The notes below the pieces were generated by a model, which did no database searches, had not been told where the DNA came from, and saw only the letters and a list, made by a program, of their open reading frames with translations. Shown piece by piece: positions 1 through 42,975 of a DNA stretch of 42,975 nucleotides (position 1 is its first letter; every line of letters starts with the position of its first letter). Source of the stretch: Salinivirgaceae bacterium (lineage in GTDB: Bacteria > Bacteroidota > Bacteroidia > Bacteroidales > SZUA-534); NCBI GenBank assembly GCA_024405635.1, contig JAKSOL010000025.1:1-42975 (forward strand), written 5' to 3'. The position numbers were made by a program, and so were the translations under genes.

Positions 1-9
1 TAAATAGGA

Positions 10-354
10 TTGAAAAGTATTTACAAACACGAAAGCGGCCACACCATGCAAAGCCAAGAGTTAGGTCCTACATATTTCACGCGAGTAATGGTGCCAAGCT
101 TCATAAGCGCTTTAAGAGATACAGATAAAAACTCATACGATCATGATTGGTTTTGGGTAGAAAGAGATGCTAATAAACGAGCGTATTCTTATTTTATTAA
201 AGAGGGAGCCATTACTTACGAAGGTTGGAACTATGAAAGGAACCCAATTGATGTTAATTATAAATGGCAAGAAGGAATAGATAATTCTGATAACAAAGAA
301 ATTTTAAACAAAATAATGCAAAACCATTGGTATAATTATCTTTTTGGGCTATAA
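10..354 (+). CDS. HExGH-motif protein fragment resembling the C-terminal domain of Bacteroidota RHS-type proteins (possibly orphan or truncated)
   Basis: YKHESGHTMQSQELGPTY plus WVERDANKRA motifs. There is an in-frame TAA at 1-3 and only a TTG start, so the N-terminus appears to be missing. Confidence 0.55.
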   Translation: MKSIYKHESGHTMQSQELGPTYFTRVMVPSFISALRDTDKNSYDHDWFWVERDANKRAYSYFIKEGAITYEGWNYERNPIDVNYKWQEGIDNSDNKEILNKIMQNHWYNYLFGL

Positions 355-365
355 AACTATTTATT

Positions 366-752
366 ATGAAAGCAGTATATATATTATCAGTTACTTTTAT
401 GGCGCTTCTTTGCTCGTGCCACAACTCAAATTATTACATTACTTTTGTTAACAATAGTGATATAGATGTTTGTGTGGATGATTCGTATGATTGGCCCGAC
501 ACAACAATAACACTTTGTTATTTTAAAGGAATTGTAAAAGCTAATTCTGAAAGCAATAGTGTTCTAACGTTGAGACCTAGTTCAAGTTGGCATAAAAAGT
601 TTAATATCTATGACACCATCATATTTAATGTATTTGACGCTCATGTTTATAAAGCATGGAATCCGGAAGAAAGTCCAAAATACATATTGAAACGTTATTT
701 TTTGACCGAAGCCGACATGATAGCCAACGATTGGACAATAGTTTATCCGTAG
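366..752 (+). CDS. Hypothetical lipoprotein (candidate immunity/partner of the upstream ORF)
   Basis: MKAVYILSVTFMALLCSC signal peptide with lipobox-like Cys; starts 11 bp after the upstream ORF. Confidence 0.7.
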   Translation: MKAVYILSVTFMALLCSCHNSNYYITFVNNSDIDVCVDDSYDWPDTTITLCYFKGIVKANSESNSVLTLRPSSSWHKKFNIYDTIIFNVFDAHVYKAWNPEESPKYILKRYFLTEADMIANDWTIVYP

Positions 753-783
753 AAAAATTACTTATTACCTTAACCCACTCAAC

Positions 784-821
784 CCCAACAACCGAGCTAA
801 TTTGGTTGTTGGGTTTTTTTT
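784..821 (+). terminator. Intrinsic terminator
   Basis: CCCAACAACC / GGTTGTTGGG stem followed by a T-run. Confidence 0.8.
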
Positions 822-1019
822 GTGTTTTTTAAGAAAAAACAAGAGGAAGTTCAATTTTGAGATTCGTCAACACAATCGGCTTATTTGTCAAAATGGATTT
901 AGTGTTAATAGTTTAAAATAAAAAACACGTTTGCATTTCGTTGAAATACACTAAATTGTTGCGTTTTTGTTGACTTTGAGTAAGTGGGCAAAAACAATTT
1001 ACTTTATTATTGTAAACGT

Positions 1020-2831
1020 ATGATATTTAGCCGCTTAGCGTGCGTTGTGCTTGTTGTACTTATGCCGTTTGTTGCACAATCGGCAGATAGTGTTTTTGCT
1101 GTTAGGATGTTCCTGTCGTTGGAGTACGTTGTGTCCGATGGTGAAGAAGCAAATGCCGACGGTGCAAATTTTAACAATGCAGTAAGTCAAAAATTAACTC
1201 TTAAAATCGATTCGTCGGTAGTAAAAGCATTGAATCTTACCGAGTTTGCTTTTGGTGCAAGCGGCGATTCGCTTGTGTGGGGAGTAAATCCATATTTTGA
1301 AGCATCGCAAAATGTGGCGCCATTATATGTGGCATTTGCCAAAGACGCTAGTGGTAAGCAATACTCAACAGTGATTGAGGTTGAACAATCGTTAGACGAA
1401 CCAACAAATAGCAACAAGTCGGCAGTTTGGATGGTGCTAATGGGTTTAGTAATGTTGGCATCGGTAATTGTGTTTGTTATTGCTCGTAGGCGATTAGAAA
1501 ATTTGCGAGCATTGCTCAATCAAGAAAATGCCGATATGAAAATAGAACTTACAAAGCAGAAAAACCGTTACGAGGAACTGCTTGAAAGTAAATCGGCCGA
1601 CAAAGAAGAGAAGAAAGACAGCAAGGCAACACGTTTCCGCATGGTAACAGTGTTGTTCTCAAATATTTTAGGATTTTCAAACGTTGCAGGAAAAGAAAAT
1701 GCCGGCCGTATGGTTGACGACCTTGACCGTTTTGTTCTTCATTTTGATGAGGTAGTTAAACGCCTGCACATCGAAAAAATTAAAACAGTAGGCGACTCGT
1801 ACATTTGCGCTGGTGGTATTCCTCAAAAAAACCACACTAACCCAATAGAGGTTGTGTTGGCAGCTTTTGAAATGTATCAGTACATGCAACGTTTAAAACT
1901 AGAATATGGCGATGAGGCAGCTTGGGATTTGCGCATCGGAATACACACAGGACCAGTATTTTGCGACAACTCAGGCAGTAAAAAGAAACTTGAAATTTGG
2001 GGCGATACCGTAAACATTGCATCGCGCATGGAGGCATCGGGCAAAGTTGGAAAAGTAAACATTACCGGCATGACCTACGAATTGGTGCGCGAGTACTTTG
2101 TTTGTCAATATTGGGGAAAATTCCCAGTTAAATATCGTGGCGAAATTGATATGTACCTTATTGAAGGATTTAAGCCGCACCTTTCAGTTGACGGCTTAGG
2201 TTTGTTGCCAAACAAAACATTCTATACCCAACTTGGTTTGGTTCGTTTTGACGATCTTGAAGAAATAATTTGGAACAAACTTGAAGACGAATTGCCAAAG
2301 AACTTATACTACCACAATTTAAAACACACAATTGATGTTGGTACACAAGTTGAGATTATTGGCCGTTCAGAAGGAATAAACGACGAAGAACTATTGTTGT
2401 TAAAGACCGCTGCATTGTTCCACGATATAGGTTTTACTCGTACATATAAAGACCACGAAGAGGCTGGAGTAGAAATAGCAAAAGAATATTTGCCAAAGTT
2501 TGACTACACACAAGAGCAGATTGATACCATTTGCCGCTTGATTATGAAAACCAAGTTGCCTCCAACTCCCGAAACATTGCTTGAGAAAATAATTTGCGAC
2601 TCAGACCTTGACTATTTAGGTAGGGCCGACTTTATACCAGTGTCGGGTAACTTGTACAAAGAGATGCTTGAACGCGGAATGATTGTAGATGATATTGACA
2701 AATGGAACGAGATGCAAATCAAGTTCATATCAGGGCACCAGTATTTTACCGAATCGGCAAAACGGATGCGCGATGTCAATAAAAATAAACAATTGGAAGC
2801 AATCAGAAAATTAGTTGAGAAAAAAATATAG
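1020..2831 (+). CDS. Membrane-anchored class III adenylate/guanylate cyclase-like domain fused to a C-terminal HD phosphohydrolase domain
   Basis: Signal peptide, TM (AVWMVLMGLVMLASVIVFVIA) and coiled coil. Cyclase motifs EKIKTVGDSY, LRIGIHTGPV, WGDTVNIASRME. HD motifs YHNLKHT, ALFHDIG, HEE, CDSDLDYLG. ATG 1020 preferred over GTG 984. Confidence 0.88.
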   Translation: MIFSRLACVVLVVLMPFVAQSADSVFAVRMFLSLEYVVSDGEEANADGANFNNAVSQKLTLKIDSSVVKALNLTEFAFGASGDSLVWGVNPYFEASQNVAPLYVAFAKDASGKQYSTVIEVEQSLDEPTNSNKSAVWMVLMGLVMLASVIVFVIARRRLENLRALLNQENADMKIELTKQKNRYEELLESKSADKEEKKDSKATRFRMVTVLFSNILGFSNVAGKENAGRMVDDLDRFVLHFDEVVKRLHIEKIKTVGDSYICAGGIPQKNHTNPIEVVLAAFEMYQYMQRLKLEYGDEAAWDLRIGIHTGPVFCDNSGSKKKLEIWGDTVNIASRMEASGKVGKVNITGMTYELVREYFVCQYWGKFPVKYRGEIDMYLIEGFKPHLSVDGLGLLPNKTFYTQLGLVRFDDLEEIIWNKLEDELPKNLYYHNLKHTIDVGTQVEIIGRSEGINDEELLLLKTAALFHDIGFTRTYKDHEEAGVEIAKEYLPKFDYTQEQIDTICRLIMKTKLPPTPETLLEKIICDSDLDYLGRADFIPVSGNLYKEMLERGMIVDDIDKWNEMQIKFISGHQYFTESAKRMRDVNKNKQLEAIRKLVEKKI

Positions 2832-2858
2832 TTTTGTTCCACCATTATTAAACCTATT

Positions 2859-3686
2859 ATGGCTAATAAAAACATTATTATTATTCCTTGGGATTACACC
2901 GAAAGTTGCCGCATTGCGTTGCAACACGCTATTCAGTTGGCATCGGTTGTAGGCAACAGCATTATGTTGGCTCGCTTTTTGGAAAAGCCAGGCTTGTTTG
3001 GTAAAAAATCGTTTGAAGATTTAAAGGAAACTGAGGAAGAACGACTAGCAGCTGAGGCTAGCGCTATCTCAAAAGAATTTAACATCAACTTGCTTATAGC
3101 AGTTGACCAATTTAAGGCGCAAGAAATACGCGACCTTACAAAAGATGCTGATGCTAACCTTGTGGTTTGCGGGCGCACATATAAAACCGATAAAAAAGAG
3201 TACGAAACAAAGGACGTTGTTGAGGAACTATCGGAACTTGATATTCCATTTATTATTGCAGCAACAAAACCACCTCACGATTACTACAAAGAGTTGGTTG
3301 TGCCATTGGATAACGATAAAAAGGTTAAGGAAACAATGCAATGGGTTGTTTACCTTGCAAAATACTACAACTGCAACATCAACCTTTTCAAAACTCGTTT
3401 GGAAAAAGAGGTTGACAAACGCGATATGGAGAACAATATGTACTTCATTAAAAAGATGTTGGACAAAAAGAACATTGTGTATGGTGTGTCAACCGCCAAA
3501 AAAGATGCAGTGTTTGAAACGGACATCATTCGTTTTGCAGAATCAATTGATGCCGATTTGGTTGTAGTAATGATTAACAAATACAAAAAGATTTTGCGCG
3601 AGCAACCTAATTACGACGAAAAGTTGCCATACTTGGTAATAAATCGTAATACCGAAATTATTAAATACGGAGGTAGTTTCCGTTAG
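2859..3686 (+). CDS. Universal stress protein (tandem USP domains)
   Basis: IIIPWDYTE..ALQHAIQLA, ADANLVVCG, ELVVPLD, FAESIDADLVVVM; 275 aa two-domain length. Confidence 0.8.
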   Translation: MANKNIIIIPWDYTESCRIALQHAIQLASVVGNSIMLARFLEKPGLFGKKSFEDLKETEEERLAAEASAISKEFNINLLIAVDQFKAQEIRDLTKDADANLVVCGRTYKTDKKEYETKDVVEELSELDIPFIIAATKPPHDYYKELVVPLDNDKKVKETMQWVVYLAKYYNCNINLFKTRLEKEVDKRDMENNMYFIKKMLDKKNIVYGVSTAKKDAVFETDIIRFAESIDADLVVVMINKYKKILREQPNYDEKLPYLVINRNTEIIKYGGSFR

Positions 3687-3710
3687 AATTTTGGTTGTTG
3701 CAACAATCAT

Positions 3711-3753
3711 AAAAAAGAGAAGAACCTATGGTGGAGGTCCTTCTCTTTTTTTT
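3711..3753 (+). terminator. Intrinsic terminator (possibly bidirectional)
   Basis: AAAAAAGAGAAG-ACCT..AGGT-CTTCTCTTTTTT hairpin. Confidence 0.75.
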
Positions 3754-3853
3754 ATGGCAAAAGGGTTCAACTATGGTTTTGTTAGTTTGCATAAACTTGT
3801 AAAACAATCGGAGCATGGCATCGTTTTTCTAAAAATTATATTTCACAAAAGGG

Positions 3854-3861
3854 TAACTTTG
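3854..3861 (+). promoter_or_regulatory. Bacteroidota -7 promoter element for metY
   Basis: TAACTTTG matches TAnnTTTG, about 50 bp upstream of the ATG. Confidence 0.55.
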
Positions 3862-3911
3862 TGGAGTTATACTTTTATAGTTCGTAATTTAACTACACCT
3901 AAATAATAAAT

Positions 3912-5204
3912 ATGGAAGGAAAGAAAATGAATCTTGAAACACTTTGTGTTCAATCGGGTTGGCAACCAAAAAACGGCGAGCCACGTGTGCTACCAATTTA
4001 TCAAAGCACAACATTTAAATACGATAATAGTGAGCAAATGGCCGACTTGTTCGACCTTAAAGCTAGTGGATACTTCTACACTCGTTTGCAAAACCCAACA
4101 AACGACGCGGTGGCTGCAAAAATAGCAGCACTTGAAGGTGGCGTGGGTGCAATGCTTACATCGAGCGGACAAGCTGCAAACTTTTACGCCATTTTTAATA
4201 TCTGCCAAGCAGGCGACCATTTTATTACCACCAACAACATTTATGGTGGAACATTCAACTTGTTTGGAGTTACAATGAAAAAACTTGGCATTGAATGTAC
4301 TTTTGTTGACCAAGATTGGAGCGATGAAAAAATTCAAGCAGAGTTCCGCCCAAATACAAAATGCTTTTTTGGCGAAACCATTTCAAACCCAGGTTGCAAC
4401 ATTTTCGACATTGAGCGTTTTGCTAAGTTGGCTCACAAAAATGGTGTGCCTTTAATTGTTGACAACACCTTTGCTACTCCAATTAACTGTCGTCCATTTG
4501 AGTGGGGTGCCGACATTGTAACTCACTCAACTACAAAATATATGGACGGTCATGCAATGGCAGTTGGTGGCGTGTTGGTTGATAGCGGCAACTTTGATTG
4601 GGAAGCAAATGCTGAAAAATTCCCAGGCCTTTGCGCTCCCGACGATTCGTACCACGGACTTACTTATACAAAATCGTTTGGCAAAGCAGCCTACATTACC
4701 AAATCAACCGTTCAATTGATGCGCGACTTGGGCTCAATTCAAAGTCCACAAAACGCATTCTTGCTAAATATAGGTTTGGAAACCTTGCATTTGCGTGTTC
4801 CTCGTCACTGCGAAAACGCGCTAAAGGTAGCCGAGTGGTTACAAAATCGCCCTGAGGTTGCTTGGGTTAACTATCCTGACTTGAAGAACAACAAGAACAA
4901 CGAACTTTGCAAAAAATATTTGCCAAACGGCTCATGTGGCGTAATGGCATTTGGTTTGAAAGGCGACCGCGAAACCGCAATTAAGTTTATGGATGCATTT
5001 AAATTTATTTGCATTGTAACCCACGTAGCCGATGCTCGCACTTGCGTTTTGCACCCAGCAAGCCACACTCACCGCCAATTGAGCGACGAGCAACTTCGTG
5101 CAGGTGGCGTTTCGCCAGACTTGATTCGCTTGTCAATTGGTATTGAAAATGTGAACGATATTATTGCTGACCTTGAGCAAGCATTTGTTGAAATAAAGAA
5201 ATAA
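3912..5204 (+). CDS. metY: O-acetylhomoserine aminocarboxypropyltransferase/cysteine synthase
   Basis: PIYQSTTF, YTRLQNPT, ALEGG, IVDNTFATP, HSTTKY (PLP Lys), HPASHTHRQL, IRLSIGIE. Confidence 0.93.
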   Translation: MEGKKMNLETLCVQSGWQPKNGEPRVLPIYQSTTFKYDNSEQMADLFDLKASGYFYTRLQNPTNDAVAAKIAALEGGVGAMLTSSGQAANFYAIFNICQAGDHFITTNNIYGGTFNLFGVTMKKLGIECTFVDQDWSDEKIQAEFRPNTKCFFGETISNPGCNIFDIERFAKLAHKNGVPLIVDNTFATPINCRPFEWGADIVTHSTTKYMDGHAMAVGGVLVDSGNFDWEANAEKFPGLCAPDDSYHGLTYTKSFGKAAYITKSTVQLMRDLGSIQSPQNAFLLNIGLETLHLRVPRHCENALKVAEWLQNRPEVAWVNYPDLKNNKNNELCKKYLPNGSCGVMAFGLKGDRETAIKFMDAFKFICIVTHVADARTCVLHPASHTHRQLSDEQLRAGGVSPDLIRLSIGIENVNDIIADLEQAFVEIKK

Positions 5205-5221
5205 CAAAAAAAACATAGACG

Positions 5222-5767
5222 ATGAAACGACTATTTGCGGCGCTTATGCTTAGCGCATTATCAATTGGTACATTTGCACAAACAGTTAAATTTACCGAAG
5301 GCAACGACCTTAAATTTTTGAAAGACAAAAGCTCCATTGCTATTACCATCGATTACTCAAAAGCAGTGATTATGGGAATGACCGAGCAAGAATTTGGCAA
5401 TGAAATAATTGCACAAGATTCGATAAAACGCGGTGAGGCTCGTCAACAAATTGTAGAGTGGAAAAAGTATTTGCGAGGCCGATTGATTGATCGTTTTAAC
5501 TACGAAAGCGAAGGAAAAATTCAAGCTATGCTTAACGAAGGTCATGAGTCGCAATGCTCAGCCGATGTGCTTGTTCTTAGCGTTGATACTCATGGCAATT
5601 TGTCGGCCGAAGTAATTTTTAAAGGAGCAAATGGCGAAAGTGCCAAAACTCTGATAAAGGGTGAAGGCGGTAACATTGGCACACGTTTGGCTTTGTTTGG
5701 CGATGGTATGCGCGACCTTGGAGAGCAAATGGCTAAGGCTATTCGCAAATACTCAAAAGGCAAATAA
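5222..5767 (+). CDS. Hypothetical exported protein
   Basis: Signal peptide MKRLFAALMLSALSIGTFAQ; co-oriented 17 bp after metY. Confidence 0.75.
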   Translation: MKRLFAALMLSALSIGTFAQTVKFTEGNDLKFLKDKSSIAITIDYSKAVIMGMTEQEFGNEIIAQDSIKRGEARQQIVEWKKYLRGRLIDRFNYESEGKIQAMLNEGHESQCSADVLVLSVDTHGNLSAEVIFKGANGESAKTLIKGEGGNIGTRLALFGDGMRDLGEQMAKAIRKYSKGK

Positions 5768-5795
5768 CAAAAACCAAAGATGTTTATTGGTATAA

Positions 5796-5821
5796 AAGAG
5801 CTCGCCAAAAGGCGGGCTCTT
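5796..5821. terminator. Hairpin terminator, likely bidirectional
   Basis: AAGAGCTCGCC-AAAA-GGCGGGCTCTT. Confidence 0.7.
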
Positions 5822-6108
5822 GTTGTGTTATAGAGTTCGATAAAGGGCGTTACTACTTCTTATCGCGTCCACGCCGCTCTGGCAAAAAAGAGTTATGAAT
5901 ACTGCGAAGAACGAAAAAACAGCCCAAGAGGGAACACTCCGTACGTTTAGCAATTGGCTTAAATGACTAAGCTGAATATAACAAGTGTTGCAACAACGTA
6001 AACTATTGATGTTCATATATAACACAAAATAGGACTTGCAATTTTTTTATTTACAAGGCTATTATATTTTAGCCAAATGTTTGATTGATAAACTATAATA
6101 CAGCATTT

Positions 6109-7803
6109 ATGAAAAAACTATTAGCCTATTTATTTTGTGGACTGATAACTATGGGCACCCACGCTCAAACAACATTCCGCAATCCTGTTATCAATGCCGA
6201 CGCACCCGATGTGAGCATTTGCAAAGTTCAGGACACCTACTACATGATTAGCACCACAATGCATCTTATGCCTGGCGGTCCTATAATGAAGTCGAAGGAC
6301 ATGATAAACTGGGAAGTGATATCGTATGTATTTGACCGCATCGACGACGGACCACGCTACAATCTTGAGGATGGAGCAACAGTTTACGGACAAGGCCAGT
6401 GGGCAAGTTCAATTCGCTACCACATGGGCAAATTTTATGTTTGGTTTACAGCAAATGGCGCACCCGGACGTGGCTTTATCTTTTCGGCCGACAAAGCCGA
6501 AGGTCCTTGGACTTTGGTTGCTCGTCCACCACACATGCACGATGGTTCGTTATTCTTTGACGAAGATGGACGAGTTTACATCTTTTGCGAAACAAACCGA
6601 CTTGTTGAACTTAAAGAAGACCTTTCAGATGTTAAACCAGGCGGCATAAACATGCAGATTTTTGAGCGCGATGACGAAGAACGAACAGCTTTGCTTGAGG
6701 GATCGTCGGTTATAAAACACAACGGCAAGTACTATTTGTGCATGATTTCGATGAAGTGGGGCGTTAACGACCGAGTTCGTCGCGAGGTGTGCTACCGTGC
6801 CGACAAGATTACAGGACCATACGAAAAGAAAATAATTCTTGAAACTCCATTCGAGGAATATGGCGGTGTTGGTCAAGGTTGCCTTGTTGGCGACGACCAA
6901 AGTGACTTGGGTTGGTGGGCACTTATTTTCCAAGATAGAGGCGGAATAGGCCGAGTGCCAAGCCTTATGCCTGTAACATGGATTGATGGCTGGCCAATGT
7001 GTGGCGAATATGCAGGTGAGGTTATAAATCCGCAATTGGCTGAAAGTAAAGGCGACAATCCAACCAACAATCCTTTGCTCGATAAACGTTCGTATCGCAT
7101 ACCAAACGATTTGAGCAAAAAACACCCTTCGCCCAAAGGATACATTGGCAGCGACGAGTTTGACCAACTTCCTGTTGACGAAAACGGAGGCTATCATGCT
7201 CGTAAAGGCTTAAAACTATATTGGCAATGGAATCACAACCCAATTGACGAGGCATGGTCGTTAACCGAGCGTCCAGGATACTTACGTTTAAAAACAGCTC
7301 GCGTGGTCGATAACTTGAACGTGGCACCAAACACCATTACTCAACGCATGTCGGGACCACAATGTACAGGTTCGGTTAAAATCGATATAAGCAAAATGAA
7401 AGATGGCGACATTTGCGGTTTTGCAGCCTACAACGGCGATAGTGGAGTGTTGCGCATTGTGAAAAAAGGCAGCAAGGTTTATTTGCAGCTAACCGAGGAA
7501 AAAGCAGTGTTTAAGCAACCACGCAACGTTGAGCGAGTTGACGTTGAAGTTATTGAGCAAGTTCAACTAAAAGCAAAAGAGGTGTATTTGAAAATACATG
7601 CCGATTTTAATCAAGGCCGTGATATGGCAGCATTTTCGTACAGCACCGATGGCCAAAAATGGAATACTATTGGTCGCGAAGTAGCAATGCGATTTGATTA
7701 TTTGCGCCACTTTATGGGTACAAAATTTGCCATCTTTAATTATGCGACCAAACAACTAGGAGGCTATGTTGATGTTGATTGGTTCCATTTTGAAGAGGAA
7801 TAA
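6109..7803 (+). CDS. Secreted glycoside hydrolase family 43 (beta-xylosidase/arabinofuranosidase-like) with C-terminal beta-sandwich
   Basis: Signal peptide; NPVINADAPDVS, WASSIRYH, HDGSLFFDEDG, LLEGS, WQWNHNP, ERPGYLRL, GGYVDVDWF. Confidence 0.92.
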   Translation: MKKLLAYLFCGLITMGTHAQTTFRNPVINADAPDVSICKVQDTYYMISTTMHLMPGGPIMKSKDMINWEVISYVFDRIDDGPRYNLEDGATVYGQGQWASSIRYHMGKFYVWFTANGAPGRGFIFSADKAEGPWTLVARPPHMHDGSLFFDEDGRVYIFCETNRLVELKEDLSDVKPGGINMQIFERDDEERTALLEGSSVIKHNGKYYLCMISMKWGVNDRVRREVCYRADKITGPYEKKIILETPFEEYGGVGQGCLVGDDQSDLGWWALIFQDRGGIGRVPSLMPVTWIDGWPMCGEYAGEVINPQLAESKGDNPTNNPLLDKRSYRIPNDLSKKHPSPKGYIGSDEFDQLPVDENGGYHARKGLKLYWQWNHNPIDEAWSLTERPGYLRLKTARVVDNLNVAPNTITQRMSGPQCTGSVKIDISKMKDGDICGFAAYNGDSGVLRIVKKGSKVYLQLTEEKAVFKQPRNVERVDVEVIEQVQLKAKEVYLKIHADFNQGRDMAAFSYSTDGQKWNTIGREVAMRFDYLRHFMGTKFAIFNYATKQLGGYVDVDWFHFEEE

Positions 7804-7829
7804 TCGTTAAAAGCGAAAAAAATAAAACA

Positions 7830-7866
7830 AATCCCCAATCAGTGAGTCTGGTTGGGGATTGTTGTT
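7830..7866 (+). terminator. Intrinsic terminator
   Basis: AATCCCCAATCAG / CTGGTTGGGGATT stem. Confidence 0.7.
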
Positions 7867-7885
7867 AAAATGGGGTGCAATTATT

Positions 7886-7893
7886 TATCTTTG
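7886..7893 (+). promoter_or_regulatory. Bacteroidota -7 promoter element
   Basis: TATCTTTG shortly upstream of the mrp ATG. Confidence 0.6.
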
Positions 7894-7915
7894 AAGCACA
7901 AAAAAATAAAACGAT

Positions 7916-9031
7916 ATGGAGATAACGTCAGCAGCCGTATTTGAGGCTCTTCGCAATGTTTTGCACCCCGAATTGGGAGTGGACATTATTCAACTTGGTA
8001 TGGTTCAGTCGCTTGAAATTGATGGCGCCGATGTGGCCTTTACATTGGTTTTCAGCAAAGGTCAACGTACCAATATAGCTCAACTTAAACAGTTGTGTGT
8101 AAATGCTTTGGAGAGTGTTTTTGGCGATGCAATAAACATTCGAGGCAACATTAAGGTAGTGGCTAAAAAAGAAGAAAACCAAGAGAGCGAAATACCATAC
8201 GGATTACAGGCCGTTGACAATATAGTGGCAGTTATTTCGGGCAAAGGCGGAGTAGGAAAATCAACCGTAGCAGCAAACTTGGCAGTGGCTTTAGCTCAGC
8301 AAGGTGCACGTGTTGGTTTGGTTGATGCCGATATATTTGGTCCATCGGTTCCAATAATGTTCAACTGCATGGATGCTCGCCCATTAGCAGAGCAAATTGA
8401 AGGCGAAGAGTTGATAGTTCCAATTGAGAAATATGGAGTTAAAATATTGAGCATCGGCTTTTTTGTCGATCCAAAAGATGCCGTTGTGTGGCGTGGTCCA
8501 ATGGCGGCTAATGCGCTTAAGCAATTGCTTACTCAAACCAATTGGGGCGAGTTGGATTATTTGCTTATTGATATGCCTCCAGGAACAAGCGACATACATT
8601 TGCAATTGGTTCAAACATTGGCAGTTACAGGAGCTGTGGTGGTTAGTACACCTCAAGATGTGGCTTTGGCCGATGCCATTAAAGGTTTGAATATGTTCCG
8701 AAACGACAAGGTTAATGTGCCTATTCTTGGTTTGGTTGAAAACATGGCGTGGTTTACACCGGCCGAGTTGCCCGAAAACAAATACTTTATTTTTGGTAAC
8801 GGAGGTTGCAAACGGTTGGCCGAATCGGAAGGAATACGCTTGCTAGGTCAAATTCCAATAGTACAAAGTGTTTGCGAAGGAGGCGACAAAGGCGAACCTG
8901 CAGCTCTTAATGCTAATAGTATCACTGGCTCGTATTTTCATCAACTAGCAGCAAATGTGGCCGAAGCGGTTGATTTCAGAAACCATAATTTGCAAAAAAC
9001 CGAACGCGTAAAGGTTAAGAAAAACGTGTAG
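7916..9031 (+). CDS. mrp: Mrp/NBP35 (ApbC) iron-sulfur cluster carrier ATPase
   Basis: N-terminal DUF59-like segment, SGKGGVGKST, DADIFGPS, VWRGPM, DMPPGTSD, GLVENM. Confidence 0.93.
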   Translation: MEITSAAVFEALRNVLHPELGVDIIQLGMVQSLEIDGADVAFTLVFSKGQRTNIAQLKQLCVNALESVFGDAINIRGNIKVVAKKEENQESEIPYGLQAVDNIVAVISGKGGVGKSTVAANLAVALAQQGARVGLVDADIFGPSVPIMFNCMDARPLAEQIEGEELIVPIEKYGVKILSIGFFVDPKDAVVWRGPMAANALKQLLTQTNWGELDYLLIDMPPGTSDIHLQLVQTLAVTGAVVVSTPQDVALADAIKGLNMFRNDKVNVPILGLVENMAWFTPAELPENKYFIFGNGGCKRLAESEGIRLLGQIPIVQSVCEGGDKGEPAALNANSITGSYFHQLAANVAEAVDFRNHNLQKTERVKVKKNV

Positions 9032-9055
9032 AACAACATTAAACTCACAATATGC

Positions 9056-9090
9056 AAAAGGTCGTTGGTGCTTAACCAATGGCCTTTTTT
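9056..9090 (+). terminator. Intrinsic terminator
   Basis: AAAAGGTCGTTGG..CCAATGGCCTTTTTT. Confidence 0.75.
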
Positions 9091-9228
9091 GTTTCGGTTT
9101 TAGTGCATTAGTTAACAAAATTTGCCTTTTGGTAGAAAAAGTAGGTAGGGTTTTTAGTAGTGTATCTGTCTTAACACTGAAAATGCAAAAACAGAGTATT
9201 TTTCATTTAACTACAAAAACCAACAAGT

Positions 9229-9978
9229 ATGAAAAAGAATTTTTTAGCGGTCATAATACTTGCAACGTTAAGCGTACCTGCAGCCAAAGCCCAACAATGG
9301 GGAATAGGAGTTAACGCAGGTACAAACTATTGCGAATTTGAAACCGAAGTTTCGTTTGATAATCTTAGACAAGGTTATCGTCACGAAAACGAATGGTACT
9401 ACGAAGACGGTTCGTATGGCGTTGGCGACATGCGCTCGCGATACTTTTCTGTTACTCCCGAGTATCGTTATAGCAATAACATAAGCTTTTTAGCAGGTTT
9501 GCAACTAACAGTAGCATCAAGCAACTTTACAAGCGACAAAGGCTATTTTTATTGGATGTATGATAAGCAAGACACTGAGCTATCGTATTGCACAATACAT
9601 AAATTCCGCCAAACCAACTCATACATTGGTGTTCCATTGGCAGTTAAATTTGTGGTGCGCGGCACAGGTTACACATCAGTATTTTTTCAAGGCGGAGTTA
9701 CTCCAAGCGTTCGCGTAAACACCAATAACGATATTCAAATTCGCGACTTAGCAATGGAAAAGGTCAAGAGTAAAATATCGGACCAACTTGGAACTCCTGA
9801 AAACTTTTGCATGCCAATATATGCATCGGTAGGCGTTCAGTTCGATTTTGGTTTAAGCGCATCGTTCCAGTTCCCATACACTATATTAGGTTCAACCATG
9901 TCGTCGTTTGCTGAAGATTCGCAATTGGGCTTTGGCATACAACTAGCATACATCTTTTCAAAATCAGTTAAAGAATAA
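9229..9978 (+). CDS. Outer-membrane beta-barrel protein (PorT/OMP_b-brl-like)
   Basis: Signal peptide, QWGIGVNAG, YIGVPLAVKF, terminal strand GIQLAYIF. Confidence 0.75.
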   Translation: MKKNFLAVIILATLSVPAAKAQQWGIGVNAGTNYCEFETEVSFDNLRQGYRHENEWYYEDGSYGVGDMRSRYFSVTPEYRYSNNISFLAGLQLTVASSNFTSDKGYFYWMYDKQDTELSYCTIHKFRQTNSYIGVPLAVKFVVRGTGYTSVFFQGGVTPSVRVNTNNDIQIRDLAMEKVKSKISDQLGTPENFCMPIYASVGVQFDFGLSASFQFPYTILGSTMSSFAEDSQLGFGIQLAYIFSKSVKE

Positions 9979-9983
9979 TCACT

Positions 9984-10610
9984 ATGAAAACACTACGCAT
10001 ATTGGCAATGCTTTGTGCAACTGCCGCCATATTTATCTCGTGCGATGCCGAGAAAGACTACAAATATGAACTACAAGAAACCGTTTGGGTATCGGACGAA
10101 AACGAACCTAAACTGCCAAAGTACACCGAGCAAGGTTACAATACCTTTGGCGCGCGTTTCAACCGCGAATACTTTCTATCGTACCGAAATGGATCTCAAT
10201 TCCCTTGTTTGTTTAGTAGCAAGGAAAATAATAAGTTGGAAATGACTTTTAACGGTCATGTCAGTTCAAAAGGTATGCAGTTGAAAATTGTTTTTCCTTG
10301 TGGGCAAGCAATAAGAAGTTGGAAAGAAATGGTGGCACTTAATGGCAAAACAATTGATCTTACCGATCCTAATGTAGTGGTAACAACCAGTTATGTTGAT
10401 AATTACGATAATACTTCAGAATCATACACCATAACACCACACAACGGCTCGATAACCTTTAAAAAAGTGAATCTGCTAAACATTGATGGCGTTGTGCGTG
10501 AGGCAGTTGTAGCAGGTGAGTTCAATTTTGGCTACGAGTATAATGGCAATCGTTACATAATATCAAGCGGCCGATTTGATATAGGAGTTGACGAAGACAT
10601 TTTTTGGTAA
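9984..10610 (+). CDS. Hypothetical lipoprotein
   Basis: Lipobox IFISC; LPKYTEQGYNTFGA and GRFD motifs as seen in Bacteroidota lipoproteins. Confidence 0.75.
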   Translation: MKTLRILAMLCATAAIFISCDAEKDYKYELQETVWVSDENEPKLPKYTEQGYNTFGARFNREYFLSYRNGSQFPCLFSSKENNKLEMTFNGHVSSKGMQLKIVFPCGQAIRSWKEMVALNGKTIDLTDPNVVVTTSYVDNYDNTSESYTITPHNGSITFKKVNLLNIDGVVREAVVAGEFNFGYEYNGNRYIISSGRFDIGVDEDIFW

Positions 10611-10643
10611 CCCATACCACACAATTATATAAACCTAGTCTAT

Positions 10644-10678
10644 GCCGAATGTGAGCGAAAAGCCGCATTCGGTTTTTT
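10644..10678 (+). terminator. Intrinsic terminator
   Basis: GCCGAATGTG..CGCATTCGGT followed by a T-run. Confidence 0.75.
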
Positions 10679-10723
10679 GTGCTTGCTTCTTTAAGAAGCG
10701 TATAGCATACCATATAATTCGGT

Positions 10724-10754
10724 TTTGCAAATAGTCAGCGTTTGGGTATTTTTG
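10724..10754 (+). promoter_or_regulatory. Bacteroidota sigma promoter (-33/-7) for the acyl/polyene operon
   Basis: TTTG (10724-10727), 19-nt spacer, TATTTTTG (10747-10754). Confidence 0.65.
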
Positions 10755-10792
10755 CGCACTTTATAAGAGTAGTAAACTAAACCGATTTCAAT

Positions 10793-11227
10793 ATGAATAC
10801 ACAGCCAATTATGCAAGGCGACGAGATGCACAATCTTCTTCCTCAGCGCCCGCCAATTGTAATGGTTGACAAGTTTTATGGCGTTGACGACAATATTTCG
10901 TGTACAGGTTTGTCGGTAAAAGAAACAAATATTTTTTGCGGCAATGGATACTTGCACGAGTCGGGAATAGTGGAACATATTGCACAATCGGCAGCAGCAC
11001 GTGTAGGCTTTATCTTTACTCAAAAAAACGAGCCCGTGCCACTTGGGTTTATTGGTTCAGTTGATAAACTTACAATTAACTTCCTACCTAAAGTTGGCAG
11101 CGAACTTTACACCACAATAACTGTGATGCAAGAGGTGATGGATATTACTTTGGTTGCAGCCAAGGTTGAAACCGAAGGTCAAGTGGTGGCTGAGTGTAAA
11201 ATGAAAATCTTTTTGAAACGCGACTAA
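10793..11227 (+). CDS. FabZ-like 3-hydroxyacyl-ACP dehydratase (hotdog fold)
   Basis: LLPQRPPIVMVD, EHIAQSAAA, GFIG. Confidence 0.85.
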   Translation: MNTQPIMQGDEMHNLLPQRPPIVMVDKFYGVDDNISCTGLSVKETNIFCGNGYLHESGIVEHIAQSAAARVGFIFTQKNEPVPLGFIGSVDKLTINFLPKVGSELYTTITVMQEVMDITLVAAKVETEGQVVAECKMKIFLKRD

Positions 11228-11239
11228 CCATCAGCATCA

Positions 11240-11689
11240 ATGAGCAAAAAGACAAAACACTTGCCAGCGCCTGCATTAGTTAACCGTACTCAGTTTCGTG
11301 TACGTTTTAGCGACATCGACTCAATGCAAATTGTTTGGCATGGTCAGTATATTCGTTATTTTGAAGATGGTCGTGAGGCTTTTGGTGCACAATTTGGATT
11401 GCGTTATATGGACATTCACGCGGCAGGATACATGGCTCCTATTGTTGATGTTAATTGCCAATATAAATTATCATTGTCGTTTAACGACGAGGTGATTATT
11501 GAAACAGCATACTATCCAACTCAAGCTGCAAAAATTCAGTTTCACTACACCGTTTTTAGAGCTAGCGATATGGCTGTGTGTGCCACAGGTTCGTCAACGC
11601 AAGTTTTTATAAACGCAAACACTCGCGAATTGGAGATATGCAATCCCAACTTTTTTGTTGAGTGGAAAAAACGCAACAACATAAAATGA
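11240..11689 (+). CDS. Acyl-CoA/ACP thioesterase (YbgC/4HBT family)
   Basis: VRFSDIDSMQIVWHGQYIRYFEDGRE. Confidence 0.9.
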   Translation: MSKKTKHLPAPALVNRTQFRVRFSDIDSMQIVWHGQYIRYFEDGREAFGAQFGLRYMDIHAAGYMAPIVDVNCQYKLSLSFNDEVIIETAYYPTQAAKIQFHYTVFRASDMAVCATGSSTQVFINANTRELEICNPNFFVEWKKRNNIK

Positions 11690-13365
11690 GCACATATATA
11701 ACAGCCGATTGCATAATAAGTCCACTGGGAATAGGCACAAAGCAAAATCTTAAGGCCATGGAGCAATGCCGTAGTGGTATTGCCCTGCAAACCAACCAGC
11801 TTGTGGCCGATACCGAAATAATGGCATCGGTTTTTGCAAACGCAACAAATATTGATGGTTACACAAAACTAGAGAGCCTTATTTTTTCGGCAATTGATAA
11901 TGTGGTTGCCACATCGGGCATTAGTTTAACCGACAAACACACGGCTGTTATTCTATCAACCACCAAAGGTAACGTTGAACTTTTGGCACAATCAACAACT
12001 TGCATCAATCCCAAAGCATATTTATGGAATGTGGCTCAAACTATTGACGAGCATTACCATTTGGCAAACCAGACAATAGTACTTTCAAATGCTTGCATAT
12101 CGGGCGTGTCGGCCATGGTGGTAGCTAAGCGGTTGATTGATGCTGGCGACTTTGACAGCGTGGTAGTTGTTGGTGCCGATGTGCTTTCGCATTTTATCAC
12201 AAGCGGCTTTTTGTCGTTTAAGTCGTTAAGCGCAAACCGATGCTTGCCATTTGATGCCCGCCGCAATGGTTTAAACCTTGGCGAGGCGTGTGGTGCATTG
12301 GTAGTTAGCAATAGAAAAACGCAAGGCAGCATTTGCTTGCGAGGCGGAGCAATTAGCAACGATGCCAACCATATTTCAGGCCCATCGCGCACTGGCTACG
12401 AACTCAATTTGGCTATTCGGCAAGCAATGGCAGAAGCAAAAATTGATGTTGCTGACATTTCGTTTGTTGACACACATGGCACAGCAACGGTTTACAACGA
12501 CGAGATGGAGTCGAAAGCCGTTGGGTTGGCTGAATTGGCAAACAAACCAGTGCAAAGCCTAAAACCTTACTTTGGTCACACACTTGGCGCATCGGGAGTA
12601 ATTGAGGCAATAGTTTGCGTTAACGAACTAAAAACGGGCCTACTTTATGGCACTTTGGGATTTGAGCAAACCGGAACGCCAATTACACTCAATGTAAGTG
12701 CTCAACATCAAACTCTGCCAATGAATAGTTGCGTTAAAACAGCATCGGGCTTTGGTGGGTGCAACGCCGCTATTGTGCTTTCGGTTAACGATGGAGCAAC
12801 GGCTGAATTAGAACAAACTGAAAATGAAATAATTGCATCGGTTGAAATAAGCAACGGAGTAGTAACCAAAAACGGTGAGCAAATTTTTGCCAATTCCGAA
12901 GCCGATTTTGCAACTTTTATACGCGAGGCGCACAAGCAACTAGGCGAGGCTAATATGAAGTTCTTCAAGATGGACGACATGAGCAAACTTGGTTATGTGG
13001 CAGCCGAAGTGCTATTGCAAGGCATTGCTTTTGAACCCGAAAAAATGGGCATTGTACTGTCCAATTCGGCATCGTCAATCGATACCGATCTTCGCCATCA
13101 AGAACTGATTAACGCTGGCGATGCGGATGCTAGTCCCGCAGTGTTTGTTTACACGTTGGCCAACGTGGTGATTGGCGAAATATGCATTAAACACAAAATA
13201 AAAGGTGAAAATACCTTTTTTGTGAGCCGCAATTATAACCGACAATGGTTGCATCATTATGCGCAAATAGCTATGCAAAAGCAGCAAATGAACTATTGCA
13301 TTGTAGGATGGTGCAACTTGCAATCAAACAATTACAACGCTATTTTTGAACTCGTTAAGAAATAA
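11686..13365 (+). CDS. Beta-ketoacyl-ACP synthase fused to a C-terminal non-catalytic KS-like domain
   Basis: SNACISG, THGTAT, KPYFGHTLGA, SGFGG; second domain KFFKMDDMSKLG, SPAVFVYTLAN. ATGA overlap with the thioesterase. Confidence 0.88.
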   Translation: MSTYITADCIISPLGIGTKQNLKAMEQCRSGIALQTNQLVADTEIMASVFANATNIDGYTKLESLIFSAIDNVVATSGISLTDKHTAVILSTTKGNVELLAQSTTCINPKAYLWNVAQTIDEHYHLANQTIVLSNACISGVSAMVVAKRLIDAGDFDSVVVVGADVLSHFITSGFLSFKSLSANRCLPFDARRNGLNLGEACGALVVSNRKTQGSICLRGGAISNDANHISGPSRTGYELNLAIRQAMAEAKIDVADISFVDTHGTATVYNDEMESKAVGLAELANKPVQSLKPYFGHTLGASGVIEAIVCVNELKTGLLYGTLGFEQTGTPITLNVSAQHQTLPMNSCVKTASGFGGCNAAIVLSVNDGATAELEQTENEIIASVEISNGVVTKNGEQIFANSEADFATFIREAHKQLGEANMKFFKMDDMSKLGYVAAEVLLQGIAFEPEKMGIVLSNSASSIDTDLRHQELINAGDADASPAVFVYTLANVVIGEICIKHKIKGENTFFVSRNYNRQWLHHYAQIAMQKQQMNYCIVGWCNLQSNNYNAIFELVKK

Positions 13366-13368
13366 ATT

Positions 13369-13626
13369 ATGGAAGAATTGATTGAAAAATTGAAAGGTCA
13401 ACTTATTGAAGAGTTGAACTTGGAAGAAGTAACTCCAGCCGACATTGATGCCGAAGCACCTTTGTTTGGCGATGGCGGTTTGGGTTTAGATTCAATTGAC
13501 GCTTTGGAAATCATTTTGATTCTTGAGCGTAACTACGGTATTAAAATTGAAAATCCAGCTCAAGGAAAAGAAATTTTCTACTCAGTAAAAACTCTTGCTG
13601 AATACATTACCAAAAACCAAAAGTAA
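13369..13626 (+). CDS. Acyl carrier protein
   Basis: GLGLDSIDALE phosphopantetheine site; acidic, 85 aa. Confidence 0.93.
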   Translation: MEELIEKLKGQLIEELNLEEVTPADIDAEAPLFGDGGLGLDSIDALEIILILERNYGIKIENPAQGKEIFYSVKTLAEYITKNQK

Positions 13627-14808
13627 ATGGACGTTTTTGTTTCGGGAGTTGGAGTGGTTTCGGCTATAGGTTTTAATGTGGCCGAAAACATGCAGAGCCT
13701 TGCATCAGGAAAAGCTGGGTTGCGCAAACCGCAAAACTTTGCTACCACGCTTAATGTGCCAGTTGGCGAAATATGCAGCACCAACCAACAACTGAAACAA
13801 TTGCTTGGCTTGCCACAACAGCAAACCATTTCGCGCACCGCTTTGCTTGCCTTGCCAGCTGTGGTTGAGGCTGTTGCCGATGCTCAGTTAACCAATTTGA
13901 GCAATGTTGCATTTATTTCGGCAACATCGGTTGGTGGAATGGATTTGACCGAAACCTTTTACAACGACTTTAAAGACAACCACAACCAAGGGCGCCTACG
14001 CATGGTTGCTCAGCACGATTGTGGCGCTAGTACCGAATTTGTGGCCAACAAACTTGGTTTTGGTGGAATGGTTACCACCATCAGCACAGCGTGTTCGTCG
14101 GGTGGAAATAGTATAGCCACAGGCGCAAGGCTAATAAAACACGGATTGGCCGATACCGTTGTGGTAGGTGGAGTTGATCCACTTTGCCGTTTCACCATGA
14201 ATGGTTTTAACTCGCTAAAAATTCTCGATAGCGAACACTGTCGTCCGTTTGACGCAACACGCGCAGGCTTGAATCTTGGCGAAGGTGCAGGATTTATTAT
14301 ACTGCAAAACGAAAAAGCCTTGCGTAGAGCACCATATTGCAAAGTGAGCGGTTATGCCAATGCCAACGACGCTTTTCATCAAACTGGTAGCTCTGCCGAC
14401 GGAACAGGCTCTTTTTTGAGCATGAGCGGTGCAATGCAAATGGCAGGGGTTGAGGCAAGTCAAATAAGTTACATAAACACACATGGTACAGGTACTGGAG
14501 GCAACGACCTTTCAGAAGGAACAGCCATTCGCCGAATATTTGGCGACAATGTGCCTGCTTTTAGTTCTGTTAAACCATTTATTGGCCACACACTTGGTGC
14601 ATCAGAAGGCATTGAGGCCGTTTATTCGGTTTTGAGCATTGCCAAAGGGGCAGTTTATCCAAACCTTAATTTTACTACACCAATGCCCGAAACCAATTTA
14701 GTTCCGCAAACCAAATATGTTAGCGGACAGACTATTAAACATGTGTTGTCAAATGCATTTGGGTTTGGAGGAAACGATTCGTCAGTTCTTTTTTCGGCAG
14801 TAGAATGA
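13627..14808 (+). CDS. Beta-ketoacyl-ACP synthase (FabF-like)
   Basis: STACSSG, THGTGT, KPFIGHTLGA, NAFGFGG. Confidence 0.92.
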   Translation: MDVFVSGVGVVSAIGFNVAENMQSLASGKAGLRKPQNFATTLNVPVGEICSTNQQLKQLLGLPQQQTISRTALLALPAVVEAVADAQLTNLSNVAFISATSVGGMDLTETFYNDFKDNHNQGRLRMVAQHDCGASTEFVANKLGFGGMVTTISTACSSGGNSIATGARLIKHGLADTVVVGGVDPLCRFTMNGFNSLKILDSEHCRPFDATRAGLNLGEGAGFIILQNEKALRRAPYCKVSGYANANDAFHQTGSSADGTGSFLSMSGAMQMAGVEASQISYINTHGTGTGGNDLSEGTAIRRIFGDNVPAFSSVKPFIGHTLGASEGIEAVYSVLSIAKGAVYPNLNFTTPMPETNLVPQTKYVSGQTIKHVLSNAFGFGGNDSSVLFSAVE

Positions 14809-15695
14809 TTACACCAGTTTACATACGCAGCACTGCATCCATTCATAGCGATGGACAAGCACAAGGCAATGCCAAACGGGCCGTTGAACCCGATTACAAA
14901 GAGGTTATTACCGATGCAGGTTTACGACGCCGAATGAGTCGTGCAGTAAAAATGGGCGTTTACAGCGCACTTACTTGTTTGGCCGATACATCAAGCGATA
15001 GTGTTGGTGGCATTATTACAGCAACAGGATTAGGTTGCTTGGCCGACACCGAAAAGTTTATGAAGTCGATTGTTGACAATAACGAGCAACTTTTAACTCC
15101 CACACCATTCATTCAGTCAACCTTTAACACCATTGGCGGACAAGTGGCATTGTTGCGTAAAATTCACGCTTACAACGTAACATACGTTCATCGTGCATTG
15201 AGCGTTGAAAGTGCTTTGATTGATGCCGTGATGCACATTGCCGAGGGAGCTGACAATATACTTTTGGGCGCTGTTGACGAGATTACCGAATCGTCGGTTG
15301 ATATTCAACAACGCATGGGTATGTTGCGCAATAACGCAGCAGGCGAGGGCTCGCAATTCTTTTTGCTGAGTCGCAATAGTAACGGTTGCGTGGCCCAAAT
15401 AACCGACATCAGCACTCGCCGCGGGGCAATTACTCAAACCGATTTTGCTACTTGGGTCGATTCTTTTTTAAGCAACAATAACGTTGACAAAACCGATTTG
15501 GTTGTGCTTAATGGTTCAAAACAAGTATTAACAAACGCAATAGACTTTAAAAACCAGTGTGGCGAATATTTTACTGCGGTGGCCTTTGCATTGTGGCAAG
15601 CCGTTGAGCAAATAAAATCCGGCGCACGCAATGTGCTGATAGCTAATAGCTTTCAAAATACAAACCATTCACTTATTCTGATAAAGGCTTTATGA
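14805..15695 (+). CDS. Chain-length-factor-like KS partner
   Basis: RRRMSRAVKMG and PTPFIQSTFNT; lacks the KS catalytic motifs. Confidence 0.82.
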   Translation: MITPVYIRSTASIHSDGQAQGNAKRAVEPDYKEVITDAGLRRRMSRAVKMGVYSALTCLADTSSDSVGGIITATGLGCLADTEKFMKSIVDNNEQLLTPTPFIQSTFNTIGGQVALLRKIHAYNVTYVHRALSVESALIDAVMHIAEGADNILLGAVDEITESSVDIQQRMGMLRNNAAGEGSQFFLLSRNSNGCVAQITDISTRRGAITQTDFATWVDSFLSNNNVDKTDLVVLNGSKQVLTNAIDFKNQCGEYFTAVAFALWQAVEQIKSGARNVLIANSFQNTNHSLILIKAL

Positions 15696-16360
15696 TAATA
15701 AGTGCCATTTTGCTCGCTCTGCTGGCATTTTTGGTGTACGCATCAGCTTGCATCAAAAGTCAGATTTATGTGAGAGCAACGTGTCATATACCTACAACCG
15801 AAAACTGTGTTTTCCTGACATTTGACGATGGCCCCGATGCCGAACAAACGCCACAAGTGTTAGATGTATTGAAGAACAATAATGTTTCTGCTACTTTTTT
15901 TTGTGTAGGTAATAAAATTGAGCAAAATGCAGAGTTGGTGAAAAAAATGGTAGCCGAAGGTCACACTATTGGAATGCACACATACGCTCACAATTGGCGT
16001 TTTACCATTGCAAATGCCAATAAAGTGAAATTCGATTTGCAACAATGTCAAAGTATAATTAGGAAAGTGTGCGGATTTGATTGTGTTTTGTTTCGCCCAC
16101 CATTTGGAGTTACAAATCCTAGTATGGCAAAATCGTTGCGAATAATGGGCATTAAAACCGTTGGATGGACTATTCGCACATTTGATACCAATGGAAAATC
16201 AGACGAAAAACTGCTGCAACGAATTGAAAAACAACTTACTCCAGGCGCAATAATCCTTTTGCACGATCGTTTACCAAATTCGGCACAACGTTTGCAAAAA
16301 GTAATTGAACTAATACGCGCCAAAGGTTACACAATAGGAAATTTAGCAAAGTATTTATAA
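15692..16360 (+). CDS. Polysaccharide deacetylase (NodB/CE4)
   Basis: LTFDDGP, HTYAH, FRPPFG, ILLHD; N-terminal TM. Confidence 0.9.
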   Translation: MIISAILLALLAFLVYASACIKSQIYVRATCHIPTTENCVFLTFDDGPDAEQTPQVLDVLKNNNVSATFFCVGNKIEQNAELVKKMVAEGHTIGMHTYAHNWRFTIANANKVKFDLQQCQSIIRKVCGFDCVLFRPPFGVTNPSMAKSLRIMGIKTVGWTIRTFDTNGKSDEKLLQRIEKQLTPGAIILLHDRLPNSAQRLQKVIELIRAKGYTIGNLAKYL

Positions 16361-16379
16361 TATGCACAACACATTGAAT

Positions 16380-17006
16380 ATGAGAAATATAGTAGCAATA
16401 ATCTTACTTTTGACTTCATTTGCGCTATCGGCACAAAACAAACCAGTTGCCAATGTTGATGAGTTTAAGCACCGACTAGCAAACGAGGCAAAAAACATAA
16501 AATCAATTGAAAGCCGTTTTGTTCAGAATAAGTACCTTGAAGTGTTTGACGAGCAGGTGAAATCAACGGGAACATTTCGCTATCAAGAATCGGATAAAAT
16601 TAGTTTTGCCTATGATAAACCAGTTGACTACCTGATGGTTATAAACGGTGGTCGCATTAAAATTGAGGCCGATGGCAAAAAAAGCACAATGAATCTTGGC
16701 TCAAACCAAATGGCAAATGGTATTCAAAGTATGATGGTTGCTTGCGTAACTGGCCAACTTGATGCAATTGAATCAGACTACACAGTTAATTACTTTGAAA
16801 ACGACAAATTTTACTCGGTGGAAATAGAACCCAAAAAGGCTGCTATAAAATCGTACATCAGCAACATTAAAATTGAACTAAATAGAGTTACAATGATGGT
16901 TGAAACCCTGCGTCTCACCGAACAAGGAAACAATTATACCGAGTACCAATTTCAAAATCCAAAGTACAACGTAACATTTGGTCAATCGCAATTCAGTGTT
17001 GAATAG
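16380..17006 (+). CDS. LolA-like outer-membrane lipoprotein carrier protein
   Basis: Signal peptide; SRFVQNKYL..STGTFRY..YDKPVDYLMVING; position in the cluster. Confidence 0.8.
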   Translation: MRNIVAIILLLTSFALSAQNKPVANVDEFKHRLANEAKNIKSIESRFVQNKYLEVFDEQVKSTGTFRYQESDKISFAYDKPVDYLMVINGGRIKIEADGKKSTMNLGSNQMANGIQSMMVACVTGQLDAIESDYTVNYFENDKFYSVEIEPKKAAIKSYISNIKIELNRVTMMVETLRLTEQGNNYTEYQFQNPKYNVTFGQSQFSVE

Positions 17007-17024
17007 GTTATAAATTATTAGCCT

Positions 17025-17507
17025 TTGATTAGCATAAAACCACATATTGCCGTAATTATTCTGCTATTGACAACCAACATTGCGTTGGCTCAACAACCAT
17101 TGATTGACGCTAGCCAGCAGTCGCGTAAATTCAATATGCAGTTCGATGTTAAGAAAAACCATTTGAGCGGAATGCTCATAAGCCGAAAAATGCCCGATGG
17201 TAACGTGCGATTAGTGGCAACATCGTATTTTGGAATGTCGATTTTTGATTTTACGCTGGCCGATACTATGGTAGTGAATCAGTGCATCGACCCACTCAAA
17301 CGCCGCAGTGTGCTTAAGCTAATTGAACGCGATTTTAAACCCGTTTTCGTTGACAAATCGGTATTGAAAAGACGAAAGAAACACACCAACTTTGAAGCCT
17401 ATAAACGAGGACACTTTTTGGGCAAAGCCAAATTCGATGTGTTAAAAGATGAATTATCAATTAGGCATTCGCTTTTGCGCATGTCAATTAAAATAAACGA
17501 ACTGTAA
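17025..17507 (+). CDS. Hypothetical exported protein of the polyene cluster
   Basis: Signal peptide; LSGMLI, TSYFGMSIFDF; coupled to the next gene. Confidence 0.65.
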   Translation: MISIKPHIAVIILLLTTNIALAQQPLIDASQQSRKFNMQFDVKKNHLSGMLISRKMPDGNVRLVATSYFGMSIFDFTLADTMVVNQCIDPLKRRSVLKLIERDFKPVFVDKSVLKRRKKHTNFEAYKRGHFLGKAKFDVLKDELSIRHSLLRMSIKINEL

Positions 17508-17881
17508 TGCTAATAGAAAACTTTTACCGCACGCTTGCAACAACTAGCACCAACGGAACATGGACAGTTAACTTGAAACTAAACGCCGAGCATGATATTT
17601 TTAAAGGCCATTTTCCTGAAACTCCAGTGGTTCCGGGCGTTTGCCTAATGCTTATGATAAAAGAGAGCGCAGAACAAATTGTGGGCCGCAAACTGCAGTA
17701 CTCGCAGGTGAGTAGTTGCAAATTTGTGTCGGTGGTTAATCCAGTAATCGACTCTGAAATAAGCTTTGCAATAACACCTACAGTTGCCGACGACGGATTG
17801 TTGCAACTTACAGCCGAAGGAACTGCCAGCGCGGGAACTTTCATAAAGGTAAAAGCCAAATTAATTGATAGCACTTTATGA
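17507..17881 (+). CDS. FabZ/FabA-like dehydratase
   Basis: HDIFKGHFPETPVVPGVC. Confidence 0.88.
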   Translation: MLIENFYRTLATTSTNGTWTVNLKLNAEHDIFKGHFPETPVVPGVCLMLMIKESAEQIVGRKLQYSQVSSCKFVSVVNPVIDSEISFAITPTVADDGLLQLTAEGTASAGTFIKVKAKLIDSTL

Positions 17882-19083
17882 ATCACGAACCAGCATACTG
17901 GCAGCAACAGTTAAAGCAACTTAATGTTGTGGTTGTGTTGCCAACCTACAATAATGGTGGCACACTAGCTACTGTTATTGACCAAGTGCGCCAATATGCC
18001 ACCGACATTATTGTTGTGAACGATGGTTGTACCGACAATACTGCTGAAATTCTTGAATCGCGTTCCCAATACATCAGTGTTATTACACATGCAACCAATC
18101 AAGGCAAAGGAGTAGCCTTGCAAAATGCACTAATGCAAGCTAAGCAACGAGGTTACCGTTACGCCATTACAATGGACACTGATGGACAGCATTTTGCAAG
18201 CGATATTCCAACTTTTGTTGAAGAGATTGTTGCAACTCCTGATTCGTTGCTTGTTGGATCGCGAAACTTGGCAGCCAACAATATGCCAGGCAAAAACACA
18301 TTTGCCAATCGCTTTTCAAACTTTTGGTATAAAACCGAAACAGGCATAAATCTAAGCGATACTCAATCAGGATTCCGAATCTATCCAGTGCAGTTGCTTA
18401 ATGTGGGCAAGTGGTATTACACCACAAAGTACGAATTTGAACTCGAAGCATTAGTTTATGCGGCATGGAGTGGCATACAAGTTCGCAACATTCCTGTAAA
18501 TGTTTATTATCCACCGCAAGACGAACGAGTGTCGCATTTTCGACCCGGTCGCGATTTTACCCGCATCAGCATACTAAACACCATATTGGTTCTTGTTGCT
18601 TTACTTTGGATATACCCACGCAATTTTTTTCGAAAACTTTCGTGGGAAAGCATAAAAGGGTTTGTTAGGCGTAACATAACCCAATCTCACGAAAGTAATT
18701 TACGCATTTCGTCGGCAGTGGCGCTTGGCGTGTTTTTTGGTATAGTGCCAATATGGGGCTGGCAAATGGTAACGGCTTTTTTTATAGCACATTTGCTAAA
18801 ACTAAACAAGGTTATTACACTAGTTGCATCAAACATTAGTTTGCCGCCAATCATTCCGTTTTTACTATACGGAAGTTATTATACAGGTTGCCTTTTGTTA
18901 GGTCAGTCGCCCGACATACTATTTTCTGGCATCTCGGTTGAGGTGTTAAAAGCGGTTGCCTTACCTTACATTTTAGGAAGTGTGGTTTTTGCTGCTATTT
19001 GCGCAGTTGCGTTTGGCGGACTAGTGTGGTTGTTGCTTACCATTTGTCGTCGTAAGCCCGCTGATATTGTTTTGAACGAATAG
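17878..19083 (+). CDS. GT2 glycosyltransferase fused to a DUF2062-like membrane domain
   Basis: VLPTYNN, NDGCTD, MDTDGQH, DTQSGFR; C-terminal TMs with GVFFGIVPIWGWQ. Confidence 0.88.
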   Translation: MNHEPAYWQQQLKQLNVVVVLPTYNNGGTLATVIDQVRQYATDIIVVNDGCTDNTAEILESRSQYISVITHATNQGKGVALQNALMQAKQRGYRYAITMDTDGQHFASDIPTFVEEIVATPDSLLVGSRNLAANNMPGKNTFANRFSNFWYKTETGINLSDTQSGFRIYPVQLLNVGKWYYTTKYEFELEALVYAAWSGIQVRNIPVNVYYPPQDERVSHFRPGRDFTRISILNTILVLVALLWIYPRNFFRKLSWESIKGFVRRNITQSHESNLRISSAVALGVFFGIVPIWGWQMVTAFFIAHLLKLNKVITLVASNISLPPIIPFLLYGSYYTGCLLLGQSPDILFSGISVEVLKAVALPYILGSVVFAAICAVAFGGLVWLLLTICRRKPADIVLNE

Positions 19084-19109
19084 ATTAACCCACATAATCG
19101 TAATCATAA

Positions 19110-20159
19110 ATGAAAAAACTACTAATAGTACCATTGTTAGCGTTGGCCTTGCAATCGATGGCTCAAGAGGGAATAATTCGTAAGCACATCGATGGTAATT
19201 TTTATTCAACCCCAATTGTTACCAACGAAAACAAAGTGGTAATTGCATCACACAACAAGCACATTTATATGCTCGACTCGGTTGGAAATGTAACATCTGA
19301 TTATAAAACCAACGGTTGGGTGCACGCTACTCCAAAACTTATTGGCGATACAATTATTGGTATAGGAAGTTACGATGGTCGTTTTTATTTCTTTCAGCCC
19401 AACGGTCAGTTTATTAAGAAAATTAAACCTGGAGGCCGAATTTTTACCGAGCCGGTTGAAATGGGCAGCAACCTTATAGCTTTTGGAAACAATCGCGGCA
19501 AAGTGGTGTTTTACAATATGCACGCCGATTCAATTTACCGTGCAAAAGTGTCGCGTATGGTTCATGGCGGACCAAAACGGTTGGCCGACGGTCGCTTGGC
19601 TATCGGCTCAAATAGTAAGCGAATTTATTTGGTCGATTCGGCTGCCAATGTTCAGTATAAATACAAAACTCATGGTTGGATTATGCACTCAAAACCAACC
19701 GAAACAACCGATAGCTTGATAGTTGTTGGTAGTTACGACAACAACGTTTATGCACTTAACCAACAAGCCGAATTGGTTTGGTATTTTAAAACCGAAGGTC
19801 GCATTCACAGCAATATTGTGCAACTAAGCAACGGTTTGCTAGTGTTTGGCTCGTGGGACGGATATGTATATTTTATTGATGCAAACGGGCAATTGGTAAA
19901 CAAGTATAAAACTGGCGCAAAAGTTGTGTCGTCGCCAGCAATTGTGACAGACAACATGTTGGCTATCAGTTCGTTTGATGGTAATATGTACCTGTTTGAC
20001 TTTAGCGGAAAAATGTTAGGCAAGGTCAATTTGGGATTCCGAATTTTCAGCACACCAATAGTAATGCGCAACGGAACGGTGTTTAACTGTACAATGCAAG
20101 GCGATATGGTTTTTGTAACACCGCAAGCTTTGCGTGAAATTGTTGGAGCCACTGAGTAA
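19110..20159 (+). CDS. Exported PQQ/BamB-like beta-propeller protein
   Basis: Signal peptide and eight ~40-aa repeats (NFYSTP, WVHATP, RIFTEP, MVHGGP, IMHSKP, RIHSNI, KVVSSP, RIFSTP) with GSxDG turns. Confidence 0.8.
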   Translation: MKKLLIVPLLALALQSMAQEGIIRKHIDGNFYSTPIVTNENKVVIASHNKHIYMLDSVGNVTSDYKTNGWVHATPKLIGDTIIGIGSYDGRFYFFQPNGQFIKKIKPGGRIFTEPVEMGSNLIAFGNNRGKVVFYNMHADSIYRAKVSRMVHGGPKRLADGRLAIGSNSKRIYLVDSAANVQYKYKTHGWIMHSKPTETTDSLIVVGSYDNNVYALNQQAELVWYFKTEGRIHSNIVQLSNGLLVFGSWDGYVYFIDANGQLVNKYKTGAKVVSSPAIVTDNMLAISSFDGNMYLFDFSGKMLGKVNLGFRIFSTPIVMRNGTVFNCTMQGDMVFVTPQALREIVGATE

Positions 20160-20189
20160 AATGCTCGGTTGCAAGCCAAATAAATAGTG

Positions 20190-20197
20190 TATATTTG
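20190..20197 (+). promoter_or_regulatory. Bacteroidota -7 promoter element
   Basis: TATATTTG upstream of the DUF4254 gene. Confidence 0.6.
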
Positions 20198-20231
20198 CAG
20201 TTTCAAAAACGTGTGTTAAATATTTATCAAT

Positions 20232-20837
20232 ATGAACTTTACTGAATTGTGTAACAAGATTTTCAACGAGTCGATTAATAACTACCATGTAACCGACAAT
20301 GTTGATACTCCTATAAACAACCCATACGAACTACGTAGCATTGAGTATTATTTGTACCTAAAAAACTGGATTGACACAGTTCAATGGCACTTTGAGGATA
20401 TTATTCGCGACCCAAATATTGATCCAGTTGAGGCTTTGACATTAAAACGCCGCATCGACAAATCGAACCAAGACCGTACCGATCTTGTTGAGCTAATTGA
20501 TAGCTATTTTCTTGATAAATATAAAGACGTTAAAGTGCTTGATTCGGCAGTAATCAACACCGAGAGTCCTGCATGGGCTATTGACCGTTTGTCAATACTT
20601 GCGCTTAAAATTTACCACATGGCACAAGAGGTTAAACGTACCGATGTTTCGGCCGAGCACCTACAACAATGCCAAACTAAACTCAACATTTTGCTTGAAC
20701 AACAAAAAGACCTTGCAGCCGCCATTGAGCAACTTTTGGTTGACATTGAGGCTGGTCGCAAGTATATGAAAGTGTACAAGCAGATGAAAATGTACAACGA
20801 TCCAAACCTTAATCCAGTTCTTTACGCAAAGAAGTAA
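20232..20837 (+). CDS. DUF4254-like conserved Bacteroidota protein
   Basis: NWIDTVQWHFEDIIR, KRRIDKSNQDRTD, ESPAWAIDRLSIL, YKQMKMYND. Confidence 0.85.
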   Translation: MNFTELCNKIFNESINNYHVTDNVDTPINNPYELRSIEYYLYLKNWIDTVQWHFEDIIRDPNIDPVEALTLKRRIDKSNQDRTDLVELIDSYFLDKYKDVKVLDSAVINTESPAWAIDRLSILALKIYHMAQEVKRTDVSAEHLQQCQTKLNILLEQQKDLAAAIEQLLVDIEAGRKYMKVYKQMKMYNDPNLNPVLYAKK

Positions 20838-21844
20838 TGAAGCGACTGCTTGTAATTCGCTTCTCGGCAATGGGCGACGTTGCAATGAGCGTGCCCGTAG
20901 TGTGGTCGTTGGCTACACAATATCCGCAACTGCAAATAACAGTGGTGAGCCGCAAGGTTTTTGCTCCGTTTTACGAACACATGCCCGCCAATGTGCAGTT
21001 TTTTGCTGCTGATTTAAAAGGCGAGCACAAAGGTTTTTGGGGACTCATAAAACTATTTAACCAACTGCGAAAAATGCAGTTTGATGCTGTGGCTGATTTT
21101 CACCACGTTATGCGCTCAATAAAACTGCGCGGAGCATTGTGGCTATGTGGTTGCAAAACTGCCCATATTAAAAAAGAAAGGGCAGCAAAACGCCGACTCA
21201 CACAACCTGAAAACAAGCAATTTCATCAGCTAAAAACATCGTTTGAGCGCTATGCCGATGTGCTGACAAAACTTGGTTTGCCAATTGAACTAAATTTCAC
21301 TTCGGTATTCAATTCAAAACCACAAAGCACAATGGCTAAAGTTGGTTTTGCTCCATTTGCAGCACACAAGGGTAAGATTTATCCTCCCGAAAAAATGGAG
21401 CAAGTGGTTGCTGAACTATCAAAACTAAAAAACATACACATCTATTTATTTGGAGGAGGCAAAACCGAAACCGATATTCTAAGCGCTTGGGAGCAACGCT
21501 ATGAAAATGTTGAAGCCATGCCCGGAAAAATAAACATGAGTGGTGAAATTGCACTTATGAACGAACTTGATGTTATGGTGACAATGGACTCGGGCAATAT
21601 GCACCTTGCATCGTTAAGCGGTACTCCAGTGGTTTCGGTTTGGGGTGCAACTCATCGTTATAGCGGCTTTTTAGGTTGGGGCCAAACACCTGATAATGTT
21701 GTGGAGGTTGAAATGCCATGCCGTCCATGTTCGGTATTTGGAAACAAACCATGTTTAAGAGGCGACTATGCTTGTTTATCATCAATTGAGCCTAAGGCTA
21801 TTGTAGATAAAATAATGAAACATATTTCCGCCAAAGTTCAGTAA
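20837..21844 (+). CDS. GT9 glycosyltransferase (ADP-heptose:LPS heptosyltransferase-like)
   Basis: IRFSAMGDVA, MDSGNMHLA, VWGATH, CRPCS. Confidence 0.9.
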   Translation: MKRLLVIRFSAMGDVAMSVPVVWSLATQYPQLQITVVSRKVFAPFYEHMPANVQFFAADLKGEHKGFWGLIKLFNQLRKMQFDAVADFHHVMRSIKLRGALWLCGCKTAHIKKERAAKRRLTQPENKQFHQLKTSFERYADVLTKLGLPIELNFTSVFNSKPQSTMAKVGFAPFAAHKGKIYPPEKMEQVVAELSKLKNIHIYLFGGGKTETDILSAWEQRYENVEAMPGKINMSGEIALMNELDVMVTMDSGNMHLASLSGTPVVSVWGATHRYSGFLGWGQTPDNVVEVEMPCRPCSVFGNKPCLRGDYACLSSIEPKAIVDKIMKHISAKVQ

Positions 21845-21864
21845 ATCAGCATCTACGCAACGCT

Positions 21865-22932
21865 ATGAAAGTTTGTTTCTTTAATACTGCACAAGTTTGG
21901 GGTGGTGGCGAAAAATGGCATCTCGATATGTCAACAGCACTAAATGCCGAAGGTTGCGATGTGGTAGTTGTGTCGAATAAGGCAAGCGAACTTTTGCATC
22001 GTGCCGATGCTTGTGGATTAGAAACAAAAGGCTTCTCAATTTCAAACTTCAGTTTTCTAAACCCAATTTTGCTTTTTAAAGTTTATAGGTTTTTTAAACG
22101 CCAACAATTTGACGTGGTGGTAATGAACTTTTCAAAAGACCTTAAAGTTGCTGCGCCAATGTCAAAATTAGCAGGGGTTGCAAAACGCATCTATCGTAGA
22201 GGCAGTGCTATTCCAATAAAAAATACAGCAATAAACCGATTCCTGTTTTCAAAGTGCCTTACTCACGTAATTGCAAATTCTGAGTCAACAAAAGCAACTA
22301 TATTACAGAACAACAAAAATCTTTTTCCAGCTGAAAAAATAAAGGTTCTGTACAATGGAATTGACTTTAACGGATTTGGACCTCAGCAAGCATCAGAGCA
22401 TAATCCTATTGTTATTGGCACATTAGGCAGGCTTGAAATCCAAAAAAGACATGATATTTTGATTGAAATAGCATCGTTACTTAAAGAACAAGGCTTACAA
22501 TTTAAAATGCTTATAGGTGGCGAAGGTCGTTTGCGGGCCGATATTGAACAACAGGTAAACACTTTAAACTTAAACAACCATATTGTACTTAAAGGATTTG
22601 TAAACGATGTTGCAAAATTCTTTGAGCAGATTGACATATTTGTTCTAACATCGGAGTGGGAGGGATTTGGCTATGTGTTGGCCGAGGCAATGCGTAGCAG
22701 TAAGCCAATTGTAGCTTTTGATACTAGTAGCAACCCCGAATTGGTGTTTGATGGTCAAAACGGATTCCTTGTCCCTTGGCAAGACAATGCTCGCTTTGCC
22801 AATGCCATTTGCCAGTTGGTAGGTAATTCCGAATTGCGAACAAAGATGGGACGTACGGGATTTAATATTGCCAATCAACGATTTAATATTGCCAAAAACA
22901 AACAACTGACAATAAACTACTTGAAAGAATAA
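21865..22932 (+). CDS. GT4 glycosyltransferase
   Basis: WGGGE, YNGID, LGRLEIQK, SEWEGFGYVLAEAM. Confidence 0.9.
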   Translation: MKVCFFNTAQVWGGGEKWHLDMSTALNAEGCDVVVVSNKASELLHRADACGLETKGFSISNFSFLNPILLFKVYRFFKRQQFDVVVMNFSKDLKVAAPMSKLAGVAKRIYRRGSAIPIKNTAINRFLFSKCLTHVIANSESTKATILQNNKNLFPAEKIKVLYNGIDFNGFGPQQASEHNPIVIGTLGRLEIQKRHDILIEIASLLKEQGLQFKMLIGGEGRLRADIEQQVNTLNLNNHIVLKGFVNDVAKFFEQIDIFVLTSEWEGFGYVLAEAMRSSKPIVAFDTSSNPELVFDGQNGFLVPWQDNARFANAICQLVGNSELRTKMGRTGFNIANQRFNIAKNKQLTINYLKE

Positions 22933-23684
22933 TGGACAAGATATCGGTTGTTATAATTACCTACAACGAAGAGAGTAACATTGCTCGATGCCTCGATTCG
23001 GTAAATGCTATAGCTGACGAGATTGTTGTAGTTGATTCGTTGTCAACCGACAACACAAAATCCATTTGCAGTAGGTATAATAAAGTTCGTTTTATTGAAC
23101 ATGTGTTCAGTGGATTTGGAGCGCAAAAGCAGTTTGCAATCAATCAGGCTCAAAATAATTGGGTGCTTTTTATTGATGCCGACGAACAACTGAGTGCTGA
23201 GTTGGTGGCTGAAATAGAGCAACTTAAGACAATGGGTTTTAAAGATGGAGGATATTATGTCCATAGAAAAACCTTTTATCAAGGCAAACTGCTAAACTTT
23301 TGCGGAATGCGCCGCGAAAAACATTTGCGTTTGTTTAATCGTACTTTGGGTTCGTTTACTCAAGTGCTTGTTCATGAATCGTTTGAGACTAAATTGCCTT
23401 GCATGAACTTAAAGAATTCGTTTTTTCATTATCCGTACAAGAATCTTGAGCATCATTTGCAAAAAATAAATAGCTACACAACGCTTTGGGCAACAAACAA
23501 GAGCGAGTGTGGAGTTCGTTGTACTAAACTTAAAGCAATAGCCAAATGTTGCAACCGATTGTTTGCAATACTCTTTATAAAACTTGCTATTCTTGATGGT
23601 ATGGCTGGAGTTATTTGGGCAATTATGGGTGCGTACTACACTTTTTTAAAATACGCTAAACTTGCTGAATTAAGCGACAAATAG
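22932..23684 (+). CDS. GT2 glycosyltransferase (LPS beta-glucosyltransferase-like)
   Basis: ISVVIITYNEE, VDSLSTD, IDADE, VHE, KYAKL. Confidence 0.9.
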   Translation: MDKISVVIITYNEESNIARCLDSVNAIADEIVVVDSLSTDNTKSICSRYNKVRFIEHVFSGFGAQKQFAINQAQNNWVLFIDADEQLSAELVAEIEQLKTMGFKDGGYYVHRKTFYQGKLLNFCGMRREKHLRLFNRTLGSFTQVLVHESFETKLPCMNLKNSFFHYPYKNLEHHLQKINSYTTLWATNKSECGVRCTKLKAIAKCCNRLFAILFIKLAILDGMAGVIWAIMGAYYTFLKYAKLAELSDK

Positions 23685-23688
23685 CTGC

Positions 23689-24726
23689 CTAATTTGTAAG
23701 TTGAAAGTATTTGTAAGCCACTAAAAGTGAAATAACATCTTCGCGTTTCTTGTCTTTAAACTGGTTGACAAATTCGTGCGCGTGTTCAATAATAGCTTTA
23801 GCCTCGTCAATGTGCGATTCGTAATAAGCAATACGTTCCTCAATGTCAGAATAGTCGGGTTTAATGGCTATGTAGTGATAGTTGGGTATTAGTTTGCCTT
23901 CCATAAACCAACTTTCGCAGGTTGGAGGTGGCATAACTGCAATTGAATTACTACTCATAACCCACTTAAGGTTGCTAGCCACATCGTTACCTTCAAGTGC
24001 CATTATGTAGCGGTAATGCAAGTGTTCTTTTATGCTTATTTCTTTGCCTTGCCATTCTTTTGGATTAGCCGAGTTGCGTGCAGTGTCGAGTATTGAGAAA
24101 AGTGGGTTGCCCATGAACTTTTCTATAAACAATTGTCGGCGATTTTTACCAGTAACTGCGCCGCGAAAAATTACAATCGATTGTTTTTTCTCAAACGGAA
24201 TAGGGTCATTAACAAAAATAAAATGCCGCATTTTGTTTAGTTTGAGTAAAACGCTGTTCTGGTTAGGAATATAAAGAGGGCGGCTTTTTATTATTGTGGG
24301 GTAGTCAAATGTTTGGGTTTCAGTTCCGTTTGCAATTGAAAGCAGTTGGTCGTTGGTATATAATTTGCCGTTTAATTCGCAAACAGCATCACCGCTGACA
24401 AATAGCCATTTTAGATTTTTGTCGAAATAGCGATTCCATTCAACAGTGTCGAAAAAATAAACGGTTTTAACTTTTCGGTTTCTGAATGTAAAATCGGCAA
24501 GTTTTGGTGCCGACTCTGGCAACTTTACTTTATTCTCAAACTTGCAATAATATTCAACTCGGCTGTTGATGTAATTGCTTTCAGGACCACATTCTGAGGC
24601 TTTAATAGCCATTTGCAAACGCTTGTTTAATAACTTTTTAATAAGGAAATTGGGTATAATGTACCAACTCCACGAGCGTAAATTGTATTTCAGCCTACTG
24701 TCCTTATTTATTACCAACACTTTCAT
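23689..24726 (-). CDS. GT90/CAP10-like LPS biosynthesis protein
   Basis: KSRP, LKLNKMRHF, FRGA, LEGNDVASNLKW, ESWFMEG. Confidence 0.82.
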   Translation of the reverse strand: MKVLVINKDSRLKYNLRSWSWYIIPNFLIKKLLNKRLQMAIKASECGPESNYINSRVEYYCKFENKVKLPESAPKLADFTFRNRKVKTVYFFDTVEWNRYFDKNLKWLFVSGDAVCELNGKLYTNDQLLSIANGTETQTFDYPTIIKSRPLYIPNQNSVLLKLNKMRHFIFVNDPIPFEKKQSIVIFRGAVTGKNRRQLFIEKFMGNPLFSILDTARNSANPKEWQGKEISIKEHLHYRYIMALEGNDVASNLKWVMSSNSIAVMPPPTCESWFMEGKLIPNYHYIAIKPDYSDIEERIAYYESHIDEAKAIIEHAHEFVNQFKDKKREDVISLLVAYKYFQLTN

Positions 24727-24733
24727 TAAAGTA

Positions 24734-25858
24734 TTATTTTCTTACAAGTTCTAAATAACAATTCATTGTTTGTTTAGCCATTTGTTCTTTTGAGAATTGT
24801 GCAGCGTGTTGTTTCCCTTGTATTATCATTGCAGAGTGTGTGACGGGGTCTTGTGTTTTCAAAACAGCCGATGCTAAAGCTTTGGCATCGTTGGGCGATA
24901 CATAAATTGAGCCAATGCCGCCAGCCTCTTCAAGGCACGAACCTGTTGCTGCTACAACCGGAACTCCTACATTGAGCGCTTCAACTATAGGAATGCCAAA
25001 ACCTTCGTATCGCGATGGATAAACAAACACTTGTGCTGCTTTGTATATTGGCATTAGATGAGCAAATGGCACATTAGTGAGCAAATGAACACGATTAGCA
25101 ACTCCGTCTTTTTCAGCTTGAGCCAAAATGCGGTTGCAGTATGGTGTTTGTTTTCCCACAAGCACAAGGTGAATATCGGTTGGAAGATGAGGTAATGATT
25201 CTACTGCAAGTTGTGCGTTTTTACGTTCTTCAATTGATCCTACGCAAAGAACATATTTTTCGGGCAGTTGGTATTTTTTCTGCACTTCAGCAATTTGTTC
25301 GTTGCTTATTTCGGCCGAAAATGCATCGTCGCAACCTTGGTAAATAACCTGAATTTTCTCTTCGGGAATGTTGTAAAACCTAATAATGTCGCGTTTGGTG
25401 CATTGGCTCACTGCTACTATAATGTCGGCGTTTTGGCAAGCTTTACGAAATTTGTAGTTGTAAATTTTGCGGTCAAAAAACTTGTAGCATTGTGGCATTG
25501 TGCGGAAAATAAGGTCGTGAACCGTAACAATGCTTTTGCCGTTTGTTTTACTTATGGTTAAAGGAAGTTCACTACTCAATCCGTGAAAAACATCAATGCA
25601 ATGGTTATTAATGTTGCGCCAAATGCCAAACACGCGCCATAGCGAGCTGAAAAACTTGTTCTTAGGTGTTACAATTTTCACATTCGGCTTATTAGCAATT
25701 ATATCGTCAAGCCGGCTATTTGTCCTCTTTTTTGGGGCAAACAAAATGTATTCGTTTTCGGGGAAATAGGTAAGCAATGCGTCAATTACGTAACGGCTGT
25801 AGTTCCCAAGACCAGTCATGTTTTGCACTGCACGTTTTGCATCAAATCCTATCCTCAT
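24734..25858 (-). CDS. GT4 glycosyltransferase
   Basis: RIGFDAKR..TGLGNYSR, TVHDL, VGSIEERKN, YEGFGIPIVEA. Confidence 0.9.
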   Translation of the reverse strand: MRIGFDAKRAVQNMTGLGNYSRYVIDALLTYFPENEYILFAPKKRTNSRLDDIIANKPNVKIVTPKNKFFSSLWRVFGIWRNINNHCIDVFHGLSSELPLTISKTNGKSIVTVHDLIFRTMPQCYKFFDRKIYNYKFRKACQNADIIVAVSQCTKRDIIRFYNIPEEKIQVIYQGCDDAFSAEISNEQIAEVQKKYQLPEKYVLCVGSIEERKNAQLAVESLPHLPTDIHLVLVGKQTPYCNRILAQAEKDGVANRVHLLTNVPFAHLMPIYKAAQVFVYPSRYEGFGIPIVEALNVGVPVVAATGSCLEEAGGIGSIYVSPNDAKALASAVLKTQDPVTHSAMIIQGKQHAAQFSKEQMAKQTMNCYLELVRK

Positions 25859-25900
25859 TCTATTTAGCAAATGGAGTTGTGTATTGAGTTGCAAATTAAC

Positions 25901-25944
25901 AAAAAACCATCACTCATTTTGACTACACAAAACGGTGATGGTTT
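25901..25944 (-). terminator. Intrinsic terminator of the ABC gene
   Basis: AAACCATCAC / GTGATGGTTT stem with an A-run on the left. Confidence 0.65.
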
Positions 25945-25965
25945 GTATGCTTTTTAGGTTAACTA

Positions 25966-28900
25966 TTATGATCTGCTATGCGAGAACAGTTTAATTGCTT
26001 TACGTAATCCGTCGCATAGCAACAAAATGTAAAGCAGAGCGTTCATAAGCCACAAAACCACAATATTGAACCAATAGGTGTCAAACTGAATGTCGCCAAT
26101 TTGTTTTACTGCCGAATAGAAGTGTGCACGTCCGCAGCGACTTTCGGGCTCGCGATAAATTGGGTCCGATAGTTGAATGAAATGGTCGCCATGGTCATGT
26201 ATCTTTTCCATTTCTTGACGGTTAAGAACAAACATGTTCAACGCATCGTTGCAACTACGTTTCTTAATCTCAATTAACTTTTTGCTGCCACCAACTTGTT
26301 GTGTCACTTCAGCAATCTCGTTGTCGAGTACCGAAATGGCTTTGTTTTGCAATTGTTGATAGTATTTAGTTACTAGCGCCAAGTGTTGAGTCAACTGAGC
26401 GTTCATGTTTTTGCTGTTAAATCCTTCAGGGGTGATGTCGGCAACAGCTTTGAATTGATATTTAGGCGTTTTTTCGTTCATGCGCGCAATCTCGTTCTGC
26501 ATAAATTTAATGTTTGCATCACGTTCATCGCCTTCGGTTTGTTGGTTTATCTTGGCCAATTTGTTGTTCAAGGCTGGCAACAAATACGAGCACATATAAG
26601 CTGCTTTGCTCTTCTCTTTTTCAATATAAAAGAAGTTACGTTGGTATTCGTTGTCGCGGAATTGTTTTACAGCTAATGCCTCGTATGCCCAACGCGAAAT
26701 CATTATATCGCCCAATACTGGAACTTGCTCATACGAACTAATTGATTTGTTTAGTTTATCGAATTTAACCATTGTGCCGCTGAACAAAAGTTGAGGTACA
26801 ATGAGGAATGGAATAAGGATGTAGATGGTTACTACCGAATCGAGTGCTGCTGACACGTTTAAGCCAATCATGTTTGAAACGCACGATGCGGTGAATAGTA
26901 TTAGCCAGTATGCCAATGTCATTCCGTGTATTTCCATTATAAGGTTGCCAATTAGTGCAAACGATATGGTTTGAATGGCTGAAATGAGGAACAAAACGGC
27001 AATCTTGCTATTCAAGTAACTAAAACGGCTCAAGTTTAGGAACGATTCGCGTTTTAAAAGTTGGCGGTCGCGAATAATCTCTTCGGCACTTACAGTAAGA
27101 CCGATGAAAATTGCCACAACCACAGCCATAAACATATATATTGGAATGTTCTCGTTGCCGCTGAACACATATACGTTTGGATTGCCGTTTTCGCCTTGAA
27201 CATACTTGGTAAAGTAAGCCAAAAGCAAAGCTAATACAGGGGCTTCAAGAAAGTTGATGAGCATGTATTGTGTGTTTGCAAGTTTTGACAACACGTTACG
27301 TTGACAGAAAATCCAGAATTGTTTTAACAACGATGGAATTTTGAATTTGTTTTCAGGTAACTGTTGGCGAGTAGTATCAAGTTTATGGTTCGATGCTTTG
27401 TCGCTTTCGTATGTTTTAGCCCATTCTTCGGCCGAAGTTTTGCGCTTACGAGTAATGCGTCCGTACTCGTCAACCACCTTGGCCTCAACAATTTGCAAAA
27501 CTTGCTCTGGATTGATGTTTCCGCAATGGTAGCACTCGCTTTCGGTTGCGTTAACGTAGTTGCTTTTGGTTTTAAAGTAAACAACTGAATCAACTGGGTT
27601 GCCGTAGTAGATAAGGTAGCCACCGCGGTCCATAATCAGCAGTTTGTCAAACATTTTGAAAATGTCTGATGATGGTTGGTGGATATTTACAATAACCAAT
27701 TTGCCTTTTAAGGTTTGTTCCTTCAAAAGGTCCATTACCATTTCCGAGTCCATTGACGACAAACCAGAAGTAGGTTCATCGACAAACATAACCAATGGCT
27801 CGCGAATAAGCTCTAGCGCAATGTTCAAGCGTTTGCGTTGGCCGCCACTAATGGTTTTCTTAAGTGGGTTACCTACAATAAGGTCAGCTGTTGCTTTCAG
27901 ATCAAGGTCCTCAAGCACACGATTTACAATTTCGTCAATCTGCTCGTCGGTATAGTCGCCAAAGCAAAGTTTAGCGCTGTAGAAAAGGTTTTGATATACA
28001 GTAAGCTCTTCAATCAAAAGGTCGTCTTGTGGGACAAAACCAATAATGCCGTTAAGGTTGCTACCTTCGGTATAAACATCGTAACCATTAATAAGCACTT
28101 GTCCGCTTTGTGGACGTAGGTTTCCGTTGAGCACATTTAGTAATGTTGATTTACCAACACCACTACCACCCATAATTCCTACTAAAGTGCCGCCAGGTTC
28201 GCTAAAGTTAAAATTGTGCAATCCGTTTTTGCTTCCTTTAAAGCGGAACTCAACGTCTTTTGCAGTAAATACAACTTTTTGGCTATCGGGGTTGTTTATG
28301 AATTTTGAAACAATGTCGCTGTAATATATTGATCCAATTTTTGAACTGCGAATAGCCGAACCTTTTGGAATCATGTATGTGCGGTTAAGCAATACCGAGT
28401 GGCTATTAAGCGTTAAATCGGTTTCGCCAACATAGCGGAAAGCGTATGCGTTGATTGATGGCAAGGCAATAACGGTAATTCTACCTTCAAGGTTCTTGTA
28501 GCGCAAGTGCTTGAACTTTAAAAGAGGAGCATTGTCGTTTTTGTCTATAATCATCACCATCTCTTTGTGAGGGATTTTTTCCAAATCGCTCTCAAGAGTA
28601 AAGGCGTAGCAGTTAAAGTATTCGTCCTCAGGAATGTTGAAAATGTCGGCAACGGTGCGGACAAAGTCAAGTTCTTTTTCGCTAATGGTTTCGCTAAAAC
28701 TGATGAATTCAAGTAATTGAAGAAGCACCAAAATCTTTTGGTCTTGCTTTAACTCTTCGTTTATTTGTCCACAAATGCGCAACACTTTGGTAGAGTTAGA
28801 CGAAACACGTTTGCGGTCTTTCTTTTGTTCGTCGCTACCAATATCTTTTTTACGTTGCTGCATGCCACAATGCTCATCAAACAGTTCAAGGTATTCCTCA

Positions 28901-29034
28901 ACCTGCTCGCTACTCAATTGTTGGCGCAAATATGATTCTACAATGGCTCTCGATTGCTCGTAAACGTTGTTTTCGCTACTGTTTGCAATAATGGCAAACA
29001 AGTGCATAAGTGCTTTTAAAATCGATTCACTCAT
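25966..29034 (-). CDS. Large ABC transporter: TerB-like N-terminal domain + NBD + ABC-2 TMD (ABCG-type NBD-first order)
   Basis: GGSGVGKST, VPQDD, ISGGQRKR, FVDEPTSGL, NIHQP; multiple C-terminal TMs with PQLLFSG and SRWAYE; N-terminal ISEKELDFVRTVADIFNI helix pattern. Confidence 0.88.
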   Translation of the reverse strand: MSESILKALMHLFAIIANSSENNVYEQSRAIVESYLRQQLSSEQVEEYLELFDEHCGMQQRKKDIGSDEQKKDRKRVSSNSTKVLRICGQINEELKQDQKILVLLQLLEFISFSETISEKELDFVRTVADIFNIPEDEYFNCYAFTLESDLEKIPHKEMVMIIDKNDNAPLLKFKHLRYKNLEGRITVIALPSINAYAFRYVGETDLTLNSHSVLLNRTYMIPKGSAIRSSKIGSIYYSDIVSKFINNPDSQKVVFTAKDVEFRFKGSKNGLHNFNFSEPGGTLVGIMGGSGVGKSTLLNVLNGNLRPQSGQVLINGYDVYTEGSNLNGIIGFVPQDDLLIEELTVYQNLFYSAKLCFGDYTDEQIDEIVNRVLEDLDLKATADLIVGNPLKKTISGGQRKRLNIALELIREPLVMFVDEPTSGLSSMDSEMVMDLLKEQTLKGKLVIVNIHQPSSDIFKMFDKLLIMDRGGYLIYYGNPVDSVVYFKTKSNYVNATESECYHCGNINPEQVLQIVEAKVVDEYGRITRKRKTSAEEWAKTYESDKASNHKLDTTRQQLPENKFKIPSLLKQFWIFCQRNVLSKLANTQYMLINFLEAPVLALLLAYFTKYVQGENGNPNVYVFSGNENIPIYMFMAVVVAIFIGLTVSAEEIIRDRQLLKRESFLNLSRFSYLNSKIAVLFLISAIQTISFALIGNLIMEIHGMTLAYWLILFTASCVSNMIGLNVSAALDSVVTIYILIPFLIVPQLLFSGTMVKFDKLNKSISSYEQVPVLGDIMISRWAYEALAVKQFRDNEYQRNFFYIEKEKSKAAYMCSYLLPALNNKLAKINQQTEGDERDANIKFMQNEIARMNEKTPKYQFKAVADITPEGFNSKNMNAQLTQHLALVTKYYQQLQNKAISVLDNEIAEVTQQVGGSKKLIEIKKRSCNDALNMFVLNRQEMEKIHDHGDHFIQLSDPIYREPESRCGRAHFYSAVKQIGDIQFDTYWFNIVVLWLMNALLYILLLCDGLRKAIKLFSHSRS

Positions 29035-29184
29035 TTAATGAAAGGTTTTTTATTCTTATGAAAAGTTTTTTCGGTCTAAAAGTAAGTTTTTATTGAAAAA
29101 ATGTACACTTTTATTTTTCTGTTTTAAAAGACTTGTTGTTTGGTTTCAACAAGGTATTTTAGGGCACTGCAAAAAGTAACGATT

Positions 29185-31872
29185 ATGAGAATTAAATTAA
29201 AACTCAGTTCGCGCATCTTCCTATCGGTAATGGGAGTGGCTTTTATTGTTATATTAACCACTATAGCGCTGGTAAACAGTCAGTTCCGCGGAGCGTCGCA
29301 AGTAACAATCAATACGCAATCAGAGTCGTCAATTGATATTTTGAAGGCTCGTTTTGACAATACAATTTTGGCCGAAGAGGAAAAAATTGAGCAAATGGCG
29401 CGCATTGTTGAAAGCACTTTGATGCTTGCCGATTTTGAATCGAGTCAGCAATATTTGACAAAAGTGATGCTGGCAGCAGTTGAAACAAACCGTAACTGGG
29501 CCTATGTTTGGTTGAGTTTGAAAAACAGTTTTGCAATGCCAACTGCCGACCCTGGCCGTGTTCAAATTCAAGTTGAATACACTGCAATGGGCGCGCGTCC
29601 TCGTACAAGCAACATTCCCGAAGACCGCGATAACTTTAGTTTACCTTACTTTGTTTGCCTCGATTCTGCAAAAATCATGCTCTCAGAGCCTGAGTATGTT
29701 TCATTCGATGGTTTAGCACAACGCAAAGTGCTAAAATCGAGTCTTATGTATCCTTTGCGCGACAATAGTGGCGATTTGATAGGCGTTTTTGGCATCGATA
29801 TTAAATTGGACACCCTACAAGGTTTGGCTACTGAACTAGGTCGCAAAACCGATATTTCGCTTATGCTTATGTCGGCAAACGACAAAGTGATTACTCATAC
29901 CAATAGTAGCAAAGTCGATTTGAATATTAAAGATGCCGAGTCGGCATTACATAAAACCCTTTCAAAATTCAATACAAACGATACGGCTTTTGTGCTTTAC
30001 GATCAAAATGGAGACGACAGCGTATATTGTTCGGTTCGTTCTGTTGATTTGCATGGTTTGTGCGCCGATTGGCGTGTGATTTCAACAGCCAAGGTTGAGG
30101 CGGTTGATCGCATAGCGTCAAGTTCAAAAGCTGGTCTTACCAAAATTCTTTGCATTGGATTCTTGGTTCTTATTGGTGTCGTTTTCCTTTACACAATAAG
30201 CCTTATCACTTCAATAGGCAAAGTGTCAAATACCATTGAGATAATGTCAACCGGACAAGTTGATAATCAACTGCACATAAAAACACTTGGGGTTGATGTA
30301 TTGGGGCAAATGGTAGATTCAACTAACAAAGTGCTTGACGGAATGTTGCAGGTTACAAAATTTGCAGAGGAGATAGGCAATGGTAACTTTAACTACAAGT
30401 TTGAACCACTCAGCAAAAGCGATGCGTTGGGAAATTCAATTGTAGGCATGCGCGATAGCTTGCAATTAGCACAAAAAGAGGAAGATGATCGCCGCATTGA
30501 GGAAGAACATTTAAACTGGGCCTCAAGTGGTGTAAACATATTTAACCGAGTGATGCGCCAAGACAACCTTAATCTTAAGACATTGTCAATGGCTATAGTT
30601 GAAAATCTGGTTAACTATTTGGGCGCGCAAATGGGAGGTTTCTACATTTTGAGCGAGGATAAACAATCGCTTGAACTGACTGCTCAACTTGGTTTCTCAA
30701 TCGAAAAATTGAACAAAAAAGAAATTGCCCCAGGCGATGGCCTAGTAGGTCGTACATTGCTCGAAAAAGAAACAATATTTATTAGTGATATTCCTGCCGA
30801 TACCGCAAAAATTGGATCGGGACTTGGAACTTCGTTGCCAAAATCGGCAATGTCGGTTCCATTAATCAACAACAAAGAACTGACTGGCGTTATTGAGTTG
30901 TATTCGTTCAAAATGTTTGAGCCATATCAAATTCAGTTTGTTGAAAAAATAGCCGAAACAGTTGCATCTAATATTGTAACAGTTAGGGCAAACGCCACAA
31001 CAAAAGAATTGCTTGAAGAGTCGGAACGAAACGCAAACGACATTAAACAACAAGAGAGCGTCCTTACTCAAAATATGCAAGAGATGCGTATGAAACAAGA
31101 GGAAGACGATATTAAGCAAGGCGCAATGTCCAACACCATTGATTGCTTGCGTAACTCAATGCCAATGATTGAATACAGCATTGATGGCAAAATAACCAAA
31201 GTGAACAAAAAATTTGTCGATTTGGTTAAAACACGCAGCGACAAGTTTGTTGGCAAATACGACTTTGGTCGCAACTACCTAAACGAAAAACAACAAGATG
31301 AGCACGATCGTTTTTGGATATCGCTACGTCAGGGCAATGTTATGCAACTTGACGAGGAGTATGCAGTAGGCGACGAAAAAGTATATGTGCACAAAATGTA
31401 TGTGCCAATAACTAACGACAACGGAATTGATAGCGTTGTAGCGGTATGCTACGACAATACAGAGTTGAAACAACTTGAGGCAAAACTCGAGGCAATTCAA
31501 AATGGTGAATTTGAAACCAACGACACTCAAAAACCTGAATTTATATCGCTCAATATCGACAAGATTAGAGAAGCATATCAAGATGATGAAAAAATATCGG
31601 CAGTGCTGAGCAAATACCGCACACAAATTACCGAAGAACTTGAGGCTCTAACCGTTGCACTACACGATGGCGACATGAAAGAGGTTAAAACCCAAGCTAA
31701 ACTAATCCGAACCAAAATGGAGAACATGGGCGAAACCGCAGTTTCAGGAAAAATGAGCGATATACTTGCCGCAATAGCCGACGGCAACACCGACAACATT
31801 TCGGTAATTTTTGAATCGGCAAAAGTACGCTGGTCGTTGGTGGCAAGCGAAATGGCAAAACTGATTATGTAA
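29185..31872 (+). CDS. Membrane sensor: TM-Cache-TM-HAMP-GAF-coiled coil-PAS-Hpt-like
   Basis: LSEP..YPLRD..IGVFGIDIKL (Cache), FAEEIGNGNF..DALGNSIVGMR (HAMP), GDGLVG..SVPLI..GVIEL (GAF), IEYSIDGKITKVNKKF..FWISL (PAS). Confidence 0.8.
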   Translation: MRIKLKLSSRIFLSVMGVAFIVILTTIALVNSQFRGASQVTINTQSESSIDILKARFDNTILAEEEKIEQMARIVESTLMLADFESSQQYLTKVMLAAVETNRNWAYVWLSLKNSFAMPTADPGRVQIQVEYTAMGARPRTSNIPEDRDNFSLPYFVCLDSAKIMLSEPEYVSFDGLAQRKVLKSSLMYPLRDNSGDLIGVFGIDIKLDTLQGLATELGRKTDISLMLMSANDKVITHTNSSKVDLNIKDAESALHKTLSKFNTNDTAFVLYDQNGDDSVYCSVRSVDLHGLCADWRVISTAKVEAVDRIASSSKAGLTKILCIGFLVLIGVVFLYTISLITSIGKVSNTIEIMSTGQVDNQLHIKTLGVDVLGQMVDSTNKVLDGMLQVTKFAEEIGNGNFNYKFEPLSKSDALGNSIVGMRDSLQLAQKEEDDRRIEEEHLNWASSGVNIFNRVMRQDNLNLKTLSMAIVENLVNYLGAQMGGFYILSEDKQSLELTAQLGFSIEKLNKKEIAPGDGLVGRTLLEKETIFISDIPADTAKIGSGLGTSLPKSAMSVPLINNKELTGVIELYSFKMFEPYQIQFVEKIAETVASNIVTVRANATTKELLEESERNANDIKQQESVLTQNMQEMRMKQEEDDIKQGAMSNTIDCLRNSMPMIEYSIDGKITKVNKKFVDLVKTRSDKFVGKYDFGRNYLNEKQQDEHDRFWISLRQGNVMQLDEEYAVGDEKVYVHKMYVPITNDNGIDSVVAVCYDNTELKQLEAKLEAIQNGEFETNDTQKPEFISLNIDKIREAYQDDEKISAVLSKYRTQITEELEALTVALHDGDMKEVKTQAKLIRTKMENMGETAVSGKMSDILAAIADGNTDNISVIFESAKVRWSLVASEMAKLIM

Positions 31873-31888
31873 CGAAAACCTCATCACA

Positions 31889-34243
31889 ATGGCACGAAAA
31901 GGTATTTCTTTATACGGAAAAATGATGCTCGTCCTTTCGGGAGCATCTGTAATAGTGTTTTCAGCCGCATTGGGCTACGTTATTCAAAATATGAGCCGCC
32001 AGTTTATTGAAACGGTTCAAACCGAGCAAGAGTGCAAGGCCACAAACATTATTCATCGCGTTGAATCGGAAGTTAACGTATATACAAGCAAAGTGCAAAC
32101 AATGGCAAACATTTTGGCACAATATGAGCGTTTGGAAAATGTTGACCGCCGCAAATACTTCGTCGATGTGCTACAAACCGAACTTGGTTACGACAAGTCG
32201 GCAATGTCGCTTTGGACACTTTGGAACCCCGAGGTGCTTGATGGACTTGACGAAGAGATTGACGAATCTACCGGTCAACCTTACGGAACTTTTCGTGTTG
32301 CATATAAACGCAATGGTTTTAACGATGTGCAAAAAGTGCCAGTTAACCCTGGCTTTTTGTCGGGCCGTGGATTAGGTTTCTTGCGCGACACCAACAAAGT
32401 TTCGGTTGTCGGTCCTTATACTTTTCGTTACAGCCACAAAAAAGGAACTGTTAACCTGCTTACTATTGGAGCTCCAATTATGCAATGGGACTCTTTTGTT
32501 GGCACAGTGGGAATGGACTTTGATTTAGCTAGTTTAGCCGACACTCTTAAATCTATTTCCAAAGAAAGTAACTTCAATATCTATCTTTCGGCCGATAGCT
32601 TAATTGTTTACCACCCCGACACTTCGTTAGTTTGCCAACACGATAGCCTTGTAATGCCAGCTGGTTGCGACTCAATAGGCTATACAACATTCAACGCACT
32701 CGATATGGACAAGAAAATGGCAAATTTCTATTTCTCGCCAATTTATTTGAACCACACCGATGCTCGTTGGAAAGTAATGGTAAGCTCACAATTGCGCAAT
32801 GTTTATTCGCAGACCAATAAATATATGGTAGCCACCATTTTTATTGTAATCATAGGCATTGTGGTGATGATAATACTAATGTCGATGTTGTGCAAAGAGG
32901 TATCGCAATCGTTAATGCGCATCAACAACCGTTTGGGAAATATGTCGCTTGGCATTTTGGCGCATCGCGAAAAACGTAACGTATTGTTCCACGACGAAAT
33001 ATCAAGCCTTGCTGAAGCTCTTGATACTTTGGTCGATGGCTTGTTTGCATCAGTCGATTTTGCAAACGAAATTGGTAAAGGTAACCTTGAGGCCGAATAT
33101 AAACTATTGAGCGACGACGATACGCTAGGCAAATCGTTGATGGCTATGCAAAAAAGTTTGAAAAACTCGCAAGTTGAAAAAGACAAGAAAAAGAAACTTG
33201 ACGACCAACGTAACTGGATTAACCATGGTTTGGCAGAGTTTGGCGACCTTATCCGTCAAGACAATAGCGACATGAACATATTTGCTGCTAATGTTTTGTC
33301 TGAATTGATAAAATACTGCGAAATGGCACAAGGAGCAATTTACCTGCGCACCGATGACATGGAGTATGACGAAGGTGTAGGATTTAAATACGAGTGTAAA
33401 GCAGCCTTTGCCTATGGAAAACAAATTATGCTTGATAAAGTAATTGATGCAAAAGATAGCGTTTTGGGACAATCGGTTGAGGATCAAAAAGTTATTTACC
33501 TTGAAAATGTTCCAGAGCGATACGTAACACTAAATCAAGGAACTAAAGACAATGCCCGTCCACGCAACGTGCTGGTTGTTCCAATGGTGGTTAACGATGT
33601 TACATTTGGAGCCGTTGAGTTGGTGTCGTACAAGCCAATTGAGCAATATTGCATCGATTTTGTAACTCACCTTTGCGAAAACATTGCTTCGGTTATTTCA
33701 AGCATCAATACAAACAAAAACAACGAGCAACTGCTTGAAAAATCGAAATACCAAAAAGAAGAGCTTGAGCAACACGAGGAAGAAATGCAACAGAACCTTG
33801 AGGAAATGCGCGCAACACAAGAGGAGAGCGATGCTCGTCAATCAATTCTAATGTCGCAAATATCGTCGTACTACCGCATCCTAAATGTTGCCGAACTTGA
33901 TGCCGAAGGTCGAATTACCAATATATCGTCAAATTTGGCCGACATATTGGGCTTGTCGGTTGCAAATGCACGTGGTGTGCTTTACTCGTCGGTAACAACT
34001 GGTAGCGAAACCGAGCGCCGCGAGTTTGAAGACGATTGGGCAGAGTTGCTACAAAACGAGAGCAACAACCGTTTGGTTCGTACCATTGTGCGCAACAAAA
34101 AACTATGGTTAAACGAGCATTATTATGTGGTTCATTTGCCACAAGCTGACGACCGAATTTTTGTTGTGGTTGAAAACCAAAACGCAATGGCAAACGTTGA
34201 GGAAAAAATTCAACTCGAAATTGAAAGCCGCAACGAGGAATAG
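31889..34243 (+). CDS. Membrane sensor paralog: TM-Cache-TM-HAMP-GAF-coiled coil-PAS-like
   Basis: GPY..TIGAPI..VGTVGMDFDL, FANEIGKGNL..DTLGKSLMAM, VVPMV..GAVEL, QHEEEMQQNLEEMRATQEE, AELDAEGRIT. Confidence 0.8.
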   Translation: MARKGISLYGKMMLVLSGASVIVFSAALGYVIQNMSRQFIETVQTEQECKATNIIHRVESEVNVYTSKVQTMANILAQYERLENVDRRKYFVDVLQTELGYDKSAMSLWTLWNPEVLDGLDEEIDESTGQPYGTFRVAYKRNGFNDVQKVPVNPGFLSGRGLGFLRDTNKVSVVGPYTFRYSHKKGTVNLLTIGAPIMQWDSFVGTVGMDFDLASLADTLKSISKESNFNIYLSADSLIVYHPDTSLVCQHDSLVMPAGCDSIGYTTFNALDMDKKMANFYFSPIYLNHTDARWKVMVSSQLRNVYSQTNKYMVATIFIVIIGIVVMIILMSMLCKEVSQSLMRINNRLGNMSLGILAHREKRNVLFHDEISSLAEALDTLVDGLFASVDFANEIGKGNLEAEYKLLSDDDTLGKSLMAMQKSLKNSQVEKDKKKKLDDQRNWINHGLAEFGDLIRQDNSDMNIFAANVLSELIKYCEMAQGAIYLRTDDMEYDEGVGFKYECKAAFAYGKQIMLDKVIDAKDSVLGQSVEDQKVIYLENVPERYVTLNQGTKDNARPRNVLVVPMVVNDVTFGAVELVSYKPIEQYCIDFVTHLCENIASVISSINTNKNNEQLLEKSKYQKEELEQHEEEMQQNLEEMRATQEESDARQSILMSQISSYYRILNVAELDAEGRITNISSNLADILGLSVANARGVLYSSVTTGSETERREFEDDWAELLQNESNNRLVRTIVRNKKLWLNEHYYVVHLPQADDRIFVVVENQNAMANVEEKIQLEIESRNEE

Positions 34244-34269
34244 TTAACTGCTAAATATTAGATATACGT

Positions 34270-34303
34270 AAAGAGTCAGTTTGTAAAAACTGGCTCTTTT
34301 TTT
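34270..34303 (+). terminator. Intrinsic terminator
   Basis: AAAGAGTCAGTTT..AAACTGGCTCTTT followed by a T-run. Confidence 0.8.
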
Positions 34304-34336
34304 ATCTAAAATGTTGGTTATGAGCAAATGAGAGAC

Positions 34337-34354
34337 AACGTTTTGTTGGGCAAT
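34337..34354 (+). repeat. Direct repeat, left copy
   Basis: AACGTTTTGTTGGGCAAT; 17/18 identical to 39537-39554. Confidence 0.75.
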
Positions 34355-34442
34355 TAATGCAGAACTAGGTTCTGAAACCGATTGTTAATGTTTGAAAGAA
34401 AAGTTTTTTCATAAATTTTATCATATAAGTTGCACAGCATTG

Positions 34443-34456
34443 TTTTTTTTTTTTTT
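34443..34456 (+). repeat. Poly-T(14) homopolymer upstream of the peptide genes
   Basis: Fourteen consecutive T. Confidence 0.9.
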
Positions 34457-34491
34457 GTACGTCATTCTTGCGCAAATTTAGACTAACCCTA

Positions 34492-34521
34492 TTTACACTA
34501 TGGTGAAAAAATTAGTGTAAA
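34492..34521. promoter_or_regulatory. Inverted repeat (candidate operator or 5' hairpin)
   Basis: TTTACACTA-N12-TAGTGTAAA, ending 22 bp before the first peptide ATG. Confidence 0.5.
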
Positions 34522-34543
34522 AACCATTTTAGAATCAACAATT

Positions 34544-34651
34544 ATGAAAAAATTAACAAAAAGCCAAATGAAGCGAATTTACGCTGGAGCAGCAAAATCA
34601 GCATTTGCAGTACGCGGTCGTCCTCCTCAAGACGCCCAAAAAAATAAATAA
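34544..34651 (+). CDS. Double-glycine-type leader peptide precursor 1 (35 aa)
   Basis: Manual translation MKKLTKSQMKRIYAG|AAKSAFAVRGRPPQDAQKNK. The leader is homologous to precursor 2 and a C39 transporter lies nearby. Confidence 0.8.
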   Translation: MKKLTKSQMKRIYAGAAKSAFAVRGRPPQDAQKNK

Positions 34652-34667
34652 TCCAAAGTCTATAGTA

Positions 34668-34793
34668 ATGAAGAAATTATCAAAATCACAGCAGACTCAA
34701 ATTTTTGGAGGTGCTAAGGCTAAATCCGTTGGATATTGCAAAAAATGCAAGAAAAACGAATGCTCTTGCAACGATGGCAAATACAAAAGATGA
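34668..34793 (+). CDS. Double-glycine leader peptide precursor 2 (41 aa, Cys/Lys-rich core)
   Basis: MKKLSKSQQTQIFGG|AKAKSVGYCKKCKKNECSCNDGKYKR; ATG at 34668. Confidence 0.85.
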   Translation: MKKLSKSQQTQIFGGAKAKSVGYCKKCKKNECSCNDGKYKR

Positions 34794-34852
34794 TAATTCG
34801 ACCATGTTTTTTTTAAGAACAAATGCTATAAATAATAGCTTTGTGTAATAAC

Positions 34853-34903
34853 AAAGAGGGTATGTTAAAACTGACACAGTTGCGATATGCCCTCTTTATT
34901 TTT
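34853..34903 (+). terminator. Strong stem-loop between precursors and export genes (attenuator/mRNA stabiliser)
   Basis: AAAGAGGGTATGTT / GATATGCCCTCTTT stem, inner AACTG/CAGTT stem, then ATTTTT. Confidence 0.7.
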
Positions 34904-34919
34904 CCCAAAATCACCATAT

Positions 34920-37277
34920 ATGAAAAATTTTATTGTCAATCTCGTTATTTTATTACTTGCTAATGTAGTTAATGGTCAAACCATTATGGGAACTATTGCC
35001 GGTGCTGAAAAATCAAAAGTTATTAGTGCTGTAGTTATTTTACAAAATACAGACTCGCTGATGGTTGAAGCAACAACAACTGACACTGTAGGCCAATTTG
35101 TATTTAAAAACGAGTTGCAAAGTGGGCAAATACTAATTCAACACGTTGCGTATGAGAATAAAATTATATCATTCACCAATGGTGATTACTCTCAGTTAAA
35201 GCAAATTGTTTTAACCGAAAAAAGTAACCAGCTTGACGATATTACAATAAATGCGCAAGCTCATGTAGTAAAAATAGAAGGCTCAAAAATTAAAGTTAAC
35301 ACAGAAAAAATTAAAGAACGTAAGGCAGTGTCGTCAGCATTCGATGTATTAAAGTACACGCCTGGTGTTATTGTTAATGGTGACGAAGTGAAATTGCTTG
35401 GTGCCAAGCAACTTACGTTAATACTAAATGGAAAGAAAACACAATTATCAAACGACGATATAATTGAAAAACTGAAAATTCTTTCAGCCGAAAAAGTATC
35501 TAACATTGAAATTATGTACAAGGCACCATCGAAATACGACGTGTATGGTGCTATTATTAACATTGTTATTGATAAACAGCAACGAGAATCGCCTGTAACT
35601 GCTGAATTGAGGTCAAATTTTGAACAACAATATTTTGGCTATTATAAAGCATCAGAAGATATAGAATATCAAGGCGAAAAGTTAGGTTTAGAACTAATGT
35701 TAAACCAACGAGGAGGAGGGCTATATACAGGCTCTAGCGAATGTATTGAATACGAACTAAACGATACAAAAACAACAATTGCTATTGATAACAACAATCC
35801 AGAAGACTATTTGTCGGGTAGACTAAAATTTGGCTTGGATTATAATTTTTCCGACGATATAAAACTGTCGTCATATTACTATGGAAAACGGTCGATTGAC
35901 AACTATAAATATAGAGCAAATACCAACATTGGCTTACAAAACAATATAGACACAACAGAGTCAGACATTTTAAGCCGCAATAAAAAAGACAATATCATTA
36001 CAAACCATAACGCCTATATATCGTTAGATGCAAATAGTTTGTCGTTATCAGTTGATTATGTTGACTATGAGCAAGAAATAAATTCAAATTACAGCGAAAC
36101 TATTGGCACAACAAATACAGATTCATATCAAAGCACAACAAGTCAAGGGGTAGACCGACTACAAATATTATCAAACTACGATATTGTAATAAATGACCAA
36201 TGGGAAATGAATGTTGGAGCAAATGCAACATTTTCAAAATCGAATACTGAAATTAGTTACAAACGGCCTAACAATTCAAATGCTTTCGAATTTGATGCCT
36301 CCAAATACCAATTGAATATCCAAAAAGAGCGAGATTTTTCTTTGTTCACCGAATCGTATATAACTCTATTCGATAGTTTGACATTTGATATAGAACTTAA
36401 AGCCTCTTGGTTTAAATCAGACTATGAGCATAACTCTCAAAAGAAAGCACTTTGGAACAACTTTATAGTCTATCCAAGCATAAATGTTATGTGGCAACTG
36501 CAAAATAGCAGCGCATTTGATTTTACGTTCTATATGCAAAGACATTATCCAAGTTACTATTCTACAAACACCGATACTACACAAACAAGTGCAATTGTGT
36601 CGGAAGTTGGAAATCCAGAACTAAAACCAGAAATGGAATACTACACCGAAGTTACATATATACTTAATGGATTATATACATTTGGCTTGTATGGAACTTA
36701 TAGCGACAATCCCTATATATCAGCACCATACATAGATCCTCAAAACATGCAAGAGTTAACACAATCAGTTAACTTAGACTATGATTTTGAAGCAGGAGTG
36801 CAAGCGTACATACCTTTTTCTTATGGATGTTGGGATGCATCTTTAACAAGTTTCCTTTTTTGGCACAAACAATATCTTGATGATTTTCATGGAGCATCAA
36901 TTAATCAATCAAAATTGGCGCTAACACTAGATTTGTCAAATTCGTTTAGTTTTTTCGATAACAAATTAGCTTGTAACGTAGATGCTCATTACAAAAGCAA
37001 AGATATTGATGGCCTTTACAAGATGAGTAATGGCTATGGTTTAGACCTAGGGTTAAGATGGAAAATATTAAACAATTTAACACTAACATCGTATTGGGAG
37101 AACGTGTTTGGAACGTACAACCCTAATCCTGCCACTATGAATTTCAATGGTATTAAAAGTCAATACACTGATAAATCGCAAGAGTGTAGCAATTTTGTTA
37201 TTAGTCTATTGTGGCGCATAGGCAACTTTAAACCTAAAGAGATGAAAGGCGGAGACACTGGTAGAATGGGCATATAA
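34920..37277 (+). CDS. TonB-dependent-receptor-like outer-membrane beta-barrel with N-terminal carboxypeptidase-regulatory-like and plug domains
   Basis: Signal peptide; TTTDTVGQF..QHVAYE..QLDDITI; plug DVLKYTPGV..IEIMYKAPSKYD..IINIV; GNPELKPE; alternating aromatic strands. Confidence 0.82.
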   Translation: MKNFIVNLVILLLANVVNGQTIMGTIAGAEKSKVISAVVILQNTDSLMVEATTTDTVGQFVFKNELQSGQILIQHVAYENKIISFTNGDYSQLKQIVLTEKSNQLDDITINAQAHVVKIEGSKIKVNTEKIKERKAVSSAFDVLKYTPGVIVNGDEVKLLGAKQLTLILNGKKTQLSNDDIIEKLKILSAEKVSNIEIMYKAPSKYDVYGAIINIVIDKQQRESPVTAELRSNFEQQYFGYYKASEDIEYQGEKLGLELMLNQRGGGLYTGSSECIEYELNDTKTTIAIDNNNPEDYLSGRLKFGLDYNFSDDIKLSSYYYGKRSIDNYKYRANTNIGLQNNIDTTESDILSRNKKDNIITNHNAYISLDANSLSLSVDYVDYEQEINSNYSETIGTTNTDSYQSTTSQGVDRLQILSNYDIVINDQWEMNVGANATFSKSNTEISYKRPNNSNAFEFDASKYQLNIQKERDFSLFTESYITLFDSLTFDIELKASWFKSDYEHNSQKKALWNNFIVYPSINVMWQLQNSSAFDFTFYMQRHYPSYYSTNTDTTQTSAIVSEVGNPELKPEMEYYTEVTYILNGLYTFGLYGTYSDNPYISAPYIDPQNMQELTQSVNLDYDFEAGVQAYIPFSYGCWDASLTSFLFWHKQYLDDFHGASINQSKLALTLDLSNSFSFFDNKLACNVDAHYKSKDIDGLYKMSNGYGLDLGLRWKILNNLTLTSYWENVFGTYNPNPATMNFNGIKSQYTDKSQECSNFVISLLWRIGNFKPKEMKGGDTGRMGI

Positions 37278-37279
37278 AT

Positions 37280-39451
37280 ATGAGTATTTTGTTTCCTTTA
37301 GTCATGCAAGCAGACTCGTGCGATTGTGGGCCTGCATGCTTGTCAATGATTTCTAAGTACTATGGATTATCAATAAATTACGAGCAACTAAAAAACAATT
37401 GCCATGGTTCTCGTGTAGGAGTAAGCTTATTCGCGTTAAATAACGAAGCTCAACGATTAGGGTTTAATACAGAGGCAGTGCAAGCAACTCTTCCAGAACT
37501 CTCAAAAAATGGAAACTTCCCTTGTATTGCGTTTTGGAATCAGGAGCATTTTATTGTAATAAGAAAGATAACTAAAAATAAAGTATTAGTAGCAGACCCA
37601 GGAAAAGGTTTTATTACGTATTCGCATGAAGATTTTTCTATAGGATGGTGTAATAACGATGAAGGAGAGGGCATTGCTCTTTTCCTTGAAAAAACTTCGC
37701 AAGTTCAAAGATTTTCTAAACAGCATTCTGTTTCATACGTAGAACAGATAATAAAGTATGTCAGTAAATACAAACACGATTTTGCCAAAATGGCGATGCT
37801 TTTGCTTTTTACTAATTGTGTTCAATTGGCATTTCCGTATATCACACAATATATTGTAGATAAAGGAATTAACTCAAAAGATATTAATTTTATTGTAATT
37901 CTACTATCAGCACAAGCTCTATTGATAATTAGTCAAGCTATTGCTGACTTTTTTCGTTATTGGACATCGTTAAAAATTAATGCAAAAATCAATATATCAA
38001 TGATTTCTGAGTTTATTGATAAGTTGCTCCATTTGCCAATGACATTTTTTGAAACTAAAACAACTGCCGATATACTTCAAAGAGTGTTTGACTTTGAAAG
38101 AATAGATTCTTTTATAAACACTCATGCGCTATCACTAATTTTCTCATGCTCTACGCTAATAATGTTTAGTGGTGTTCTCTTTTGTTATTCAGGTAAAATC
38201 TTACTGATATTTTTATTTGGAAGTTGCATATACTTCGGTTGGATTATTCTATTCCTAAACCGCAGAAAAGTATTAGACAACTGCATATTTGAGCAGCAAG
38301 CTAAGACTGAACTGGATATGATTGAAATAGCCGAAGGAGCTTCTGAAATACGTACAAATAATGGGCAGAAGTATTTTAGAAATAAGTGGGAAAAAGCACA
38401 AAACAAAATATTTGAATTAAAATTCAAGCAATTGGCATTGGAACAAAAAAGCGATATAGGCTCAACAGTGATAATTGAAGGCATGAATCTTTTCATTACA
38501 TTCATAACTGCATCAATGGTTATAAGTGAAACATTGACTTTTGGGGCAATGCTTGCCATTCAATTTGTAATAGGGCAGTTAAATAGTCCTCTTCATCAAA
38601 TGATAAACTTTATTAATAGTCTTCAAGATGCAAAAATTAGTTTTGAAAGAATAGATTCCATAACTAATCAAGATGATGAAAATTATAATGAGGTAATTAA
38701 AACAGATAAATCTATAGCAAAAGGAATTACATTAAGGAATGTGTCATTTGCATACGATTCAGCGCCAGATGATATTATTTTGAATAATATTTCAATTCAC
38801 ATACCGCAAAATAAAACTACTGCTATTGTTGGAGCTAGTGGTAGTGGAAAGTCAACTCTTTTGAAACTCATACTCCAATACTATAAACCCAATGAGGGCG
38901 AAATACTAATAAATAATGAGCAACTTAATGGTTTTAGCATAGAAAATTTTCGGAACAATTGTGGTTGTGTTATGCAAGATGGCTACATATTTACTGATAC
39001 TATAACTCGCAACATTGTACCTAATAATGAACCAGTAGATTTTGATAGACTTATAAAGTCTGTACAAACTGCATGTATTTTTGATTTTATTGATTCGCTA
39101 CCTTTAAAATTTGGAACAAAGATTGGACAAGGAGGCATATCACTAAGCAAGGGGCAAAAACAACGAATACTAATAGCAAGGGCTATTTACCGAGATGTTA
39201 AATATCTTTTCTTTGATGAGGCAACTAATTCGTTAGATGCAATTAATGAAAAGCACATAAGTACACAATTGGCAAAAATATTTGACAATAAAACTGTGAT
39301 AATTATAGCTCATAGACTTAGTACAATAAAAGAAGCAGACCAAATTATTGTATTAAATAAAGGAAGAGTTGAAGAAACAGGTTCACATCAAACTCTTCTT
39401 GACGCGAAAGGTTATTATTACAAATTAATTCAAAACCAAATTGACTCATAA
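37280..39451 (+). CDS. Peptidase C39 domain-containing ABC transporter (PCAT)
   Basis: QADSCDCGPACL (Cys), WNQEHF (His), VADP (Asp); TMD; GASGSGKST, LSKGQKQR, FFDEATN, AHRLST. Confidence 0.95.
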   Translation: MSILFPLVMQADSCDCGPACLSMISKYYGLSINYEQLKNNCHGSRVGVSLFALNNEAQRLGFNTEAVQATLPELSKNGNFPCIAFWNQEHFIVIRKITKNKVLVADPGKGFITYSHEDFSIGWCNNDEGEGIALFLEKTSQVQRFSKQHSVSYVEQIIKYVSKYKHDFAKMAMLLLFTNCVQLAFPYITQYIVDKGINSKDINFIVILLSAQALLIISQAIADFFRYWTSLKINAKINISMISEFIDKLLHLPMTFFETKTTADILQRVFDFERIDSFINTHALSLIFSCSTLIMFSGVLFCYSGKILLIFLFGSCIYFGWIILFLNRRKVLDNCIFEQQAKTELDMIEIAEGASEIRTNNGQKYFRNKWEKAQNKIFELKFKQLALEQKSDIGSTVIIEGMNLFITFITASMVISETLTFGAMLAIQFVIGQLNSPLHQMINFINSLQDAKISFERIDSITNQDDENYNEVIKTDKSIAKGITLRNVSFAYDSAPDDIILNNISIHIPQNKTTAIVGASGSGKSTLLKLILQYYKPNEGEILINNEQLNGFSIENFRNNCGCVMQDGYIFTDTITRNIVPNNEPVDFDRLIKSVQTACIFDFIDSLPLKFGTKIGQGGISLSKGQKQRILIARAIYRDVKYLFFDEATNSLDAINEKHISTQLAKIFDNKTVIIIAHRLSTIKEADQIIVLNKGRVEETGSHQTLLDAKGYYYKLIQNQIDS

Positions 39452-39536
39452 GTCAATAATAAATCGTTGTACGGCATAAGTGTTAGTAGAATAATTTTAA
39501 GAATCATATAGCGGAAACTAAAGCATTTATCATATT

Positions 39537-39554
39537 AACATTTTGTTGGGCAAT
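39537..39554 (+). repeat. Direct repeat, right copy
   Basis: AACATTTTGTTGGGCAAT. Confidence 0.75.
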
Positions 39555-39847
39555 AATTAGTATTCTCAACTACCAAATTTCTTCCCATACATCTCTATTT
39601 CATGGCTGGCGAGTGCTGGCAATATCAACAAAGTTGAGGTTAATTCATGCTTATATGTCAGAAGTTGTTAGTTTGCTCAAAACAAAGACATAAATTTTAG
39701 ATAATTGTGGAGACATGCTACTCTAAGTTACCCGTAAGTTAAATTGTCTCATTAAGGGGAAAATATCAACCAAAAAAATTTCTACTTTCGCCCGTGGCTG
39801 AACAATTCGGCATAAAATCAAAACATACAAATCATTTTTCTCTGCAA

Positions 39848-41395
39848 ATGGCCGACTCGCTTGTAAAAACCTATGGCTCTGCCGTTTTTGGCATCGATGC
39901 AACAACAATAACAATAGAGGTTAACATATCGCAAGGCACAACATTTTATTTGGTTGGTTTGCCCGACAACGCTGTAAAAGAAAGTCAGCAGCGCATTACC
40001 GCGGCTTTGCGAAACAACGGTTTTCAATATCCGTTTAAAAAAATGATTATAAACATGGCCCCAGCCGATATTCGAAAAGAAGGCTCGGCTTACGACTTGC
40101 CATTGGCAATGGGCATTTTGGCTGCATCAAACCAAATTTCGGCCGATATTATCGACGATTATGTGATAATGGGCGAGTTGTCGCTCGATGGCTCGTTGCT
40201 GCCAATAAAAGGTGCGTTGCCCATTGCAATAAAAGCTCGCGAAGAAGGTTTTAAAGGCTTTATTCTTCCTAAACAAAATGCGCGTGAGGCTGCTGTGGTT
40301 AATAATCTTGATGTTTACGGAATGGAAAATATTCGCGAGGTAGCCAATTTTTTGAATGGTCAGAGCGATGCTAAACCAATGAATGTTGATACTCGCGCCG
40401 AGTTTGCGCAAAGTGTGGGTAAGTTCGATTGCGATTTTGCCGATGTGCGCGGACAAGAAAACGTGAAACGTGCTATGGAAATTGCAGCTGCTGGTGGACA
40501 CAATATTATTATGATTGGACCTCCGGGTGCTGGCAAGACAATGTTAGCCAAGCGTTTGCCTTCCATTTTGCCGCCATTTACCTTGCACGAGGCATTAGAA
40601 ACAACCAAAATACATTCCGTTGCAGGCAAAATTGATAAGGAAACCAGTTTAATGACCACTCGTCCGTTTCGCTCGCCACACCATACTATTTCCGATGTGG
40701 CATTAGTTGGAGGTGGCACTTTCCCTCAACCTGGCGAAATATCGTTGGCGCACAATGGCGTCCTTTTTCTTGATGAACTTCCAGAATTTCAACGTACAGT
40801 GCTTGAGGTGATGCGTCAGCCATTAGAGGACCGTGTAATAACCATTTCGCGTGCAAAATTTACAGTTGAATATCCCGCAAGTTTTATGCTTGTTGCCAGC
40901 ATGAACCCTTGTCCTTGCGGTTATTACAACCACCCCGACCGCCGTTGCGTGTGCAACCCAGGTATGCGCCAAAAATATATGAACCGCATTTCGGGACCGT
41001 TATTGGACCGAATCGACATTCATGTTGAGGTTACTCCGGTGCCATTTGAAAAGTTGAGTGGAAAAGAGTCGCTTGAGAGTAGCGCCACAATTCGTGAGCG
41101 AGTAACAAAAGCTCGAGCCATTCAGCAACAACGCTTTGCCGATCTTGAAGGTGTGCATTGCAATGCCCAAATGAGCACCCGTTTAATACGCAAATACTGT
41201 GTGCTTGATGCCGAATGTCAGCAAATGATTAAAAATGCAATGGAGCGTGTTGGGCTATCGGCTCGCGCCTATGACCGAATACTAAAAGTGTCGCGTACTA
41301 TTGCCGACCTTGATGGTAGCGAAAACATAACTCGCGTGCATCTTGCCGAAGCTATTCAGTATCGTAGTCTCGATCGCAATAATTGGGGCGAATAA
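39848..41395 (+). CDS. comM: YifB/ComM Mg-chelatase-like AAA+ ATPase
   Basis: VGLPDNAVKES, NMAPADIRKEG, GPPGAGKT, RPFRSPHH, GEISLAHNGVLFLDE, NPCPCG, SGPLLDRID. Confidence 0.95.
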   Translation: MADSLVKTYGSAVFGIDATTITIEVNISQGTTFYLVGLPDNAVKESQQRITAALRNNGFQYPFKKMIINMAPADIRKEGSAYDLPLAMGILAASNQISADIIDDYVIMGELSLDGSLLPIKGALPIAIKAREEGFKGFILPKQNAREAAVVNNLDVYGMENIREVANFLNGQSDAKPMNVDTRAEFAQSVGKFDCDFADVRGQENVKRAMEIAAAGGHNIIMIGPPGAGKTMLAKRLPSILPPFTLHEALETTKIHSVAGKIDKETSLMTTRPFRSPHHTISDVALVGGGTFPQPGEISLAHNGVLFLDELPEFQRTVLEVMRQPLEDRVITISRAKFTVEYPASFMLVASMNPCPCGYYNHPDRRCVCNPGMRQKYMNRISGPLLDRIDIHVEVTPVPFEKLSGKESLESSATIRERVTKARAIQQQRFADLEGVHCNAQMSTRLIRKYCVLDAECQQMIKNAMERVGLSARAYDRILKVSRTIADLDGSENITRVHLAEAIQYRSLDRNNWGE

Positions 41396-41417
41396 TTTAA
41401 CTGCAACACTTACACTT

Positions 41418-42074
41418 ATGATACAAGCTGCAATTTTTGACATGGACGGTACTCTGATTGACTCGGAACCATTTTGGCGCGAGGCCGAAAAAATTGTTTT
41501 TGCCAAATTGGGCATCAATCTAACCGAAGAACAGTGCCGTTCAACAACTGGTTTGCGCATCGATTTGCTAGTTGAACATTGGGACCGTATTTATCCTAAT
41601 CATGTTACAAATATTACTCAAACAGCCAACGATATTACCAATGAGGTTATTCGATTGGTGCGCCTTAACGGAAAACCTATGGCTGGAGTGGAGCAAACCA
41701 TTGCACTATTTAAAAACCTTGGATTTAAAATTGCAGTGGCATCGGCATCGCCAGTAAATTTGATTGATGCTGTGGTTGAAAAACTTGGCATTGGAGGACA
41801 ATTTAGTGTACTAGTGTCGGGCCAACATGCGCAGTATGGCAAACCTCATCCCGAAATTTATTTAACCGCAGCAGCGCGTTTGGGCGTTAGTGCCACCGAC
41901 TGCATAGCTATTGAGGATTCGCTTAACGGAATAATTTCGGCCAAAGCAGCCCGTATGCGTGTAATTGCTGTTCCCGATGCCGAAAATTTTAACCGTCGCG
42001 AGTTTGGTGTTGCCGACGTTAAATTGCAGTCGCTTGAGCAGGTTACACAATGTTTGGTTGATCAGTTGCGTTAA
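41418..42074 (+). CDS. hxpB: HAD-superfamily sugar phosphatase (HxpB/YniC-like)
   Basis: IFDMDGTLIDSEPFW, ASAS, GKPHPEIY, EDSLNG..AKAARM. Confidence 0.8.
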   Translation: MIQAAIFDMDGTLIDSEPFWREAEKIVFAKLGINLTEEQCRSTTGLRIDLLVEHWDRIYPNHVTNITQTANDITNEVIRLVRLNGKPMAGVEQTIALFKNLGFKIAVASASPVNLIDAVVEKLGIGGQFSVLVSGQHAQYGKPHPEIYLTAAARLGVSATDCIAIEDSLNGIISAKAARMRVIAVPDAENFNRREFGVADVKLQSLEQVTQCLVDQLR

Positions 42075-42103
42075 TTACGCCAAAAGTATCGACCTTAAAA
42101 GAA

Positions 42104-42802
42104 ATGAGAATACCTTTTCGTTTATTATTCCGCATTTCGGTTTGGATTATTGCATTAGCTATGCTTGTGCCAGTGGCTCAGGTTGTTAGGTACAAGTATG
42201 CAACGGTACGAATAACCCCACTTATTGCAATACGTGCTGCACAGTCAGTTGCTAACGGCCAATCTGTGGTGTATGCAAAGCAATGGGTGCCCATTTCTGA
42301 AATATCGCCAAATGCTATTCGGGCTGTCATTACTTCAGAAGATAATTTGTTTGTTAAACATCATGGATTTGATTTTGAGGCAATAAAAACAGCAAAAGAG
42401 ATTACCCAACGAACTCACCGTTTGCATGGTGGCAGCACTATAAGTCAGCAATGTGCCAAAAATGTTTTTCTGCCGCACGTTAAATCGTATGTGCGCAAAG
42501 TGGTTGAGGCCTATTACACAGTGCTTATTGAGCTTATTTGGGGCAAGCAACGCATAATGGAAGTTTATCTTAATGTGATTGAAATGGGCGATGGTGTGTA
42601 TGGCATTGAGGCTGCTGCACAAAAATATTTTCATTGCCACGCATCGCAACTTACGGCCGAACAGAGTGCGCTTATAGCAGCTTGTTTGCCAAATCCGCGC
42701 AAGTATAAAGTTGATGCACCATCAGATTATGTGCGAAAACGCCAAAAAACAATTTTGGAGTTGATGCCTAAAATGAAACGGTTTGATTTAGTGGTGCAGT
42801 AA
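42104..42802 (+). CDS. mtgA: Monofunctional biosynthetic peptidoglycan transglycosylase (GT51)
   Basis: SEDNLF..HHGFD, GGSTISQQCAKN, RKVVE, KQRIMEVYLN, LPNP. Confidence 0.93.
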   Translation: MRIPFRLLFRISVWIIALAMLVPVAQVVRYKYATVRITPLIAIRAAQSVANGQSVVYAKQWVPISEISPNAIRAVITSEDNLFVKHHGFDFEAIKTAKEITQRTHRLHGGSTISQQCAKNVFLPHVKSYVRKVVEAYYTVLIELIWGKQRIMEVYLNVIEMGDGVYGIEAAAQKYFHCHASQLTAEQSALIAACLPNPRKYKVDAPSDYVRKRQKTILELMPKMKRFDLVVQ

Positions 42803-42866
42803 GTGGCGATAAACTAGCGGTTAGTTGGTTTGTTCATTGCCAAAACACACACGCCAACATAAAACG

Positions 42867-42902
42867 AAAAAGGCAACCATCTGTTTCCAAATGATTGCCT
42901 TT
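42867..42902 (-). terminator. Terminator hairpin downstream of tRNA-Phe (convergent with mtgA)
   Basis: AAAGGCAACCAT / ATGATTGCCTTT with an A-run on the left. Confidence 0.65.
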
Positions 42903-42903
42903 G

Positions 42904-42975
42904 TGGTGCCACCGGGAATCGAACCAGGGACACAAGGATTTTCAGTCCTTTGCTCTACCAACTGAGCTATGGCAC
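42904..42975 (-). tRNA. trnF: tRNA-Phe(GAA); first base cut off by the window end, CCA not encoded
   Basis: Reverse complement GTGCCATAGCTCAGTTGGTAGAGCAAAGGACTGAAAATCCTTGTGTCCCTGGTTCGATTCCCGGTGGCACCA. Confidence 0.97.

Follow-up and report, generated by a model that had tools for sequence, protein, structure and literature searches.

A four-gene GG-leader peptide cassette with a TonB-dependent-transporter-like barrel and a PCAT in a gut Bacteroidales genome

The window, by which we mean the whole 42,975-nt stretch of DNA analysed, belongs to a 2.66 Mb, 99.8%-complete gut Bacteroidales genome. It carries a compact cassette for two small peptides, an outer-membrane barrel and a PCAT, together with several candidate regulatory elements.

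34300..39500 (limits approximate), no strand: low-GC island spanning the entire cassette, from the GC profile
34270..34299, + strand: terminator-like hairpin (13-pair stem, then a T-run) ending the upstream sensor gene and forming the cassette's left boundary
34492..34521, no strand: perfect 9-bp inverted repeat with a 12-nt spacer, 22 nt upstream of peptide 1, from a repeat search
34544-39451, + strand: four-gene cassette (peptide 1, peptide 2, barrel, PCAT), from the ORFs
34544..34651, + strand: peptide 1, a 35-aa ORF with a 15-aa leader ending in AG and a 20-aa core (net charge +4, no Cys)
34668..34793, + strand: peptide 2, a 41-aa ORF with a 15-aa leader ending in GG and a 26-aa core (net charge +7, 4 Cys)
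34853..34907, + strand: strong hairpin with a U-run, found by folding, separating the peptide genes from the barrel gene
34917..37277, + strand: TonB-dependent-transporter-like barrel (OMP_b-brl_3), from Pfam, family profile, AF2 and Foldseek
37280..39451, + strand: PCAT, composed of a C39 peptidase (residues 1-124), an ABC membrane domain and an ABC ATPase, from Pfam and an alignment with PCAT1

An ORF check placed the two tandem peptide ORFs, the barrel and the PCAT where the initial annotation had them, with all four reading frames intact. GC content is 0.31-0.34 within the island versus 0.40-0.46 in either flank, and the extent of the island coincides with the four cassette genes. The composition thus looks foreign, and we propose that the cassette, ~5.2 kb in size, is a self-contained unit of four genes that was acquired horizontally.

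The hairpin between the peptide genes and the barrel gene is exceptionally stable (MFE -24.6 kcal/mol, z -5.2, with 0/200 shuffles equally stable) and is likely a leaky terminator; a GC-rich hairpin followed by a T-run also lies 3′ of the peptide gene in 5/5 related loci examined. The inverted repeat upstream of peptide 1, whose stability as RNA is not unusual (z -1.0), is a possible operator. An Rfam scan of 34200-35000 returned sub-threshold chance matches only. The promoter scan used a sigma-70 consensus, which is not suited to Bacteroidota; a TTTG...TAAATTTT pair near 34391-34419 provides a weak promoter lead. The upstream Cache/GAF proteins were considered as dedicated sensors and rejected, because they neighbour the module in no related locus.

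The PCAT starts 2 nt after the barrel stop codon and retains the Cys, His and Asp recognised at the outset: Q10, C16, H90 and D106 align with the active site of PCAT1 (4ry2, 7n87), C16 with the position that carries a Cys-to-Ala substitution in entry 7n87. Matches to PF03412 (2.8e-35), PF00664 (1.3e-30) and PF00005 (1.9e-28), as well as a full-length match to PCAT1 (residues 7-717, E 2.8e-101), place it among the PCAT/AMS transporters, with an N-terminal C39 domain bearing the catalytic Cys, His, Gln and Asp, and the ABC exporter membrane domain and ATPase within one chain. No NCBIfam equivalog cut-off was reached, the best score being 420.7 for TIGR03796 (cut-off 853.3). In its own genome, this PCAT is the sole C39 match.

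The leaders of the two peptides share 9/15 residues. Four of the identical residues, K2, S7 (AGC versus TCA), Q8 and G15, are encoded by different codons, a sign that selection acts at the protein level. A loose GG-leader pattern matched 26 ORFs across the whole genome, among which only peptides 1 and 2 resemble each other or the Bacteroidales-type leader, in line with the homologous leaders initially proposed. Both peptides thus have the adjacent double-glycine-type leader of PCAT substrates (AG and GG, respectively), with cleavage predicted. The ATG of peptide 2 sits within a longer listed ORF (34605-34793). Neither peptide matched Pfam, or NCBIfam at E<=0.1, and a word search with peptide 2 returned no homolog. 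The core of peptide 1 opens with K-S-A-F-A-V-R-G-R and resembles the [KR]RSG-hhh-T-[GK]R cores of five related loci, in four of which this core lies beside a YcaO.

None of the usual partners accompanies these genes. Between 34244 and 39794 we found no HlyD, TolC, maturase or membrane immunity-like ORF, which bears out the sparse gene content described in the initial annotation. A HlyD HMM gave no match at E<=1e-3, either to a full HlyD or to a mini-HlyD (see below), in the window's cassette, its own genome or 10 related loci, and the HlyD-family MFP partner expected of a type I secretion system (ABC-MFP-TolC) is missing. A genome-wide search for orphan HlyD, TolC and rSAM genes yielded three MFP/TolC sets, each with its own RND or MacB pump, and two SPASM rSAM genes, which lie among glycosyltransferase genes and reach no peptide-maturase cut-off; the genome has no bacteriocin-type HlyD. 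It likewise gave 0 matches to PF02624 and none by tblastn with a relative's YcaO, meaning that the enzyme of YcaO-modified RiPPs is found in neither cluster nor genome. The cassette also differs from the GG-Bacteroidales rSAM RiPP type (TIGR04148/04149/04150), as the island holds no TIGR04149 precursor and no maturase. Since YcaO is lacking and both SPASM genes sit among glycosyltransferase genes, the two peptides are probably unmodified, as first suggested.

Two ideas about the peptides were dropped. The metal-scavenging function put forward initially finds little support because peptide 2 alone is Cys-rich and most related cores contain neither Cys nor His; a metal-binding reading would fit only peptide 2 and one His-rich relative. 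A rule by which short leaders mark maturase-free loci and long leaders YcaO-linked ones failed on locus L044, whose 15-aa leader directly precedes a YcaO; the other three YcaO-linked leaders measure 22-30 aa.

The barrel is composed of a signal peptide, an N-terminal beta-sandwich, a TonB-box-like linker, a plug, the barrel itself and a short conserved tail. Its listed ORF spans 34887-37277, and ATG 34917 is the likely start codon, given the ortholog alignment and the hairpin covering 34887. Pfam OMP_b-brl_3 matches at 4e-30, the family profile finds the SusC N-terminal domain (1e-16) and the Cir/PfeA plug and barrel (2e-7 to 1e-6), and the AF2 model (pLDDT 89.9) shows the beta-sandwich, plug and barrel, with an approximate strand count. 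The best Foldseek matches are the TonB-dependent transporters PhuR, FhuE, Cir and FepA (E 4e-22 to 4e-19). Pfam Plug has no match in the window's barrel and weak ones in its orthologs (1.4e-4, 3.3e-4), so that the 'plugged' status claimed initially, though borne out, rests on homology and the model; assignment to the OMP_b-brl_3 branch of TonB-dependent transporters likewise uses an N-terminal plug that is modelled rather than solved experimentally. The linker from the N-terminal domain to the plug contains a putative TonB box, conserved as Q-L-[DE]-x-[VI]-T-[VI], that aligns with L-D-E-V-V-V of a SusC homolog, and the genome encodes three TonB_C genes. A word-based homolog search returned the barrel itself only, and the barrel homologs in a plasmid collection are all solo, at 21-27% identity.

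A barrel of this kind may simply take up what others or the producer have released. The TonB-dependent transporters among the fold matches listed are all importers, as are the profile matches, and the TonB-box-like motif is conserved; methanobactin and some lasso-peptide clusters also encode a TonB-dependent importer. The barrel would then be an uptake receptor for the mature peptide, whether that peptide is a signal, is shared among cells or is re-imported by its maker, while the PCAT would serve the outward direction only. We hold this to be rather unlikely, as a separate exit route would still be required and the cassette contains no conserved inner-membrane importer, binding protein or sensor.

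A search for PCAT-barrel pairs with leaders upstream recovered the barrel directly before the PCAT in 10 loci besides the window, six from genomes and four from metagenome contigs, all of related rumen Bacteroidales MAGs. The gap between the two genes is 0-82 nt in the six genome loci, and GG peptides lie upstream of the pair in the window and in 5/6 of these. Some related loci include a YcaO (L014, L016, L044 and L046) or an rSAM gene, others are minimal like the window, and the 98%-complete genome G012 holds two intact maturase-free cassettes and no YcaO. The barrel accompanies the PCAT across peptide chemistries, namely YcaO, grasp-with-spasm, GG-Bacteroidales rSAM/pseudo-rSAM, Cys-rich rSAM and none, and the comparative evidence argues that it is a real partner of the PCAT. 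Two-cassette genomes carry two barrels, and one barrel per cassette suits cargo-specific recognition in either direction, import included.

These relatives also bear on whether the cassette is a leftover of a YcaO-type RiPP cluster or a chance neighbourhood, with peptides that are no longer made or active and a barrel that has an unrelated uptake job. Such an origin would account for the likeness of the peptide 1 core to YcaO-adjacent cores. Yet the frames and the PCAT active site are preserved, conservation extends to the 2-nt coupling and the hairpin design, and the pattern of synonymous codon changes between the leaders indicates that selection acts on the protein. Because the HlyD-less barrel-PCAT module recurs and G012 carries two intact copies, the locus is, as judged by comparison, no decayed remnant, and we regard this explanation as very improbable.

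Across the order, we sampled 68 PCAT loci, four of which were unassessable and two of which were further minis without upstream coverage. Among the barrel-linked PCATs (n=10), three have a full HlyD (L068, L090 and L115) and seven a mini-HlyD, whereas the barrel-less PCATs (n=52) have a full HlyD in 50 cases and a mini in two (Fisher p = 8e-6, calculated over a sample in which kin are not independent). In the mini-HlyD, the TM segment and C-terminal beta-barrel domain remain, while the lipoyl and coiled-coil part, the portion of an MFP that reaches TolC, is gone. The presence of the barrel and that of a full-length MFP are thus inversely linked. An uptake receptor gives no reason for the MFP to be truncated or lost exactly where the barrel is present. 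In the parts of the cited literature available to us, we found neither this inverse link nor the mini-HlyD class; both would guide the annotation of many Bacteroidota peptide clusters.

The barrel also occurs by itself. Intact orthologs without peptide or PCAT were found in five MAGs at no fewer than three places in the tree; they keep all domains and show dN/dS values of 0.06-0.11 versus 0.10 for paired barrels, and one of their genomes, G020 (98% complete), has no C39 gene. These intact orphans under purifying selection indicate that the barrel works without a PCAT, and they keep both uptake and the receptor-swap immunity discussed below viable. If the barrel were an importer, receptor-only genomes would be eavesdroppers or cheaters. 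In other families, 17/18 barrel homologs (E<=1e-60) stand alone among housekeeping genes, and the clade of the window's barrel nests among these solo homologs; solo occurrence, the rule among relatives, again speaks for uptake.

Solo barrels in non-producers might instead be the entry gate or target of the peptides, with an insensitive allele in the cassette protecting the producer. Precedent comes from BSAP-1, which is described as adjoining a protective homolog of its own outer-membrane barrel receptor (PMC12853789). Such receptor-swap immunity would suit a cassette that has no other immunity gene, a barrel that is patchy within the genus (4/8 genomes searched) and the finding that a single site, defined by its flanking genes, holds peptide-barrel-PCAT in L015 and just the barrel in L028. 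However, the barrel dS between these two loci, 1.29, falls inside the range of the flanking genes (0.50-1.36) and gives no sign of an allele swap, making this test uninformative; dN/dS is not raised, and the link between barrel and mini-MFP is left unexplained. We consider this alternative improbable.

We favour, while giving it a little less than an even chance, the reading that unmodified cationic peptides are cut and pumped by the PCAT and that the barrel provides the outer-membrane step in place of MFP-TolC. The peptide genes would be transcribed as an abundant short message ending at the leaky hairpin, and read-through would yield barrel and PCAT messages, which their 2-nt gap would keep translationally close. 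The C39 domain would cut each 15-aa leader after its AG or GG, and the ABC portion would carry the cores across the inner membrane; both activities are established PCAT biology. At the outer membrane, the adjacent barrel rather than an MFP-TolC duct would serve as the exit, with TonB pulling the plug and the peptide leaving much as the protease PopC does by way of the TonB-dependent transporter Oar. Once freed, the peptides would most likely hit other bacteria, acting as narrow-spectrum antagonists like bacteroidetocins or microcins.

This export reading is supported by the intact active site of the sole C39 protein in the genome, the adjacent GG-leader ORFs and the matching GC island. It draws further on the conservation of the module in relatives, the lack of an MFP, the inverse link between barrel and full HlyD, and the association of the barrel with diverse peptide chemistries. 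Published precedents are the need for Oar in the secretion of PopC in Myxococcus (PMC6434023) and the listing of PF14905 barrels as graspetide-linked, predicted exporters (PMC8939145). Against an exit function stand the orphan barrels, the solo homologs, the three barrel-linked loci with full HlyD, the importers among the listed fold matches and the occurrence of one barrel per cassette. Moreover, bacteroidetocins are described as leaving by means of a PCAT in the absence of any barrel; exit thus does not strictly require one (PMC6671954).

A bolder extension, possible but doubtful in our view, is that Bacteroidota PCATs have repeatedly exchanged their MFP-TolC duct for a TonB-dependent-transporter-like barrel, the MFP first shrinking to a coiled-coil-less stub and then being lost. 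The cassette would be the end point, a two-protein, TonB-powered route from cytoplasm to medium, and orphan barrels would confer expulsion-type immunity on non-producers. The cassette bears on the outer-membrane passage of PCAT cargo in Bacteroidota. Because it lacks maturase, adaptor and immunity genes, it comes close to being the smallest natural system in which to test this step. Maturase-anchored mining tools miss loci of its kind. Should the barrel instead import the peptides or act as an immunity allele, the cassette would be an ordinary small locus for a bacteriocin or a signal, plus a receptor.

The unusual architecture claimed initially proved weaker than stated, as parts of it were in print in 2019, 2022 and 2023 in the form of bacteroidetocin loci, graspetide-linked PF14905 barrels, and RiPP clusters with PCAT and OMP. 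Bacteroidetocins (class IIf) of gut Bacteroidales come close: they have 15-16-aa GG leaders and a PCAT, and their loci, as described, contain no MFP, TolC, OMP or immunity gene, a GG peptide and PCAT being part of a set experimentally sufficient for the toxin, which may have to cross the outer membrane (PMC6671954). They are also cationic, and the 4 Cys of peptide 2 recall theirs; unlike the cassette, however, their mature peptides measure 42-48 aa and depend on a 5-TM protein plus a thiol oxidoreductase (PMC6671954). The cassette, with cores of 20 and 26 aa and a barrel gene instead, matches in leader length (15 aa) and does not contain the bacteroidetocin four-gene set (5-TM protein, mature peptide of 42-48 aa with at least 2 Cys, thiol oxidoreductase, PCAT).

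In the 2023 survey of Bacteroidales RiPPs, 4/9 clusters are given a PCAT and an OMP without MFP, for which a distinct transport mechanism was asked about (PMC10352776). These clusters, BGC6-9, resemble the cassette in their GG-motif precursors, PCAT, outer-membrane protein gene and undetected MFP, a likeness set by their description as 'OMP', and differ in having rSAM, YcaO or LanM maturases (PMC10352776). Bacteroidetes graspetide loci similarly place a PF14905/SusC-like barrel beside a C39 ABC transporter, with export predicted, but encode ATP-grasp and SPASM maturases (PMC8939145). Our own graspetide-type example, the grasp-with-spasm locus L047, adds a mini-HlyD; the cassette has neither. 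BSAP-1 of Bacteroides fragilis shares a toxin gene adjoining an outer-membrane barrel gene homologous to the target in sensitive strains, yet its toxin is a MACPF protein, its barrel is FadL-like and no PCAT is described (PMC12853789). Class II microcins and colicin V (PCAT CvaB, MFP CvaA, TolC) likewise combine a PCAT-cut double-glycine leader with diderm export (PMC12219008). In contrast to them, the cassette is missing the MFP and TolC route and encodes a TonB-type barrel. Oar has a carboxypeptidase-regulatory-like N-terminal domain. As in the export we propose, Oar is a TonB-dependent-transporter-like barrel for outward passage from the periplasm; its cargo PopC is a folded protease with no ABC partner described, and we draw the parallel as an analogy between proteins of shared fold (PMC6434023).

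The cassette is built from four genes in the order that the initial annotation had described, namely two tandem peptides with GG-type leaders, a TonB-dependent-transporter-like barrel and, 2 nt past the barrel stop codon, a C39 PCAT. In the ORF list and sequence, the features are:

34270-34299: terminator-like hairpin that closes the upstream gene
34544-34651, + strand: peptide 1, 35 aa
34668-34793, + strand: peptide 2, 41 aa
34887-37277, + strand: barrel ORF, 796 aa
37280-39451, + strand: PCAT ORF, 723 aa

GC content is 0.31-0.34 across the four genes vs 0.40-0.46 on either side, which marks them out as a low-GC island. Peptide 2 is separated from the barrel gene by a strong hairpin with a trailing U-run (-24.6 kcal/mol, z -5.2), and a GC-rich hairpin with a T-run was likewise found directly 3′ of the peptide gene in all five related loci examined. 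Known bacteriocin and RiPP operons give grounds for reading such an element as a putative leaky terminator yielding an excess of peptide message. Since 34887 falls within the hairpin and orthologs align from ATG 34917, the latter is likely the true start of the barrel gene. Just 5′ of peptide 1, an inverted repeat (34492-34521; perfect 9-bp arms, 12-nt spacer) folds into no stable hairpin as RNA and may be a protein-binding site.

Both leaders are N-terminal, 15 aa long and share 9 of their 15 residues, ending in AG in peptide 1 and GG in peptide 2. At four of these matching positions the codons differ, among them a serine encoded by AGC in the one and TCA in the other, as expected under selection on the protein sequence. 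The predicted cores are very hydrophilic, with 20 aa, a net charge of +4 and no Cys in peptide 1, and 26 aa, a net charge of +7 and four Cys in peptide 2. A loose leader pattern retrieved 26 ORFs from the whole genome, among which only these two resemble each other or Bacteroidales GG leaders. The peptide 1 core opens with a stretch similar to the [KR]RSG-hhh-T-[GK]R motif shared by five related cores; a YcaO adjoins four of these five. Because the cores are hypervariable and cationic, the leaders conserved, the distribution patchy and several cassettes can occur per genome, an antagonistic role would fit the peptides best.

The PCAT comprises C39, ABC membrane and ABC ATPase domains and matches PCAT1 over its full length. 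In the alignment, its Q10, C16, H90 and D106 fall on the active-site residues of PCAT1, bearing out the intact catalytic residues noted earlier, and the genome (2.66 Mb, 99.8% complete) contains no second C39 match. From PCAT biology, it would be expected to cut after the leader and export the core across the inner membrane. As the initial annotation had claimed, the island contains no MFP (HlyD-type adaptor), TolC, maturase or membrane immunity-like ORF in the ORF list or domain search. The genome-wide search for orphan genes that it had proposed returned three MFP/TolC sets, each beside its own RND or MacB pump, and two SPASM radical-SAM genes surrounded by acetyltransferase, dehydrogenase and glycosyltransferase genes, neither of which reached peptide-maturase cut-offs. 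An HMM for bacteriocin-type HlyD, derived from 17 Bacteroidales proteins, had no match genome-wide, nor was any YcaO found in the genome.

Several results place the barrel among TonB-dependent transporters. It belongs to OMP_b-brl_3 (PF14905, 4e-30), and when its family was represented by a profile of 90 relatives, matches were obtained to the N-terminal domain of a SusC homolog (1e-16) as well as to plug and barrel of Cir and PfeA. The AF2 model (pLDDT 89.9, pTM 0.79) consists of a beta-sandwich (33-108), a low-confidence linker (110-127), a plug (~128-230) and a barrel (237-778), and in Foldseek it is most similar to TonB-dependent transporters, PhuR, FhuE, Cir, FepA and HasR among them. Within the linker, a conserved Q-L-[DE]-x-[VI]-T-[VI] stretch stands where SusC has L-D-E-V-V-V, and the genome encodes three TonB genes. 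In canonical TonB-dependent transporters the chain generally stops with the last strand; this family has a short conserved tail beyond it (37245-37277, residues about 780-796), modelled with low confidence, whose R793 belongs to the mere four columns that are invariant across the 90 diverse sequences.

The search for barrel orthologs (36-38% identity) turned them up solely in a single related genus, where 4 of 8 genomes are positive, and in rumen MAGs and metagenome contigs with the label Salinivirgaceae or uncultured Bacteroidetes. A PCAT with 51-56% identity to that of the window comes immediately after the barrel at six further genome loci (L014, L015, L016, L018, L019, L020) and on four contigs (L037, L038, L041, L045), of which L038 is near-identical to L018 and the others were counted without deduplication. 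Five of the six genome loci have upstream GG peptides whose cores are short and cationic, the exception being L020, with none within 1.8 kb and a contig that breaks off within the PCAT gene; L038 carries a tandem pair, as in the window. The initial annotation would have taken the locus for a decayed remnant had its homologs routinely carried HlyD or a maturase. The HlyD HMM matched at none of the ten loci; YcaO is present immediately 5′ of the barrel at two genome loci and on two contigs, with an additional rSAM at L014 and L046. L015, L018 and L019, set among housekeeping genes, are as minimal as the window, and genome G012 holds two minimal cassettes and no YcaO. The minimal cassette is thus a stable state rather than a one-off remnant, and a remnant or chance neighbourhood is very improbable.

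Across the order, 143 of 401 genomes encode PCATs 40-46% identical to that of the window. The flanks of 68 PCAT loci were classified with Pfam, purpose-built HlyD and barrel HMMs and BLAST, revealing a full-length-type HlyD at 53, a mini-HlyD (truncated, about 150-230 aa) at 11 and four loci not assessable for HlyD class. A PF14905-type barrel adjoins ten of the PCATs, three with full HlyD and seven with mini-HlyD, vs 50 and two, respectively, for PCATs without a barrel; two further mini-HlyD loci, lacking upstream coverage, stand outside this comparison (Fisher p = 8e-6, related genomes not being independent). The mini-HlyD (L079 10837-11286; L083 4360-4863; L082 7276-7782; L081 6636-7316; L047 6326-6808) retains the N-terminal membrane anchor and C-terminal beta-barrel domain without the lipoyl/coiled-coil middle, the part of an MFP that reaches TolC. 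It matched nothing in Pfam or NCBIfam at the thresholds used; Atlas holds several Bacteroidota clusters of 50-79 members and about 160 aa. Barrel-linked PCATs accompany YcaO, ATP-grasp/SPASM (as at L047, a further barrel-PCAT-mini-HlyD locus, from the related genus, with grasp-with-spasm), GG-Bacteroidales rSAM/pseudo-rSAM or Cys-rich rSAM chemistry, or occur with no maturase. The window clade, without any MFP, is the far end of this series. As the tree (FastTree, long branches) splits the remaining PCAT-linked barrels into two groups, the pairing probably arose more than once. At one barrel-PCAT-mini locus (L073/L081, G038:C3), the PCAT is broken by a TAA stop and may be a pseudogene, and in some rSAM-type clusters the barrel-PCAT pair is preceded, at a distance of a few kb, by another PF14905 barrel (L079 39-2399, L080 15209-17845).

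The best indication that the barrel could take over the outer-membrane step comes from the loss of the TolC-reaching part in the company of a barrel. The step would be powered by TonB, comparable to Oar, which is needed for the secretion of PopC (PMC6434023). We consider such an exit route the likeliest reading, if one falling somewhat short of even odds. Against it, full HlyD is kept beside the barrel at three loci, and five MAGs (L017/L022, L025, L027, L028, L031) encode intact orthologs with neither peptide nor PCAT in the fetched flanks. These orphan barrels branch from within the paired ones at three or more positions of the tree and are functional by all appearances: dN/dS is 0.06-0.11 vs 0.10 for paired barrels, and all domains, including a TonB-box-like motif, are equally well conserved. 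The orphan L028 and the paired L015 share the same site, with the same aldolase and lipoprotein genes on either side, and G020, an orphan carrier, is devoid of C39 genes. Relatives of the barrel usually stand alone (17 of 18 homologs at E<=1e-60 in a barrel-centred sample of the order), and the TonB-dependent transporters among the listed Foldseek matches are all importers. Two rivals therefore stand: a barrel that serves as uptake receptor for the peptide, which we regard as rather unlikely, and, improbable, a toxin-insensitive receptor allele shielding the producer, as an insensitive homolog does for BSAP-1 (PMC12853789).

Elsewhere in the window, tandem large paralogs with dCache and GAF domains, the first also with PAS (29140-31872 and 31889-34243), lie just upstream of the cassette; they have no recognised output domain and neighbour the barrel-PCAT module in none of the related loci. 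Ketoacyl-synthase-like genes, Ketoacyl-synt_2, a GT2+DUF2062 protein and a beta-propeller (about 11240-20159) presumably represent an aryl-polyene or flexirubin-type lipid cluster. The protein encoded at 984-2831 joins an adenylate/guanylate cyclase domain to an HD domain on its C-terminal side, and a tRNA-Phe gene (42903-42975) continues beyond the window end.

In the openly accessible literature searched, no publication was found on a maturase-free peptide-barrel-PCAT cassette, on mini-HlyD accompanying barrels or on orphan barrels. The cassette offers a very compact object for testing the outer-membrane step of PCAT cargo. In a 2022 graspetide survey, PF14905 barrels are among the linked families and export is predicted (PMC8939145). 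A 2023 survey reports PCAT and OMP without MFP in four of nine Bacteroidales RiPP clusters, an arrangement shared with the cassette, and asks whether transport differs (PMC10352776). Bacteroidetocin loci, which suffice for toxin production, encode a GG peptide and a PCAT without MFP, OMP or immunity gene (PMC6671954); the cassette likewise combines GG peptides and PCAT without MFP or immunity gene, but has a barrel in addition.
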